A stretch of DNA of 64,000 bases from positions 334 through 64,333 of the forward strand of contig PLTG01000021.1 in the NCBI GenBank assembly GCA_003165355.1. The letters run 5' to 3'. Position 1 is the stretch's first letter. Each line of letters starts with the position of its first letter. Below the pieces are notes generated by a model, which did no database searches, was not told the DNA's origin, and saw only the letters and a list, made by a program, of their open reading frames with translations. The DNA is from Candidatus Babelota bacterium (GTDB lineage Bacteria > Babelota > Babeliae > Babelales > Babelaceae). Shown here in pieces: positions 1-64,000 of the stretch. The translations under genes and the position numbers were made by a program.

Positions 1-341
1 TCTTTCTCCTTCAGTGATTCGCAGAGCTTTGCATTTTCGGCATCATACTTTATTTTCAATTCCTCGCATGCTTGCTTATATTCCTGAAGCGCCTTTGTTT
101 TTCCCAAAAGCAGAGCTCGTTTATCGGTCTCGTTTTCCGCTAATTTACTTTCAAGGCCTTGCTTTTTTTGACCATGCTCTTTTAAGAGTTTGCCAATTGC
201 TTGGTTTCTTGCAGTCGTACTTGCTTGTTGAATTAATCCTATGTTTCTTTCTATGGAGTATGGGTCATCGTTGACATTGATTGCATTCAGGCTCGTGATT
301 AAAAAAAAAGTTGAGGTGGCGATAATTAATTTTTCCATCAT
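1..341 (-). CDS. secreted coiled-coil protein, 3' end cut by window edge
   Basis: Reverse-strand ATG at 341 opens an unbroken frame to position 1. It is absent from the ORF track because it has no in-window stop. The product starts MMEKLIIATSTFFLITSLNA (leader-like) and continues K/E/L/Q-rich. The listed + ORF 14..274 is its antisense shadow. Confidence 0.55.
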   Translation of the reverse strand, partial: MMEKLIIATSTFFLITSLNAINVNDDPYSIERNIGLIQQASTTARNQAIGKLLKEHGQKKQGLESKLAENETDKRALLLGKTKALQEYKQACEELKIKYDAENAKLCESLKEK

Positions 342-363
342 ATCTTTCATAGCTTTTTGTACA

Positions 364-597
364 TTAAAAACCAAATATTTCCGCAAATAGCGCTTTATGT
401 TCCAAATAATCGAGCACTTTTTTATTTGATGAAGCGTTTATTTTTGAAGGTTCTTCTTTTTTTGAGATAACTTTCTCTCTGTCGAGCAAACCGGTTTTAG
501 TTAGGATACCTAAGGTTTTTTGTGGCGAAGGCTCACTCGCTGATAGTGATAGAGATAAAAAGATAGGCGTTATGGTGATAATTATTTTTTTCATCAT
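364..597 (-). CDS. small secreted hypothetical protein
   Basis: 77-aa ORF with the Sec-type leader MMKKIIITITPIFLSLSLSASEP. No recognisable domain. Confidence 0.5.
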   Translation of the reverse strand: MMKKIIITITPIFLSLSLSASEPSPQKTLGILTKTGLLDREKVISKKEEPSKINASSNKKVLDYLEHKALFAEIFGF

Positions 598-624
598 ACT
601 TTCTTTGTAATTTTATGTGGATAC

Positions 625-650
625 CAAAAGAGGCGCTGGATGCGCCTCTT
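625..650 (-). terminator. rho-independent terminator after the 674..1324 gene
   Basis: Inverted repeat aagaggcgc / gcgcctctt (628-636 and 642-650). On the minus strand it is followed by a T-run (aaaag on +). Confidence 0.55.
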
Positions 651-673
651 CAATTATAAAACAAAATAAATTA

Positions 674-1324
674 TTAGTAACCAAAAAGGCCCCAGAAGCC
701 GCCTACTGATTTTACTATTTTTTGCGTAGCTTCAATTTTAGGAATTGCAAATTCGGCTCTTTCTTCTTTTTTATTGGTAAGTTTAGCGCCTAATTCTTTG
801 CTGGCTGATTCGGTTGATTGAAATTGTTTTTCAGCTTGCTGTAATTTTGCGATCGCATCATTCTTTTCAAGCTCTGCATGAAGTAATAAGTCTGCAAGAG
901 TATTTAACTCTTTTTGTTTGATTGCTTTTTGCTCTAAAATCTCTTCAACAGTTTTTTTCTTTTCAGCAACAGGTTGTTGGCGTAATTCCATAGCGCCTTT
1001 GTCTGTCGCAAGCTTTTCTTCTAATGTCACTTCTTCTGAAGAAAGAGTTTTAATTTCTTCATCTAAGCTTATTATCGATTGTTTTGCTGCTAGTGCTTGT
1101 TGGAATAATTTTTCTTGAATAGCTGCATCAAACGCCGCAAGGTTATCTTGATCTATGGTTATTTTTGCTTGCTGAATTTGATTCAGAACCAGCGCATATA
1201 GTTCTTTTTCTGATAAGTTTTCTTTTTTAGTTGCTTCGGCGTAGGTAAGTTCTGGGGTTGTTACCAATCCTGATTTGGCGTGAAGTGCTGCGCATGTGAG
1301 AAGAGCAAGAGATAGGTATTTCAT
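674..1324 (-). CDS. secreted coiled-coil protein
   Basis: The track ORF 674..1474 overlaps hflX. The internal ATG at 1324 gives MKYLSLALLTCAALHAKSG (signal peptide) and removes the overlap. The remainder is E/K/Q/L/A-rich heptad-like sequence. Confidence 0.65.
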   Translation of the reverse strand: MKYLSLALLTCAALHAKSGLVTTPELTYAEATKKENLSEKELYALVLNQIQQAKITIDQDNLAAFDAAIQEKLFQQALAAKQSIISLDEEIKTLSSEEVTLEEKLATDKGAMELRQQPVAEKKKTVEEILEQKAIKQKELNTLADLLLHAELEKNDAIAKLQQAEKQFQSTESASKELGAKLTNKKEERAEFAIPKIEATQKIVKSVGGFWGLFGY

Positions 1325-1448
1325 ATAAATACTCCTTACATAGATAGTATGATTTCCTAGAGATAGAAATTTCTTTTCTATCCCATGAACTGTACTACAT
1401 AGAATATTTAAATTCAAGGATTTTCTTATTGGTGGGTTTATAAACTCA

Positions 1449-2564
1449 CTATTTAAGATTTCTTTTCCACTCAAGTAAGAACGTTTTTAACGGCTCAATG
1501 CCCTCAGCGGTGTTCGCTTGAATCATGATATGGGGCTGGTAATTTCTAAATAAGAAATCGGACATCTCTTTATTCGGCAATTTGTCTATCTTATTAAAAA
1601 CATAGACCATCTCCTTATCGCTCGCGCCTAATTCCTCAAGAACATCATGCACAACCGTGATATGCTCTTCCCAATTTGAATCAGATGCATCAACCACTTG
1701 AATAAGTAAATGTGCATGCTTTAATTCTGAAAGGGTAGACTTAAACGCTTCAATAAGTTTATGGGGAAGTTGTTGGATAAAGCCGACCGTGTCAGACAAG
1801 AGCCCGATCTTCTGTTTTTCTATAAAAAGTTCGCGGGTGGTCGTATCAAGTGTGGCAAACAGTTTATCTTCAGCAAGCACCGAGCTTTTAGTAAGTTGGT
1901 TAAGTATAGTAGACTTGCCCGCATTAGTGTATCCAATAAGACACATAAGCGGCAGTTCGCTTCCAAGCCGCTGTTTACGTTGCGTCTCGCGGACCGTTTG
2001 AAGTTTAGCTAAATCGCGGCGCAGTTTGAGCATGAGATGTTCAAGATGTTGGACCTCTTTCTCTTTCTGGGTCTCTCCAGGGCCACGGGTGCCAATACGG
2101 CCGCCTTGTTGCGACATATACAGACCCTTGCCACTCAAGCGCGACTTTTGATGCTGCAGCATGGCAAGAGCAACTTGTGTTTTGCCTTCTGCCGATTGTG
2201 CACCTTTTTCAAAAATTTCTAAAATTAAGTCGGTACGGTCAAAGACACGGCAACTTAAAAGACGGCTGAGGTTACGCTCTTGTTGAGGCGACAGCGCGTC
2301 AGAAAATATGACCTCTTGGATATCCTCTTTTTTAACCAAAGCGATAACATCTTCAAGTTTTCCCAGCGTGAGAAAGGTTGCAGAATCTATAGAGCGGAGC
2401 CTGATGGCAACAAAATGCTCAGCTGATACGCCATTAGATTCGGCAAGACTTTTGAACTCTTGGTAATATGATTCAATGTCTTTAATAGGGTTAAAGGGCG
2501 AGTGAACGCCGATCAATAGGGTTTTTGGTTGTTCTATAGGAACAATTGATGTCGGTTTTGTCAT
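1449..2564 (-). CDS. hflX: GTPase HflX
   Basis: HflX-type N-terminal domain plus a G domain with GYTNAGKSTILNQLT (G1), DTVGFI (G3) and NKID (G4). Confidence 0.93.
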   Translation of the reverse strand: MTKPTSIVPIEQPKTLLIGVHSPFNPIKDIESYYQEFKSLAESNGVSAEHFVAIRLRSIDSATFLTLGKLEDVIALVKKEDIQEVIFSDALSPQQERNLSRLLSCRVFDRTDLILEIFEKGAQSAEGKTQVALAMLQHQKSRLSGKGLYMSQQGGRIGTRGPGETQKEKEVQHLEHLMLKLRRDLAKLQTVRETQRKQRLGSELPLMCLIGYTNAGKSTILNQLTKSSVLAEDKLFATLDTTTRELFIEKQKIGLLSDTVGFIQQLPHKLIEAFKSTLSELKHAHLLIQVVDASDSNWEEHITVVHDVLEELGASDKEMVYVFNKIDKLPNKEMSDFLFRNYQPHIMIQANTAEGIEPLKTFLLEWKRNLK

Positions 2565-2597
2565 TACCGCGTACTCATTTTCAGGTTATTATAATAA

Positions 2598-2606
2598 TGC
2601 TATATT
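2598..2606 (+). promoter_or_regulatory. candidate extended -10 element upstream of ffh
   Basis: TGcTATATT lies about 60 nt upstream of the ffh ATG. No convincing -35 element. Confidence 0.25.
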
Positions 2607-2664
2607 AGAAGAGTGTACCGTTCATATACTATTTCTACAAGTTTAATGCCGTTGAGGTTACCCT

Positions 2665-3987
2665 ATGTTTGGCTCTTTAACTGAAAAATTTTCTGAATTG
2701 TTCTCCCGTTTTACCACACCAAGCTCGGTTACGCCTAAGGCGGTGTCTGAAGCGATGGAGATGGTAAAAACTACTCTGCTTGAAGCAGATGTTCCTTATG
2801 ACGTTATAGAACATTTTATTCAGCAGGTTCAAATTGACCTAGCGGGCAAAAAAATAAGCGGATCTTTAAAACCAGCTGAGTTGGTAATGAAGGCAGTGCA
2901 TGACCGCATAGTAGAACTTTTAGGGGGTAAACAGAGCGCCAAGGGCTTTTCGTTCCAGATTCCGAGTGTTATTGTCATGGCCGGTCTTCAAGGCTCTGGA
3001 AAGACCACCACGCTTGCCAAATTGGCCTATATGATCCAAAAAGAGGCATCAAAGCGCAATAAAAAGCGTAAGATACTGGTCTGCTCGGTCGATTATTACC
3101 GTCCGGCAGCGCGTGAACAGCTTGAAATTTTGGCAAAAACGGTGGGCGTCGATTATTATGCCGCTCAATCAACCGACCCAGTGGCTGCAGCCGCTGAGGC
3201 GGTTCTCTACGCTCAGAAAAATCACTATGAGCATTGCTTTATCGATACGGCAGGCAGACTTCACGTTGATCAAGAGTTGCTGGGAGAATTGTCGGGAATT
3301 ATCAAACGAGTTAAACCTACCTATACTTTCTTAGTGCTTGATGGCATGATCGGCCAAGAGTCGCTGCGCGTTGCCCAGGCATTTGAAGCTATTATTAATG
3401 CAACCGGGGTTATTTTAAGTAAAATGGACGGCGATTCTCGCGGTGGCGCTGCCTTTGCCTGCTACTCTCTGGTTAAAAAGCCGGTTATCTTCATGGGTAC
3501 TGGTGAGAAGGTTGATGATTTAGAGTATTTTAATCCTGAGCGTATTGCAAACCGTATTATCGGGTTGGGGGATATGCACACTCTTATTGAAAAGGCAGAG
3601 GAGAAGATCAAGCTATCTGACCAGGAAGATTTGCAAAAAGCTTTTTTGAAGGGCAAACTTACATTACAGGACTTTGCTAAACAGCTTGATATGATGAGTT
3701 CCCTGGGGAGCCTGTCGTCACTTATGAAGTATATCCCAGGCATGTCCGGGATGAAGGTCGATTCGGCTCAACTTGAAAAGGGTGAGCGGGAGATGAAAAA
3801 ATTTAAGGCGATTATCGGTTCGATGACCCCAAAAGAGCGAACCGGACGAGCTATCATTACTGAATCTCGTCGAAAACGGGTAGCTCTAGGCTCGGGCACA
3901 ACGCCACAAGATGTGATATTATTGTTAGAAAGATTTGAACAAAGTCAGCAATTTGTTAAAATCTTAAAGAGAAGACCCAATTTTTAA
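2665..3987 (+). CDS. ffh: signal recognition particle protein Ffh
   Basis: SRP54-type GTPase motifs GLQGSGKTTTLAKLA, DTAGR and SKMDGD, plus a Met-rich C-terminal M domain. Confidence 0.97.
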   Translation: MFGSLTEKFSELFSRFTTPSSVTPKAVSEAMEMVKTTLLEADVPYDVIEHFIQQVQIDLAGKKISGSLKPAELVMKAVHDRIVELLGGKQSAKGFSFQIPSVIVMAGLQGSGKTTTLAKLAYMIQKEASKRNKKRKILVCSVDYYRPAAREQLEILAKTVGVDYYAAQSTDPVAAAAEAVLYAQKNHYEHCFIDTAGRLHVDQELLGELSGIIKRVKPTYTFLVLDGMIGQESLRVAQAFEAIINATGVILSKMDGDSRGGAAFACYSLVKKPVIFMGTGEKVDDLEYFNPERIANRIIGLGDMHTLIEKAEEKIKLSDQEDLQKAFLKGKLTLQDFAKQLDMMSSLGSLSSLMKYIPGMSGMKVDSAQLEKGEREMKKFKAIIGSMTPKERTGRAIITESRRKRVALGSGTTPQDVILLLERFEQSQQFVKILKRRPNF

Positions 3988-4034
3988 TGGGTGTATTGGT
4001 GCGTCGAACGCACTGCTTATATTGAAAGGTTTAC

Positions 4035-4310
4035 ATGGCAGTTAAAATTAGACTTTCCCGTATCGGGAAAAAGAATGCGCCGTTCTATCGTATAGTTGCG
4101 ATTGATGAGCGTAAAAAGCGTGATGGCGCTTCACTTGAGATCTTGGGTACCTATAATCCACGTTCAGGCGAATTTGTTCAGTTTCATGAAGAGCGTATCC
4201 AGCATTGGGTTGGCCTTGGTGCAATTGAAACAGATGCAGTAAAAAAATTACATAAAGCGTACAAAAAAAATCAATCTGTTCAGGCAACTGTTTCAGAAGC
4301 TGCTGCTTAA
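4035..4310 (+). CDS. rpsP: 30S ribosomal protein S16
   Basis: MAVKIRLSRIGKKNAPFYRIVAID matches the S16 N-terminal signature. Sits in the usual operon context with trmD and rplS. Confidence 0.97.
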   Translation: MAVKIRLSRIGKKNAPFYRIVAIDERKKRDGASLEILGTYNPRSGEFVQFHEERIQHWVGLGAIETDAVKKLHKAYKKNQSVQATVSEAAA

Positions 4311-4350
4311 AAGTAGTGAGTACAGACTCACCTTACCATAAAGATTATGT

Positions 4351-4587
4351 ATGATACGTTTATTTATTGAATCTATTGTAAAAGGTCTTGTCGATAACCC
4401 ATCTGCTGTAGCAGTGCAAGAGATGCCGGTTGAGAACAGCCCTTTGTATGTCATTCAAATAAAGGTTGCAGGAAGCGATATTGCTCGAGTCATTGGCTCA
4501 GAAGGCCGTGTCTTTAGGGCATTGCGTACGGCATCTAATCTTCTTGCTCCGGGCCATATTAAAGAAATTGTTGTTGACGTCGCTTAG
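4351..4587 (+). CDS. KH-domain RNA-binding protein (YlqC/UPF0109-like)
   Basis: 78-aa ORF between rpsP and trmD, the position of ylqC in many bacteria. Contains the KH-like GxxG region VIGSEGRVFRALR. Confidence 0.8.
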   Translation: MIRLFIESIVKGLVDNPSAVAVQEMPVENSPLYVIQIKVAGSDIARVIGSEGRVFRALRTASNLLAPGHIKEIVVDVA

Positions 4588-4612
4588 TCAACATCATGCG
4601 TGAACATTCATC

Positions 4613-5977
4613 ATGAATATCTCAGTCGTTACGCTTTTTCCCGCTCTGTATAAACCTTTTTTTTCAACAAGTTTAGTCGAGCGCGCACAAAAGGCAGGTA
4701 TTATAGACCCTCACGTCTATGACCTGTTTTCGTATGCTGCGCCAAAAGAGCGCGTTGATGGCCCTACTTTCGGCCATGGCGCAGGGATGGTTATAAAACC
4801 AGAGATTGTCGAGCGTGCGGTAACTGATCTTGAAACTAAGCATGGTTCTGCCTATAAGGTCTTTTTTTCGCCACGAGGCAAAAAATTGGATCAATTGTCA
4901 TTGCATCTTTTATACGAGCGTATGCGTCAGCAGCAGAAGGATCATCTTATGCTCCTTCCGGCTCGTTATGAGGGCATGGACGCCCGCATTGAAACGGAAT
5001 ATGCCGATGATATTATCTCAATTGGTGACTTTGTGTTAATGGGTGGCGACTTGCCGGCAATGGTTTTTCTTGAGGGGCTTTTACGTTTCGTTCCGGCTGT
5101 TGTGGGTAAATCTGAATCGGTTGAGCAGGATTCGTTCACCGGTCCTTTTGTTGATTATCCAGAATACACGGCACCTGTTGAATGGAAAGGGCATACCGTT
5201 CCTGAGATTCTCCGTTCTGGTAACCATAAGGCAATCGCCGATTGGCGCCTGCACGAAGTTGCTCGCGAGTCGGTGGTGCACCATTTTGATTGGGTTCGCT
5301 CATATCCGACGCACACCCCAAGCCAAGAGAAAGAGATTCAGCGCTGCTTACCCAACCATTACGTGGTGCTGATGCATAGCGAAGTACTGGTTATTGAAGA
5401 TAAGGTGACCAAAAAGACAGGGACCACCTCAGTAACCTCTTTGGATATACATGATATTGCCCGTTCTGCAACGACCTATGGATTAAAAAATTATTTTATC
5501 GTTACTCCTCTTTCGGATCAACAGGCGATTGTAAAGACGCTTTTGGGCTTCTGGCAGCAGGGTCCCGGCATTTCTTATAATAACCATCGCCATGAGGCGG
5601 TTAACCGTGTTATATTGGAAGCCACTCTCGATAATGTTATCGCGCAGATAACCGAGCGTGAAGGGAAACCGCCTCTTTTGATTGCTACTGGCGCTCAAAA
5701 AGATGGCCACCCGGGGACTATTACCTTTAATGACCAGGAAAAGGTTTGGGTGCACGACCGTCCGGTACTGATTATTCTCGGTACAGGGCAAGGGTTAAGC
5801 CCCGAGCTTATGGAGCGGTGCGATTATCGATTTGTGCCACTTGAAGGCTTTTCTGCGTTTAACCATCTATCGGTCCGTTCTGCTGCAGCGGTCATTTTTG
5901 ATCGTTGGTTAGGAAAGAGCCCGAGTAAAATCGATAAAAAAGATATAATTGAGAATGACAGCATGAAATTTTTTTAG
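4613..5977 (+). CDS. trmD: tRNA (guanine37-N1)-methyltransferase TrmD fused to a second SPOUT (Tm1570 / Methyltrn_RNA_4-like) domain
   Basis: Residues 1-245 align by eye with TrmD (LFP..., YEGMDARI, IGDFVLMGGDLPAMV, LRSGNHKAIADWR). Residues ~250-440 carry TSVTSLDIHDIARSATTYG, ILGTGQGL and FNHLSVRSAAAVIFDRWLG, typical of the Tm1570-type SPOUT family. It is a single uninterrupted 454-aa frame. Confidence 0.9.
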   Translation: MNISVVTLFPALYKPFFSTSLVERAQKAGIIDPHVYDLFSYAAPKERVDGPTFGHGAGMVIKPEIVERAVTDLETKHGSAYKVFFSPRGKKLDQLSLHLLYERMRQQQKDHLMLLPARYEGMDARIETEYADDIISIGDFVLMGGDLPAMVFLEGLLRFVPAVVGKSESVEQDSFTGPFVDYPEYTAPVEWKGHTVPEILRSGNHKAIADWRLHEVARESVVHHFDWVRSYPTHTPSQEKEIQRCLPNHYVVLMHSEVLVIEDKVTKKTGTTSVTSLDIHDIARSATTYGLKNYFIVTPLSDQQAIVKTLLGFWQQGPGISYNNHRHEAVNRVILEATLDNVIAQITEREGKPPLLIATGAQKDGHPGTITFNDQEKVWVHDRPVLIILGTGQGLSPELMERCDYRFVPLEGFSAFNHLSVRSAAAVIFDRWLGKSPSKIDKKDIIENDSMKFF

Positions 5978-6015
5978 TATAGTGATAAGAGTAAAAAGTC
6001 AAAGTAAGGATTATT

Positions 6016-6417
6016 ATGAAATCAGTAAAATATACCAGAGAAACCATTAAAGACCTCGGACAATACGATCGTGGTTTTCCAAAGTTTCAAGTTGGTGACT
6101 GCATCGAAGTTGCATTAAAAGTTAAAGAGGGCGATAAGACACGTCTTCAGATGTTTGAAGGTGACGTTATTGCGATGCACAAAAGTGGTGTTTCTTCTAC
6201 CTTTACTATTCGTCGTATCGGCGCTAATGGTATTGCTATCGAAAGAATTTTACCCTTTTATTCGCCAGCAATCGACTCTATTAAATACCTTCACCAAGGT
6301 GATGTACGTCGTTCAAAACTTTACTATATGAGAAGTCGTATTGGTAAAGCAGCTCGTGTTAAAGAAAAAGTTCTTACCAAAGAGCAAAAAAATGCTCAAA
6401 AAGCATCAGTTAAGTAA
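6016..6417 (+). CDS. rplS: 50S ribosomal protein L19
   Basis: The FQVGDCIEV...RLQMFEGDVIAMHKSG...FTIRRI pattern is typical of L19. Confidence 0.97.
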   Translation: MKSVKYTRETIKDLGQYDRGFPKFQVGDCIEVALKVKEGDKTRLQMFEGDVIAMHKSGVSSTFTIRRIGANGIAIERILPFYSPAIDSIKYLHQGDVRRSKLYYMRSRIGKAARVKEKVLTKEQKNAQKASVK

Positions 6418-6802
6418 TTGGCTCGCGCTTGGGTTCATTGTTGTTTTACCGGCCTGTTACAAGAAATTGAGTAAACAGCCTGTTTTGCATTATTATGACC
6501 AGCAACCAGCCTTAACAACAGAAGCGCATCTTGCAGATATTCCATTGCCTATCCAGGCATCTGTTCATATGCTCAGCGGATCGACTGCTACCACGACAGG
6601 GCTCACTTTTGTCAGCACTTTCTCGTTAGCAGATCTGGTCAAGTTCTATGAATTTGAGATGGAGAGGCTGGGGTGGAGACAGTTGCACCTTTTTAGTGTC
6701 ACTTCTGAAGTGTTACTGGTGTTCGAAAAGCCTGAAAAATTCTGCACCGTATCGGTCCGCCCGGATCATCGAGTGGTTATATTTTTCGGTTCTCGAGCAT
6801 AA
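6392..6802 (+). CDS. putative lipoprotein
   Basis: The track ORF 6341..6802 overlaps rplS. The internal ATG at 6392 gives MLKKHQLSNWLALGFIVVLPAC with a lipobox-like LPAC. No domain recognised. Confidence 0.6.
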   Translation: MLKKHQLSNWLALGFIVVLPACYKKLSKQPVLHYYDQQPALTTEAHLADIPLPIQASVHMLSGSTATTTGLTFVSTFSLADLVKFYEFEMERLGWRQLHLFSVTSEVLLVFEKPEKFCTVSVRPDHRVVIFFGSRA

Positions 6803-6809
6803 AGATATC

Positions 6810-6836
6810 AAAAGCCCCCAGAGATGGGGGCTTTTT
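6810..6836 (+). terminator. rho-independent terminator
   Basis: Hairpin gccccc-agagat-gggggc followed by ttttt. The 23-mer aaaagcccccagagatgggggct recurs exactly at 7540-7562. Confidence 0.7.
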
Positions 6837-6847
6837 CATTATTATAT

Positions 6848-7068
6848 GCGCCCTGCGGCCGTGTCCGCCATAGCTGCCGATTAGTTTAGCTAAAAGTTAA
6901 AACGAGAGCGACGGCTGGAGCCGCGCGCTAAGGGGCCTTGGCGATAAGTCCCCTTAACCTCCAGTCTACGTTTATCCATGCCTACCGGCTTGGCAAACTA
7001 CGACGGACAGGCCTGATCGATTACTGCCGTGCCCGCCATAGCTCGCAGAGCGACGGGGGGCGTGAAGC
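6848..7068. repeat. GC-rich intergenic island holding two copies of a dispersed repeat module
   Basis: Module CTGC..GTG(T/C)CCGCCATAGC ... GCGACGG occurs at 6848-6920 (with an AT-rich insert) and 7024-7068. A third copy lies at 47423-47475. The GC content is visibly far above the flanking sequence. Confidence 0.6.
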
Positions 7069-7268
7069 TGAAAACAGTGCGCCACAGCGCACCAAATCTA
7101 GATTTGTCGACATATCTTCGCTTCGCTCGATGAGTCTCGGCACGAGATTTTCCTCGACTTCTTATTTTATAGAAATAGCGTTCACCATATTTTTATTGCG
7201 AAATGCTAAACATATTCTTTATACTTATAATGTAAAGTAATGAAATAAAACCTAAAAGGATATGGATT

Positions 7269-7487
7269 ATGTTAAAAGTAATGAAGTATTTAACTCTTGT
7301 TTTGAGTGTAAGCTCAATAGGCTTAAGTTATGCAGCGGATTTGACAGACGCAGATTGCGAAGCCTTATCTAAAACGGCTGGCGGTGCTGCGGTATTTATG
7401 GTGCAAGGGGGAGCATGTACGGCTTCTGGCGATGGTTGGCACTTTTACAAGGGTGCTAGCACGACAGCAAACAAAAAAAGCTCTTAA
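7269..7487 (+). CDS. small secreted Cys-containing protein
   Basis: 72-aa ORF with leader MLKVMKYLTLVLSVSSIGLSYA. Followed by a terminator at 7540. Confidence 0.5.
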   Translation: MLKVMKYLTLVLSVSSIGLSYAADLTDADCEALSKTAGGAAVFMVQGGACTASGDGWHFYKGASTTANKKSS

Positions 7488-7539
7488 TGTTTGCGGGACT
7501 TTTTAAATATAAATGACCGTCTTGACTAATTTTGCAATA

Positions 7540-7572
7540 AAAAGCCCCCAGAGATGGGGGCTATCTTTTTTT
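7540..7572. terminator. bidirectional rho-independent terminator (second copy of the 6810 hairpin)
   Basis: Sequence aaaaagccccc-agagat-gggggctatcttttttt sits between convergent genes, with an A-run upstream and a T-run downstream. Confidence 0.65.
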
Positions 7573-7588
7573 AATCTAAATTTATAAT

Positions 7589-8152
7589 TTAGACGGTCTG
7601 GGCGAATTTCGCTAAAGCATCAGATCCTGACCCAGGATATCTGCTGCTGACCAACGCAGCTGTGATTAATGAACCATCAGTATCATGCATAAGGGCATCA
7701 AAAACGAATGGGCTGATATCGCAGGGAATCGTATCATTTAATACGTAGGTCTTGATAATAATCAATGCGGCAGTACGATTTTGGGCCACAAAAGGTAATA
7801 ATTGGTTGTAAAGTCTCATAAGGTCATAATTGTCGCTGGCATCATTAAGTTCTACGCAGAGATATTGTATGTCCTTAACAAACGTTTTAACGATCTCAAT
7901 ATTTGAGGTGTTAAGCGTGTAGTTTTGCCATTGCTGCATTATTGTCGTAATGTCTTCAGCCGATAAGGAGGCTGCAAGTTCTTGGTAAGTAACCGTTTCG
8001 GCGTCATAATCGATATTCATGCGGCCAGAGCTTGCGATATCGACAAGAGTTTCTGCGACTATCTTTTTCCCGAGCCCAACAGCTTTTTCGGTGGTATATT
8101 CGGCATTCAAACCGAGCGCTGTAAGCGCAATAAGAGCTATAATCTTGTTCAT
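7589..8152 (-). CDS. secreted hypothetical protein
   Basis: The internal ATG at 8152 gives the leader MNKIIALIALTALGLNAEY. The track ORF extends to 8182. Confidence 0.6.
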   Translation of the reverse strand: MNKIIALIALTALGLNAEYTTEKAVGLGKKIVAETLVDIASSGRMNIDYDAETVTYQELAASLSAEDITTIMQQWQNYTLNTSNIEIVKTFVKDIQYLCVELNDASDNYDLMRLYNQLLPFVAQNRTAALIIIKTYVLNDTIPCDISPFVFDALMHDTDGSLITAALVSSRYPGSGSDALAKFAQTV

Positions 8153-8303
8153 AAAAAAACCCCTGTATGTTAAATTATCCAATTATAATATATTAAGCAT
8201 AGCAGATCCGCTGTGAATGTAAAGTTTATGGTGAGGTTTTTTGGCAAAAGCAACGCCCAGATAGAGATCCGGGCGTTATCAAAAATAGTATGCCTATTAA
8301 TTC

Positions 8304-8720
8304 TTACTTAACAGCAGCAGAGCTTTTTGGTTCAGCAGCCACTGTCTTAGTGTGGTGACGGCAGGTTTTTTCTTCTAAGCGTTTATTTTCTTCTTTAAGT
8401 TTTCTATTTTCACGTTTAAGTGCCGCGACTTCGTCAGAAAGTTCGTCTATTTCCTGTACGAGCGCCTTATTTTCTTTGCGCAATTTACGTAATGCCGCAG
8501 AATCATCATAATCATCGCGTGGCGCAGGCGCTGCCTGCTGTACCGGCACTTGGACTACTTCTGTACGTGTTGAGCGTGGTTGAGTAAGTGCGTTGCCCAA
8601 CATGCTCCCTGCGAAACTGCCACCGAAGCTAGCTCCGAAATTTGAGCCATTGCCAGCGTATAGAACTGTTGCGCTTAAGGCTATTGTAACAAGAGTTACT
8701 CTGTAAAATATATTTTTCAT
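8304..8720 (-). CDS. secreted protein with Gly/Ser-rich region and canonical leucine zipper
   Basis: Leader MKNIFYRVTLVTIALSATVLYA. Leu occupies residues 80, 87, 94, 101, 108 and 115 (six exact heptads). Asn occupies the a positions (84, 105, 112). Confidence 0.65.
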   Translation of the reverse strand: MKNIFYRVTLVTIALSATVLYAGNGSNFGASFGGSFAGSMLGNALTQPRSTRTEVVQVPVQQAAPAPRDDYDDSAALRKLRKENKALVQEIDELSDEVAALKRENRKLKEENKRLEEKTCRHHTKTVAAEPKSSAAVK

Positions 8721-8858
8721 ATGTTTCCCCTTTTTAAATACATACTGTCCCTATCGATAAGTATGCCATAAAGGGTTTAACTATTTCAAGAATGGGGCTT
8801 TAGTTATCGCTTTTGTGAGACAGAGACGATAGTGAAATGCACGCTCTGTCAATTCTAA

Positions 8859-8888
8859 TTGAAAAATATTTGGCGCGTGTGGTATACT
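8859..8888 (+). promoter_or_regulatory. candidate sigma70-type promoter of the zinc-finger gene
   Basis: TTGAAA (8859-8864), an 18-nt spacer containing TG, then TATACT (8883-8888). Lies about 47 nt upstream of the ATG at 8935. Confidence 0.4.
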
Positions 8889-8934
8889 AGAAAATAGGGA
8901 AGTAATATATCGATTCATTAAAGGGATAATACCT

Positions 8935-9264
8935 ATGAAAAAAATAATTTCTATAATCTCGTTATTGTGCATGACACATATGCTGGCGATGCAGCAAGAG
9001 AAGATGGACTATCTTTTACAGGTGGCGGCGGAAGAAAGAGCAAAAATAGAGAGCCCGGCGTTTGTTTACAAGTCAACGTCAGTTTATAAGTGCGATTATC
9101 CTGGATGCAATAAGTCTTATTCTTTGGAAGGTTCACTTGAAGAGCATAGGTTAACGCACCGACCGAAAAATACACCATGTGATGTCTGTGGGAAACTTTT
9201 TATACATGGAGATTCAGTGCGCCAACATAAAAGATTGATGCACGCAGATATCGTAAAAAAATAA
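8935..9264 (+). CDS. secreted protein with two eukaryote-type C2H2 zinc fingers
   Basis: Leader MKKIISIISLLCMTHMLA. Finger 1 is C-x4-C-x12-H-x3-H (CDYPGCNKSYSLEGSLEEHRLTH), followed by linker RPKNTP. Finger 2 is C-x2-C-x12-H-x4-H (CDVCGKLFIHGDSVRQHKRLMH). Confidence 0.8.
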   Translation: MKKIISIISLLCMTHMLAMQQEKMDYLLQVAAEERAKIESPAFVYKSTSVYKCDYPGCNKSYSLEGSLEEHRLTHRPKNTPCDVCGKLFIHGDSVRQHKRLMHADIVKK

Positions 9265-9291
9265 GCGATTCGTTTAAAAAGGAGCTTCCTG

Positions 9292-10041
9292 TTACAAAAG
9301 AACAATGGTCTCTTGAGGAATGCCTTCAGGCCGTTCATCGATATTATTGTTTTCTAAATTTATTAAGCGTAAAGCATATAGGTTGCTTAATGGGGTAAAG
9401 CTTTCCATGGCACCATCTAAACTATTACCACTCAAATCTAATTCAGTTAAATTGGTAAAAGTACTAAATTCGGGAGGGATAGAATAAATATCGCCATATC
9501 CCAGGGTTAATTTCTTTATCTCTTTTGATACTACACCCCAATCAAAATTATGCCCTAGGGTATTGCGAGTGGCATTCAATTCTTTCAAATGAATAAATCT
9601 TTTTAATATTTTTTCCCATTTTGCGGAAAAGCGACATCCCTCCAAGGACAATCGTTCCAATTTTTCAGATATTTTATCCCAGTTAGGATCATTAGCTTTC
9701 AATTTATTATGCGAAAGACTTAAATCAGTTAAATTAACTAAAGCACCCAATATTGCAGGTAGCTGCTTTAGGCCGTTCGCTCCGATATTGAGCTTCTTTA
9801 TGTTAGTGCATTTGCTGAGTAAATCCCAGTTGAGTTGCGTAAGATCAACATTATTGAAAAGATTCAATTCCCGCAGTTCAGGACCGGCATGTTTTTTTAA
9901 TTCGTCATTAATAAACTGAATATCCTGTCCTTGCGCTTCGCGGGGACTTTTGCTTAAATCAAGAATGTTCTCTCCCGCCTGTACAAGTATGATGCTAAAA
10001 GTTGTTACATTCAGAGCAGCTTTGTAAAGTATGTTTTTCAT
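9292..10041 (-). CDS. secreted leucine-rich repeat (LRR) protein
   Basis: Leader MKNILYKAALNVTTFSIILVQA. Repeated LxxLxLxxNxL units such as LRELNLFNN, IKKLNIGANGLKQLP, LTDLSLSHNKL and LTELDLSGNSL. Paralogous to the LRR part of 57382..58413. Confidence 0.85.
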   Translation of the reverse strand: MKNILYKAALNVTTFSIILVQAGENILDLSKSPREAQGQDIQFINDELKKHAGPELRELNLFNNVDLTQLNWDLLSKCTNIKKLNIGANGLKQLPAILGALVNLTDLSLSHNKLKANDPNWDKISEKLERLSLEGCRFSAKWEKILKRFIHLKELNATRNTLGHNFDWGVVSKEIKKLTLGYGDIYSIPPEFSTFTNLTELDLSGNSLDGAMESFTPLSNLYALRLINLENNNIDERPEGIPQETIVLL

Positions 10042-10056
10042 GTTATCTCAAGAGTT

Positions 10057-11463
10057 TTAATTATCGCTTTTTTCTATCTCTAAGTAATTTGCCAACTTAT
10101 TGATTTTGCCTGCGCCTTGCAGAAGCAACAGGTCGCCATCAGCAAGTTTGCCGCTCAGATCCTGTTTAATATGAGTAAACGTATCATCAAGGGGGCAATA
10201 GGAGATAGAAAGATGGGGGTTTTTAGCCTTAAGCTCCGCGACAAAACGTTCGCTGGTGATATCTTGAATCGGCGCTTCGCTCGCAGGATAGATATCGGTG
10301 ATAATCAAATGGTCAATAGTATCTTGTGAAAAAAGATTTATAAAGTCGTTCCAGAGACCGGCGGTGCGGCTATACCGATGCGGCTGGAAAGCGACAATAA
10401 GTTTTTTATCGGTACGCTTGCGAGCAACCAAAAGAGTTTGGGCAATTTCAGTCGGGTGATGGCCGTAGTCATCAAAAACTAATGCGCCATTATGTGTGCC
10501 TTTAAGGGTGAATCGACGATCAATGCCCTTGAAACGTGCCAGAGCGGTAATAATCGTGTGAAAAGGGATATCCAGTTCAAGGCACACGGTGATTCCTGCA
10601 AGAGCATTTAAAAGATTATGCCTGCCGGGCATAGTTAAGTATAAAGCACCCAATGGTTGAGAAGCGCCTTTTTTCCAAACCGTGCAGGTCGAAAAGGTTT
10701 TTTGTAAATTTATATCCTGCGCATATATATCAGATGTCGATTTGTAGCCATACCGGAGCGTCTTGGTATTAGTGAGGGGAAGAATCTCATCTATGTGCAC
10801 GTTGTCGTCACACAGTATAGCTTTCCCATAAAAGGGTATATTTTCTAAGAATTTTTTAAAGGTGTTTTTAACATCTTTTATGTCGCTATAGACATCCACA
10901 TGCTCCAAGTTAATATTGGTTACTACTGCAATGGTAGGGTAAAGTCGCAAGAGTGATTTGTCGCTCTCATCAGCCTCGGCTACCAAAAAATCGCCTTTGC
11001 CAAAGCGTGCGTTAGTGGAAATGTTTTTTAAATGTCCCCCAATAATGACCGTCGGATCGGTCTGAGCTTCGATAAGGATATGGGAGATCATAGAGGTGGT
11101 AGTAGTCTTGCCGTGTGAGCCGGAGATAGCGATGCTGTACTTTGTCCGCATGAGCTCTGCAAGCATAAGCGCGCGTGATATAGTAGGGATGCCCCGTTGT
11201 TGCGCGGCCAGAATTTCAGGGTTATTTTTTTGAATGGCAGAGGAGTAGACCAAAATATCTATTGAGGCGTCGTGACAGCCGGCACTGTTATTACCCTGAT
11301 AGATAGAGCATCCCAGAAGACTCAAGTCATGAACACTTTTTTGCTCCAAGTCGTTGTCACAACCTGAAATGTGGTACCCCTGCCCCTTGAGGATAGTGGC
11401 GATGCCACTCATGCCGATGCCGCCGATGCCGATAAAATGGATATGATTTTTTTTCTTGTACAT
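10057..11463 (-). CDS. murC: UDP-N-acetylmuramate--L-alanine ligase
   Basis: IHFIGIGGIGMSGIA N-terminus, Mur ligase P-loop GSHGKTTTTSM, and typical length (468 aa). Confidence 0.95.
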   Translation of the reverse strand: MYKKKNHIHFIGIGGIGMSGIATILKGQGYHISGCDNDLEQKSVHDLSLLGCSIYQGNNSAGCHDASIDILVYSSAIQKNNPEILAAQQRGIPTISRALMLAELMRTKYSIAISGSHGKTTTTSMISHILIEAQTDPTVIIGGHLKNISTNARFGKGDFLVAEADESDKSLLRLYPTIAVVTNINLEHVDVYSDIKDVKNTFKKFLENIPFYGKAILCDDNVHIDEILPLTNTKTLRYGYKSTSDIYAQDINLQKTFSTCTVWKKGASQPLGALYLTMPGRHNLLNALAGITVCLELDIPFHTIITALARFKGIDRRFTLKGTHNGALVFDDYGHHPTEIAQTLLVARKRTDKKLIVAFQPHRYSRTAGLWNDFINLFSQDTIDHLIITDIYPASEAPIQDITSERFVAELKAKNPHLSISYCPLDDTFTHIKQDLSGKLADGDLLLLQGAGKINKLANYLEIEKSDN

Positions 11464-11539
11464 AATGTTAAAGGGAGCTCAAGCCATAAAGAGAGTAGAA
11501 AATCTACTATCAAGATGGCTTGATGCTTTTGGTATGCGA

Positions 11540-11968
11540 TTAAAGAAGTTCGCGCAACTTAAGCAATTTTTTCTGTAATTGAACAATTTGCATCGTGATA
11601 TCTTCAGGTAGATCGACAGATTGCTGTTTTTTGCGACGGCCGTCTACCGGTTTTTCCGTTACCTGTTCTTGGTCCATGGTGGTAATGCTTGATGCGATAA
11701 TATGCGCTTCATTAAGAAGTTTTTGAGCATTATTTTTATGTTCCTTAAGATATTTTTTAGCGCCTGATATGGTAAAGCCTTTGGTATACAAAAGGTCTTT
11801 GATCAGTTCAAACTTGCGAAGATCTTTATCATCATAAAAGCGCTGGCCGCCTTCAGATCTAAAGCCTTTAATATTGAACTCTTTTTCCCAGAAACGGATG
11901 ACAAAGCGCTCAATTTCAAGTTTTGTGGCAAGCTCGCCGATGCGAAACTTTTGCTTAGAAATTTTCAT
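11540..11968 (-). CDS. MerR-family transcriptional regulator
   Basis: N-terminal MerR-type HTH (FRIGELATKLEIERFVIRFWEKEF ... RSEGGQRFYDDKDL) followed by a coiled-coil tail. Confidence 0.85.
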   Translation of the reverse strand: MKISKQKFRIGELATKLEIERFVIRFWEKEFNIKGFRSEGGQRFYDDKDLRKFELIKDLLYTKGFTISGAKKYLKEHKNNAQKLLNEAHIIASSITTMDQEQVTEKPVDGRRKKQQSVDLPEDITMQIVQLQKKLLKLRELL

Positions 11969-12089
11969 AAAATGCTCCTTTTTAACATGTTTTTTTATGC
12001 GCTTCCTGCGCGTTACGTGCTAGCAGAATGTAGTTCTTCATGGTATCATATTTATAAATAACGTATATCATTTTAACCGGTAAAGCCTT

Positions 12090-13622
12090 ATGGATACAAA
12101 ACAATTTTTTACTTCAGTTTCCTTTGCCATAGTTACTACTATGTTAATCAATTATTTTATTATTGATCGGTTCTTTAATAAAGATACTCAAGAGATTAAA
12201 TCTGGACAAGCTTTTCATGTAACTCCTTTAGAGCAGATGAATAAGCCTCTTGCAACAGAAGTTAATTTTATAGATGAAGATACCGCATTTTTCTCAAAAA
12301 ATGAACCAGAACTTACCAAAATAGTCACTCCTTTAGCCGATATTGTTTTTTCTTCCCGTGGCGCTACCATCAGCAATTTAACATGCAAAAGGGTCAGTGG
12401 CCACGTTGAGACACCCCTTGAAATTATTTCATCAGGAGCGACCGGAGCTTCACATTCGTTCTTAGTGGCGTTTGATGATACCACTCCCCTTAATTACTCT
12501 TTAATAGATAAAAGCTATCAGGAAGGTATACACACTCTCACTTACGAATCGCAGAGTGCCCTCGGGATGATAACTAAGACATTTAAGCTGTATGATGACA
12601 ATTACAAAATCGATCTTCTGGTAACCATTGATCCACGTACCACGCTTAACCCACGCATGCTGTTTACAGCGCCTAAACTTGCAGGGCTCGGTAAAGATTA
12701 CGATACGGCCCTTGTTAATAGCCAAAAAAATAGTATTCAACGGTTAAAAATGAACGATCTTGTCGATAAGGCATTTGCTATGCCCACACTCTGTGGCGGC
12801 GCGGACCGTTACTTTATTAACGCATTTATTAAAAGCGCACCCACTTTTGCGCAGCGCTGTTATTTTGTAACAAAAGATGATCTTCTCGAGTGCATCGTAG
12901 AGGGTCCTGAGGTATCTACAAAAAGTTCATGGGAGTTGTCCTGGTATTGCGGGCCCAAAGAGTTTGAATCGTTGCAGGCGAGCGATCCTCGCTTGACCGA
13001 GCTACTCGATTACGGATGGTTTGCACCGCTTGCACGCCCGTTGCTCTTCTTGCTTAAATATTTATATAATTTTGTGCACAATTTCGGTCTTGCTATTATC
13101 ATTCTTACCATTCTTTTAAATTTGGCGTTGCTTCCCTTCACCGCGCGAGGTGACAAGATTTTGCAAAAAACGACCGATTTTAGCAAAAAAATGCAGTACC
13201 TTGAGCAGAAATATAAGCATGACAAAGAGCGTCTTGCTCAAGAAAAATCCGAGCTTATTCAGAAACATGGTGCCTTTGACGCACTCGGCTGTGTTTCGTT
13301 TCTGTTGCAAACAATTTTCTTTATTGGGCTCAATAAAGTGCTCAGCGCATCAGTTGAATTGTACCATGCCCCATTTTTTGGGTGGATCACCGATTTATCG
13401 GTAAAAGACCCCTATTATTTACTACCTCTTTGTGTGTTTTTAGGTATCGTGATACCTACCCTGAATACTTCCGGAGATATTCGCCAGAAGGCGACCACGT
13501 TTGCTATGGGGCTGTTTATATGTGGTATTGTGGCGCAACTTTCAGCCGGTTTGGCGCTTTTCATTGTAACTAATGTTCTCACCCGCGTTGTTGTTACGCG
13601 TGTGAAAAAAATGCTCAAATAA
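12090..13622 (+). CDS. yidC: membrane protein insertase YidC
   Basis: N-terminal TM segment, large periplasmic domain and a C-terminal 5-TM 60-kDa insertase core (WFAPLARPLLFLLKYL, ILTILLNLALLPFT). Confidence 0.9.
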   Translation: MDTKQFFTSVSFAIVTTMLINYFIIDRFFNKDTQEIKSGQAFHVTPLEQMNKPLATEVNFIDEDTAFFSKNEPELTKIVTPLADIVFSSRGATISNLTCKRVSGHVETPLEIISSGATGASHSFLVAFDDTTPLNYSLIDKSYQEGIHTLTYESQSALGMITKTFKLYDDNYKIDLLVTIDPRTTLNPRMLFTAPKLAGLGKDYDTALVNSQKNSIQRLKMNDLVDKAFAMPTLCGGADRYFINAFIKSAPTFAQRCYFVTKDDLLECIVEGPEVSTKSSWELSWYCGPKEFESLQASDPRLTELLDYGWFAPLARPLLFLLKYLYNFVHNFGLAIIILTILLNLALLPFTARGDKILQKTTDFSKKMQYLEQKYKHDKERLAQEKSELIQKHGAFDALGCVSFLLQTIFFIGLNKVLSASVELYHAPFFGWITDLSVKDPYYLLPLCVFLGIVIPTLNTSGDIRQKATTFAMGLFICGIVAQLSAGLALFIVTNVLTRVVVTRVKKMLK

Positions 13623-13624
13623 TT

Positions 13625-14236
13625 ATGAATGATCAGTTACCTACCCTTACCAAATTATTAAAACAATTGCAGCAGGTGCCCTATCTCGCTTCAAAGAATT
13701 TGTACCGGGTTGCTCACCATTTTTTGCAAATGGATGGACAGCGTTTGGCTCAATTTTGTGCGATCATGCAAGAGGCGCATGCAGGGCTTAAAAAGTGCGA
13801 CGTCTGTTGCGCGTGGCAGGAACGTCAGGGCGCATGCAGCTTCTGTTCGTCCACCAAGCGGGACACGTCACTCATTTGTGTAGTTGAGACCTGGTACGAT
13901 CTCTATGCCATTGAAAAAACGGGTGGCTTTCAAGGAGTATACCATGTATTGGGGGGCGCAATTTCCCCACTAGACGGTATCTCACCAGAGGATCTTTCGG
14001 TGAGCCAGCTTGTTGCGCGTTTATCCAACGGGTGCACAGAACTTATCTTCGCGTTAAATCAGACGCCAGAAGGTGAGGCAACCTCTTCATATATTGCCCG
14101 GAAAATTAATCAGGGTCATCCTGAGCGAACTTTTAAAATTACCTGTTTATCACGCGGTGTGCCGGTCGGTTCTTCATTGGAATCCGTTGACCGTGTTACC
14201 GTATTTAAAGCTTTAGCAGAAAGGCGTCTTTTTTGA
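13625..14236 (+). CDS. recR: recombination protein RecR
   Basis: Cys4 zinc finger (CDVCCAW...CSFC) and a Toprim region (ICVVETWYDLYAIEKTG, YHVLGG). Confidence 0.95.
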   Translation: MNDQLPTLTKLLKQLQQVPYLASKNLYRVAHHFLQMDGQRLAQFCAIMQEAHAGLKKCDVCCAWQERQGACSFCSSTKRDTSLICVVETWYDLYAIEKTGGFQGVYHVLGGAISPLDGISPEDLSVSQLVARLSNGCTELIFALNQTPEGEATSSYIARKINQGHPERTFKITCLSRGVPVGSSLESVDRVTVFKALAERRLF

Positions 14237-15546
14237 AACAGTCTTACGCATTTTACGATCGTCGACGTAAAGAACTTATTGATACTCTAAAAAAACAGAA
14301 CCCAACCATTAAAAATGGCGCGGTCATGCTCCTTGCAGGGTTTGAAGATGGCAAGCACACGTTTAGGCAAGAGTCATCCTTTTACTATTATACCGGGTTA
14401 ACTGAGCCGGGCTTGGTCTTGATTATCGAGCTGTCCGGGAAGTCCCGTCTTTTTATTCCTGCCTATGCTACTCCACGTTCAGATTGGTTAGTGGAAGAAG
14501 TTGTCGCTACGAAAGAGTGCGCACAGAATCTATCCCTGAGTGAAGTGAGCTATCTGGGTAAACCGCAGCAGGGCTACGAGCCGAGCCTTTTAGTCGGAGC
14601 AGAGCAGTACCAAGATTTTATTGCATACCTTAAGAATTTGATAGATGCTGGTGGCTCTCTGTTTACGTACACTGCCGTCAAAAAAAACGTGGTCTATCCG
14701 ATGTTTTTGATGCAGATGCGTACATTTTTACCCACGCTTATGGAGCATCTACGCGATATCAGCTTGCCTATCGCTGCCCAGCGTTCACGCAAAAACAAAT
14801 TTGAAATCGAGCTGATGTACAAAGCCGTTGAGTTGACCATGGTCGCTCAAGAGGCTGCTGCTCGCGTTATTCAGCCGGGCATCAAAGAATCGATTATTAA
14901 AGCGGGCATTGAATATATCTTTGCCGAATCAGAAGGTTCGCCTGCATTTCCATCTATTGTTGCAACGGGTAAAAATAGCACCATACTCCATTACCATAAC
15001 GGCAATGCTGCGATTAAGCCGAATGATCTTGTAGTGGTCGATATCGGTGCTGAATATGAATACTATTGCGCAGATATCACGCGTACCTACCCAGCATCTG
15101 GAACGTTTACTAAGCGCCAACGCGAAGTGTATGAGGCGGTGCTTGCTACGCATGAATATATTGCTACTCTTGCAAAACCGGGCATGTTCTTGCGCAATGC
15201 AGAAAAACCTGAGCTTTCGCTGCACCATTTAGCCGTAGCGCACTTGGAGAAAAAGGGTTTTGCCAAATACTTTAAGCATGGCATTGGCCATTACTTGGGC
15301 CTTGATGTGCATGATGTGGGTGATTACGCTCAACCTCTTGAAGAGGGTAATGTTATTACCATTGAGCCGGGCATTTACATTCCGGAAGAGAACATCGGTA
15401 TTCGCATTGAAGATGATTATTGGATTGTCAGTGATGGTGCTGAGTGCTTGAGCGCTGAGCTGCCTCGTGATGCTGAGTCTGTTCAAGAGATGGCGCGAGC
15501 GTCGATTGATGATGAAGATGAGGATGACGAAGAAGATTACGATTAA
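14233..15546 (+). CDS. pepP: Xaa-Pro aminopeptidase (M24B)
   Basis: M24B metal-ligand blocks DIGAEYEYYCADITRT, HGIGHYLGLDVHD, TIEPGIY and IRIEDD. Has an acidic tail DDEDEDDEEDYD. Confidence 0.9.
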   Translation: MKQSYAFYDRRRKELIDTLKKQNPTIKNGAVMLLAGFEDGKHTFRQESSFYYYTGLTEPGLVLIIELSGKSRLFIPAYATPRSDWLVEEVVATKECAQNLSLSEVSYLGKPQQGYEPSLLVGAEQYQDFIAYLKNLIDAGGSLFTYTAVKKNVVYPMFLMQMRTFLPTLMEHLRDISLPIAAQRSRKNKFEIELMYKAVELTMVAQEAAARVIQPGIKESIIKAGIEYIFAESEGSPAFPSIVATGKNSTILHYHNGNAAIKPNDLVVVDIGAEYEYYCADITRTYPASGTFTKRQREVYEAVLATHEYIATLAKPGMFLRNAEKPELSLHHLAVAHLEKKGFAKYFKHGIGHYLGLDVHDVGDYAQPLEEGNVITIEPGIYIPEENIGIRIEDDYWIVSDGAECLSAELPRDAESVQEMARASIDDEDEDDEEDYD

Positions 15547-15552
15547 TATAAA

Positions 15553-15580
15553 AAAAGGGGACTGAAAAAGTCCCTTTTCT
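15553..15580. terminator. bidirectional terminator after pepP
   Basis: Sequence aaaaaaa-ggggact-gaaaa-agtccc-ttttct lies between convergent genes. Confidence 0.6.
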
Positions 15581-15599
15581 CAAATGCTAGTTACAAGCA

Positions 15600-16331
15600 C
15601 TATCTTTTTAAAACTTTATCTATCAACTTTGATAAGTTTTTTTTCTTTTTTTCCTGAGGTATGTCTTTGCCGACGATTATTTCGGGGGCAATATTGGCAT
15701 GAACATGGCCCTCGAGTAAATGTTGTATATCGTTAGAAAGTGCTTGGATACGTGCACTTTCTTTATCTTGCAGAGACATTTTTTTATTCCGTATACATTC
15801 TTGCTGGCATGCAAAAAACTTTTTTACGGTAGTGGCTGATAGGCTTGCATTATCAGGATTTTCCATGAGCACACTTTCCGCTTGCTTAAAGGTCTCTTCT
15901 GTGAAAGGAGTTAGTGATTCTTTATCTTGAACTGTATTGCCATGATAGCCTCTGCGATAACTAACTTTATGTGCACGTTCAGCAACCCCATACCTATCAT
16001 ATTTGATAACATCAAGAAGATACCCTACCAATTCCGGCTTTATGGCGTGGCATATTTGTGCAAGCGTGGTTGAGTCTTTTAGGTAATAATCTTGTTTATC
16101 ATGCCAATCCCCATGAAAAGGATATTCTGCTGCGAAAGCCCCAGATAAAAAAGTATCGAGATTTTTTTGTTCTTGAGAGTGCATGTTTTCAGGAATTTCG
16201 CTCAAGGATTTTCGTATACCATCAAGATCAAATTCCTTTTTCTTTTCTGAGAGTGCATACGTCGACTCTGAGGCATAGCTTATTTTTGGCGTCAGAAGCA
16301 TAAGAATCATTAATGTTTTGAAATAGTCCAT
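15600..16331 (-). CDS. secreted hypothetical protein (paralog of 17168..17683)
   Basis: Leader MDYFKTLMILMLLTPKISYA. The segment KKEFDLDGIRKSLSEIPEN...QEQKNLDTFLS aligns with KKKYDIEKIRKELGSIPDE...QKQNDLYDLLS in 17168..17683. Confidence 0.65.
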   Translation of the reverse strand: MDYFKTLMILMLLTPKISYASESTYALSEKKKEFDLDGIRKSLSEIPENMHSQEQKNLDTFLSGAFAAEYPFHGDWHDKQDYYLKDSTTLAQICHAIKPELVGYLLDVIKYDRYGVAERAHKVSYRRGYHGNTVQDKESLTPFTEETFKQAESVLMENPDNASLSATTVKKFFACQQECIRNKKMSLQDKESARIQALSNDIQHLLEGHVHANIAPEIIVGKDIPQEKKKKNLSKLIDKVLKR

Positions 16332-16459
16332 ACATCAGTCCTTCGGGTAATGGTTTTGTGGTGATTTCCGCAGATGAGTTTAGATATAATCAGTTATCTA
16401 TGTCAATTATGGCTACAATTTACTTTTATTTTTAAGGGAATTTGTCTCATAATATAGCT

Positions 16460-16591
16460 CATCTAGAGAAAAAGGGCTTTGCTCAATTCGTTAAGCACGG
16501 TACTGAATGCTTGAGTGCTGAGTCTGTTCAAGAGATGGCGCGAGCGTCGATTGATGATGAAGATGAGGATGACGAAGAAGATTACGATTAA
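16460..16591 (+). pseudogene. decayed duplicate of the pepP 3' end
   Basis: 16517-16594 is identical base for base to 15472-15549 (78 nt, offset 1045), including the stop codon. 16460-16516 matches pepP 15241-15282 and 15436-15471 with substitutions and internal deletions. No start codon and no N-terminal domain. Confidence 0.8.
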
Positions 16592-16595
16592 TATC

Positions 16596-16630
16596 AAAAA
16601 GGGGGGGACTGAAAAAGTCCCCCTTCTTTT
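16596..16630. terminator. second copy of the pepP terminator hairpin
   Basis: Sequence aaaaa-gggggggact-gaaaa-agtccccc-ttctttt. This is the same hairpin as 15553-15580 with a longer G/C stem. Confidence 0.5.
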
Positions 16631-16718
16631 GATTTATTTTTTAAAAAGTCTAATGTTCTCTTCGCTCAAAATCCACCTTATGGAATAAATTCAATTTCAG
16701 AAGAGCTCTATGATATCT

Positions 16719-17045
16719 CTATAATTTACTCGTACTTCTGAGAGCTTTAATCACCTGCGCAAGATCATAAGAAAGTTCGCGTATGGCATTTTTCCATGTT
16801 GGCACTACGATGTGGCGATCAAAAAAGTCTTGAATGGTGTCCTTAACAACTGCATCGACATCAAGCGTTGATTTCTCTTTTTCAGCAATTCGTTCAACAA
16901 TTGTTGTATGAAGGGCAAATACTTCAAATCCCTGCGCTGTGAGATACTGCTTTAAAATTTCGGCCTTAGGGAAGGTAGTCGTCGCCGCGCAGGTGGCACT
17001 TATAGAGATTAAAAATACTTTTAAGATACTGTTATTTTTCATCAC
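16719..17045 (-). CDS. small secreted hypothetical protein
   Basis: 108-aa ORF with leader MMKNNSILKVFLISISATCAA. Confidence 0.55.
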   Translation of the reverse strand: MMKNNSILKVFLISISATCAATTTFPKAEILKQYLTAQGFEVFALHTTIVERIAEKEKSTLDVDAVVKDTIQDFFDRHIVVPTWKNAIRELSYDLAQVIKALRSTSKL

Positions 17046-17167
17046 GCCTCACTTTGATTTTTTCATGTGCATTGAGTATAGGCCGTGCGGTGGTTATTTG
17101 TCCAATAAAAAGGGACAGTTTTTTACGCTGTCCCTCATGAAGAAATAGTTTATAGTCTTTAAAAAGA

Positions 17168-17683
17168 TTACTTCGTTGTACCTTTAAGTAATTCGTCTAC
17201 TCGTTTTTGAACCTTTTCGCTTTTTATAGTTGTTTGCGCGTTTAAGACATCTCTAAAAAAAGCGCATGATTCGCAATTGGTTTTTTTGTTTAAGATCCCA
17301 ATCGCATCTTTATGGCGCTTCATGAGTCGATCATTAGTGGGCCAGCTTTCTTTTCGAATGACCCCATCACTGTCTTTTTCTAGCGTTTCAATGAGATATG
17401 TCATAAAATCAAGATCAATGGTGTGACAACCCAGGGCGAGGTAAACTTCGTTTGCTAAGGTAAGAGTTTCACCGAGCCAGCCCTTATAAAGATTTAATCC
17501 ATGGGAAAGAAGGTCATATAAATCATTTTGCTTTTGTGTGCGTTGCTCATCGGGGATAGAGCCTAGTTCTTTTCTAATTTTTTCTATATCGTATTTCTTT
17601 TTAATCGGTTGTTCAGCTGGCAATGCAAAAAGTGGGCTTGATGCTAAAAGAGTTATAACTGATAGTTTTTGTAGTAAGTTCAT
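17168..17683 (-). CDS. secreted hypothetical protein (paralog of 15600..16331)
   Basis: Leader MNLLQKLSVITLLASSPLFA. Shares conserved blocks with 15600..16331, including CH(A/T)I...YL(L/I). Confidence 0.65.
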   Translation of the reverse strand: MNLLQKLSVITLLASSPLFALPAEQPIKKKYDIEKIRKELGSIPDEQRTQKQNDLYDLLSHGLNLYKGWLGETLTLANEVYLALGCHTIDLDFMTYLIETLEKDSDGVIRKESWPTNDRLMKRHKDAIGILNKKTNCESCAFFRDVLNAQTTIKSEKVQKRVDELLKGTTK

Positions 17684-17780
17684 AAAATGCTCTCTTGTTC
17701 TTTAAGAGTTTGTATATATTTCTCTGAACAAGTGTACGGCGATTATCAATTTTGTCGATTATTGAGAACAAAAACTAGAA

Positions 17781-18221
17781 CTATTTTTTAGGCCGGGAAA
17801 AATACCAGTAGCTGCCTTTTGCGATAATGACGGGCTTTTTCAAGGTCTTGATATAAAATTGCGGGTCATATTCTTGCACCGCTTTTTCAAAGGTCGGCAG
17901 CACTTGAAAGGCACTTATTTTCCCCATGTTCCGTTGGCGTAAATTTTGCAACGTGAGCCCAAGCTTTTTAACTGGTTCTTTTTTTGAGGTGATCAGCGTT
18001 GAAAGATATGTATCGCACCATTCATTAAATGACAAGCTTGGGATAGCGCCTTTTTGCAAGAGCGATTTTATCTCATCAATAACTGCCGCTTCTTTAGATT
18101 GCTTTAAAGCAGCATTGTTTGCTGGTGCTTTGTTTGCAAGAGGTTTCATTCTGCAAGCAAGTTGTTGGCTAAAAGACAGGGGAAAAATAACCATGAGAGA
18201 TAGCGATACTATTTTATTCAT
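17781..18221 (-). CDS. secreted hypothetical protein (paralog of 18218..18604)
   Basis: ATG at 18221 gives the leader MNKIVSLSLMVIFPLSFS. This start overlaps the upstream stop as ATGA. Blocks TFEKAVQEYDPQF and IIAKGSYWY align with TFTKAVKVHNPDF and IVAAGTQWW in the neighbour. Confidence 0.65.
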   Translation of the reverse strand: MNKIVSLSLMVIFPLSFSQQLACRMKPLANKAPANNAALKQSKEAAVIDEIKSLLQKGAIPSLSFNEWCDTYLSTLITSKKEPVKKLGLTLQNLRQRNMGKISAFQVLPTFEKAVQEYDPQFYIKTLKKPVIIAKGSYWYFSRPKK

Positions 18222-18604
18222 GAGCGTCTCCACCATTGCGTGCCCGCAGCCACAATTTTTATGCCCTCGAGCAAGCCTAATGAGAAATCTGGGTTGTGCA
18301 CTTTAACTGCTTTGGTAAACGTTGAAAGAGCTTTGCGTCCTTCAATCTCACTATATTGCCCTTTATGAAGGGAATCGAGCAATTTCGCCAATTCAAGTAT
18401 ATCTTGGCTTTCTGATTTTCCTAAAACCTCAGCTTGCTCTGCAATCCACTTGTGAAGTGGTGCATCAGGAACTTGTGCATTTTTAAGAAGTTGCTCTATT
18501 TCAGCTATCTTTTGTTTTTCTTGTTCAATGGATGTAATTTCGAGCGTATTTGCATGAAGAACATTAAGAAACAGTAATGATAAAAAAGTAATTTTTTGGG
18601 TCAT
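18218..18604 (-). CDS. secreted hypothetical protein (paralog of 17781..18221)
   Basis: Leader MTQKITFLSLLFLNVLHA. Alignable along its full length with the downstream neighbour. Confidence 0.65.
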   Translation of the reverse strand: MTQKITFLSLLFLNVLHANTLEITSIEQEKQKIAEIEQLLKNAQVPDAPLHKWIAEQAEVLGKSESQDILELAKLLDSLHKGQYSEIEGRKALSTFTKAVKVHNPDFSLGLLEGIKIVAAGTQWWRRS

Positions 18605-18622
18605 GAGGTCTACTCCAACAAA

Positions 18623-18710
18623 GTAGCCGTTAACCCTTCGACGCGCTCAGGATGAACGGCCGCTCGCCCTGAGTGAAGCGCAGCGAAATCGAATGGGTAC
18701 GACGGCAAAA
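18623..18710. repeat. GC-rich dispersed repeat, short copy
   Basis: The core gtgaagcgcagcgaaatcgaatgggtacgacggcaaaa (18673-18710) matches 47467-47504 at 36 of 38 positions. The left end tagccgtt...cttcg resembles 47391-47400. Confidence 0.65.
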
Positions 18711-18772
18711 GATAATTTAAAACTCTATTATCTTTATTGAGCGTACCCGAAAATAAATTCCGAAGGCAATAC

Positions 18773-20368
18773 TTACTTGCCAAAGTAGTTTCTTATAAGC
18801 AATAAACTGAGCGTCACGCCAAAACCTGTCCCGATGCATAAGGCCAGAGTAATTCCATAAGAAAGCGTTAGCGGCAAGCAAATCAGGAGTGAAAAGCCTG
18901 CTAACGCCCCGATCAGAGCCGAGGACGCATAGCTTATTTGTGTCCGTACGTGATCCAGGTGATAGCAGCCAGCAGAGAATGAGGTCATGATCATAGCGTC
19001 AGTAATAGGAGAAAAATGGCTCCCCGCAACCGCCCCGGAAAAGAGAGCCCCCAGCACCGGGTATAAATTATTCAAAAAGGTAGGCGATCCGAGTGCAATT
19101 TTATAATAGAGAGGGATGGTTATCGGGAGCATTAACGCGATAGTACCCCAGACCGAACCGGTAGAGGCTGAGATAACAAGACAGGCGATAAATATTAAAA
19201 GAGGTAGATAGGCAACAGAAAGCTCAGTAGGGAGTAACGAGGCCAAATAAGCCCCTGTCTGCAGATCGTTTTTGAGCAACGTGCTCAAGGTCCACGCTAG
19301 TAGAAGAACCAATAACGAATTTTTCATAAGCATAAAGCCATCAAAAAATGCTTGAGCAATATAACGATAGTGCTGAGCGTTATTACGCAAAAACAGGAGC
19401 ACGGTAACAGATACTGCTATCATGCTGGCCACAAAAAGAGCCCAGAAAGGGTCCGCTTGCTGCAATGTTTGCATAAAATATGCAGATCCGCCAAATATAA
19501 CGCTATCACCAGAGTAGGCCACCGCACCTAAAAAGCTCAAAATAAATGTGGCGATGGGCACTATGAAGTCCAATAGGGTCCCCTTAAATTGTTCATCGGC
19601 CGTGGTTGTATAGAGAGCTGGCTTGCCGCCATACAGATTGCCCGTGTTTTGAGCCTCTTGCTCAAAGGTCCTCATGGTCCCGAACGAAAGATTGCAGGAG
19701 ACGATTATCCAAGCGGAAAAGACTATAAGTAATGGATATAAAATGAAGGGGATACATGAGATGTAGACAAAAAGGGAATCTTGTTGGACAAGAGCATCAT
19801 GGTTGCTTTGACTAATGCCTGAGGCTCGCATTTGGGCCAATATAAAGGCTACCCAGCTACTTGCAGGGACAAGTATGCATAAAGGGCCGCTCATAGAATC
19901 GAGCAAGAATGCCAGTTTAGCGCGGGCGATCTTGAAATGGTCCGTTACTGGCCGCATAATCGCACCGACGGTGAGGTTGTTCACGTAGTCATCGATAAAA
20001 AGGGTGCTTGAAAGCACAAGGGATGTCTGCTGGGCCGCACGCTTGGTTTTAATAAAAGTGAGCAAAAATTTGGTATAGGCCCTGATACCCCCTGAATGGT
20101 TCATAAGCTGAATGAGTACCCCTAAAAAAAGTAAAAAGCTAAAGGTGTAGACATGGTCGAGGGGTCCTTTCGTTACTAAACTGCCCAGATGGGTCTCTTC
20201 AGCAACCCGCTGGATGGCCAGAGTAAGGGCAGAAAGTGGGCTGAAATCTGTAGCTATCAGGCAGGCCATTAATATGCCACTGGTAAGGGATATAAGGACA
20301 TTGCGGGTAGCGATGGTTAAAATAATAACAATAAGTGGCGGTAATGTTGCCAGCCATGGATAAAGCAT
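18773..20368 (-). CDS. NhaC-family Na+/H+ antiporter-like transporter
   Basis: 531-aa polytopic membrane protein. GSHFSPITDAMIMTSFSAGCYHLDHVRTQ resembles the NhaC C-terminal signature (GDHCSPISDTTIxSS...HVxTQ). Confidence 0.7.
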   Translation of the reverse strand: MLYPWLATLPPLIVIILTIATRNVLISLTSGILMACLIATDFSPLSALTLAIQRVAEETHLGSLVTKGPLDHVYTFSFLLFLGVLIQLMNHSGGIRAYTKFLLTFIKTKRAAQQTSLVLSSTLFIDDYVNNLTVGAIMRPVTDHFKIARAKLAFLLDSMSGPLCILVPASSWVAFILAQMRASGISQSNHDALVQQDSLFVYISCIPFILYPLLIVFSAWIIVSCNLSFGTMRTFEQEAQNTGNLYGGKPALYTTTADEQFKGTLLDFIVPIATFILSFLGAVAYSGDSVIFGGSAYFMQTLQQADPFWALFVASMIAVSVTVLLFLRNNAQHYRYIAQAFFDGFMLMKNSLLVLLLAWTLSTLLKNDLQTGAYLASLLPTELSVAYLPLLIFIACLVISASTGSVWGTIALMLPITIPLYYKIALGSPTFLNNLYPVLGALFSGAVAGSHFSPITDAMIMTSFSAGCYHLDHVRTQISYASSALIGALAGFSLLICLPLTLSYGITLALCIGTGFGVTLSLLLIRNYFGK

Positions 20369-20525
20369 AAAAAGCCTTTTAAAAGTTGACCAATAAGTAC
20401 TTTTTTATTACAGTGAATAGTACCCCTGTAAGTTTTTAAGCAGTATAACAAAAAAGTGCGTTAAGCGCACCAATATACGCAAAATGCATACAATATGCGC
20501 TCTGCGTCTTCTAAGGTACTTTAAT

Positions 20526-20963
20526 ATGGATATGAATAAATCATTTTTCTTACGTAGCGAAAAACATACCCCAGAATGGCGTGTTATTGATGCTCAAGGA
20601 CAAGTTGTTGGTCGTCTTGCGACTCAGATCGCTGATATTTTGCGCGGCAAAAACACCGCTCAATACACCCCGCATGCTGATGGCGGCGATTATGTAGTGG
20701 TAATTAACGCAAGTAAAGTTGTCTTTACAGGTAATAAATTACAAGATAAAAAATATGAGTGGTACACCGGTTACATGGGTGGTCTTAAATCTCTTACCGC
20801 TCAAGAGATGATGAAACGTAATCCAGAAGACGTTTTAATTAAGGCAGTTAAAGGTATGCTTCCTAAAAATAAACTTGCTGATGCGATTATCAAAAAATTA
20901 AAAGTATACGCTGGTTCTGAACATCCGCACCAAGCACAAGTTACTAAAGCTGTAGCTGAGTAA
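20526..20963 (+). CDS. rplM: 50S ribosomal protein L13
   Basis: The WRVIDAQGQVVGRLATQIADILRGK pattern is typical of L13. The start is placed at MDMNKS (20526), with 20532 an alternative. The track ORF starts at 20484. Confidence 0.95.
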   Translation: MDMNKSFFLRSEKHTPEWRVIDAQGQVVGRLATQIADILRGKNTAQYTPHADGGDYVVVINASKVVFTGNKLQDKKYEWYTGYMGGLKSLTAQEMMKRNPEDVLIKAVKGMLPKNKLADAIIKKLKVYAGSEHPHQAQVTKAVAE

Positions 20964-20984
20964 TTGTTACTTTAAAGATTATTA

Positions 20985-21014
20985 AAAAGGCCCGGAAATT
21001 TTCCGGGCCTTTTT
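20985..21014 (+). terminator. rho-independent terminator after rplM
   Basis: Hairpin ggcccggaa-attt-ttccgggcc followed by ttttt. Confidence 0.75.
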
Positions 21015-21175
21015 AATAAAAAAATAATTTAATAATAAAAGCGTCCTACGCCTCTGTATAGTTCTCTTTTTTAAGTATAACTCATACGGCTTTTAAAAGG
21101 TAATAATTTAATTTGTCCCTAAAATATTGAAATGTGGCGAGTTCGGAGGTTATACTTAAAGTAAGTAGTTAATTT

Positions 21176-22078
21176 TTGATATTGGCAAAAGGGGAAGTGG
21201 TGTCTTGCAGAGTATTTTTAACATTTCTGATCTTATTTTCAGGTTCGCGCCTGCAAGGTGCGTTAGACCCTAAGGATAGTGCATTGGATTCTTTTGATGT
21301 TAAAGTGGTCGGTGATCCAGCAGGTAATAAGACATTTGGCACTCTCATAAAAGAATCTGTTGATCAAAAAAAGGATTTCTTCATAGTAGCTGTAAAAGCT
21401 GATGGCTCCCCGAAGTATGATTATTTTTATCTACCGAACTTTCTCGAGCATTATTTAACGAAAGATAATCAAAATTCCCGCGATGCAGTTGAAGACTTTG
21501 TCTTGATGCGAAACCCAGAATTCAAAGTATATGTCTATAGCCCCGGAAAAGGGGCTGCAGAATATGACAAGAAGAACTTTACGTTACGCGATACTTATAA
21601 ATCAGTCTACGATTTTATTGTCGGTTCAGAGAAGCTGGGGAAAGAGATAGAGCTCGATGAGCAATTCTTAAACCACTTAAAGCAAGAGATTTTTTCATTT
21701 AATCGGACCCCATTTAGTGATGCTGAAACGACTATTGATGGCATAAAGCTGAATCTTGCTCTCTATTATATAGCGCTTCTCTATTTCCCGGCGTATATTA
21801 ATAGTAAAAATTATTCTGAAAGTACTAAAAAACTGTTAAAAGATGAGGCTGATAAGCTTATTCAGGAGCTTAAAAAGAGTACCTCTAAAAAGACACTGGC
21901 AGCTACTGCAACACTCACCACCGCTATGCAGGAGCTTGAAGGAAAGACGGCAGCACCAGAAGCCAAACCGGAAGTTAAGCCTGAAGTAAAAAAAGATGAT
22001 ACAAAAAAGAGCGATACAAAGAGTGATGAAAAAAGTAAAGATACTCCCAAACAGACAGAGACCCATGAAAATAAATAG
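21176..22078 (+). CDS. secreted hypothetical protein with Lys/Glu/Thr-rich tail
   Basis: Leader-like CRVFLTFLILFSGSRLQGA. The start is uncertain: TTG at 21176, or GTG at 21197/21200 behind aaggggaa. C-terminal low-complexity tail PEAKPEVKPEVKKDDTKKSDTKSDEKSKD. Confidence 0.6.
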   Translation: MILAKGEVVSCRVFLTFLILFSGSRLQGALDPKDSALDSFDVKVVGDPAGNKTFGTLIKESVDQKKDFFIVAVKADGSPKYDYFYLPNFLEHYLTKDNQNSRDAVEDFVLMRNPEFKVYVYSPGKGAAEYDKKNFTLRDTYKSVYDFIVGSEKLGKEIELDEQFLNHLKQEIFSFNRTPFSDAETTIDGIKLNLALYYIALLYFPAYINSKNYSESTKKLLKDEADKLIQELKKSTSKKTLAATATLTTAMQELEGKTAAPEAKPEVKPEVKKDDTKKSDTKSDEKSKDTPKQTETHENK

Positions 22079-23114
22079 ATTTTTTTATGTAGGGATGATT
22101 ATTTTATCCCAAAACTTAATAGTCTCGGCTGACGAGATCGATTTTAACTCAATTAATACCTATAAAGGCCAAGAGATAACTGCCGAAAATATCCTTGAAC
22201 TGGCGCCCAAGCCGCCACTGGCCCTTGAAAATAAGGTCCAAAAATTTCTCAGAGAAAGGCCCCGCGTAGCGCATATTCTTTCAGGAGCTGATTATTACAA
22301 GACTATTGGATCTTCCGATAAAGCTCCGTACAGTTTAGATCTCTCACAAAATTCACCCGATACACCTATTATTGCTGGTTACTTTGGTCCCATAAAAAAT
22401 GCCTTGCACGCGGCCGGTATACACAATTGGCGAGGTCAGAATTTTGTTATACCGCTTGATGATACTATCATTAAAGCGAGCGGTTTTTCTAATCGGCGTG
22501 AAAATATCAATGCCTATCTGCGCCAAACCGATCCAACTCAAAGCTATGGAAAGTCCATTACTCCCGCACAGTTAGAGAAGTTTAAAAACGAGGTCGGCCA
22601 GACTACGTATCAAACAATCAGCCGTATTGCCTATTGGCTGCGAATAAAAGAGATAAAGGCGGCGTTAAACCTTGATCGAATCTGCGTGCCCGACAAATAT
22701 TTAATACGTATCCCTGGAAGACCTGCTGAGGTGAATGACACCAATTATGTGGTAGGTGAAGCTGCCTTAAGAGGCGCAAAGCCCTTCGATCAGACTGATC
22801 TGGTTGAAGACCCGGAAGTGATCCTGCAATTGATGCAGGTGATTGGGTATGCGAATTTATGGGATATCAATTCGAATAATATTCTTGCATTGAACGGCCA
22901 GGCCTGTATTGTCGATACTGAACAGCCCAATGTCGCCGTTCCTACTAACTTTTTCCTTAAAGACTTAAAGGGTCAAAAGGGTATTGGGCGTCATGGATGG
23001 TGTGAATTGGGAAATAATATTATACAGCCTTATGGGGAACAACATCCTGAATGCGATTTAACTCAAGTTAAAACCTTGAAAAAATTAATGGAAGAAAGTA
23101 TTCAACAGGCTTAA
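22065..23114 (+). CDS. secreted protein with protein-kinase-like catalytic-loop motifs
   Basis: ATG at 22065 gives the leader MKINRFFYVGMIILSQNLIVSA and overlaps the upstream stop by 14 nt. LWDINSNNILAL...CIVDTEQ resembles the kinase-fold catalytic loop (D-x4-N) plus the metal-binding Asp. Confidence 0.65.
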   Translation: MKINRFFYVGMIILSQNLIVSADEIDFNSINTYKGQEITAENILELAPKPPLALENKVQKFLRERPRVAHILSGADYYKTIGSSDKAPYSLDLSQNSPDTPIIAGYFGPIKNALHAAGIHNWRGQNFVIPLDDTIIKASGFSNRRENINAYLRQTDPTQSYGKSITPAQLEKFKNEVGQTTYQTISRIAYWLRIKEIKAALNLDRICVPDKYLIRIPGRPAEVNDTNYVVGEAALRGAKPFDQTDLVEDPEVILQLMQVIGYANLWDINSNNILALNGQACIVDTEQPNVAVPTNFFLKDLKGQKGIGRHGWCELGNNIIQPYGEQHPECDLTQVKTLKKLMEESIQQA

Positions 23115-23117
23115 TAG

Positions 23118-23150
23118 AAAAAAGGGGGGACTTTTTGAGCCCCCCCTTTT
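23118..23150. terminator. bidirectional terminator
   Basis: Sequence aaaaaa-gggggg-actttttgag-ccccccc-ttttttt lies between convergent genes. Confidence 0.5.
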
Positions 23151-23169
23151 TTTCTAAAAAATAGAGAAA

Positions 23170-23442
23170 TTAATTACAACCTCTATGCAGTTGTGCAATA
23201 ATAGCAACTTTATATTGAGGACAGGCTGCAAGCACTTCATCTACTTTACCATAGAGAAGTGACATTTTTGCATCATATTTTTCTTCTGTTTCTGCACTAT
23301 AGACTTTCTGGTAGTTTTTTTGAGCTCTAATTGCAGCGTCAGCAAATTGTGTAAGTTCTGCAAGCATTTCTTCGCAATTGATCGCGCAGATAGGTAAAGC
23401 CAATAGCGCTGTGAGTACTGTTACTATAAGTTTATAATTCAT
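23170..23442 (-). CDS. small secreted hypothetical protein
   Basis: 90-aa ORF with leader MNYKLIVTVLTALLALPICA. Confidence 0.55.
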   Translation of the reverse strand: MNYKLIVTVLTALLALPICAINCEEMLAELTQFADAAIRAQKNYQKVYSAETEEKYDAKMSLLYGKVDEVLAACPQYKVAIIAQLHRGCN

Positions 23443-23517
23443 AATGATACCTTTTATTTTTAAATTACTCGTACAATATTCATAAGTTTATCATATTTGA
23501 ATTATTTGTAAGCCTGG

Positions 23518-24666
23518 TTAAAGACCAAGATAGGGCTTGGCGATAGCTAAAATGTCTTGGATGGTTATCCAGCAGATCAGGATAATTAACAGAATCCAGG
23601 TGGCGTAGGCGATGCCATTTCGGATAGATTCATGAAGCGGTCTGCCAATAATTGCCTCGATGGTATAAAAAAGTGCCTGTCCACCATCAAAGACCGGAAG
23701 TGGTATCAGGTTCATAACGGCTAAATTCACACTGATAAAGGCTAAAAAGAGTAGAAAGATAACAAACCCTTTTTCAGCCCCTTTAACCATTTGCGTAATA
23801 ACCATAACGGGCCCGCCAATGCCTTTAACTGTTTTTTCTCTAAAAAGCTTGGTAAGTGCGTCTATCGTTGAGTATATCCAAAAATTAACTTGTTTTATCC
23901 CCATGGCAACCGCATGTATAAAACTTGGCGCTTTTACGGGAGCAAATTCAAATGATACCCCTAGGCCCTTGTCATTAAGAGTGACGGGCACATCGCGAGA
24001 AACAGATTCTGCATTTTCAGTGCGCGCAATGCGTAAAACCACCTCTTTACCGCGTTGCTGAGAGAGTGTCTGCATAAGATTTTGCATGAAAATTGGCTCT
24101 GAAAATACATTGCCACTGTATGTATATTCCACATCAGAACGTATATCAAATTTAATGCCCTCTATCTTATCGCCAGCGATGAGACCTGCTTGAGCAGCTG
24201 GAGAGTCCTCAGATACCTTCTGGATGGTCGAAGATGCACTGTGAGGGAATAAAAGGGGTGTCTCTGGAGCTCCTATTGCCATAACCAGGATAACTGCTGC
24301 ATAGGCAAATATCAGGTTAAAAAGTATGCCGCCAGCGATAATGAGCATTTTTTGATAATAGGGTTTAACGGCAAATGAATCAGGCGCGAGGCTTTTGCTC
24401 TCTTTTTGTTCACCCTGACCAGGCTCTTCTGATCCGGCGATTTCAACATATCCTCCAAAAGGGATGGCTGAAAGGGTAAAGACGGTGTCGCCTATCTTCT
24501 TTTTAAGCAGCTGTGGCCCGAACCCGATAGAAAAAGAGGGTGTCTTTACTCCAAAGAGCTTACAGAAGAGAAAATGGCCCAACTCATGAAAACCGACCAA
24601 AAAGCCAAAGCCTAAGCCGCCGGCAATGAAAAAGGGAAGTGAGGTAATAAGTGCAGAAAGTTGCAT
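23518..24666 (-). CDS. rseP: RIP metalloprotease RseP (site-2 protease, M50)
   Basis: HELGHFLF (HExxH) in the first TM segment, a PDZ-like middle region, and a C-terminal NLIPLPVFDGG motif. Confidence 0.92.
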   Translation of the reverse strand: MQLSALITSLPFFIAGGLGFGFLVGFHELGHFLFCKLFGVKTPSFSIGFGPQLLKKKIGDTVFTLSAIPFGGYVEIAGSEEPGQGEQKESKSLAPDSFAVKPYYQKMLIIAGGILFNLIFAYAAVILVMAIGAPETPLLFPHSASSTIQKVSEDSPAAQAGLIAGDKIEGIKFDIRSDVEYTYSGNVFSEPIFMQNLMQTLSQQRGKEVVLRIARTENAESVSRDVPVTLNDKGLGVSFEFAPVKAPSFIHAVAMGIKQVNFWIYSTIDALTKLFREKTVKGIGGPVMVITQMVKGAEKGFVIFLLFLAFISVNLAVMNLIPLPVFDGGQALFYTIEAIIGRPLHESIRNGIAYATWILLIILICWITIQDILAIAKPYLGL

Positions 24667-24768
24667 AGATACTCCTGATTGAGATAATTAATAAAAAAAT
24701 TATTTACTTAGCCTATCATAAAAAAAACGTATTTACATGAAATAGAGAGAGTTCTTAAAATTGACCAC

Positions 24769-24796
24769 TTGAAAAAATTAGCAAAAAAGTTACAAT
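24769..24796 (+). promoter_or_regulatory. candidate sigma70 promoter of the str operon
   Basis: TTGAAA (24769-24774), 16-nt spacer, TACAAT (24791-24796). Lies about 75 nt upstream of rpsL. Confidence 0.35.
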
Positions 24797-24871
24797 TAAA
24801 GGAAGTGTCTACCTTTTTTATAGTAGAAAAATTATTAATTACACCATTAAAACGTATGGATATATAGAACT

Positions 24872-25255
24872 ATGCCTACAATTAATCAGCTTGTTCGCCA
24901 AGGGCGTGTTAAACCGCGCTATAAATCAAAAAGCCCTGCGCTCGAAGGATGTCCTCAAGCGCGTGGTGTTTGTACTCGTGTGTTTACTCAAACACCGAAA
25001 AAACCAAACTCTGCATTACGTAAAGTTGCTCGTGTTAAGTTATCAACTGGCATGGAAGTAACCGCTTACATCGGCGGGGAAGGGCACAATCTTCAAGAAC
25101 ACTCCGTAGTCTTAGTGCGCGGTGGTAGGGTAAAAGATTTGCCTGGTGTTAAATATCATATCGTACGTGGTGCTCTTGACTGTGCTGGTGTTGATAAACG
25201 TCGTCAAGGTCGTTCATTGTATGGTGCTAAACGTCCAAAAGCTAAAGCTAAATAA
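24872..25255 (+). CDS. rpsL: 30S ribosomal protein S12
   Basis: MPTINQLVR...[15 protein letters not shown]. Confidence 0.98.
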
Positions 25256-25264
25256 GGTATAAAT

Positions 25265-25747
25265 ATGGCACGTCGTAAATCCGTAAATTTTATAAGAGAA
25301 ATTGAACCAGACGTTCGTTATGGTTCTCAAGATGTTCAAAAGCTCATTAATATTGTAATGTGGCGTGGTAAGAAGAATGCCGCTCGTACTATTGTCTACG
25401 ATGCATTAGATATTCTTACTAAAAAAAGTTCAGGCGATCAAAATAAAGCACTTACTATGTTTGCTCGCGCGCTTGAACAGATTACTCCTGTTATTGAAGT
25501 CCGCCCTCGCCGTGTAGGTGGTAGCGTTTATCAGATCCCTACAGAAGTAACTGCTCATCGTGGTAGATCACTTGCCTATCGTTGGTTGATCTCCGCTGCA
25601 GCAAGCCGTGGTGATAAAACTATGGGTGAGCGTTTAGCTCATGAACTGGTTGAGGCATATGAAGGTCGTGGTAACGCCATGAAGAAAAAGCTTGATGTGC
25701 ACAAAATGGCAGAAGCAAACCGCGCATTTTCACACTTCTCTTGGTAA
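25265..25747 (+). CDS. rpsG: 30S ribosomal protein S7
   Basis: The VEVRPRRVGGSVYQIP block is typical of S7. Confidence 0.98.
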   Translation: MARRKSVNFIREIEPDVRYGSQDVQKLINIVMWRGKKNAARTIVYDALDILTKKSSGDQNKALTMFARALEQITPVIEVRPRRVGGSVYQIPTEVTAHRGRSLAYRWLISAAASRGDKTMGERLAHELVEAYEGRGNAMKKKLDVHKMAEANRAFSHFSW

Positions 25748-25765
25748 CGAAAGGGAAGTACCTTT

Positions 25766-27835
25766 ATGAGTATCCCATTAGATAAATTTAGAAATATAGG
25801 CGTTGCGGCGCACATTGATGCCGGAAAGACTACGTTCACTGAGCGTGTTCTTTTCTATACCGGTGTTTCCCATAAGATTGGTGAAGTTCACGAAGGTGAA
25901 ACGACTACCGATTGGATGGAGCAGGAAAAAGAGCGTGGTATTACTATTACTGCTGCTGCTATCTCTGCTTACTGGAAGAATTATCAAATTAACGTTATCG
26001 ATACTCCTGGTCACGTAGATTTTACTATTGAAGTTGGTAGATCGTTGCGTGTTCTTGATGGCGTGGTAGCGGTATTCTGTGGCGTTGGTGGCGTTCAGCC
26101 TCAATCTGAAACAGTATGGCGCCAAGCAAACCGTTATAAGGTTCCACGCATTATCTTTGTTAATAAATTAGATCGTATTGGCGGGGATTATTTCCGCGTC
26201 ATTAGCGATATTAATACTAAGTTACAAGCTAACGCTATCGCGATGCAGATTCCTGTCGGTGTATCTGAAGAACTTTCAGGTATTATCGATGTTCTTTCTA
26301 GGAAATATGTAACCTTTAGTGGCGAAATGGGTTCAACTGTTGAGTATTTAGAAGTTCCTGAAGAATACAAAAAACAGGTTGAAGAACAATTTGCAAAAAT
26401 TGTAGAAAAAGCAGCAGAAGTTGATGACGCACTTGCAGAAAAATTCCTTAACGAAGAGCCTATTACGGTTGCAGAAGTAAAAGCTGCATTGCGTAAGGGC
26501 ACTATTGATCGTAAAGTAGTTCCTGCTTTCTGCGGTACAGCCTTCAAAAATAAAGGTGTTCAGCTTGCGCTTGATGCGGTTATTGATTACTTGCCTGCGC
26601 CTTCTGATATCCCTCCTGTTTCTGGCATTGTTCCACGTACTGAAAAAACCGAAGAGCGTATAGCTTCTCCGGATGCGCCGTTTAGCGGTCTTGCATTTAA
26701 GATTATGACAGATCCATTTGTCGGAGTTTTAAGCTTTGTTCGTGTCTATTCAGGAACGCTTAAATCTGGTTCATATATTTATAATGCGACCAAAGGCGTT
26801 AAAGAGCGTGTAAGCCGTTTAGTTCGTATGTCGGCAAATAAACGTGAAGAAATTGCTGAATTGCGTGCTGGTGATATCGGTGCAGTAGTTGGATTAAAAG
26901 AAGCGACTACAGGTGATACATTGTGTGATGAAAACCATCCAATATTACTTGAAAAAATCGATATTCCAAATCCAGTTATTTCTGCTTCCGTTGAACCAAA
27001 ACAGAAAACAGATTACGAAAAAATGGGCCTTGGGTTGCGTAAACTTATGCAAGAAGATCCATCGTTCCAGTTTTCTTTTGATAAAGAGACTTCACAAACC
27101 GTTATTCGCGGTATGGGTGAGCTCCACTTAGAAATTATTGTTGATCGTTTAAAACGTGAACATAAGGTCGAAGTTACCCAAGGTAAACTACAAGTTGCGT
27201 TTAAAGAGACTATCCAAAAGCCTATTGAGGTTGAAGGTAAGTACATTAAACAATCTGGTGGTAAGGGGCAATATGGTCACGTATGGATTCAGTTTGAACC
27301 ACTTGAACGTGGTAAAGGCTATGAATTCGTTAACGATGTTGTTGGTGGAACAATTCCTCGTGAATTTATTCCAGGGGTTGAAAAAGGCCTTGAGAACGCT
27401 AAAAACTCTGGCGTCTTAGGTGGTTTCCCTGTAGTAGATTTTAAAGCAATCCTTAAAGATGGTTCTTACCATGACGTCGACTCTTCTGCGCTCGCGTTTG
27501 AGGTTGCTGCCTCTTTAGCATTTAAAGAGGGTATGAAAAAGGCTGATCCATGCCTACTTGAGCCTATTATGAAGGTTGAAGTAGAAACCCCAGAAGATTA
27601 TATGGGCGATGTGATGGGTGATTTAAACTCACGCCGCGGCCGTATATTGGGCATGGAAAGCAGAGCAGGGTCTCAGGTTATTATGTCAGAAGTTCCATTA
27701 GCAGAGATGTTTGGTTATGCAACGCAATTGCGTTCTATGTCCAAAGGTCGAGCAAGTTACTCAATGGAATTTGAATGTTACCGTGAGGTCCCTAAATCGG
27801 CTCAAGAACAAATTTTGAGTGCGAATAAAGCATAA
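25766..27835 (+). CDS. fusA: elongation factor G
   Basis: [17 protein letters not shown] and NKLD motifs, 689 aa. Confidence 0.98.
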
Positions 27836-27884
27836 GTGGTTATAGAGTAAGTGTATCTAATTATAAAACTTGTCAGGAGTTACT

Positions 27885-29075
27885 ATGGCAAAGAGCGTAT
27901 TTACGCGTACAAAGCCTCACTTGAACGTCGGTACGATTGGTCACGTTGATCATGGCAAAACGACATTGACTGCTGCTATTGCAACAACATTAGCGGCAAA
28001 AGGTTTTGCTGAAGCGAAACGTTTTGATGAAATCGATAAGGCACCAGAAGAAAAAGCACGTGGTATTACTATTGCTATTTCACACATTGAGTATGAAACA
28101 GCAAATCGTCACTACGCTCACATCGACTGTCCAGGACACGCTGACTATGTTAAAAACATGATTACCGGTGCTGCACAGATGGATGGCGCTGTTTTGGTGG
28201 TATCTGCAGCAGATGGTGCTATGCCTCAAACTCGTGAACATATTCTTCTTGCAAAAAACGTTGGTGTTCCGTCACTCGTTGTTTTCTTAAACAAAGTCGA
28301 CATGGTTGATGATTCAGACATGGTTGATATGGTTGAAGAAGAGATTCGTGATCTTCTTAATAAATATGATTTCCCTGGTGACAAAACTCCTATTATCCGT
28401 GGTTCTGCATTAAAAGCACTACAAGGTGATAAAGGTGATCTTGGTACACAATCAATCGATCGTTTAATGGACGCGTTGGATAACTATATTCCAGCTCCTT
28501 TACGTGAAATTGATAAGCCGTTCTTAATGGCTGTTGAAGGGGTATTCTCAATTGCAGGTCGTGGTACCGTTGCTACTGGCCGTATTGAACGTGGTCGTAT
28601 TAAAGTGGGCGAAGAGATCGAAATTATTGGTCTTGGTACTCATGTTAAGACGATTGTTACGGGTATTGAAATGTTCCGTAAAACATTGGAACATGGCGAA
28701 GCTGGTGATAACGTTGGAATCTTGCTTCGTGGTACGAAAAAAGAAGAGATTGAACGTGGTATGGTTCTTGCAAAAACAGGTTCCGTTAAGCCGCACAAGA
28801 AGTTCAAATGCCAAGTATACGTTCTTTCTAAAGATGAAGGCGGACGTCACTCTCCATTCTTTAATGGTTACCGTCCACAATTCTATTTTAGAACAACAGA
28901 CGTTACTGGTGTTGTAACACTTCCTGAAGGTCGTGAAATGGTTATGCCGGGTGATGACGTTAACTTGACTGTTGAACTTATTACGCCAATTGCAATGGAA
29001 AAAGATGGACGCTTTGCAATTCGTGAAGGTGGCAGAACGGTTGGTTCCGGTGTTGTTACTGAGATTTTAAATTAA
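27885..29075 (+). CDS. tuf: elongation factor Tu
   Basis: ATG at 27885 lies behind aggag. [35 protein letters not shown] and NKVD motifs. The track ORF starts at TTG 27870. Confidence 0.98.
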
Positions 29076-29093
29076 TCGAATGGATAATGATTG

Positions 29094-29399
29094 ATGAAAA
29101 AGCAAAAAATTCGCTTAACATTAAAATCTTACGATCATCATTTGCTTGATAAAGCAGTTAGACAAATTGTTTTAACAGTTAAACGGACAGGCTCTCTTGT
29201 AGTAGGGCCCGTTCCGCTTCCTAATAAATGGAGATGCTTTACCGTGTTGCGTTCACCGCATATCGATAAAAAGTCCCGCGAACAATTTGAAATAACAACG
29301 CATCGTAGAATTTTGGATATTGTTTCCCCATCAGATCAAACGATGGATGCTCTTATGAAATTGAGCATTTCATCAGGTGTTGATGTTGAAATTAAATAA
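29094..29399 (+). CDS. rpsJ: 30S ribosomal protein S10
   Basis: [14 protein letters not shown], then [25 protein letters not shown]. Confidence 0.97.
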
Positions 29400-29401
29400 G
29401 T

Positions 29402-30049
29402 ATGAAAGGTCATGTAATGATCAATGGTTTCTGGGGTAGAAAAATTGGAATGACCCAGGTTTTTTCCGATGATCATAAAGTGGTGCCAGTAACTGTTATC
29501 GATCTTGCTCGTTGGTTAGTGACTCAGGTCAAAACCGCACAAAAAGATGGGTACAGCTCTGTGCAGCTTGGATGCGTGAAAAAGCGATATGAATCGAGTG
29601 AGTTCTCATCAGAATGGATGCAAGAACCACATAAATATTTTAGCGTGCGCAAAGAAGTACGTTTAGCTGAGGATCTGTCACAAGATCTTCAAGTAGGAAG
29701 CGCTTTCAGTATCGACGAATTTATCGCTAAAGGTGATAATGTTGATGTTGTCGGCATTTCTATTGGACGTGGCTTTCAAGGCGGCGTGAAACGTCACGGC
29801 TTTACCGGCGGTGTTGCCAGTCATGGTAGCAAGCTTGGTCGTAAAGGCGGCTCTCTCGGTTTTATGAGGAGTCAAGGTCGTGTTATGAAAAATAAACGGA
29901 TGCCAGGACATATGGGCGTTGACCGTTGCATGATTAAAAATTTAGAGATCGTGCAAATTGAACCACAAGCGCGCATTGTGCTTGTCAAAGGTTCAGTCCC
30001 AGGAAAATCAGGTTCACTCGTTTATCTTACAAAGCGTGGGGATAATTAA
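29402..30049 (+). CDS. rplC: 50S ribosomal protein L3
   Basis: [10 protein letters not shown] and [14 protein letters not shown]. The start could alternatively be ATG 29417. Confidence 0.96.
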
Positions 30050-30672
30050 TGACGCAGATGATTAAAACAGTACTTACATCGTCAGATTTAGAACTTTCTG
30101 CGCGCTCAGAAGCGATAACGAACAATAAAGCACTCGGGCAATATATTCGTGCATTGATGCAAAATTGGCGTCAAGGTACAGTAGGTTGCAAAGATCGATC
30201 AGAAGTTGCCTTTTCCAATAAAAAACCTTGGAAGCAAAAAGGAACTGGTCGTGCTCGTGCTGGAAGTCCCCGTTCTCCACTTTGGCGTAAAGGTGGCGTC
30301 ACTTTTGGGCCGCAAGAACGTGTAAGAACTCTTAAAGTGTCAAAAAGCCAAAAAAGAGAAGTTTTTCTAAACTTACTTTGGTCTAAACTTGATGCTCAAA
30401 ATGTAGTTTCGTTGAATTGGTCAGTAGACGATAGACCAAAAACAGCTTTAGCATTTACCGCTTTAAAAGATGCGGGACTTGCAGATAAAAAAGTGGTGTT
30501 TTTTGTTTCAACGTATGATTTTATAACACAAGCATCCTTTGCTAATATTCCTAATGTTTCAATGATCTTTTTTGATCAGCCAAATGCGTTTACTTTAGCG
30601 CATGGAGACAGCTGGATGTTCTTAGCAAAAGATAGCGATTTATTTAAAGAAATGGTCGGCTTATGGAGTTAA
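30049..30672 (+). CDS. rplD: 50S ribosomal protein L4
   Basis: [31 protein letters not shown]. Confidence 0.96.
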
Positions 30673-30995
30673 GTATATATAACATCATTAAGGGCCCGCG
30701 CATATCTAATAAAGTGTACCGTCTTAACCAACAATTTAATCAGTTGGTTCTTGAGGTACATCCACAGGCTAATAAGCCTTTGATAGCGCAAGCACTTAGA
30801 GAATTGTTTAACGTTACGGCTGATAAGATTCGTATTGTTGTGTCTAAAGGGAAATTTAAACGTTCCGGACGCCATGTTTATCAAGGCAAGACACGAAAAA
30901 AAGCGTATGTAACTCTTAAAGAAGGCCAATCAATTGATATTATGAATTGGACGTCTCATGATGCCGGTTCTGAATCAGCAAAGGGCGGTGAATAA
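30663..30995 (+). CDS. rplW: 50S ribosomal protein L23
   Basis: Positioned between L4 and L2. Contains an L23-like segment, [18 protein letters not shown]. Confidence 0.93.
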
Positions 30996-31813
30996 TGGCT
31001 ATTATTACGCGTAAACCGAGAAATGCTTCATTGCGTTTCCAAACCTATTTAGATTCAAGCGACATCACTACATCAACTCCTGAAAAGTCGTTGGTTGTAG
31101 GATTACGTAAACATGGTGGACGTAACGCTTATGGCAGAATTACCGTAAGACATCGTGGTGGTGGTGCATTACAAAAATATCGTATGATCGACTTCAAAAG
31201 AGCGCAGTACGATGTTCCTGGAAAAGTAACTACAATTGAATATGATCCAAGTCGCAACGTTCGCATCGGTCTTGTTGTCTATGCCAACGGTTCAAAAGCT
31301 TACATGTTGCTACCGCAAGATATCACCGTCGGTTCTTCAGTAATATCAGGAAAAAACGTTGAAGCGAAAGTAGGCAATTGCTTGCCATTACGTTCAATCC
31401 CTGTCGGTTTTATGGTTCATAACATTGAAATTACACCAGGGTCTGGCGGAAAACTTTCTCGCAGTGCGGGGACTTCATGTCAACTTATGGCTAAAGCAGA
31501 TGATTATGCAACGTTAAAAATGCCTTCTGGTGAGATTCGCATGATTCACTTAGATTGCTGGGCAACCATTGGTGTTCTGGGCAATGCTGAGCATAAGAAT
31601 ATCTCTATCGGTAAAGCAGGTAGAAACCGTCGCAAAGGGATTCGTCCAACAGTTCGTGGTATGGCTATGAACCCGGTAGATCACCCTCATGGTGGTGGTG
31701 AAGGCCGTTCTAAGTCTGGCTCACATCCAGTAAGCCCAACGGGCAAAGGCGCTAAAGGTACTCGTACCAGAACGCGCAAAAACCCGCTTATTTTGAAACG
31801 TAGAAGACCATAA
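30995..31813 (+). CDS. rplB: 50S ribosomal protein L2
   Basis: GRNAYGRITVRHRGGG and MNPVDHPHGGGEG. Confidence 0.98.
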   Translation: MAIITRKPRNASLRFQTYLDSSDITTSTPEKSLVVGLRKHGGRNAYGRITVRHRGGGALQKYRMIDFKRAQYDVPGKVTTIEYDPSRNVRIGLVVYANGSKAYMLLPQDITVGSSVISGKNVEAKVGNCLPLRSIPVGFMVHNIEITPGSGGKLSRSAGTSCQLMAKADDYATLKMPSGEIRMIHLDCWATIGVLGNAEHKNISIGKAGRNRRKGIRPTVRGMAMNPVDHPHGGGEGRSKSGSHPVSPTGKGAKGTRTRTRKNPLILKRRRP

Positions 31814-31836
31814 TAGGATTTAAAAGGTAAATTGTT

Positions 31837-32124
31837 ATGACAAGATCCTCAAGAAAAGGTCCTTTCGTTGCAAGCAGCTTGCTTGAAAAAGTTGAGCGTA
31901 TGCAACAGGGCGGCAAGAGAGAGGCGATAAAAACCTGGTCTCGCGCAAGCGTGGTACTCCCTAATTTTGTAGGGATTACCTTTGCAGTACATGATGGAAA
32001 GAAACATGTTGCAGTGTATGTTACAGAAAATATGGTTGGCCACAAATTAGGTGAATTTGTGCCTACCAGAACGTTCAGATTACATAGTGGTCAGCGTAAA
32101 GCTGCGGTTGCTGAAAAGAAGTAA
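31837..32124 (+). CDS. rpsS: 30S ribosomal protein S19
   Basis: SRKGPFV and [12 protein letters not shown]. Confidence 0.98.
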
Positions 32125-32165
32125 TTTATATACACTGATAAGTACAACATAATAAGGTATAAATA

Positions 32166-32504
32166 ATGGAATTTACAGCAAAAGCACGTTATCTTTCCTA
32201 TTCGCCGTATAAATTGCGGCCATTAGTTGATGTGGTACGTGGCAAAAATGCTCGCTATGCTATTAACTGGTTGCGTACTTACCGCTCACAACGCTCAGAA
32301 GTTGTGAAGAAAGTGCTCGATTCAGTGCTTGCAAATGCAAAGAATCTAAAGAATATTGAACCGGAAAATCTCTTTATTAAAGAGATTTGTGTGGATCAGG
32401 GACCGATACATCGCTATTTTAAACCTGGCGCTCAAGGTCGTGCAAATCCTCAGCGTAAGCGGTTATGTCATATGAAGATTGTTTTAGAATCTAAAGAGGC
32501 TTAG
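32166..32504 (+). CDS. rplV: 50S ribosomal protein L22
   Basis: SPYKLRPLVDVVRGK, plus operon position. Confidence 0.96.
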   Translation: MEFTAKARYLSYSPYKLRPLVDVVRGKNARYAINWLRTYRSQRSEVVKKVLDSVLANAKNLKNIEPENLFIKEICVDQGPIHRYFKPGAQGRANPQRKRLCHMKIVLESKEA

Positions 32505-32505
32505 T

Positions 32506-33147
32506 GTGGGACAAAAGGTTAACCCAATAGGGTTTAGAATTGGTGTGTATCGCGACTGGGATTCCCGTTGGTTTCCACGCAATGGTAGCGATTCATATTC
32601 AAAATTCTTTTTTGAAGATTTAGCTGTTCGTAAATATTTGGAAAAAACACTTCCTGATGCTGATATTTCTCGTAGCGAGATTGAGAAGACAGGAAGCAGT
32701 TTTAAAGTTATCATTCATGCAGCTCGTCCTGGTGTAGTTATCGGGAAAAAAGGGCAAGAAATTGATAATTTGCGCCGAGGTTTAGCAAATCTTTTAAAAC
32801 GTGACAATATTGAAGTATCTGTTCAAGAAATTAAAAGCCCTGAACTAGATGCGCATGTTGTAGCTAAAAAGATCGCTCAAGATCTTGAAAAGCGTGCAAG
32901 CTTCAAGAAAGTTATGAAAAAAGCGGCAACTTCAGCGTTACGTAGTGGCGCTAAAGGTGTTAAAATTCGTGTAGCAGGACGTCTTGGTGGTGCAGAAATT
33001 GCACGTGATGAATGGATCCGTATAGGGTCGACACCATTACATACGTTGCGCGCAGATATCGATTACGGAACAGCTCAAGCCTTGACTACCTATGGTATTA
33101 TTGGTGTTAAAGTTTGGATCTGTAAAGGTGAATACCCCGTAGTATAA
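32506..33147 (+). CDS. rpsC: 30S ribosomal protein S3
   Basis: GTG start. GQKVNPIGFRIGV, a KH region, and RLGGAEIAR. Confidence 0.97.
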   Translation: MGQKVNPIGFRIGVYRDWDSRWFPRNGSDSYSKFFFEDLAVRKYLEKTLPDADISRSEIEKTGSSFKVIIHAARPGVVIGKKGQEIDNLRRGLANLLKRDNIEVSVQEIKSPELDAHVVAKKIAQDLEKRASFKKVMKKAATSALRSGAKGVKIRVAGRLGGAEIARDEWIRIGSTPLHTLRADIDYGTAQALTTYGIIGVKVWICKGEYPVV

Positions 33148-33164
33148 ACGACAAGGATATCAAT

Positions 33165-33635
33165 ATGTTAATGCCGAAAAAAATAAAATATAGAAAAGTT
33201 CAGAGAGGAACCCGTAAGGGCAGATCCAAAGGGGCTCGTGATGTTATGTTTGGTGACTATGGGCTGCAAGCTCTTGAACCGGTATGGCTTACTGCGGCTC
33301 AAATTGAAGCGATGCGTGTGACTATTTCACGTAGGCTCAAAAAAGTTGGAAAGATGTTCTTGCGTGTTTTCCCTGACAAACCTGTTTCTAAAAAACCTGC
33401 TGAAACTCGTATGGGTAAAGGTAAGGGGAACGTTGAATTTTGGGTAAGTGTAGTTAAGCGTGATCGTGTTGTTTGTGAAATTTCTGGGCTTCCTGAATTA
33501 GAGGCTAAAGCGGTTCTTAAGCAGGCACAATACAAGCTTCCTATGAAGACTAAAATTGTAAAACGTGAAGCAGCTCCTGTGCAAAAAATAGCGGTAAACA
33601 CTGAAGCGAGTGATGTGAGCAATGAAAAACAATAA
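33165..33635 (+). CDS. rplP: 50S ribosomal protein L16
   Basis: MLMPKKIKYRK and RMGKGKGNVEFW. About 20 extra C-terminal residues overlap the rpmC start. Confidence 0.97.
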   Translation: MLMPKKIKYRKVQRGTRKGRSKGARDVMFGDYGLQALEPVWLTAAQIEAMRVTISRRLKKVGKMFLRVFPDKPVSKKPAETRMGKGKGNVEFWVSVVKRDRVVCEISGLPELEAKAVLKQAQYKLPMKTKIVKREAAPVQKIAVNTEASDVSNEKQ

Positions 33636-33831
33636 AGCGTTATCGCAAGAGATGAAAAATATGAGCATTGAGCAATTGCGTGTTGCTGTAGATGAGGTGC
33701 GTCGTGAGTTGTTTCAGCTTCGTCTTAAATCTACTACCGGGCATGTAAAATCTTTTGCGTCTGATCAAAGAAGATTGAAAAGCTCAATCGCTCGTGGATT
33801 AACGTATTTACATCAGAAAATTCAAGCGTAA
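33622..33831 (+). CDS. rpmC: 50S ribosomal protein L29
   Basis: LRVAVDEVRRELFQLRLK, plus operon position. Confidence 0.93.
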   Translation: MKNNKALSQEMKNMSIEQLRVAVDEVRRELFQLRLKSTTGHVKSFASDQRRLKSSIARGLTYLHQKIQA

Positions 33832-33835
33832 GATT

Positions 33836-34090
33836 ATGGCAGAAAATAAAAAAAATAAATCGACATTGCGTGGCAAAGTTGTGTCAACTAAAATGGATAA
33901 AACCATTGTCGTTGAAGTTGAAAGAACTTTCATGCATCCGCGCCTTGCAAAAGTAATGCGTACGATTAAAAAGTATAAAGTTCACGATGAAGAAAAGCGT
34001 GCTGCATTGGGTGATCAAGTTGACATCCATGAAGGGCGTCCTGTTTCTAAAACTAAGTATATGTACTTAGTTGATGTTGTGAGCAAGTAA
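33836..34090 (+). CDS. rpsQ: 30S ribosomal protein S17
   Basis: [20 protein letters not shown] and KYKVHDE. Confidence 0.96.
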
Positions 34091-34100
34091 GGAAATTGTT

Positions 34101-34490
34101 ATGTCTACTATTCAAAAAGAAACTTATTTAAAGGTTGCTGACAATTCCGGCGCAAAAGAGATGCTTGTGTTTCACCTTGTAGGGAGCACTGGCAAAAAAG
34201 ATGCTGTCCTTGGTGATATTGTTATCTGCGCAGTTAAAGAAGCGATTCCTGGCGGACAAGTTAAAAAAAGTGACAAAGTGACTGCGGTGATTGTTCGCAC
34301 AAAAAAAGAGTATCGTCGTGCAGATGGTAGTTATATCTCATTTGGTGAAAATGCTGGAGTAATTATTAAATCTGTTGATGATGCAACACCGGTTGGTTCT
34401 CGTATCTTTGGTCCTATAGCTCGTGAATTACGTTTTAAAGGCAAAGAGAAGTTCGCTAAAATATTGTCATTAGCACCAGAAGTTGTATAA
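34101..34490 (+). CDS. rplN: 50S ribosomal protein L14
   Basis: [16 protein letters not shown]. Confidence 0.97.
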
Positions 34491-34498
34491 GGATAAGC

Positions 34499-34810
34499 AT
34501 GTTTCGTATTAAGAAAAACGACACTGTGATGGTGACAACGGGTAAAGACAAAGGTAAAACAGGTCAGGTTATTGAGCTTGATCTTAAGCATGACCGCGTT
34601 AAAGTTCGTGGGATTGCCATTGTCGTACGTCACGTTAAAGCTAAGCGTGAGGGCGAAGTCTCTTCAATTAAAAAAGAAGAGGGGTATGTACACATTTCTA
34701 ATGTGATGCCTATCGTTCCCTCAACAGGAAAACCTACACGTGTTAAAATTAAACAATTAGAAAATGGACAAAAAGAGCGTATTTCAACAGGTACGAACGA
34801 AGTCTTATAA
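34499..34810 (+). CDS. rplX: 50S ribosomal protein L24
   Basis: IKKNDTVMVTTGKDKGKTGQV (KOW motif). Confidence 0.96.
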   Translation: MFRIKKNDTVMVTTGKDKGKTGQVIELDLKHDRVKVRGIAIVVRHVKAKREGEVSSIKKEEGYVHISNVMPIVPSTGKPTRVKIKQLENGQKERISTGTNEVL

Positions 34811-34820
34811 CGGGTAGATT

Positions 34821-35384
34821 ATGGAATCAAAGAACACAAGTTCAGTAATACGATTAAAGCAAGAATACGAAAAGAACATTCGTCCTGCGCTACAAAAAGA
34901 GCTTGGTCTTAAAAATATTATGGAAGTTCCACGTATTAATAAGATCGTAGTGAATATTGGAGTAAAAGAGGCTGTTACTGACAGCAAAGAGCTGCAAAAA
35001 GTTAAAAAGAAACTTGCAGTGATTGCTAAACAGGCGCCTATTGAAACAGAATGTAAAAAATCGATCGCTGGCTTTAAAATTCGTGAAGGCATGAAAATCG
35101 GTGCATGTGTGACATTGCGCAATAAAAAAATGTATGAGTTCCTTGATGAACTTATAAATATAGCGCTGCCACGTGTACGTGATTTCCAAGGTGTAACTAA
35201 AAAGCTTGATGGTCGTGGAAATTACAACCTCGGCGTTAAAGAGTGGATTATTTTCCCTGAAGCAGAAGACAATGGCATGGAAAAACCCCATGGCATGAAT
35301 ATTACTATTCACACTTCTGCACATACTGACGAGCATGGATTTGCGCTATTAAAGCAATTTGGCATGCCGTTTAAAAAGAAATAG
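34821..35384 (+). CDS. rplE: 50S ribosomal protein L5
   Basis: VPRINKIVVNIGV and RGNYNLGVKE. Confidence 0.97.
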   Translation: MESKNTSSVIRLKQEYEKNIRPALQKELGLKNIMEVPRINKIVVNIGVKEAVTDSKELQKVKKKLAVIAKQAPIETECKKSIAGFKIREGMKIGACVTLRNKKMYEFLDELINIALPRVRDFQGVTKKLDGRGNYNLGVKEWIIFPEAEDNGMEKPHGMNITIHTSAHTDEHGFALLKQFGMPFKKK

Positions 35385-35424
35385 TGAGTTTCGACTCACC
35401 AATAGTGAGTTTTTAACTCACCAA
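35382..35424 (+). repeat. tandem duplicated hairpin in the rplE-rpsN spacer
   Basis: Two adjacent units, tagtgagtttcgactcaccaa (35382-35402) and tagtgagtttttaactcaccaa (35403-35424). Each forms a gtgagt/actcac stem. Confidence 0.6.
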
Positions 35425-35441
35425 TAAGGTAACGAAAAGAT

Positions 35442-35747
35442 ATGGCAAGAAAAGCATTAGTTGTAAATAACAACAAAAAGAAAGAACTTGTTGCTCGTTA
35501 CGCAGAACAGCGTAAAAAGTTAGTAGCAGTAGTTCAAAATCCAAAAACATCGCTTGATGAAAAAATGAAAGCGCAAAAGAAATTGGCAAGATTGCCACGT
35601 TCCTCAAGCGCAACACGTATTAGAAACCGTTGTGAGCTTTCAGGAAGACCTCGTGGTTATATTGGATTTTTCAAGCTTTCACGTTTATGTTTTAGAGAAT
35701 TTGCATCAAATGGCATGTTGCCTGGTGTGAAAAAAGCAAGTTGGTAA
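35442..35747 (+). CDS. rpsN: 30S ribosomal protein S14 (long, non-zinc form)
   Basis: [13 protein letters not shown]...[14 protein letters not shown]. 101 aa with no CxxC pairs. Confidence 0.96.
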
Positions 35748-35794
35748 TTCCGTTAGGGAATCCAACAGTTGGTAAACTGTTATAAGGATAGTCG

Positions 35795-36187
35795 ATGTCT
35801 ATTGATACAATTGGTAATTTTTTAACCATTATTCGTAATGGCATCATGGCTTCATTGCCTGATGTTAAGGCGCCCTATTCGAATCTCAAGTACCAAATAG
35901 CCTCAATCTTAAAAGACGAGGGTTATATTTGGGACTTCGGAATCGAAGGCGAAGGTGCTCATAAAAGTCTTAAGGTTGTGCTTAAATATGTTGATGGTGA
36001 GTCAGCAATACACGAAATTACTCGGGTAAGCAAGCCTGGAAGACGCGTTTATAAAGGCGTTTCCTCATTAGAGCCAGTTATTGGTGGGCTTGGGATTGCC
36101 ATTATAACGACTCCGCGTGGCGTTATAACTAACAAAAAAGCTCGTCAGCTTGCTGTTGGTGGTGAAGTAATTTGTACGGTTTGGTAA
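35795..36187 (+). CDS. rpsH: 30S ribosomal protein S8
   Basis: DTIGNFLTIIRNG and GGEVICTVW. Confidence 0.97.
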   Translation: MSIDTIGNFLTIIRNGIMASLPDVKAPYSNLKYQIASILKDEGYIWDFGIEGEGAHKSLKVVLKYVDGESAIHEITRVSKPGRRVYKGVSSLEPVIGGLGIAIITTPRGVITNKKARQLAVGGEVICTVW

Positions 36188-36196
36188 GGGTGGGTT

Positions 36197-36736
36197 ATGT
36201 CAAAAATTGGTAGAAAGCCTATTGATATATCAGGTGTTACCGTTGAAGTTAACGGTAATGATATCTCATTCAAGGGTAAAAAAATGGCAGGTCAATATAC
36301 CTTGCCAGATCTTTTAAAAGCTGAGATTGTTGATGGTCACCTTGTGATTACTTCTACACGTAAAACTGCAGAAACAAATCGCATTTGGGGATTAAACCGA
36401 GCATTACTTGCAAATAAAATCATCGGAGCAAATACAGGATTTGAGAAACAGATCCGTATCGTTGGTCTTGGTTATAAGGCTGTTGTGCAAGGTTCTAAGT
36501 TGCAATTTTCTTTAGGATTCAGCCATAAGATCGATTTTGATCTTCCGGCAGAAGTTACGGTTGAAACTGACAAAGTAGGTCAATTGTTGACATGCCGTTC
36601 TTCAAATAAAGAAGCATTAGGCTTGGTCTGTAGTGAAATCCGTGCATTGAGACCGCCAGAACCTTATAAAGGTACTGGTATTCAATATGTGGGTGAAGTT
36701 ATTAGACGTAAAGCTGGTAAAGCTAAATCGGCATAA
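36197..36736 (+). CDS. rplF: 50S ribosomal protein L6
   Basis: SKIGRKPI and GVGYK-like GLGYKA. Confidence 0.96.
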   Translation: MSKIGRKPIDISGVTVEVNGNDISFKGKKMAGQYTLPDLLKAEIVDGHLVITSTRKTAETNRIWGLNRALLANKIIGANTGFEKQIRIVGLGYKAVVQGSKLQFSLGFSHKIDFDLPAEVTVETDKVGQLLTCRSSNKEALGLVCSEIRALRPPEPYKGTGIQYVGEVIRRKAGKAKSA

Positions 36737-36765
36737 AACATTTAGATATATTTTGGAGTTATAAC

Positions 36766-37116
36766 GTGTCCATTTTAAGAAAAATAAAAAATCGAGTTCG
36801 ACGCCGTACATTACGCGTCCGCGCTGGATTATCATCTTCTTCTCCCCGTGTTTCGGTGTTTAGAAGTCTTAATCATATATATGCGCAAGTGATTGATGAT
36901 GCTCAACACAAAACAATAGTCAGCGCATCATCACTTGAAGTCGCAAAAGTTAAAGGCAGCAAAAAAGATGTTGCTCATGCTGTTGGCCTTGAGTTAGCAA
37001 AGAAGGCTTTAAGCAATGGGGTAGCAGAAGTTACCTTTGATCGTGGGCCTTTTCTGTATCATGGTCGAGTTAAATCACTAGCCGAAGGTCTTCGTGCTGG
37101 CGGTCTTAAAGTATAA
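36766..37116 (+). CDS. rplR: 50S ribosomal protein L18
   Basis: GTG start. PRVSVFRSLNHIYAQVIDD and FDRGPFLYHGRVKSLAEGLR. Confidence 0.96.
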   Translation: MSILRKIKNRVRRRTLRVRAGLSSSSPRVSVFRSLNHIYAQVIDDAQHKTIVSASSLEVAKVKGSKKDVAHAVGLELAKKALSNGVAEVTFDRGPFLYHGRVKSLAEGLRAGGLKV

Positions 37117-37643
37117 TGAGTAAGGATCAATACATGTCAGAAATTCAATTTGTCGATACTGTTGTCAGTGTTCGACGTGTTACAAAAGTAACTAAAGGTG
37201 GAAAAAGGTTTTCTTTTTCAGCATTTGTTGTTTCAGGAAATCAGCAAGGTGCAGTAGGTTGTGGCCAAGGTAAAGGTCGCGAAGTTTCAGCGGCTATATC
37301 TAAAGCTACAGCGCTTGCACGCAAGAACTTAATCGGCATTTCAGTTCGTGAAAACACATTGCCTTATGATGTTCAAGGACATCACGGCGCGACTAATGTT
37401 CTCTTGCGTTCTGCTTACAAAGGTACCGGTCTTATTGCTGGTAAATCTGTTCGTGCAGTTATGTTGGCATTAGGGATTAAAGACGTTCTTGCAAAAACGC
37501 TTGGACCTTCCCGCTCACCACAAAATGTGGTTAAAGCGACCTTAAATGCTCTTGCTAAATGCCGCAGTGCAGCTCATCTTGCAAAACTTCGTGGCAAATC
37601 AGTAAAAGAGATCACTAAAGGGGAAATAGCTCATGTTGCATAA
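37116..37643 (+). CDS. rpsE: 30S ribosomal protein S5
   Basis: RVTKVTKGGKRFSFSAFVVSGN and GTGLIAG. Confidence 0.97.
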   Translation: MSKDQYMSEIQFVDTVVSVRRVTKVTKGGKRFSFSAFVVSGNQQGAVGCGQGKGREVSAAISKATALARKNLIGISVRENTLPYDVQGHHGATNVLLRSAYKGTGLIAGKSVRAVMLALGIKDVLAKTLGPSRSPQNVVKATLNALAKCRSAAHLAKLRGKSVKEITKGEIAHVA

Positions 37644-38076
37644 TTTGCCTTCAGCAGGAAAAAATAGAAAACGTATCGGCCGTGGTGGAAGCCGCGGTGG
37701 AACATCTGGTCGTGGTAATAAAGGCCAAAAAGGACGTTCTGGCGCTAACTTAGGGATTTTGTTTGAAGGCGGTCAAATGCCATTAACTCGCCGTATTCCT
37801 AAGCGTGGATTCAACAATACTCGATTCCAGGAAGAGATCGAAATTGTTCAATTAGCCGATATACATGAAATATTTGAAAACGATGCAGTGGTTACCAGAG
37901 AATCTTTAATTGAAGCGGGTCTCATTAGAGGTCGTAAAGGTTCTTTAGTTAAAGTTTTATCATCAGGAACTGTTGATAAAAAGTTAACTTTGCATACCGA
38001 TTTTATTAGTAAATCAGCGCAAGGACAGATTGCACAGGCCGGTGGGTCAGTGCATATAAATCGTGCAGATAAATAA
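37633..38076 (+). CDS. rplO: 50S ribosomal protein L15
   Basis: GRGGSRGGTSGRGNKGQKGRSG. It overlaps the rpsE 3' end, leaving no room for rpmD. Confidence 0.96.
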   Translation: MLHNLPSAGKNRKRIGRGGSRGGTSGRGNKGQKGRSGANLGILFEGGQMPLTRRIPKRGFNNTRFQEEIEIVQLADIHEIFENDAVVTRESLIEAGLIRGRKGSLVKVLSSGTVDKKLTLHTDFISKSAQGQIAQAGGSVHINRADK

Positions 38077-38090
38077 GGAGAAGTAATACT

Positions 38091-39410
38091 GTGGTACTGT
38101 TTAATAATTTTTGGAACATTTTTAAAATTCCTGAGTTAAGTCGTAAATTGTTTTTTACATTGACGGTTCTCATCATTTATCGAATTGGTGTTTTTATACC
38201 AGTTTCTGGGATCAATATTGATTTGCTTGCAGAAACTATGAAATCATCATTCGTAGGTGGTTTTTTAAGTTATCTCAATACTTTCTCAGGAGGTGCATTA
38301 CAACAATGTGCGCTTTTTGCATTAGGTATTAGTCCTTACATCGTGGCCTCATTGGTCATGCAGTTTGCTTCCATGGCGATACCGCAATTGGAAGTGCTCT
38401 CCAAAGAGGGCGAGTACGGACGACGAATTATTAATCAGTATACGCGTTACTTAACTCTTATTCTGGCCATTGGTTATAGTTCAGGTTTGCTTACCTATCT
38501 CACAACATATGGCTTGGTTTTGACGCCGGGTATTCCTTTTAAACTGTTTTTCGTACTCTGTATTACAACTGGTGCCATGCTTGTTATGTGGCTTGGCGAA
38601 CAGATTTCGCTTTTTGGCTTGGGCAATGGCAGTTCGATGCTTATCTTTGCAGGGATTGTTTCTGCTTTTCCTATGGATCTCTATCGAACTGTTAGCCAAG
38701 TGCTTGAAGGAAACATGACTCTCATGGCAGCCCTGGGTATTCTCGCCTTCTTTATCGCGGTTGCTGCGGCAATTGTCTATTTAGAAAAGGGCGAGAGAAA
38801 GATACCGGTACATTATGCGCGACGTGTAGTCGGGCAACGTGTATATGGTGGGCAAAGTACCTATATTCCTTTTAAAATCAATAACGTCGGTGTTATGCCA
38901 GCTATCTTTGCGTCAACCATCTTAAGTATCCCTCAATTTATTTTTGGGCTTATTGGTAGTCGTTTGGGATGGGATGCGTTCACTTCATTAGCTACAGATC
39001 TTTCTCGTGGCGGGTTGATGTATAATATTTTGACCTTCTTATTAATTATTGTGTTTACGTTCGTGTATACTTCGATTATCTTCGATCCAAACGAACTTTC
39101 TCAAAATCTTAAGAAGAATGGTGGATTTATTCCTGGTATTCGTCCTGGTAAACAGACTGCTGATGAACTCGATAAGATTTTGACACGTTTAGGTCTTGTC
39201 GGGGCCATTTATCTGGCATGCTTAGCTCTTTTACCAAATATGCTTCCATTGGTGGTAGATATGCCTTTCATATTGGGTGGCACGTCACTTCTAATCGTTG
39301 TTGGTGTTGGTCTTGAGTTGAGTTCACAGTTAGAGGCATACCTACTGGAAAGTAATTATGCAGGATTTTTAACATCAGGCACTCGTATGAGATCTAGGGC
39401 AGCTCGGTGA
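38091..39410 (+). CDS. secY: preprotein translocase subunit SecY
   Basis: GTG start. 10-TM protein with FALGISPYIVASLVMQ and LGEQISLFGLGNGSSMLIFAGI. Confidence 0.97.
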   Translation: MVLFNNFWNIFKIPELSRKLFFTLTVLIIYRIGVFIPVSGINIDLLAETMKSSFVGGFLSYLNTFSGGALQQCALFALGISPYIVASLVMQFASMAIPQLEVLSKEGEYGRRIINQYTRYLTLILAIGYSSGLLTYLTTYGLVLTPGIPFKLFFVLCITTGAMLVMWLGEQISLFGLGNGSSMLIFAGIVSAFPMDLYRTVSQVLEGNMTLMAALGILAFFIAVAAAIVYLEKGERKIPVHYARRVVGQRVYGGQSTYIPFKINNVGVMPAIFASTILSIPQFIFGLIGSRLGWDAFTSLATDLSRGGLMYNILTFLLIIVFTFVYTSIIFDPNELSQNLKKNGGFIPGIRPGKQTADELDKILTRLGLVGAIYLACLALLPNMLPLVVDMPFILGGTSLLIVVGVGLELSSQLEAYLLESNYAGFLTSGTRMRSRAAR

Positions 39411-40090
39411 AATCTCTTAAAGATATTTACATTTTTATTGGACCCCCAGGTTCCGGAAAAGGTTCGCTTTCTCACTTATGTAAGAAAAGCTTTGGATGGG
39501 CTCATTTATCTACGGGCAATTTGTGTAGACAGCATATTGCTCGTATGACCGATATCGGTTTACAGATCGATCAAGCAATCAAATCGGGTAAGTTAATCAG
39601 CGATGATCTTATGATCGATATGGTTAATCAGTGGATCAAAGAGGTTGCTCTATCTTCGCAAGGGATCATTCTTGATGGATTTCCTCGTACCGTATCGCAA
39701 GCCAAAGCTTTAGACGATCTGTTCTCCCAAAAAGAATTTGTGGATGCATCAGTAACGATAGTCTCCATGAATATTAATGATGAACAGGTTATAAATCGTC
39801 TAAAAACGCGTCTGGTTTGTCAAAATGAAGCTTGCCAAGCTGTTTACTCTTTCTTGCCTTCACAGGTTAGTAAAGGACTTACTTGCCAAGAATGCAAAGA
39901 TGTACTGATACAGCGGGTTGATGATAATAGCGATGTTGTCTATGAGCGATTGAAGACCTATCATCATTATGCAGACGATCTTTTAGTCTATTACCGAAAT
40001 TCGGTATGCAAAGTAATTGATCTGAATGTTGAATTACCGCTCGATTATGTATTTAAAACATTTGTCGAGTCTACAGGAAAATCGACATGA
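39407..40090 (+). CDS. adk: adenylate kinase (Cys4 lid)
   Basis: P-loop GPPGSGKGS, DGFPRT, and lid CQNEAC...CQEC. Confidence 0.95.
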   Translation: MKSLKDIYIFIGPPGSGKGSLSHLCKKSFGWAHLSTGNLCRQHIARMTDIGLQIDQAIKSGKLISDDLMIDMVNQWIKEVALSSQGIILDGFPRTVSQAKALDDLFSQKEFVDASVTIVSMNINDEQVINRLKTRLVCQNEACQAVYSFLPSQVSKGLTCQECKDVLIQRVDDNSDVVYERLKTYHHYADDLLVYYRNSVCKVIDLNVELPLDYVFKTFVESTGKST

Positions 40091-40842
40091 TTATACGTAA
40101 AAATAATCATGCCCTCTCTATAATGAGAGAAGCGGGAAAAAGGCTTGCGCACGTTTTTGAAGAGATTCCTGCACTATTAAAGGCTAGAATCACCACCAGG
40201 GACCTTGATAGCTTTCTTGAACGCGCATTGAAAGAGGCTGGGTTACATTCAGAATGTAAAGGTTATGGCGTCCCTGCCTTTCCCGCAGTAAGTTGCATTT
40301 CGGTAAATGATGTAATCGTACATGGGATACCGAGTTCGCTGAGCTTAAACGAAGGCGATTTGGTGACGGTGGATATCTGTGCCTCTTACAATGGTTATTG
40401 TGCAGATATGGCCCGGTCCTACTTTGTTGGGAAACCAGTATCAGAAAAGGCCCTTGAGCTTGTGAGAGTTGCTTATGAGTCTCTAGATGCCGGTATTGAT
40501 ATGGCTAGAGCAGGAAAGCATATATCTGATATATCGTTTGCGGTTCAGAGTGTCGTTGAAAAGCATGGATTTGGAGTAATCCGAGATTTTGCAGGACATG
40601 GTATTGGCAAGAAGATGCATGAGGATCCTGAGATTCTTAATTATGGAAAACCAGGCAAAGGTCCCTTGATAGAAGCGGGAATGGCATTTGCCATAGAGCC
40701 TATGATCACTCAAGGTGACTACACAGTGAGAATGGATGCTGATAAATGGACTGCAAGGACAGCAGATGGCTCATTGGCAGCGCATGTTGAGGATACGGTT
40801 ATCGTGACTGACCATGGTCCTGAAATTACTACTAGATTATAA
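40087..40842 (+). CDS. map: type I methionine aminopeptidase
   Basis: M24A ligand blocks [30 protein letters not shown] and HVEDTV. Confidence 0.95.
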
Positions 40843-40853
40843 GAGTTAAATTC

Positions 40854-41087
40854 ATGATGAAAAAAAAGCAAAAAGATGATATTATAGTTATAGATGGCAT
40901 AGTTCGCGATACATTGCCTAACGATACCTTCAGAGTTGAAGTAGAAGGTGGTCATATGGTTATAGGCCATGCATCGGGACGTATGCGTATGAATGGTATC
41001 CGAATGCTCCCTGGAGATAGGGTATCAATGGAATTATCCCCCTATGATCTTACTCGGGGTAGAATTGTTTTAAGATATAAGGCATAA
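40854..41087 (+). CDS. infA: translation initiation factor IF-1
   Basis: S1-like fold: [35 protein letters not shown]...[22 protein letters not shown]. Confidence 0.96.
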
Positions 41088-41122
41088 TAAGTAATTATTG
41101 CAGATTTATATAAGGGTTTTCT

Positions 41123-41239
41123 ATGAAAGTTCGAACATCAGTAAGCGCAATTTGTCGTGATTGCAGAACCATTCGCCGTGATGGAGTGGTTCGTGTTATT
41201 TGTAAAAAAAATCCTCGACACAAACAACGTCAAGGTTAG
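41123..41239 (+). CDS. rpmJ: 50S ribosomal protein L36
   Basis: 38-aa ORF below the track cutoff: [38 protein letters not shown]. Sits in the canonical position between infA and rpsM. Confidence 0.93.
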
Positions 41240-41248
41240 AAGGACATT

Positions 41249-41638
41249 ATGGCTAGAATAGAAGGTGTGAATTTACCACGCGAGAAGAGAATTGAGTATG
41301 GGCTTACCTACTTATTCGGTGTTGGTTTAAAACGTTCACGTGACATTTTAAATAAATTACATATTAACTTTGATACACGCGTTAAAGATTTAACGGATCA
41401 AGATGTAGCAGCGCTTCAAAAAGAAGTTACGAGCAACTATATGGTCGAAGGTGACTTACGCAAAGAGATCAAAGCGGATATTAAACGACTCCAAGATATT
41501 GGTTCATATCGTGGAACGCGTCACAAAAGATCTCTTCCGGTACGTGGTCAAAGAACTAAAACTAATGCCCGTACACGTAAAGGTCCTCGTAAAGCAGGTT
41601 CAATTGTTGCACTTAAACGTAAAGTTACGAAAAAATAA
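41249..41638 (+). CDS. rpsM: 30S ribosomal protein S13
   Basis: [14 protein letters not shown] and [25 protein letters not shown]. Confidence 0.97.
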
Positions 41639-41654
41639 GTAACATAGGTATCAC

Positions 41655-42038
41655 ATGAGTTATAAGAAAAAAGCTAAAAAAAACAAACGAGTGGTTGATT
41701 CTGCAGTTGTGCATGTAAAATCTTCATTTAATAATACCCTTGTTACTGTTACTACAGTAGAAGGCGATGTATTGTTGCGCTCCAGCTCTGGAAAATTGGG
41801 TTACAAAGGTGCTCGTAAAGGTACGCCTTTTGTCGCTTCCCAGATTGGATCAACACTTGCTAAAGAGATGAGTGGTCTTGGCATTAGACAGCTTGAAGTG
41901 AATCTTCAAGGGCCGGGGTCAGGAAGAGATTCAGTTGTTCGCGCTCTGCAATCTTCAGGGTTTAATATTTCGGTATTACGCGATGTTACTCCACTTCCAC
42001 ACAACGGATGTCGTCGTCCTAAAAAACGACGTGTATAG
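41655..42038 (+). CDS. rpsK: 30S ribosomal protein S11
   Basis: VVHVKSSFNNTLVTVT and VTPLPHNGCRRPKKRR. Confidence 0.97.
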   Translation: MSYKKKAKKNKRVVDSAVVHVKSSFNNTLVTVTTVEGDVLLRSSSGKLGYKGARKGTPFVASQIGSTLAKEMSGLGIRQLEVNLQGPGSGRDSVVRALQSSGFNISVLRDVTPLPHNGCRRPKKRRV

Positions 42039-42071
42039 TTATTGTATAGAAATGAAAGTTTAAGCGTTTAT

Positions 42072-42638
42072 ATGGAAAAAAGATCACCACAAGCTAAATC
42101 AGACAGAGGACAAAAAACCTCTTCTGATACTGTTGTCAAAAAAGGTAAAAAAACTACCGAATATGGCAAGCAGCTTGAAGAAAAACAAAAAGTTAAAGAA
42201 ATGTATGGCATGCGTGAGCGTCAATTTAGAAAGTTCTACGCAATTGCCGCTTCTAGTAAAGAGGCTCCAGGACAATTGTTATTGAGCTTACTTGAAAGAC
42301 GTCTTGATAACGTAGTATACCGTTTGAAATTTGCGGCAACTCGTGCTCAAGCTCGTCAGATTGTTGTTCATGGACACATTTATGTAAATGGTAAAAAAGT
42401 TTACTCTCCATCATATTTTATTCAAATTAATGATGTGGTTTCCCTTTCTCCTGCCATTGAAAAACATCCTGTTTTCATGGAGACTGTTGTCGATAAGCGC
42501 CTCAATGCAGGGGTTAAAGTGCCAGATTGGTTAGAGCTTGATAAAAAAGCGCGCACAGGAAACGTATTACGTATGCCTGTTCGTACAGATATTCAGGTTC
42601 CAATTGAAGAGTATCTCATTGTTGAGTTGTACTCCTAA
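42072..42638 (+). CDS. rpsD: 30S ribosomal protein S4 (short, divergent N-terminus)
   Basis: YGKQLEEKQKVKEMYGMRERQFRKFY, LERRLDNVVYRL (S4 domain) and LIVELYS. The start is ambiguous (ATG 42072 or TTG 42042). The usual MARYxGP...RR N-terminal segment is not present. Confidence 0.93.
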   Translation: MEKRSPQAKSDRGQKTSSDTVVKKGKKTTEYGKQLEEKQKVKEMYGMRERQFRKFYAIAASSKEAPGQLLLSLLERRLDNVVYRLKFAATRAQARQIVVHGHIYVNGKKVYSPSYFIQINDVVSLSPAIEKHPVFMETVVDKRLNAGVKVPDWLELDKKARTGNVLRMPVRTDIQVPIEEYLIVELYS

Positions 42639-42671
42639 GTAATAGGTTAGTAAAGATATAGAGGGGTATAC

Positions 42672-43712
42672 ATGCAAAAAAGAGAATATCAATCACTTAC
42701 TATTCCGCAACTCGTGTGGAATAAACAGACGTTGTCAGCAACGTTTGGTGAGCTTGTAGTAGAGCCATTGGAGCCAGGTTTTGGCACAACCATGGGTAAT
42801 GCTATAAGACGTACCTTGCTTGGTGCTGTTGAAGGATCAGCCGTTACGTCAGTTATTATTAAGGGCGTAAACAATGAATTCTCATCAGTTTCTGGCGTCG
42901 TTGAAGATGTCGTTCAGATTGTTTTAAACTGCAAAGAAATTGTTATAAAAAATAAAACAGGTGAACCGGGAACGATGAGATTAAGCGTTTCAGGTGAGGC
43001 TGTTGCTCGTGTTGCTGACATTCAAGCAGATGATCATTTAGAACTTGTTAATAAAGATCATATTATTGCTCATGTTGCACAGGGCGGTCTATTAGACATA
43101 ACGTTTTTTGTTGAATCAGGACGAGGATATCAAGCGGCTCAGTGGCCAGCGGGTAAAGCGCTTCAAGAAGACAATAGAATCTATATTGACGCGATGTTTT
43201 CACCAGTTCGCAAAGTAAGTTACGATGTTGAAAAAACGCGTGTAGGCACCTCAATCGATTACGATAAGCTCCTATTACAAATTTCTACTGATGGCACAGA
43301 ATCTCCATTAGAAGTTGTTCGTTACGCGGTTTCTGTAGTTCGTTCACAGCTTGAGCATTTTTTAACAGCGCCTGAAATTCCTTTCAATGAAATTTCTCGC
43401 CCTGCGGTAGAAGGCAAGCCTGAATTGAAAGCTGAAACGCATGATGTTCGCTACAAAGGTGTTCCAGTAGATCTTCTGTTGAAACCAATCAATGCACTTG
43501 AGTTTTCTGTTCGTGCACATAACTGTCTCATTAATGCGGGAATTAAACGCATTATTGACTTAGTTAACTTAACAGAAGATGATGTTTTAAAAATTAAGAA
43601 TTTCGGCCGCAAATCTTATGACGAAGTCAAAGAGGGTATGAAATCATTTGGTCTTTCTTTTGGCATGAACGTCAAAGAGGCTGAATTAAGAAAATTGATC
43701 GATAAGGAATAG
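42672..43712 (+). CDS. rpoA: DNA-directed RNA polymerase alpha subunit
   Basis: N-terminal-domain motif GNAIRRTLL, C-terminal-domain motifs LEFSVRAHNCL and IKNFGRKSYDEV, plus operon position. Confidence 0.97.
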   Translation: MQKREYQSLTIPQLVWNKQTLSATFGELVVEPLEPGFGTTMGNAIRRTLLGAVEGSAVTSVIIKGVNNEFSSVSGVVEDVVQIVLNCKEIVIKNKTGEPGTMRLSVSGEAVARVADIQADDHLELVNKDHIIAHVAQGGLLDITFFVESGRGYQAAQWPAGKALQEDNRIYIDAMFSPVRKVSYDVEKTRVGTSIDYDKLLLQISTDGTESPLEVVRYAVSVVRSQLEHFLTAPEIPFNEISRPAVEGKPELKAETHDVRYKGVPVDLLLKPINALEFSVRAHNCLINAGIKRIIDLVNLTEDDVLKIKNFGRKSYDEVKEGMKSFGLSFGMNVKEAELRKLIDKE

Positions 43713-43714
43713 CC

Positions 43715-44074
43715 ATGAATCATCAAAATGGTAGAAAGAAATTAAATTTAAATCCCGATCATAAACGTTCTTTGCTCCGCAACCAGGCTATTATATTGAT
43801 CGAAAAAGGTCATTTAGTTTCGACCGTTGCCCGTGTTAAAGAAGTAAGACGTTTTGCTGAAAAATTGGTTACTCTTGCTCGCAATGGTAATGATTTTAAT
43901 GCTCGTCGTCGCGCTAAATCGTTGTTGCCTTACAAAGAAGATGCTTTAACAAAGCTTTTCTCTGATATTGCACCACGCTTTAAGCAACGTCCAGGTGGAT
44001 ATACTCGTATTATTCCACTTGCACGTCGTATCAGCGATACAGCTGCAGTTGCTCGCCTTGAATGGGTAGAGTAG
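43715..44074 (+). CDS. rplQ: 50S ribosomal protein L17
   Basis: RKLNLNPDHKRSLLRNQA and GGYTRIIPL. Confidence 0.96.
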   Translation: MNHQNGRKKLNLNPDHKRSLLRNQAIILIEKGHLVSTVARVKEVRRFAEKLVTLARNGNDFNARRRAKSLLPYKEDALTKLFSDIAPRFKQRPGGYTRIIPLARRISDTAAVARLEWVE

Positions 44075-44077
44075 TTC

Positions 44078-44305
44078 TTGGATAACTCTGCAGCTATTAA
44101 AGACCTGCTCGAGCTTGAGATTCGACCATTAATCCGACAAGATGGTGGTGATATTGAGTTTGTAGGCTTTGATAACGGTGTAGTTACCATAAAGTTTTCA
44201 GGGGCATGTGTATCATGCCCCTATTCTATTTTTACCCTTAAGATGGGTATCTTAGACCGCCTGGTCGATAAATTTCCTGACATCAAAGATGTAGTGTCAG
44301 AATAG
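44078..44305 (+). CDS. NifU-like (Nfu-type) Fe-S cluster domain protein
   Basis: TTG start. IRPLIRQDGGDIEFVGFDNGVVTIKFSGACVSCPYS matches the NifU C-terminal domain with CxxC. Confidence 0.85.
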   Translation: MDNSAAIKDLLELEIRPLIRQDGGDIEFVGFDNGVVTIKFSGACVSCPYSIFTLKMGILDRLVDKFPDIKDVVSE

Positions 44306-44306
44306 C

Positions 44307-44570
44307 TTATGCAGGCTGTATGTTTTTTATATCGATTGATACGCCAAATTCAGTTGTAGGTACTAACTTCGTTGCTAAAGCTAGTGGCCTTACCACTACT
44401 TCAGTTGTATTTGCCTTGATTTCTTCAAGGGTAGTATATTCTTTATTAGGGCGAAGACCTAGAGTAACTGCATTATTAGTTTCATTCGCAATGTTTACGG
44501 CTATATCTTTCGCTGCCTGAGCACTTGTTGAAACCAATAAAATTAAACCTAAAAATATCATTTTTTTCAT
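44307..44570 (-). CDS. small secreted hypothetical protein
   Basis: 87-aa ORF with leader MKKMIFLGLILLVSTSAQA. Confidence 0.55.
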   Translation of the reverse strand: MKKMIFLGLILLVSTSAQAAKDIAVNIANETNNAVTLGLRPNKEYTTLEEIKANTTEVVVRPLALATKLVPTTEFGVSIDIKNIQPA

Positions 44571-44789
44571 GATATATCCTTTTTTTATAGTTTGTTTATT
44601 TTAAAACTCGAAGATGCACATCGCACCTTCTTAATTCTGATAGTATCAAGCGCCCCCCCTCGAGTCAATAGATAATTCATACTAGGATTTTTACAATTTG
44701 CCCTTTTGCACATAAAAAGGGCATCTTGGACCAACTGGTCAGCTTGCCGGCATAGTTTGCCAATATTACTTCGTTACTTGCGTAGCTAT

Positions 44790-44884
44790 ACAAAGTACAG
44801 GTCAAAGCTTCAGCGTAGGGGAAAGGATGGATAGGCGAAGCCTGGGATAAATTTCCCGTCATCAAAGATGTTGTCGCCCTCTAA
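44790..44884 (+). pseudogene. decayed duplicate of the nfu 3' end
   Basis: 44846-44884 (gataaatttcccgtcatcaaagatgttgtc...taa, DKFPVIKDVV) mirrors nfu 44267-44305 (gataaatttcctgacatcaaagatgtagtg...tag, DKFPDIKDVV). Weaker similarity extends about 50 nt upstream. An in-frame TAG lies at 44816. Confidence 0.55.
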
Positions 44885-44976
44885 AGAATTCTTCTTTTTT
44901 TATATTTTTATTACAAAATGAAATAATTATCAATTACACTGGTAAGTAAGAAACATAAAGTTTTTGAAGGCAGTGT

Positions 44977-45603
44977 ATGAAAAAAGTATATCTTTTACCC
45001 TTTATATTCTTCGTTTTTAAAGTTTTTTCTATAAAAACCTCGAAAACTGTGATCTCAATGCCTCAAAAGACATTCTTGATGGGCGTTTCTAAAGACCCAC
45101 GGGTTAAGGCGTTCTTGGATCTTCTGGCCCATGGTGAAGGGACCTCTTACCACCCTGAGGTAAAAATGTTGCCTGATCAGTACCGCATAAGTTTCTGTAA
45201 CGATGGCAAGATCGCCTCATTTAAAGATCACCCTCGCAAAAAATGTTGCAATCGGGTTGGAGATCGCATTATTTGCGCTACTGCAGCCGGAAGGTATATG
45301 TTTTTGCAAAGAACCTGGGACTGGGTAAGGGAGAAGTTAGCGTTGAACGATTTTAGCCCTACCAACCAAGATTTAGCTGCTATTTATCTTCTGATGGAAT
45401 CCGGGGCGTTGGATGAGATTTTAAAAAATAACATAAAGGGAGCTATTGCCAAGGCAAGTAGGTTCTGGGCGCCTATGCCCGGGTCTTCATATAACCAGCC
45501 ACAAACCAAATTATCAGAGCTTTTAGGGATATATCAAAAAAGACTTACATTTTACCAGTCATTTGATGGCGTGTATAAAGATAAGAAGGGGGGAAATAGA
45601 TGA
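44977..45603 (+). CDS. lambda R-type lytic transglycosylase (GH104 lysozyme-like), membrane-anchored or secreted
   Basis: AFLDLLAHGEGTSY, DHPRKK, AAGRYMFLQRTWDW, LNDFSPTNQD and FWAPMPGSSYNQ align by eye with phage lambda endolysin R (AFLDMLAWSEGTDN, DHPRKL, GAGRYQLLSRWWDA, LKDFSPKSQD, IWASLPGAGYGQ). Hydrophobic N-terminus. Confidence 0.85.
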   Translation: MKKVYLLPFIFFVFKVFSIKTSKTVISMPQKTFLMGVSKDPRVKAFLDLLAHGEGTSYHPEVKMLPDQYRISFCNDGKIASFKDHPRKKCCNRVGDRIICATAAGRYMFLQRTWDWVREKLALNDFSPTNQDLAAIYLLMESGALDEILKNNIKGAIAKASRFWAPMPGSSYNQPQTKLSELLGIYQKRLTFYQSFDGVYKDKKGGNR

Positions 45604-46697
45604 TAAAAAAATTCACTGTTATGTTTTTAGCGATGTGCGCGATGATCTGCGTTCTATTTGCAGGGGTGTATCTCTATAAAAACATACGATCAATTTATAT
45701 GAGTGCCATCCCAGTCCAAGAGTGCAAGGATAAAGAGACATTCGATTTGAAAAAACAGTCTAAAGTTAAGAAATATCATAATAATGGCAAAATCGAGCAT
45801 ATTATCTTTTCTGTTCCCGAAGAACGCGGATCTCAAAAAAATATCCTGCGAAAAGGTATTTTAGTTACTCGTGCCCATGCGCGGGCCACCATCGTTATAT
45901 GCCATGGGTTTATGTGTAACAAAAATGATGTTAGCTTTCTGCGGAGCATATTTTACGATTATAATGTCATGGTCTTCGATTTCCGTGCGCATGGTGAAAA
46001 TAGTGAAAATCAATGCAGCTCTTTTGGCTTTAATGAAGTGCTCGATCTGGAAGGTGCCGTTGCCTTTATAAAAAGCAAGCCTGGGCTGGCAGCACTACCG
46101 TTAATAGGCTACGGCTTTTCAATGGGTGCCGTCACGGCTATTCTTGCGCAAGCACAGCATCCAGACATGTTCTCGGCCCTCGTTCTCGATTGCCCGTTCG
46201 ATTCCACTGAAATGGTAATTCATCGCCTTATAGAGCGGCTCACATTCACCGTGGGCGGCTATACCTACGGGCTTCCCGGGCGCAATCTTTTGAAAAAATA
46301 TGCGTATAACCACTCAGTTCAAGCGATGATCAAATATGCGCTCAGAGCAGTTGCCCATATCGGAACGCATGATATACAGTTATGCATTATTCCATCTGAT
46401 ACCGTTAATGAGATAAAAAAAGTTACCGTACCCTGCTTTTTTATCACCTGTAAAAATGATGATAAAGCGCCGGTTGATGCCGCGCGTGCTATCTATGCTA
46501 ACAAGCCTGGGTACAAACGGCTGTGGCTCACCAACGGGCGGTTACACTTTGATTCATTCTTTTACAATCCTGAAAAATATACTCATAAAGTGCGTTCATT
46601 TATCAAAAAATTTCTTGACGGTGAACTGAAAAATAAAACGGAATCAAAGATTGTTGAAGATATTGACGATCCATTCGTTCATAAGGAGGTTTCATGA
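45600..46697 (+). CDS. alpha/beta-fold hydrolase with N-terminal TM anchor
   Basis: Nucleophile elbow GYGFSMGA, an HG oxyanion-type motif (ICHGFM), and a late D...H pattern. The start overlaps the upstream stop (ATGA). Confidence 0.75.
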   Translation: MIKKFTVMFLAMCAMICVLFAGVYLYKNIRSIYMSAIPVQECKDKETFDLKKQSKVKKYHNNGKIEHIIFSVPEERGSQKNILRKGILVTRAHARATIVICHGFMCNKNDVSFLRSIFYDYNVMVFDFRAHGENSENQCSSFGFNEVLDLEGAVAFIKSKPGLAALPLIGYGFSMGAVTAILAQAQHPDMFSALVLDCPFDSTEMVIHRLIERLTFTVGGYTYGLPGRNLLKKYAYNHSVQAMIKYALRAVAHIGTHDIQLCIIPSDTVNEIKKVTVPCFFITCKNDDKAPVDAARAIYANKPGYKRLWLTNGRLHFDSFFYNPEKYTHKVRSFIKKFLDGELKNKTESKIVEDIDDPFVHKEVS

Positions 46698-47359
46698 AAT
46701 ATCTTGTACATATACTACTCATCGTTTTAGTAAGCGTGTTAGTTATCACGTATGGCGCTTTGCATGCAGAGACTATAAAGACAGAAGGCCGCTTTCTTGA
46801 TACCGCATCAGATTACCCTATAACCGTCGCCTACGTGTATGACGGCTGCCACCACCAGTCATCTGAATATTGCAGTAGTCGCAAGCCATCATATCATCAG
46901 AATAAAAGAACATTATGGAATGTAAGTAGAGACAGTGAGCTATGTGCAGCGAATGTGCATTTTATGGCTATCGATACCTCACGTAATCGCATAAAGAATG
47001 TTAAGCAGTTTTTATCAATAACGGGGTCAGATTCTTTTATAGTTTTTCTTAATGGCTATATAGCAAATTATGACTATCTATCCGGCACACCAACCGAACA
47101 GCAATTGATAGCCTATATTAAACGCGCAGCGGGAAATGCTCTTACTACAGACGAACGTCTTGAACGGCAGCCTGGTCAGTGCGCACAGAAATGCCATCGC
47201 TATGCTCCGTGTGATACAACCCAGTCATGGCGTGGTAACCCCTCTTGGCAGGTTCAAGGATATTACGGGGTGATGGGTGGCGAGCCGCCGCATAGTTATG
47301 GATACGCACAGGCGGGAGCATATAGCTATGGGATGGGCTTTAGGCGATTACCAAATTAA
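46694..47359 (+). CDS. membrane-anchored hypothetical protein with Tyr/Gly-rich tail
   Basis: N-terminal TM segment LVHILLIVLVSVLVITYGAL. The start overlaps the upstream stop (ATGA). C-terminal GYYGVMGGEPPHSYGYAQAGAYSYGMGF. Confidence 0.6.
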   Translation: MKYLVHILLIVLVSVLVITYGALHAETIKTEGRFLDTASDYPITVAYVYDGCHHQSSEYCSSRKPSYHQNKRTLWNVSRDSELCAANVHFMAIDTSRNRIKNVKQFLSITGSDSFIVFLNGYIANYDYLSGTPTEQQLIAYIKRAAGNALTTDERLERQPGQCAQKCHRYAPCDTTQSWRGNPSWQVQGYYGVMGGEPPHSYGYAQAGAYSYGMGFRRLPN

Positions 47360-47390
47360 CAATAGATATTCTTAGGATGAATAGCCGCTT

Positions 47391-47505
47391 CAGTCTTCGC
47401 TCTTTTGAGCTACGCCCGACAGGCGCCCTGCTGTGTCCGCCATAGCACACTGTGCGACGGCTGGAAGTGAAGCGTAGCGAAATCGAACGGGTACGACGGC
47501 AAAAC
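47391..47505. repeat. GC-rich dispersed repeat, long copy
   Basis: Contains gcgccctgctgtgtccgccatagc...gcgacggctgga (as in 6848-6920 and 7024-7068) fused to the 38-nt core shared with 18673-18710. Lies directly upstream of the five-paralog array. Confidence 0.65.
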
Positions 47506-47546
47506 AAAGTTGCGAAAGAGCTCTAATAAATAAAAAGAGAAATTGT

Positions 47547-49424
47547 ATGAAAAAAATTATTTTACTTATCTTGCTTATATCTGGGCAAATATCTGCTTTG
47601 CAAGTCGGGCTTAACCAAAAACGAAATTTAGCCACGCCAAGGGAGCGATTGCAAGCAAAGCGTGCCAATCTGGATTTAAAAAAAACGAGCGAATTTCCCT
47701 ATGCTCCAAGGGGGTTACTTATATTTTTAAATGATCTTGAAAAAGAGTGTACTGCAGAGGCGGTGGGGCAGGCATTCACTTACGCTCTTCTTCAACAGCC
47801 GGGGCCTATCATAGTGTCAGCAAATTTGGTACGCAGTGTGTTTGCAAGCGATCGAAAAATGGATTTGGTCGGTGCCATTTCTCGATTCGAGGGAGAAAAA
47901 GTTTCTTTTGATGATACTAATCCCTGTACAGTACTTGTTTCTTCTGACTTTGACATACAAAAATGGATTATAAAAGAAATAAGCAGTGATCTTTATCTGC
48001 TTTTACCGCATAGTTATCTTGAAAGATTAAACATAAGCTCTGCGCAAGTGAATTATTGGGAAAAACCTGAAGTTAATCAAATCGAATTGATCTTGGGATT
48101 TAAAGTGAATCATATGCGCACGATTCAAGTGGACGATATGATCGAAAAACCTCTCACACGCAAACATGAAAACGCTGCCTATTTTGTAGATGCTTTATAT
48201 AAAGGGGATCTTTTTTGTACCCGTGCGGATTATCAAAAAAGTTTGATAGCGCAACCTCTTTGGACATGGTTTATGGTGGGGCACGGATATACGGGAGAAA
48301 CGATTGTTGATATACCTATAAATGATTTTAAAAAGCTTCTTGATTTTGCATCAACTCGAATAACTATGCGCTTGCTTGCCTATTTGACCTGTTATGGCGC
48401 GGGTATAAATACGGAACTTTTATATAATGATGAAAAAACTGGCATACAGAAAACATATCCTTTTGCGATCGTAACGCAGGCGATAACTGATTCTCAAACT
48501 TGGGGGTATATACATAAAGAAGCGTCTTCATCGCGTGAAGTAATGGAGGAATATACAGAACGGCCCTATGATTTTGATACTTTTATAAAATTGTCAGAAA
48601 AAAGAGATATCGATTATGAAGAAATCCTAGGATGTTTATTTAATATAATTCCGAAGAAAAATTTTCCAGGTAATATCGCACAAATTAAATTACCGGGAAT
48701 AGAATGGTTTTCGACGGTCGCAGGCAAGCAAGATGTGGTAAGTATAGGTTCTGTCATGTCTCGCACAAGAACAGCGCCATTGAATATTCAGAGATTTTTT
48801 ACTAAAAAGTCAGCAAAAGCAAATCCTGCAAGAGTAGATCCTAAAGCGCTGCTTTTAGAAACAACATATATACCATTTGAAATCATCATTAATGGCTCTA
48901 GCTTGGAATATATTATATCCATGGTCCCTATGCCTGGTATGGCGAGTATTTATATCGCTGCTTTAAAATCTTCAGTACATGATATTAATAAAATATTGGA
49001 TTTAATCCAACGTATTAATGGTTACGATACTAAGTGGCTCAACAAAAGATTTTATATATCGCGTATTACCGCTTTAAATGATAAGGATCAATTGACCGAA
49101 TATAGAGATGTCGTAGTATTTCCTAATGGTTACACCTATTTTAAGCAGGGATCGAACATTTACTATAAACGTATGGTAGATGAAAAAGCGATAGACGAAA
49201 ATTCTGAGGAGGGGCGTGAAGTAGTGAGTTGTTTACGTGATCATTATAGTGAAGAAACTTTTGATGCAATAAAAAGCGAAGCATATAACTATTCAAAAAA
49301 GTTGGATGTAGGAACTACGGAACAAACTGAAGGACTTTCACCAGAAAATATCAGTAAGCTTGAGGAATTATTTAAAAAACGTAGTGCTGCGGCTGCCGTT
49401 GGGAAGTTGGCTGCTTCTGAATGA
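47547..49424 (+). CDS. secreted protein, array paralog 1 (candidate caspase-like His/Cys protein)
   Basis: Leader MKKIILLILLISGQISA. WFMVGHG (His codon 48282) and LLAYLTCYGAG (Cys codon 48390). Shares most conserved family blocks with copies 2-4. Confidence 0.85.
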   Translation: MKKIILLILLISGQISALQVGLNQKRNLATPRERLQAKRANLDLKKTSEFPYAPRGLLIFLNDLEKECTAEAVGQAFTYALLQQPGPIIVSANLVRSVFASDRKMDLVGAISRFEGEKVSFDDTNPCTVLVSSDFDIQKWIIKEISSDLYLLLPHSYLERLNISSAQVNYWEKPEVNQIELILGFKVNHMRTIQVDDMIEKPLTRKHENAAYFVDALYKGDLFCTRADYQKSLIAQPLWTWFMVGHGYTGETIVDIPINDFKKLLDFASTRITMRLLAYLTCYGAGINTELLYNDEKTGIQKTYPFAIVTQAITDSQTWGYIHKEASSSREVMEEYTERPYDFDTFIKLSEKRDIDYEEILGCLFNIIPKKNFPGNIAQIKLPGIEWFSTVAGKQDVVSIGSVMSRTRTAPLNIQRFFTKKSAKANPARVDPKALLLETTYIPFEIIINGSSLEYIISMVPMPGMASIYIAALKSSVHDINKILDLIQRINGYDTKWLNKRFYISRITALNDKDQLTEYRDVVVFPNGYTYFKQGSNIYYKRMVDEKAIDENSEEGREVVSCLRDHYSEETFDAIKSEAYNYSKKLDVGTTEQTEGLSPENISKLEELFKKRSAAAAVGKLAASE

Positions 49425-49454
49425 AGATTGAAATTTTTTGAAGGGGGAAATCGT

Positions 49455-51239
49455 ATGAAAAAAATTATTTTACTTATCTTGCTTCTATCTGGGCAGGTAT
49501 GTGCCCTTCAGCCGGGGCTTGCGTCTGCGCGAAAATTTGCTACACCAATGGAACAATTGCAGGCAAAATCTCGAAGTACTGCTCAGCCAATTCAAACTGA
49601 AGAGATTGATGTTCCGGAATATGCGCCGCGGGCCGTGCTTATTTTTCTGCATGAGCCCAATAATTTTTGTATTCTTGAATCGACTAGCTTAAATTTAACT
49701 GAAGCACTTATTCAAAAAGCTGGTCCAATCATAGTATCAACAAGTCTTTTGCGAAGTGTCTTGAGTTATCATTTGCCCCCATCGATGAATGAAATAGACA
49801 AAAACTATAACCCTTGTAGAAGGCTTTTGACACAATTTGACAGTAATGAATGGGTTATTAAAGAGGCGACAGAAGATCTTTATCTCCTCATTCCCCATAC
49901 GTATCTTAAAATGGTTAATATTGAAGTTGCTGAGCTTCATCAAGAAAATGCAAATTCTTTAACAGCGGTTGAGTTGAAGCTGGGGCTTAAGGTTAATCAT
50001 ATGCGCTCGTTGCCGATCGAAAAGATAAATACCGCAAGTCTTTTGCCGCTCGAGAATAATTATTTTGTGCGTGCATTACAAGAGGGAAAATTATTTTGTG
50101 AGCGGAATAATTATCAAAATAGCGAAGTTCCACAACCATTATGGACATGGTACTTGTCGGGTCATGGAATATTTAAAAATATTATCGCAGGAATTCTATT
50201 GGAGGACTTTAAGAAGGTACTTGCATTCGTTTCAACTAAAATTAACATGCGGTTGCTTATGTATCAGACATGCTATGGCGCTGGAGCAAATACCGAACTT
50301 ATTTACCATGATGAAGAAACAACCTTGCAAAAGACATACCCCTTTATTATTGCCACGCAGGCGATTTCTGATGCACCTACTACACATACTTTTTTTATCC
50401 CAGCTTTGGGTGATAAAATTGCGCGCCCTGATAATTTTCGTGCTTTTGTAGCATTGGTGCTTGAGCAGGACCTTGATTATGAGAGGGCAATCGCCAGTTT
50501 GTTTCATATAAACCCAGACCTCTATTACGCGGGTAATATTGCTCAAATTAAATTGCCGGGAACTGAGTGGTTTTCAGTTATGGCAGGTAAAAATGATGTG
50601 GTGACTATAGGAAAAATCATGGCACGGACGAGAAAAGAGCCATTAGATATACAAAAATTTTTTAGGACAAAAGATCCGAAAGCGATACTTTTAGAATCGA
50701 CTTATATTCCTTTTGAATTGATTATTAACGCGCCGCATATGGAATACATTATTTCTGTTGCTCCGGGTAACATGTCGACATATTTGCGGGGAATCCGTTC
50801 TGAGAAACATGATATAAACCAGATACTTAAATGGTTTCAGGGTATCAGCCTGACTGACGATGAGCTTTTTTATAAAACAATATACATAGAGCATATTGTT
50901 GTACAGGATAAAAAGGGTCAATCAACAGAATATACGGATATTGTAATTATGCCATCTGGAGGCGTCTATTTCAAACATGGTTCAGATATCTTTTTCAAGG
51001 AGCTGGATAAATTTGCCGTAAATAGTGCGCAGGTGCCTAACGATATGTGGGCTAGGGTATATGGGCCATCTTTCATTAAAGATATAAAGGAACGGAGTCT
51101 GAAATATGCACAAAGATCTAATGCGCGTGCCACTGAAAAGACTGAAGGATTATCACCAGAAAACATGAGCAAGCTTGAAGATGCAATCAAACAAAAAGCT
51201 GTAGCGGTTGGTAAATTAAAAAATGAGGGGACGATATGA
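49455..51239 (+). CDS. secreted protein, array paralog 2
   Basis: ATG at 49455 lies behind aagggggaa. WYLSGHG (His 50163) and LLMYQTCYGAG (Cys 50271). The track ORF starts at 49428. Confidence 0.85.
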   Translation: MKKIILLILLLSGQVCALQPGLASARKFATPMEQLQAKSRSTAQPIQTEEIDVPEYAPRAVLIFLHEPNNFCILESTSLNLTEALIQKAGPIIVSTSLLRSVLSYHLPPSMNEIDKNYNPCRRLLTQFDSNEWVIKEATEDLYLLIPHTYLKMVNIEVAELHQENANSLTAVELKLGLKVNHMRSLPIEKINTASLLPLENNYFVRALQEGKLFCERNNYQNSEVPQPLWTWYLSGHGIFKNIIAGILLEDFKKVLAFVSTKINMRLLMYQTCYGAGANTELIYHDEETTLQKTYPFIIATQAISDAPTTHTFFIPALGDKIARPDNFRAFVALVLEQDLDYERAIASLFHINPDLYYAGNIAQIKLPGTEWFSVMAGKNDVVTIGKIMARTRKEPLDIQKFFRTKDPKAILLESTYIPFELIINAPHMEYIISVAPGNMSTYLRGIRSEKHDINQILKWFQGISLTDDELFYKTIYIEHIVVQDKKGQSTEYTDIVIMPSGGVYFKHGSDIFFKELDKFAVNSAQVPNDMWARVYGPSFIKDIKERSLKYAQRSNARATEKTEGLSPENMSKLEDAIKQKAVAVGKLKNEGTI

Positions 51240-52954
51240 AGAAGATTTTGTTACTTGCTTTGCTCATAAGCGGACACCTTTATGCTCTGCAGCCGGGGCT
51301 TGCGTCTGCGCGAAAATTAGCGACGCCAGTGGAGCAATTGCAGACGAAACACCAAAATACTGCTACGGGTACCTTGTATCCTCCGGAGGTGGAGTCGGAC
51401 TTTTCTGCTGTTGAATATGCTCCACGTGGATTACTTATTTTTTTGAATCATCAGCTGAGCAAATCTTGCATTACTGAGGCAATTAGCTTGAATTTAACCG
51501 AGGCGCTCGTTCAAAAGGCCGGACCCATCATCGCATCAAAAAATCTGGTGCACAGTGTCTTAGCCAAGTATCTGCCACCCGCTCAAAAAGGGAATTATTC
51601 TTGGTCCGAAATTGATTTAAATAACGAAAATAATCCGTGTACGAGACTTATTTTGAAATTTAACAGTGATGAATGGGTAATCAAAGAAATAACGCAAGAT
51701 CTTTATCTTCTTATTCCGCAAGCATACCTTTTGTGGGTAACTATCGACCCTGCTGAACTGAGCCTTGATAATGCGGCGTCATTAACGACAACGGAGCTCA
51801 AGCTCGGCCTTAAGGTCAACCATATGCGCACTGTATCGATCGAACAGGTGAATAAGGGGCGCTTCGAGGCCTTAGGCGACGGGTTTATAAAGGCACTGCG
51901 GGAGAATATGCTCTTTTGCGAGCGTAGGAACTATCAAGGGAGCGAAGTGCCTCAACCCCTTTGGACGCTCTATTTTTCCGGGCATGGTGAATTTGAAGAA
52001 ACTATGGCTGGAATGAGTCTTGATGATTTTAAGAAGATGCTTATCTTCGCTTCAGATAAAATCAATGTAAGATTACTTATGTATCAATCCTGCTATGGCG
52101 CGGGGCTTAATGCTGAGCTTATTTATTACGACCAGGCGGCAGCCACCAATAAGACGTATCCCTTTGCCATCGCTACCCAAGCCATTACTGATGCACCTAC
52201 CATTCAAAGTCACGTTGTGTTTGGTAAAAAAGTGCCGCGGCCGGATGACTACCAAGGCTTTATGGCATTGGTGCATGAGCAAGATCTGGATTATAAAAAA
52301 GCGATCGCGTTAGTGTTTCATACGGAGCCAGACATAAGCTATAGGGGCAATATTGCACAAATTAAATTGCCGGGTACAGGATGGTTTTCTGTGGTCGCTG
52401 ATAAAAATCATATTGTGACTATTGGCAACGTCTTGGCTCGTACAAGAAAAAATCCTTTAAATGTTCAAAAATATTTTAAGGCAACGGCATTGAAAGCGCT
52501 TCTTCTTGCCGCGCCCTACATTTTATTTGATCTGATTATCGATGTGCAGTTGGATTTTATCATCTCACTTGTCCCAGGAAGTGGTGCCACGTATCTGCAA
52601 GGGATTCGTTCCGATAAATATCCTATAGATACGATATTGGGTTGGTTTCAGCGCATTCCACTTACTGATAGCAGCCTGTCGCTGGACAAGATGTTTTATA
52701 TAGAGCATATTGTTGCCCCGAATCAAGAGAGGAAATTAACTGAATATACCGATGTTTTCATTGCATCTTCGGGGGGCGCCTATTTTAAGCATGATTCAAA
52801 TATTTTTTTCAAAAATGATCAGCATGTAAGCGCGAAACGTATGACTGAGCCATTTACAGGAGGGGTATTTGGTCCGGCCTATTGGGATGGCTCTCTGGTT
52901 AAAGGCCTAAAGAAGCGAAAGAACAAATATGCAGAGCAAAAATTGCTCAATTAA
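51236..52954 (+). CDS. secreted protein, array paralog 3 (lacks the C-terminal tail)
   Basis: ATGA overlap with copy 2. LYFSGHG (His 51983) and LLMYQSCYGAG (Cys 52091). Ends before the EKTEGLSPEN tail. Confidence 0.85.
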   Translation: MKKILLLALLISGHLYALQPGLASARKLATPVEQLQTKHQNTATGTLYPPEVESDFSAVEYAPRGLLIFLNHQLSKSCITEAISLNLTEALVQKAGPIIASKNLVHSVLAKYLPPAQKGNYSWSEIDLNNENNPCTRLILKFNSDEWVIKEITQDLYLLIPQAYLLWVTIDPAELSLDNAASLTTTELKLGLKVNHMRTVSIEQVNKGRFEALGDGFIKALRENMLFCERRNYQGSEVPQPLWTLYFSGHGEFEETMAGMSLDDFKKMLIFASDKINVRLLMYQSCYGAGLNAELIYYDQAAATNKTYPFAIATQAITDAPTIQSHVVFGKKVPRPDDYQGFMALVHEQDLDYKKAIALVFHTEPDISYRGNIAQIKLPGTGWFSVVADKNHIVTIGNVLARTRKNPLNVQKYFKATALKALLLAAPYILFDLIIDVQLDFIISLVPGSGATYLQGIRSDKYPIDTILGWFQRIPLTDSSLSLDKMFYIEHIVAPNQERKLTEYTDVFIASSGGAYFKHDSNIFFKNDQHVSAKRMTEPFTGGVFGPAYWDGSLVKGLKKRKNKYAEQKLLN

Positions 52955-52970
52955 AAAAACGGGGGAAGTC

Positions 52971-54830
52971 ATGAAGAAGATTTTATTAATTATTGTGCTC
53001 GTATCTGGGCAGATGCGTGCTGCACAGGTCGGGCTTTCGCAGCAGCGTATAACAACGCCTATGGAGCAGTTGCAAGAGCAATACCGCAATGCACCGGTTA
53101 AAGCGAGTGCATATACATTAGAGCAAGAGGCTGGCCAGCCAGATATTGAGTATGCGCCACGCGGATTACTTATATTTTTGGATGAGCCTCGGGAGTATTG
53201 CCTCAAAAAAGAAGCAGTCAGCCTTGATTTGACAGAAGCAATTATTCAAAAAGCAGGGCCAATAATAGTATCGGCTAATATATTGCGAAGTGTTTTGAAA
53301 GATTACTTACCACCGTCAGAAAGAACAATGTATGGGAAAACAGTTTCTTACGTTAAATCTTTCTTTTCAAAAGAGAGTAAATCAGAAAAAGCTTTCAACT
53401 CTTGTGAGATACTTATATCCAAAAACTTTGATAGTAGTGAGTGGATTATAAAAGAGGTATCAAAAGAGCTTTATTGCATGTTGCCCTATACATATCTTGA
53501 CATGGTTAAAGTTGCTCTTGCTGATGTGCAAAAAGAAAATGCGTCCTCTATAACCCCGACTGAATTAACATTAGGACTTAAAGTAAATCATATGCGTAAT
53601 GTAGATATACGAGAAATAAGCACTGCTCAGATTATACCATCAGATAGGTCTTATTTTGTTCGAGCATTGACAGGTGGCAATTTATTCTGCGAGCGTGCAG
53701 CTTATCAAGAAAGTTATATATCGCGGCCTTTATGGACGTGGTACATGATGGGTCATGGATTTGTTAGTCAATACATAGTCGGGATGCCCATTGAAGACTT
53801 TAAAAAAGTGCTTACATTTATCACTGATCATTTAACTATGCGATTACTCGTGTATCAAACATGTTATGGTGCTGGGTTAAATACCGAGCTTGTATATAAT
53901 GATGAAAAAACCAATATGCAAAGAGCATATCCATTTACTATTGTTACACAAGCGATCACTGATGCTAGTGTCGCTCAATTAGTTCTCAGTTATGGTGTCA
54001 AAAGAGAGCGACCACGAGACTTTAGCACTTTTACCAAATATGGTCATGATAACGATATTGATTATGAAAAAGTAATAAAGACAGTGTTTCATATAGCTCC
54101 TGATCCATTTTATAAAGGTAATATCGCACAAATCAAATTGCCTGGAATAGAATGGTTTTCCGTTGTTGCCGGAAAAAATGATGTGGTCGGTATAGGAACT
54201 ATTATGGCTAAAACACGCAGTAAGCCATTAGATATTCATAAATGGTTTAAAGCGGAAAATCCCAGAGCATTGCTTTTAGAAACCACTTATATACCCTTTG
54301 AGATCATTATTAATGTGCCTCATTTAGAATACATAATATCAGTAGTGGCTGGGGAGACTAATACTTATATAGAAGCGATAACTTCTTCAGTGTATGACAT
54401 CAATCAAATTCTTAATACATTCCAGCGTATAGAACTATCTGCGGGTATTGAATTGATGAAAAAAATATACATTTCCCGTATTACTGCATTAAATGATCAG
54501 GGACAACCGACAGAATATAAAGATATCATTATCGCGCCGAATAATAATGTTTATTATACGCAAGGTGCTGATATTTTTTTCAAAAGGCCTGATCAAAAAG
54601 CGGTAAGTACTGCGCAAGAAAGCGATTTATTCCTTAAAATTTATAATAAGCAAGTATTTGATTTCATAAAGAGTCAAGCCCAACGATATGCGAAGAAATC
54701 GAGCAGACGAGCAACTGAAAAAACTGAAGGACTTTCGCCAGAAAGTATCAGTAAACTTGAGAATGTATTAAAAACGCGCGATATATCAAAAGCTACAGCA
54801 GTTGGTGCACTAGCAAAGGCAGGGAAATAA
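52971..54830 (+). CDS. secreted protein, array paralog 4
   Basis: ATG at 52971 lies behind gggggaag. WYMMGHG (His 53754) and LLVYQTCYGAG (Cys 53862). The track ORF starts at 52929. Confidence 0.85.
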   Translation: MKKILLIIVLVSGQMRAAQVGLSQQRITTPMEQLQEQYRNAPVKASAYTLEQEAGQPDIEYAPRGLLIFLDEPREYCLKKEAVSLDLTEAIIQKAGPIIVSANILRSVLKDYLPPSERTMYGKTVSYVKSFFSKESKSEKAFNSCEILISKNFDSSEWIIKEVSKELYCMLPYTYLDMVKVALADVQKENASSITPTELTLGLKVNHMRNVDIREISTAQIIPSDRSYFVRALTGGNLFCERAAYQESYISRPLWTWYMMGHGFVSQYIVGMPIEDFKKVLTFITDHLTMRLLVYQTCYGAGLNTELVYNDEKTNMQRAYPFTIVTQAITDASVAQLVLSYGVKRERPRDFSTFTKYGHDNDIDYEKVIKTVFHIAPDPFYKGNIAQIKLPGIEWFSVVAGKNDVVGIGTIMAKTRSKPLDIHKWFKAENPRALLLETTYIPFEIIINVPHLEYIISVVAGETNTYIEAITSSVYDINQILNTFQRIELSAGIELMKKIYISRITALNDQGQPTEYKDIIIAPNNNVYYTQGADIFFKRPDQKAVSTAQESDLFLKIYNKQVFDFIKSQAQRYAKKSSRRATEKTEGLSPESISKLENVLKTRDISKATAVGALAKAGK

Positions 54831-54860
54831 ATTATAAATTGTGGGAAAGGTGGGACATAT

Positions 54861-56690
54861 ATGAAAAAAATAATCTTGATAATTTTATTAGCAGTTACGC
54901 AAATGCATGCTGCACAAGTTGGTCTTTCGAAACAGCGTATAGTAAGTCCGATGCAGCAATTACAAGAGAAATATCTAATTGAAAAAAATCAAAAGGCTCT
55001 ATTCATTATTCTTAATGAAAACTTGGAAGCGTATCCAAAAGAGAGCATGCAGTCACGTCTTGAATGTTTCTTAAGAACGCAGAATTTCCCTATTATTACT
55101 AAAAAAAATCTTTTAATACGCGTAGTTGATAGTAACCCGGATATTTTTAAAAAAAATAAATGGTTCATTAAAAAATGTGATAACTATGTTCTCCTGGTTC
55201 CATTTGAACAGATTGAGGCCGACGAGTCAATCGATTTAATACCTGGCTTGCCTTCTCATGAACTTACTGATTTAGAAAAAAAATTGGGGCTAAAAATCAA
55301 TCACCTCGAAACGCTTGATCATCAAATTTTTGTATCAAATGAAACAAACAGTTCTAAAATTGTCTCCCGTGTTGTTGATACTATAACAGGCTCTATTAAA
55401 GGCGATATTCTTTTTTCTAAGATAAGAGGACATCATCCCAGATTCAACGATGTTTTATCCAAAATATTTGTCGTCCATACTGATATATACCCAAAAGGAT
55501 CGCATAAAGAAATTCATAAAGAGGAAGCCGAATGGGTGATCATGGCAGCGGGCCATGGTGGAGGAATAGGCATAGACCGGACCTCATTTTGGTCGGTTAT
55601 AGCTGATTTTTCATTGACAGAATTTAAGAAAATGATGGATTTTTTTAAGAGATCGCTCTCTATAAAAGTTGTTTTTATCCAGTCTTGTAGTATCGGCAAA
55701 AATATCGCACAAGATGTATTTACTTCTGAAAATTTAGATAATACGATACAGCAAGCGTATCCTTTTGATATTATTTTTTCGGCTATGGGAGATGAATACA
55801 CATATTTTGAGAAGCATGCATGTGAAAAGGGCGCATATAGTGAATTTATTAAAAAAATAAATGCTACGTCAAACCCAGATTATTATACAATTTTAAATAA
55901 AACTATCGTACAATCACATAGTGAAAATCCAGTGCCCCAAATTCGTTATAAAAATACCGAATACTTTTTACCTGTTTATGCGCTTTCTTCAAAGATTCAG
56001 GACGCCCTCATTATCAGTAATGTTATGGCTGCTACGCGTAAAGAACCGTTAATAATAAAACGCACTATTAAAAATGTAGTACTCTATTCTCCAGTGATCT
56101 CCTTTCCTATTAAATTAGCGAAAGAATTTTTTGGAAACTGGTACTATAAGTTTAAACCATCAGTGGACTTTGTATCTTCTTTTTTTGAAAATAAAGTTAT
56201 TCGCTTTTTTTCTTTGGAAATTGAATATCCGACACAACTTTCCTATAAATGGAAGCAACTGGATTCTGGAAAATTGGGTATATTCTGCGATTTATTGGTT
56301 ATTAATGATTGGGCATCAGTTCCATACCCGGGCGTCGCTGAGCAACAGTTAAGAGAGATTTTTCCCGGTGCAAAAAATGTAGCTGTTGATCCAACTCGCG
56401 CAAATTATTTATTGGGAAAAGTAACATTGTATAATGTAGCTTTCACTAAAGAAGCTGTTACTGGGATGGTAAGGTCACCAGATAATCGTGAATATATTGT
56501 GATATATAAAGATGGCAGTATTATGCAATTAAGCCCTGCGGACAGCACAAAGAAAAAACAGGATTATATTGTTGCCTTTGAAAAAAGATTTGGGAAAATT
56601 CCACAGATGCCAGAAAGCATGAGTAAACTTGATGAATTATTTGAAAAACGTGTAGCGGCGGCGGCTGTTGGGAAGCTGGCAAGCTCTTAA
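54861..56690 (+). CDS. secreted protein, array paralog 5 (divergent)
   Basis: Same leader and AAQVGLSKQRIVSPMQQLQ start. VIMAAGHG (His 55554) and VVFIQSCSIG (Cys 55686). Same AAAAVGKLASS C-terminus as copy 1. The rest is much more divergent. Confidence 0.8.
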   Translation: MKKIILIILLAVTQMHAAQVGLSKQRIVSPMQQLQEKYLIEKNQKALFIILNENLEAYPKESMQSRLECFLRTQNFPIITKKNLLIRVVDSNPDIFKKNKWFIKKCDNYVLLVPFEQIEADESIDLIPGLPSHELTDLEKKLGLKINHLETLDHQIFVSNETNSSKIVSRVVDTITGSIKGDILFSKIRGHHPRFNDVLSKIFVVHTDIYPKGSHKEIHKEEAEWVIMAAGHGGGIGIDRTSFWSVIADFSLTEFKKMMDFFKRSLSIKVVFIQSCSIGKNIAQDVFTSENLDNTIQQAYPFDIIFSAMGDEYTYFEKHACEKGAYSEFIKKINATSNPDYYTILNKTIVQSHSENPVPQIRYKNTEYFLPVYALSSKIQDALIISNVMAATRKEPLIIKRTIKNVVLYSPVISFPIKLAKEFFGNWYYKFKPSVDFVSSFFENKVIRFFSLEIEYPTQLSYKWKQLDSGKLGIFCDLLVINDWASVPYPGVAEQQLREIFPGAKNVAVDPTRANYLLGKVTLYNVAFTKEAVTGMVRSPDNREYIVIYKDGSIMQLSPADSTKKKQDYIVAFEKRFGKIPQMPESMSKLDELFEKRVAAAAVGKLASS

Positions 56691-56797
56691 CAGGAGTCTA
56701 ATTTTTAGAGATTTTCAGGGCCGATTTTAAAGTAGTTAACTGAGAGATTACGAAATTTTTTGCTACCTGTACATATTTGATGCCGAAAGTATTAGGT

Positions 56798-57370
56798 TTA
56801 AGCGCTGTGGATCTGTTTTGCAAAAAGATACAGATTATCATCGTCATCTTCATTTTCATAAGTAGCCATCTTTCCACCGATATAGGTAAAGCCAAGCTTA
56901 TTATAAAATCCTCTTGCAGAGGGCAAGCTTTCAAGAGACATCGAATTATACCCTAAAAGATGGGCAATAGCTGTATTATCAAAAACTTCGATACAAGCAC
57001 GTCCGATGCCCTTATTTCGATAGTCTGCATGGACATCTATGCTATTTATAAAAAAGGCTGTATCTTTTTTGGTACGTAAAAAACTTGCTTTAAAATCAAG
57101 ATAATTATTTTCAGTTTTTAACTTGATGATAAATCCCTTTTTTTTGGGATTTTTAATTATAGTCCCCTGTAATGAGGCACCTGCTTGAGCGAGGGTAATT
57201 TTTTTTGATAATGGAAGTAATTGCAGTGCGAGGGCTGGCTCTAGTGCTTGCCATCTATCAGCAAAACGGATTTGTGCCTCTGAATCGCACGTGATGTTTA
57301 TCGGAAATTCTTGAGCATGCAGCGATATGCTTGCGAGTAATAAGAGCTTAATGATTTGCAGTTTTGCCAT
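56798..57370 (-). CDS. secreted GNAT-family N-acetyltransferase
   Basis: Leader MAKLQIIKLLLLASISLHA. Acetyl-CoA motif A VHADYRNKGIGRACIE, followed by ARGFYNKLGF. Confidence 0.8.
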   Translation of the reverse strand: MAKLQIIKLLLLASISLHAQEFPINITCDSEAQIRFADRWQALEPALALQLLPLSKKITLAQAGASLQGTIIKNPKKKGFIIKLKTENNYLDFKASFLRTKKDTAFFINSIDVHADYRNKGIGRACIEVFDNTAIAHLLGYNSMSLESLPSARGFYNKLGFTYIGGKMATYENEDDDDNLYLFAKQIHSA

Positions 57371-57381
57371 ACTAAAATACC

Positions 57382-58413
57382 TTATTCTTCATCTTGCCAA
57401 GTTAGTAAAACTTTTACTTTGTCTGGTATTTCTGCTGGACGAGTAGTCATCTTTCTACCGCGCAGATCAACTAATTCTAAATCTGGCAATTGACTGAGAA
57501 TCGTCCAATCTGCTTTCATTTTGATAGCGCTATTTTGAACAAGATGCAACTTTCTCAGTTTTTTAAAATTGCGTAGCTCTTCTGGGAGTTTTCTCATATT
57601 GCAATCATTCAATCCTAAATCTTGAACCGATGTTGGAATATATTCCCAATGAACATCAGGAGATGAGAAATCATTATGAACGATCCAAAGATTTTTTAAA
57701 TTATTTAAAGAACGTAACCATTCTGGCAATTGTGTTAAGTCGCATCCCGGTAAAGATAGATCTTCTAATTTTTGAGAAATAGACTCTAGATGATACTGGT
57801 TGTGCAATGAGTTTCCTCTAAGATTTAACCGCTTCAAATGAGTTAAAGAGCTTATTTGCTGGGGTATCTGTGTGAGGCCGTATGCAGTTATTGATAATTT
57901 TTGCAGATTTGTGCATTTCTCTAGTAGGCTGAGATCTAATGGGTTTTGCTCATTGTCTTTTGAATAAAAATAATGAGAAGGCTCACAAATATCGATTTCA
58001 AGTAAATCCCCACTGGCACATTCTTTAAGTGCCTTGTTGAAATTTCGATATCTCCCCCATTGAGTCACAAAATGTCGACTATCAAGTTTTGTGAATGCGA
58101 TCTGCGTCAATATTTTTGTTGCCGTACTTACTTGCTTAAGCTTTAGTATGTCGCCATATAAATAATTTGCCATATGGGTAAAAATTTCCGGTGGTAGCTT
58201 CTCTAATAAACGGGGGTCCCCTTGAGATTCTTGATGCGATTGAGTTGTTGATACGAGTTGCGTATCTTCAGAGGCCACAGGCTGGGCTAATGGTTGTTGA
58301 ATAAGGCGGCTTAAGGTAAGCCCACAATGAATATTTGATAAAAAGCTTATACAGAAAATTATGAATATGTGATATAACTTCGTAAAAAGTTTAATGATTT
58401 GCAGTTTTGCCAT
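57382..58413 (-). CDS. F-box / leucine-rich-repeat protein (eukaryote-like)
   Basis: ATG at 58413 gives MAKLQIIKLF plus a hydrophobic leader. The F-box-like LEKLPPEIFTHMANYLYGDILKLKQVS spans about nt 58084-58212. This is followed by LxxLxL repeats (LQKLSITAYGLTQIP, LKRLNLRGNSL, LEDLSLPGCDLTQLP and others). Confidence 0.8.
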   Translation of the reverse strand: MAKLQIIKLFTKLYHIFIIFCISFLSNIHCGLTLSRLIQQPLAQPVASEDTQLVSTTQSHQESQGDPRLLEKLPPEIFTHMANYLYGDILKLKQVSTATKILTQIAFTKLDSRHFVTQWGRYRNFNKALKECASGDLLEIDICEPSHYFYSKDNEQNPLDLSLLEKCTNLQKLSITAYGLTQIPQQISSLTHLKRLNLRGNSLHNQYHLESISQKLEDLSLPGCDLTQLPEWLRSLNNLKNLWIVHNDFSSPDVHWEYIPTSVQDLGLNDCNMRKLPEELRNFKKLRKLHLVQNSAIKMKADWTILSQLPDLELVDLRGRKMTTRPAEIPDKVKVLLTWQDEE

Positions 58414-58414
58414 G

Positions 58415-59248
58415 TTAGAATCCCTGTAAGAAAGTGTTGCCATTTTTGATATTTTTTATGAAATGTATGCCAAAATGGTTAGGTATAAGTGATGCTGCAA
58501 GTTGGCCACCGAAAAAGAACCCTTGTTCGGGAGTTATTGCCATCATTTTCGCTAATGGAGATGTCTTTGCCTCTTTCTCTAAGCGCTCGAGCTGTCGCGC
58601 AAGACGTTCATCAGTCGTAAGATTTTCAGGTGTTGATGTAGCAGGTTTTTGCACTTCAGGATGCTTAAAATAGCGCTCTAAAAGCCAGGGGCCCATAAAT
58701 GATACTGCGGTAGAGCCGACAGCAAGCACACGGACAAGGAGCGTTCCACGCGCGCCGGCAAGAGCACCTGCTTTATTCAGTTTATAGGTACCGTAACGTG
58801 CCTTAAAGGCTTTTTTACTTGCTTCGTCTCTGGCCTTAGGGTCCTGATACGATTCTTCTATAGTAGCATGATCAAGGGTCGTTTGAACTGCCTTTTTTGC
58901 ATGAGCTTCAGCAGCGCCCTTTACGGTATCTGAGACGTTGAGCAAGCCTGAGTTTACTGCAGTTATGAGAGTTAAGGCAAGGGGGAATGCAGCAAATGCT
59001 GCCCCAGATGCTGTTAAAACTGCTGTTTGGCCTTGGGTCATCTGGGGGAGTTCCCACAAATGGGTACGTAGACCAATGCCTTGATTGAGTGCAGCTTGGG
59101 CTATAAAACCTGTAGTAAAATGTGCAGCATAACGAGTAAGTGAGCTTTTATCAAGCTGAAAAGCTGCAGAGTCTTCTTTTTGAGCCATGAGAGGGCTTAA
59201 TGCAAAAGAAAGCAAAAATATCTTTTTATTCAAAAAGTTCATTATCAT
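58415..59248 (-). CDS. secreted or membrane hypothetical protein
   Basis: ATG at 59248 (or 59242) gives the leader MIMNFLNKKIFLLSFALSPLMA and avoids overlap with pepA. Two long hydrophobic segments. The stop lies 1 nt from the F-box gene start. Confidence 0.6.
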   Translation of the reverse strand: MIMNFLNKKIFLLSFALSPLMAQKEDSAAFQLDKSSLTRYAAHFTTGFIAQAALNQGIGLRTHLWELPQMTQGQTAVLTASGAAFAAFPLALTLITAVNSGLLNVSDTVKGAAEAHAKKAVQTTLDHATIEESYQDPKARDEASKKAFKARYGTYKLNKAGALAGARGTLLVRVLAVGSTAVSFMGPWLLERYFKHPEVQKPATSTPENLTTDERLARQLERLEKEAKTSPLAKMMAITPEQGFFFGGQLAASLIPNHFGIHFIKNIKNGNTFLQGF

Positions 59249-59360
59249 GATTATTCCCTGGTTATTTTTATTATTAAATATAAATATATCATAACTGAAA
59301 ATAATGTCAATCTGGGGGGAATGGGTGTGTAGTCTGACGAATGAAGTCTTTTTCTTCTTC

Positions 59361-59369
59361 TGGTATACT
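59361..59369 (+). promoter_or_regulatory. candidate extended -10 element upstream of pepA
   Basis: TGGTATACT, the same 9-mer as at 8880-8888, lies about 39 nt upstream of the pepA ATG. Confidence 0.3.
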
Positions 59370-59407
59370 ACTGATGTGATAATTTTTATTATTAAGAAAG
59401 AGCCATT

Positions 59408-60922
59408 ATGATTACTTTTAAACTTGCTGATCAGCATATACTGAATCAAGAGGCTGATTTATATGTGGGGTTTTGCCCTCAAAATGCCATCCCAGAAAAC
59501 ATTATAAGAGATTTTACCTCGCTCTATGCCCCGCTTAATGATCTTATTAAAAAAAGAAATTTTGCAGGTGCTGCAGGAAGCCAATTGGTTATCTCCGCCG
59601 CGCGTAATAACAAAGCGGTAACGCTTATGCTTGTCGGTCTCGGGTCTGAAAAAAAGTCTCAGGCAGACAGGTTAGAAAATGCGCGTCGAGCAATGGGTTT
59701 AGTGGTAAGAACAGTAGAGCATACCAAATCAACGCATGCCGCCGTTCTTTTACCCGATCACCACTGGTTTGCAATCAATGAATTTGAATTGACTAAAGAG
59801 CTTGTTGCAACGGCGATGATGGCAGGTTACCATTTTGACCAATTTATTACCGATGCAGCTGCAAAACTAACACAAAATTGTGAAATTACTCTCTGCGCTC
59901 CGGCGATTTTACATAATCAAATTTCAGTTGGTGTAGAATTTGGTCAACGTATTGGCCATGCGGTCAACCAAGCGCGCCAATGGTGCGATTTGCCCGCCGA
60001 TATTTTAACGCCAACTATTTTAGCTGAGCATGCTGCACGCATTGCAAAAGTGCATGATTTGAAGGCTACTATTTTTGATGAAGCGACCGTCAAAAAAATG
60101 GGCATGGGTGGCCTTGCAGGAGTTTCAGCAGGTTCTGCACAAGAGTGTAGATTTGTAGCTATTGAATATAAGAGTGGTCACCAAGATGCCCCTACTCTTG
60201 TATTAACGGGTAAGGGTGTCACCTTCGATTCAGGCGGCATTAGTATTAAGCCCGCAAATCGTATGGACGAGATGAAAGATGATATGGCTGGCGCAGCTGC
60301 GGTGATCTCTACGATGGAGGCCATTGCGCATCTTAAACCGCGCGTGAATGTTATCGGTATTACGCCAATTGCTGAAAACATGCCGAGCGGCACTGCGATC
60401 AAGCCGGGCGATATTATTACTTTTTATAACGGCATGACTGCGGAAGTTAAAAACACTGACGCAGAAGGGCGCTTAATTTTAGCTGACGCGTTATCCTATG
60501 CCGTTAAACATTATAAGCCTGATGCGATTATTAATGTGGCAACTTTGACTGGTTCATGTGCCGCTGCGCTCGGGCCATTCTTTGCGGGTATGATGAGTAA
60601 CCATGACGATCTGGTTGAAAAATTAACCAAAGCATCAAAACGCTCCGGCGACAGGCTCTGGAGATTGCCGTTTCATGATGATTACAAAAAGGCGGTTCGC
60701 TCAAGTGTGGCAGACATCTGTAACATTGGTAATGAAACATATAAAGCTGGGGCTATTACGGCTGGGTTCTTCTTGCAAAATTTTGTCGGTGATACGCCAT
60801 GGGTACATTTGGATATTGCGGGCACCTCGTTTAATGTTCCTGATATGAGCTACTATCGCCCGGGAGCTACTGGTTTTGGCGTTCGATTATTTATAGACTT
60901 TTTGATGCATTTTGAAGAATAA
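59408..60922 (+). CDS. pepA: leucyl aminopeptidase (M17)
   Basis: VGKGVTFDSGGISIKP-like LTGKGVTFDSGGISIKP, and NTDAEGRLILADAL. Confidence 0.96.
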   Translation: MITFKLADQHILNQEADLYVGFCPQNAIPENIIRDFTSLYAPLNDLIKKRNFAGAAGSQLVISAARNNKAVTLMLVGLGSEKKSQADRLENARRAMGLVVRTVEHTKSTHAAVLLPDHHWFAINEFELTKELVATAMMAGYHFDQFITDAAAKLTQNCEITLCAPAILHNQISVGVEFGQRIGHAVNQARQWCDLPADILTPTILAEHAARIAKVHDLKATIFDEATVKKMGMGGLAGVSAGSAQECRFVAIEYKSGHQDAPTLVLTGKGVTFDSGGISIKPANRMDEMKDDMAGAAAVISTMEAIAHLKPRVNVIGITPIAENMPSGTAIKPGDIITFYNGMTAEVKNTDAEGRLILADALSYAVKHYKPDAIINVATLTGSCAAALGPFFAGMMSNHDDLVEKLTKASKRSGDRLWRLPFHDDYKKAVRSSVADICNIGNETYKAGAITAGFFLQNFVGDTPWVHLDIAGTSFNVPDMSYYRPGATGFGVRLFIDFLMHFEE

Positions 60923-60950
60923 TAACTATCACACTACTTTTTGGAGATTT

Positions 60951-61256
60951 ATGAAAAAGCTAGCTTTATCCGTGACGCTTGCGATCACCGCAATAACCCT
61001 TCATGCATGTGGCGACCATCCCGAGCATGAACACGCATCCGCTCCTGTGGATATAAAGGAAGCTGACGCAGAGTGTAGAGAAATCCTTGAGTTTATTTTA
61101 GCTCAAGAAAATAACCTCAAAGCTGATGATCTTTTTAAGCGGCGAGATACTATACTTGCCCGAGGGACTTTAACTGATAAATGTAAAATTGTTCTATCGT
61201 TACTTGAATTACACATTTCCGAGCATATCAAAAGAAAAGACACAGGCTTAATGTAA
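60951..61256 (+). CDS. putative lipoprotein
   Basis: ATG at 60951 lies behind ggaga. MKKLALSVTLAITAITLHACG carries a lipobox. The track ORF starts at 60912, inside pepA. Confidence 0.6.
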   Translation: MKKLALSVTLAITAITLHACGDHPEHEHASAPVDIKEADAECREILEFILAQENNLKADDLFKRRDTILARGTLTDKCKIVLSLLELHISEHIKRKDTGLM

Positions 61257-61261
61257 TTATA

Positions 61262-61292
61262 ATAAGGGGCGAGAGAATCGCCCCTTATTCTT
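61262..61292 (+). terminator. rho-independent terminator
   Basis: Hairpin aaggggcg-agagaa-tcgcccctt followed by a T-rich run. Confidence 0.7.
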
Positions 61293-61358
61293 TATTGTGG
61301 TTTTAGATCTATTTCATTTACCATAAATATAAGTTTGTATGTTAATTGGGGGTAAAGC

Positions 61359-62384
61359 ATGAAAAAGATAGTTATAGGATTGTTACTATACGTACAGCAT
61401 GGATACGGTATTGAGCCGATCGGCTTAACAAACCTGGGTAATACCTGCTACATCAATTCGACTTTGCAATGTTTAGGTGCTATTCCAGAGTTAAGAAACT
61501 ATATCTTTAAATTTAGCTCGCACGATCCATTAACAGAAGAATTTAAAAGAATGCTCAAAAGCCCTATTGCTGGCCCGAAAGCGTTTGTAGAATGCGTCTC
61601 TGAAACCGGGATAATGGGTAAATTAGCAATTAATGCGCAACAGGACGCCGCCGAATTTTATGAAAAATTGATAAATAAATTACAACCGCAAGAAACAATA
61701 CACAATTTATTTCGCATCAATACAAAAATGGACACAATTTCTGCAAGCCGTGAATTTAAGCGTGAGCCCGTAATACAAGAAAGCACTATATTAAGAATCG
61801 GGTCACAATTTGTAACCAAGCAAAAGGGGATGTCGATTGAGGCTCTTATTAAAAATTATTTTTTGATTCCCCAAGAAGATACCATTCAAGTAGAAAGAGA
61901 TGGCGTCAATAAAGAATTTGATATTAAAGAAAAAAATAGTGGCCTGCATCTTTCCCCAATTCTGGTTGTTGCTGTGCCGCGTTTTGATATGGAGGGCAAT
62001 AAAATAAAAACGCCTCTATGGTCCAACATGAAGCCTCTTATTCTTACCGATGCTAAAAAAAATAAACATACCTATAACCTTTTAGGGTGCGTTTTACATG
62101 CAGGCGAAACGGTAGATAGTGGCCACTATACTGCAGTAGCACGATATGATAATGAATGGTTTTATTGTGATGATACGCAAGTGAGCCTTCAAGCGGAAAG
62201 CCAAGTGGGAGCGCGTTTAAGTAATCAAGATAATTTCGATTCTTACCTCTACTTTTTTAGAAAAGATTTCCCCCTCACATTGCAGCAAGTAGCCGACGAA
62301 GAAAAGAAATCACACTATCGGGGAGATCGGATCGTTCAAAAACAATTACCATTTCAACGTGGTCTGGCTGATGTTATTGAATGA
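61359..62384 (+). CDS. USP/UBP-type ubiquitin-specific cysteine protease (C19-like) with signal peptide
   Basis: Cys box GLTNLGNTCYINSTLQCL (Cys codon 61446), a QQDAAEF motif, and His box GHYTAVARYDNEWFYCDDTQV. Leader MKKIVIGLLLYVQHGYG. Confidence 0.85.
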   Translation: MKKIVIGLLLYVQHGYGIEPIGLTNLGNTCYINSTLQCLGAIPELRNYIFKFSSHDPLTEEFKRMLKSPIAGPKAFVECVSETGIMGKLAINAQQDAAEFYEKLINKLQPQETIHNLFRINTKMDTISASREFKREPVIQESTILRIGSQFVTKQKGMSIEALIKNYFLIPQEDTIQVERDGVNKEFDIKEKNSGLHLSPILVVAVPRFDMEGNKIKTPLWSNMKPLILTDAKKNKHTYNLLGCVLHAGETVDSGHYTAVARYDNEWFYCDDTQVSLQAESQVGARLSNQDNFDSYLYFFRKDFPLTLQQVADEEKKSHYRGDRIVQKQLPFQRGLADVIE

Positions 62385-63472
62385 TGAGCATTTTTTACGC
62401 AATTAATAATAATTCCGATCATGCAAAGATGCGACAAGAGTGATGATGCCCCGTAGCTGATAAAAGGCAGCCCTATCCCTTTGGTAGGCAGCAATGCACA
62501 AGCAACGCCGATATTGATAGTCGTTTGCAGGGTGATAAGAATAATAATCCCTGCTATGCACAAGAAGGGGAAAAGGTCCTGCATCGACGCAGCGAGTTTC
62601 AGCCCTACAAAACAAAAGAGTGCATAGATTACTATCAGCGCGCAGACGCCTACAAAGCCAGTCTCTTCAGCGATAATAGCAAAAATAAAATCAGTATGAT
62701 GCATAGGCAAATAAAAGAACTTCTGTTTTGACCCTGCTATGCCCAAGCCCGTCCAGCCCCCTGAACCGATTGCGATAAGTGATTGGATAATCTGAAACCC
62801 TGCGCCTTGCGGATCTTTCCATGGATTTTGATAAATTAAAATGCGGTGAAAGCGGTAAGGTTTAAGAAATACCAGGAGCCCTAAGATAGGCAGCACGGGG
62901 ATTGCCGTGAATGCAAGATAGCGTAGTGGCACTTGTGCAAGAAAAAAAAGAATCGCAGCGGTCAAACTGAGCGTGACCATCTGCCCAAAATCTGGTTGCA
63001 GCAACAAAATACCTGCTGTGATGCCGATGACACAGAGCAATTGTGTATAGTGCACAAGCGAATGCAAGGTGAACTGTTTTTTATCGAGAAAGTAGGCGCA
63101 ATATACAATAAAAAAAAGTTTTAATAATTCACTGGGTTGAAAAGAAAATCCCATGAGAGACAGCCATCTGTGCGAACCATGTATTGAAACACCTATATGG
63201 GGCACAAGCGTTGCCGCGGTTGCCAGGAGTGCGCACAAGAAAAAAAATGGCGCCGCTTTTTTGAGAAATGGTAATGGTATAACACTAAAAAAGATGCATC
63301 CAACTATTCCCAGGACGAGTCCTAAAAACTGTTTTTTAACATAAAATAGAGCATCATTATACCGCTCTAATGCATATGCTGAGCTTGATGAATAGATAAA
63401 GATAAAACCGATAGTGGTTAAGAGAGTTACCAAAAATAAAAATATATAAAGATTCGTTAAGTTCTTTTTCAT
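62354..63472 (-). CDS. SEDS-family peptidoglycan polymerase (FtsW/RodA)
   Basis: 10-TM protein with GSGGWTGLGIAGSKQKFFYLPMHHTDFIFAIIAEETGFVG. The 3' end overlaps the convergent USP gene by 31 nt. Confidence 0.9.
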   Translation of the reverse strand: MKKNLTNLYIFLFLVTLLTTIGFIFIYSSSSAYALERYNDALFYVKKQFLGLVLGIVGCIFFSVIPLPFLKKAAPFFFLCALLATAATLVPHIGVSIHGSHRWLSLMGFSFQPSELLKLFFIVYCAYFLDKKQFTLHSLVHYTQLLCVIGITAGILLLQPDFGQMVTLSLTAAILFFLAQVPLRYLAFTAIPVLPILGLLVFLKPYRFHRILIYQNPWKDPQGAGFQIIQSLIAIGSGGWTGLGIAGSKQKFFYLPMHHTDFIFAIIAEETGFVGVCALIVIYALFCFVGLKLAASMQDLFPFLCIAGIIILITLQTTINIGVACALLPTKGIGLPFISYGASSLLSHLCMIGIIINCVKNAHHSITSARPR

Positions 63473-63682
63473 AAGAGAAATTTTATAGAGTTTATGTGAT
63501 AAAAGTCAATACTGTTATTTATGTGTGAAGCAAAACCGCAACTTATTCATAAACTCACTTATGAGCGAATAGAAAAAGAGATAGCGCGGATAAAAGCTCT
63601 TGGCGCTTAACTGTAATCATTGATAAAAATGCACTATTCCTGTTACCCTGAGGTAGATCTTAAAAAAAGAGAAGGGACAGAT

Positions 63683-64000
63683 ATGAAGAATATATGGTTG
63701 ATGGTATGCGTGGGCTTGGGATTAGCGCACGGACTTTATAGCTATGATGTTAATAAAGTAGTGGCGATAGCAGAAAATTACTGCCGAACCATCCCATTAA
63801 AGAATCTTGAGGACCTACTTGAAACTTTATCTTATCCCAGTACCACATTGTATTACAAACTTAACGCCAATCTAGGCCCCCTTCAGGGTATGAGGTGGGG
63901 TCCAAAGAGTGTCTTTAAGACGCATTTTAGTGAGTGTATTCAGGTTCATAGAGCGAATGATCTTGATAAATTAACCATAAACCCATCAGAGCTGAGTGCG
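63683..64000 (+). CDS. secreted hypothetical protein, 3' end cut by window edge
   Basis: ATG at 63683 lies behind agaagggaca. Leader MKNIWLMVCVGLGLAHGLYS. The frame stays open to the window end. Confidence 0.5.
   Translation, partial: MKNIWLMVCVGLGLAHGLYSYDVNKVVAIAENYCRTIPLKNLEDLLETLSYPSTTLYYKLNANLGPLQGMRWGPKSVFKTHFSECIQVHRANDLDKLTINPSELSA

Follow-up and report, generated by a model that had tools for sequence, protein, structure and literature searches.

The window (the whole 64,000-nt stretch of DNA that we analyzed) contains a gene for a homolog of the ubiquitin-specific proteases (USPs, peptidase family C19), which lies between pepA and a convergent ftsW/rodA gene (Table 1). A small ORF (60912-61256) lies upstream of the USP gene, and because an intrinsic terminator closes off this ORF, the USP gene forms a transcription unit of its own. 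We considered the small ORF as an obligate partner or chaperone of the USP and rejected this idea: it is only 21-31% conserved, it is absent from two of the loci (L001 and L004), and the terminator separates it from the USP gene. NCBIfam has no model for the USP, for the small upstream ORF, or for a family of secreted paralogs that is also encoded upstream, and an Rfam search of the whole window gave no matches. The five secreted paralogs carry the same signal grammar as the USP (see below).

Table 1. Features of the USP locus, in window coordinates (aa, residues of the USP).
Feature	Position	Strand	Details
pepA (leucyl aminopeptidase M17)	59408..60922	+	conserved upstream synteny anchor
Intrinsic terminator	61261..61289	+	12-bp stem with 6 G-C pairs, then T-run; ends the small upstream ORF
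Shine-Dalgarno-like GGGGG	61348..61352	+	6 nt before the ATG
USP (peptidase C19) gene	61359..62384	+	341 aa; ATG start; stop TGA at 62382-62384
Signal-peptide-like N-terminus	61359..61409	+	aa 1-17; n-region MKK, h-region IVIGLLLYV, c-region QHGYG
Predicted USP catalytic domain	61419..62255	+	aa 21-299; Pfam PF00443 envelope
Cys box GLTNLGNTCYINSTLQCL	61422..61475	+	aa 22-39
QQD box QQDAAEF	61638..61658	+	aa 94-100
Predicted Fingers subdomain	61716..61949	+	strands at aa 120-128, 138-142, 172-180, and 183-197; pLDDT >90; short, without zinc ribbon
His/Asp box GHYTAVARYDNEWFYCDDTQV	62121..62183	+	aa 255-275
USP/ftsW convergent 3' overlap	62354..62384	.	31 nt
ftsW/rodA	62354..63472	-	PF01098, E = 2.7e-95; conserved downstream synteny anchor
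C-terminal tail motif RGLADV	62358..62375	+	family consensus RG[LFC][AG]DV[LI]; region predicted to be disordered

The first-pass annotation had recognized a USP (C19) homolog from its motifs and had named the Pfam UCH family (PF00443) as the profile to search with. Indeed, PF00443 matches the protein end to end (E = 1.1e-31; 110.8 bits as compared to a cutoff of 23.9; profile positions 1-253 of 254), and a sequence search matched 65 solved structures of USPs. The predicted fold and the conservation of the family, which are described below, also agree with this assignment. By its sequence, the protein is a genuine C19/USP-family deubiquitinase homolog of the eukaryotic type, and deubiquitinase activity is predicted. 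It consists of a single minimal domain of about 280 amino acids, directly after the signal-like segment. A profile search found no match to PF00240 (UBL), so the N-terminal UBL domain of the USP14/Ubp6 type is absent.

The three signature motifs that had been quoted are all present in the order given: the Cys box, QQDAAEF, and the His box. The core of the Cys box (NLGNTCYIN) fits the family pattern N-x-G-N-T-C-[YF]-x-N and includes the putative oxyanion-hole residue Asn25 (codon 61431-61433) and the putative catalytic cysteine, Cys30 (codon 61446-61448). The choice of Cys30 as the nucleophile holds up, as it aligns with C114 of USP14. In the His box (SGHYTA), the catalytic residue would be His256 (codon 62124-62126), which is followed by the aromatic gatekeeper Tyr257. 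The segment WFYCDDTQV fits the pattern W-x-x-x-[DN]-D-x-x-V and contains the putative catalytic Asp271 (codon 62169-62171) and then Asp272. His256, Asp271, and Asp272 align with H435, D451, and D452 of USP14. In an alignment of 36 diverse USPs, N25, C30, D96, H256, and D272 do not vary and E99 has a conservation of at least 90%; position 271 is asparagine in two of the relatives (P0002 and P0004). We take D96 and E99, within the QQD box, to be the acidic residues of USPs that hold the C-terminal tail of ubiquitin. The protein has cysteines only at positions 30, 38, 79, 244, and 270, none of which forms a CxxC, so the zinc ribbon (two CxxC motifs at the fingertip) is absent. The zinc ribbon is a common feature of USPs, but some of them do without it (e.g., USP7 and USP14), and it does not define the family.

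An AlphaFold2 model of the protein (pLDDT 84.4, pTM 0.83) is a compact Thumb-Palm-Fingers arrangement, with the Thumb at about residues 21-118, the Fingers at about 120-197, and the Palm at about 201-302. Residues 30-118 are helical in the model and are followed by the beta strands of the Fingers and the Palm. In blocks of 10 residues around C30, H256, and D271, pLDDT is 82-95. The top matches from Foldseek are USP14, USP35, USP46, USP2, USP21, and USP12, with E around 1e-20, TM scores of 0.62-0.70, and nearly full-length alignments; USP18 is also among the matches. When scores are normalized by the length of the target, the best structural matches are compact USPs from giant viruses (TMt up to 0.86). 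We can confidently predict that the protein adopts the canonical USP fold in a compact, zinc-less form. The tail motif RGLADV lies outside of these subdomains, within the overlap with ftsW. We considered whether the motif could be a by-product of constraint on FtsW and rejected this, as ftsW of L003 reads the shared DNA in another frame and the USP motif stays.

A USP fold need not imply that ubiquitin is the substrate. USPL1 acts on SUMO and USP18 acts on ISG15, so some USP-fold enzymes have switched modifiers. The protein from the window might likewise act specifically on NEDD8, on SUMO (as USPL1 does), or on another ubiquitin-like modifier of protists instead of ubiquitin. USP18 is among the fold matches, and SnUSP2 from Simkania negevensis is reactive towards ISG15 probes as well (PMC10643670). 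However, the canonical boxes and the acidic residues for the ubiquitin tail (D96 and E99) are conserved, the best matches by both sequence and fold are ubiquitin-specific USPs, and the bacterial USPs that have been characterized prefer ubiquitin. We therefore view a dedicated activity on another modifier as improbable.

The first-pass annotation had also proposed a signal peptide; the layout of n-, h-, and c-regions and its conservation across the family fit this. In 7 of 7 family members (the protein from the window, P0002, P0003, and P0132-P0135), with identities as low as 29%, a basic n-region is followed by a hydrophobic core of 8-12 amino acids that abuts the Cys box. The same layout, with the signal and then the Cys box, is found in at least 28 further cluster representatives (clusters at 50% identity); other short USPs do not have the hydrophobic N-terminus. 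By the rule of small residues at -3 and -1, cleavage might occur after G17 (GYG|I), which is not a textbook AXA site, and some orthologs have unusual c-regions (Y or F at -3 in P0002 and P0003). In the AlphaFold2 model, residues 1-17 form a detached, low-confidence helix. By these heuristics and by its conservation, the N-terminus is signal-peptide-like and is probably a Sec signal. A lipoprotein was considered and rejected: there is no cysteine ahead of C30, and the orthologs have no lipobox. Sec export by itself reaches the periplasm only, and we did not identify any genes for type II secretion within the window.

Elsewhere in this group of bacteria, a type II secretion core is encoded in TM6 genomes, with two copies of gspD (PMC4776705). 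In Chromulinavorax, 44% of coding sequences have signal peptides, and its effectors are thought to be exported by Sec or carried in vesicles (PMC6561590). The explanation that we prefer, and which we consider likely as a whole, is that the protein is an active, minimal, Sec-exported USP that serves intracellular Dependentiae as an anti-host deubiquitinase. It would be a cysteine protease of the canonical fold, without accessory domains and with Fingers that are short and zinc-less, and its signal peptide would direct it out of the cytoplasm of an obligately intracellular bacterium. It would then be released or exposed to the host cytosol, most plausibly by type II secretion or by outer-membrane vesicles. 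Cys30, His256, and Asp271 would hydrolyze the linkage that follows the C-terminal Gly-Gly of host ubiquitin; ubiquitin would be stripped from the bacterium, from its compartment, or from host proteins; and this stripping may blunt the protist host's ubiquitin-dependent autophagy or degradation. In this scheme, we infer that the signal is cleaved, how the protein is secreted, that it acts on ubiquitin, and that it works against the host. A literature search found no paper that reports activity, secretion, or localization for any USP from the Dependentiae.

A different use of an exported USP would be to stay in the periplasm or bound to the surface and to clean the bacterium's own envelope of ubiquitin, possibly including ubiquitin that is ester-linked to non-protein molecules, instead of diffusing freely in the host cytosol as an effector. 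This would fit with a Sec-type signal that is not accompanied by any recognized signal for crossing a host membrane. TssM from Burkholderia, which is another Sec/T2SS USP, is reported to reverse the ubiquitylation of LPS (PMC10371091), and Dependentiae replicate while touching the host cytoplasm or organelles (PMC6561590). Nevertheless, an intact periplasm is closed to ubiquitin, and surface exposure of the enzyme would therefore still be required; LPS and the outer membrane are degenerate in Babeliales (PMC4776705); and the canonical Fingers suggest ordinary ubiquitin-protein substrates. On balance, we consider envelope cleaning to be unlikely, if less so than a switch of modifier.

The USP gene has a long history at this locus. 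The gene order pepA-(small ORF)-USP-ftsW, with USP and ftsW convergent, is kept in every ortholog, down to 35% identity, and the gene lies between the same bacterial neighbors in at least five independent assemblies. The more distant family members P0134 and P0135 are in other gene contexts. The overlap of 31 nt with the FtsW/RodA gene is exactly as first described, but the view that it marks a tightly packed insertion does not survive comparison. Synteny extends to 35% identity, the composition of the gene is native (GC of 0.381 vs. 0.404 for the window; codon usage correlation of 0.85), there are no flanking repeats or mobile elements around the gene within the window, and, although other orthologs have overlaps of 40, 41, and 40 nt, the deepest ortholog (L013) has a 2-nt gap instead. 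The same comparisons bear on whether the gene is an artefact, in which DNA from a eukaryote or a giant virus was wrongly joined to a bacterial contig during assembly, or was inserted only very recently. The eukaryote-type domain and the resemblance to giant-virus USPs might raise this suspicion, but the orthologs have diverged in place, the gene has a bacterial Shine-Dalgarno sequence and an upstream intrinsic terminator, and its composition and its neighbors are as just described. We reject contamination or a chimeric contig on the basis of synteny across independent assemblies and native composition, and we give the artefact explanation as a whole virtually no weight. Instead, the gene has been inherited vertically for a long time in the chromosomal backbone of a clade of Dependentiae.

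The gene is also under purifying selection. Among the orthologs, pS is saturated at around 0.77 while pN is 0.28-0.35, and dN/dS is about 0.22 in the comparison to L013; because synonymous sites are saturated even among close orthologs, the usable measures are limited to pN, pS, and a single deep comparison. The USP orthologs are 52-54% identical, as compared to about 86% for the flanking pepA and about 83% for ftsW. This fast divergence fits an arms race but would also fit partly relaxed constraint. An IS element disrupts the USP gene in L004 and L005, and ftsW is intact there; thus, at least one lineage can do without the USP gene.

The strict adjacency to ftsW, with overlapping 3' ends in four orthologs, along with the unusual cell division of Babela (PMC4378268), could hint at a housekeeping or envelope protease that has nothing to do with host ubiquitin and perhaps has a functional link to ftsW and cell division, its N-terminus serving as a membrane anchor. 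But the two genes are convergent and are not co-transcribed, the overlap is missing in L013, P0134 and P0135 are found in other contexts, and the USP gene was lost to the IS element in one lineage while ftsW remained intact. Also, an h-region of 9-12 amino acids is too short for a transmembrane helix, and there are no genes for bacterial ubiquitin-like conjugation near the USP gene. We consider a housekeeping role to be very improbable.

As for where the gene came from, the first-pass annotation had noted that USP-fold enzymes of bacteria are usually read as horizontal acquisitions from eukaryotic hosts. A eukaryotic origin is plausible for the deep past only: the nearest relatives are other short bacterial USPs with signal peptides, not eukaryotic proteins, and no donor can be named. 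The eukaryotic matches are led by USP14/Ubp6-like proteins, mostly via the Cys box, and there is no amoebozoan signal among them. In profile searches of the PDB, USP14 scored 67.5 bits, USP2 scored 63.9 bits, and USP21 scored 58.6 bits; because the scores of the subfamilies are only a few bits apart, they do not single out any subfamily as the donor. An ancient acquisition from a eukaryote or a giant virus, followed by diversification among bacteria, is the probable history of the gene. The EF-G of the organism is 76-77% identical to sequences from Babela, Babeliaceae, and TM6, which places the organism in the Dependentiae (TM6). A scan of a genome collection identified 8 loci, but because the patterns that were used are very specific, this is not an estimate of how common bacterial USPs are.

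A more ambitious reading, which we offer tentatively because we doubt that it holds in full, is that these proteins form a distinct and largely monophyletic bacterial lineage of minimal USPs that traces to one ancient capture, with delivery by Sec and type II secretion and a functional tail. The lineage would be defined by a signal peptide that is fused straight to a zinc-less USP of about 280 amino acids (at least 28 clusters at 50% identity), and within the Dependentiae it would have been passed down vertically and would have diversified over a very long period. Host ubiquitin would be reached by Sec and type II secretion and not by type III or type IV secretion, and the disordered RG-x-A-D-V tail would be a regulatory, pseudo-substrate, or targeting element.

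The USPs of eukaryotes (USP14/Ubp6 is nearest, followed by USP2, USP21, USP12/46, and USP35) share the fold, the triad, and the signature boxes of the protein from the window. The resemblance to USP14 is striking in the Cys-box region (IEPIGLTNLGNTCYINSTLQC vs. ELPCGLTNLGNTCYMNATVQC), but overall identity is only about 17-24%. Compared to these, the protein from the window is shorter (about 280 amino acids), has no UBL or accessory domain and no zinc ribbon, and has a signal peptide. The USPs of giant viruses (Nucleocytoviricota), such as Pithovirus LCPAC404 and Hyperionvirus, are of similar size (273-284 amino acids), have a very similar fold (RMSD of 2.8 Å), and share an amoebal or protist habitat with the organism, but they are just 18-22% identical in sequence. 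In the sequence searches, short USP-only proteins from metagenomes that lack the hydrophobic N-terminus fall outside of the innermost clade of the protein from the window.

The first-pass annotation had presented a bacterial USP as a rarity, and this was overstated. In 2015, Babela massiliensis, the type genome of the Dependentiae, was described as encoding "three secreted C19 ubiquitin hydrolases" (PMC4378268). By their description, these are from the same phylum and the same protease family, with predicted secretion, and both they and our protein are known from genome analysis alone. The EF-G of Babela is only about 77% identical to that of our organism, and that report does not include the synteny, fold model, tail motif, or family extent that we describe here. 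SnUSP1-3 from Simkania negevensis cleave ubiquitin (Boll et al. 2023, PMC10643670). Like our protein, they have a canonical USP domain that retains the active-site residues and the aromatic gatekeeper, and they are from an amoeba-associated intracellular bacterium. In contrast, they are large, with hydrophobic regions and with catalytic domains that begin at about residues 100-200, and Simkania belongs to the Chlamydiae and has type III secretion, whereas our protein is a minimal domain right behind a predicted signal peptide. Burkholderia TssM is a USP-class deubiquitinase that leaves the cell through Sec and the type II system (Hermanns et al. 2023, PMC10719079). In TssM, a "Littlefinger" loop stands in for the Fingers, which are missing entirely, and there is an Ig-like domain at the N-terminus, while our protein has four predicted Fingers strands and no extra domain; TssM was not among the top 50 fold matches or the top sequence matches. 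Finally, the predicted USPs of Amoebophilus asiaticus (such as Aasi_1805, PMC8831229) are, by description, comparable, as they are from an obligate symbiont of amoebae and are up-regulated early in infection, but that organism is from another phylum (Bacteroidota). The gene extends a known theme of USPs in bacteria and in Dependentiae, and it does not overturn current understanding.

USP-class deubiquitinases from bacteria are few, and in the literature that we searched, those that have been characterized are TssM and SnUSP1-3, with none from the Dependentiae. The Dependentiae are a widespread phylum of obligate parasites of protists, with almost no experimental biology of effectors. The USP described here is a small, soluble-looking candidate (about 320 amino acids without the signal) that is suited to asking how a canonical USP exported by Sec and type II secretion recognizes ubiquitin, and whether protist hosts turn ubiquitin-based xenophagy on Dependentiae. 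Its conservation in place provides a dated case, of which there are few, of how a eukaryote-type gene settled into the backbone of a bacterial chromosome. If the single-lineage reading were true, it would be a second, independent case of deubiquitination delivered by type II secretion, and one in which, unlike in TssM, the Fingers would have been retained.

The gene under study encodes a homolog of the C19 (USP) deubiquitinase family, as the first-pass annotation had proposed from three hallmark motifs: profile, motifs and fold agree. We found the open reading frame at the position claimed, with an ATG start and GGGGG upstream at 6-nt spacing, and the three motifs in the order claimed. PF00443 (UCH) matches the protein over profile positions 1-253 of 254 (E=1.1e-31); at 110.8 bits, with a gathering cutoff of 23.9 bits, this is by score far beyond chance. 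There were also 65 sequence matches to solved USP structures. No NCBIfam model matches the protein, and a Pfam search found no accessory domain.

Features of the USP gene, its product and their surroundings (nucleotide positions are in the window unless a locus is named; L-handles are loci or contigs in other assemblies that carry relatives)
Feature	Position	Description
USP gene	61359..62384 (+)	341 aa
Cys-box motif	aa 22-39 of USP	GLTNLGNTCYINSTLQCL
QQD motif	aa 94-100 of USP	QQDAAEF
His-box motif	aa 255-275 of USP	GHYTAVARYDNEWFYCDDTQV
n-region	USP N-terminus	MKK
h-region	USP N-terminus	IVIGLLLYV
c-region	USP N-terminus	QHGYG
Thumb	aa ~30-118	helical (AlphaFold2 model)
Fingers	aa 120-128, 138-142, 172-180, 183-197	four strands (AlphaFold2 model)
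Palm		beta-rich (AlphaFold2 model)
USP tail motif	62358-62375 (+)	RG[LFC][AG]DV[LI]
Convergent ftsW/rodA	62354..63472 (-)	PF01098, E=2.7e-95
USP-ftsW overlap	window	31 nt
USP-ftsW overlap	L001	40 nt
USP-ftsW overlap	L003	41 nt
USP-ftsW overlap	L004	40 nt
USP-ftsW overlap	L013	none, 2-nt gap
Variable-looking island	~47380-59400	~12 kb, between conserved 221-aa gene and pepA
Tandem paralogs	47547-56690 (+)	five genes, 572-633 aa
First gene of array	47547-49424	
Leucine-rich-repeat protein	57382-58443 (-)	LRR_4, LRR_8, related families
Small ORF	60912-61256 (+)	114 aa, between pepA and USP gene
IS element	L004 7063-8036	DDE_Tnp_1 transposase, 287 aa
IS element	L005 6511-7374	DDE_Tnp_1 transposase, 287 aa
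Tandem USP genes	L018 (metagenome contig) 109-1958	322 aa and 294 aa, 4-nt overlap

An AlphaFold2 model built from a 36-sequence alignment (mean pLDDT 84.4, pTM 0.83, catalytic domain mostly >90) has Thumb, Fingers and Palm. Its first Foldseek matches are canonical catalytic domains, those of USP14, USP35, USP46, USP2, USP21 and USP12 (E~1e-20, TM 0.62-0.70), and compact giant-virus USPs match it too (TMt up to 0.86). In a profile alignment, C30, H256 and D271 correspond to the residues of human USP14 that we take to be C114, H435 and D451. N25, C30, D96, H256 and D272 are invariant in 36 of 36 aligned USPs. Because the sequence has no CxxC pair, the Fingers are zinc-less. Given the three subdomains, the catalytic residues and the lack of an accessory domain, the protein is predicted from sequence and model to be a minimal yet complete USP; unlike TssM, the USP-class deubiquitinase of Burkholderia, which is fingerless, it has Fingers strands, so it is not TssM-like.

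The proposal that the protein carries a signal peptide is likely to be correct. The Cys box begins three to four residues after the c-region, and the n/h/c layout, not the sequence, is kept in all family members down to 29% identity (the related database protein P0132, for example, begins MKKTLLFLCVLIFVSVNA|SE). An exhaustive HMMER search found signal-like N-termini in at least 28 cluster representatives, along with other short USP-only proteins that lack one. The proteins of the five-paralog secreted family, encoded a few kb upstream, follow the same signal grammar. The hydrophobic core is not long enough to anchor the protein in a membrane, no lipobox is present in the window protein or its orthologs, and in the AlphaFold2 model the segment is a detached helix of low confidence. 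Some c-regions in the family are atypical, so the signal peptide is rated no higher than likely.

The best-supported reading is that the protein is a Sec-exported deubiquitinase effector. The Sec-type N-terminal signal would export it; the literature context suggests that it would then be released beyond the periplasm, and homology suggests that ubiquitin would be its substrate. The core genome of TM6 bacteria includes type II secretion, with gspD present in two copies (PMC4776705), effectors of Chromulinavorax are proposed to be Sec-exported and vesicle-borne (PMC6561590), and type II secretion is the export route of the USP TssM (PMC10719079). SnUSP1-3 of Simkania provide a tested precedent for ubiquitin as substrate (PMC10643670). 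A rival explanation is that the enzyme is retained at the surface for "self-cleaning", possibly with esterase activity, for which the esterase activity of TssM is a parallel (PMC10371091); another is that it is a Ubl-specific protease. As judged from the sequence, the ubiquitin-tail-binding and catalytic apparatus is intact. Two further rivals, a function in the bacterial envelope or in division and an artefact, are poorly supported.

By its gene content (hflX, ffh, trmD, murC, yidC, fusA and a ribosomal-protein/rpoA cluster), the window is ordinary bacterial chromosome. Because its EF-G is closest, among named sequences, to those of Candidatus Babeliaceae, Babela massiliensis and TM6 bacteria (76-77% identity), we place the host, which is uncultured, in the Dependentiae (TM6), a phylum whose members parasitise protists as obligate intracellular bacteria (PMC4776705, PMC6561590, PMC4378268).

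The overlap with ftsW is exactly as long as claimed, and the tightly packed insertion that was read from it proved wrong. Among 5.8 billion clustered proteins, the USP has only three close relatives (45-52% identity), and a profile search extends this set by four, at 29-35%. All of the close relatives lie between pepA and convergent ftsW, and P0132, an ortholog at 35% identity, has the same position in two assemblies. Furthermore, the gene has native composition (GC 0.381, window 0.404; GC3 0.336, where the window's other genes span 0.276-0.496; a correlation of 0.85 in codon usage with the rest) and sits in conserved backbone, outside the island. The overlap arose later, in one sub-clade, since its size varies and L013 lacks it. 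With it, the USP is also longer at its C-terminus; the AlphaFold2 model predicts a disordered tail (pLDDT about 30). The tail motif lies inside the overlapping region and is conserved in the L001, L003 and L004 equivalents. In L003, the relative frame of ftsW in this stretch is a different one, so conservation of the motif is independent of the antisense frame.

The protein is 52-54% identical to its L001 counterpart, as compared to ~86% for pepA and ~83% for ftsW. The USP gene thus diverges much faster than its neighbours, which is often the pattern in host-interaction genes. By our estimates, selection on it is purifying (pS ~0.77, which is saturated, and pN 0.28-0.35 among close orthologs; dN/dS ~0.22 to the deepest ortholog). 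In one lineage, represented by two independent MAGs (L004 and L005), a DDE-transposase IS element (~975 bp) has inserted at nt 484-493 of the ortholog and split it, duplicating a ~10-bp target of USP sequence, so in some settings the gene is dispensable. The sequences of L004 and L005 differ downstream of the IS, pointing to a rearrangement, or to a break in the assembly, at that element. The tandem genes of L018 indicate that some lineages have undergone local duplication within this family.

The position immediately upstream of pepA appears to be a variable island, because L001, otherwise collinear with the window from the ribosomal genes through ftsW, lacks it and L004 and L005 have other genes there, including a Peripla_BP_6 protein. 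In the window, the island contains the five paralogs, a GNAT acetyltransferase, the leucine-rich-repeat protein and a 344-aa ORF. Four of the paralogs are mutually 43-56% identical; the fifth is only 23-25% identical, and its C-terminal 26-aa stretch is 77% identical to the array's first gene. All five have textbook signal peptides (MKKIILLILLxSGQxxA|LQ), none has a Pfam match, and the one at 47547, the sole paralog checked, has no NCBIfam match. The array resembles an expanded family of secreted proteins with no assigned function, possibly effectors. The leucine-rich-repeat protein is a eukaryote-like repeat protein of a kind typical of intracellular symbionts. The small ORF likely has its true start at M14; this yields MKKLALSVTLAITAITLHAC, which resembles the leader of a secreted protein or a lipoprotein. 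This ORF is directly followed by a strong terminator; it has weak positional counterparts (21-31% identity) at L003, L013 and L014 and none at L001 and L004.

Acquisition from a eukaryote, or from a giant virus, is plausible from these comparisons, but it would be ancient, and score differences among USP subfamilies are too marginal for a donor to be named. The nearest eukaryotic matches are USP14/Ubp6-like, chiefly because the stretch around the Cys box is very similar. A rapidly built NJ tree of 250 USP domains, indicative only as it has no support values, places the window USP inside a clade made almost wholly of short signal-peptide USPs, and 24 of 26 such proteins share one 49-leaf clade. 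Among other related database proteins, P0247, P0248, P0249, P0251 and P0254 (1,286-3,205 aa, predicted) are made up of 3-10 USP domains joined head to tail, whose scores are nearly identical (10 copies of 205 bits each in P0247); these may be real poly-USP arrays, or else artefacts of assembly or gene calling. Two MAGs titled "Chlamydia trachomatis" (L010 and L012) match the Cys-box stretch only (aa 22-58 and aa 22-45, respectively); the label is doubtful, and they are probably environmental Chlamydiae that may carry divergent USP-like genes.

The premise that bacteria seldom carry a USP fold is fair, but genes of exactly this kind had been noted before: three secreted C19 hydrolases were reported for Babela massiliensis in 2015 (PMC4378268). 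Predicted USPs were also known from Amoebophilus (PMC8831229), and Simkania has canonical USPs that have been validated (PMC10643670). This limits the novelty of the gene. Our literature search found no deubiquitinase assay tied to any Dependentiae taxon. What is modestly new is how widely the architecture of a signal peptide followed by a minimal USP occurs, the long retention of the gene at one chromosomal position, and the conserved C-terminal tail.
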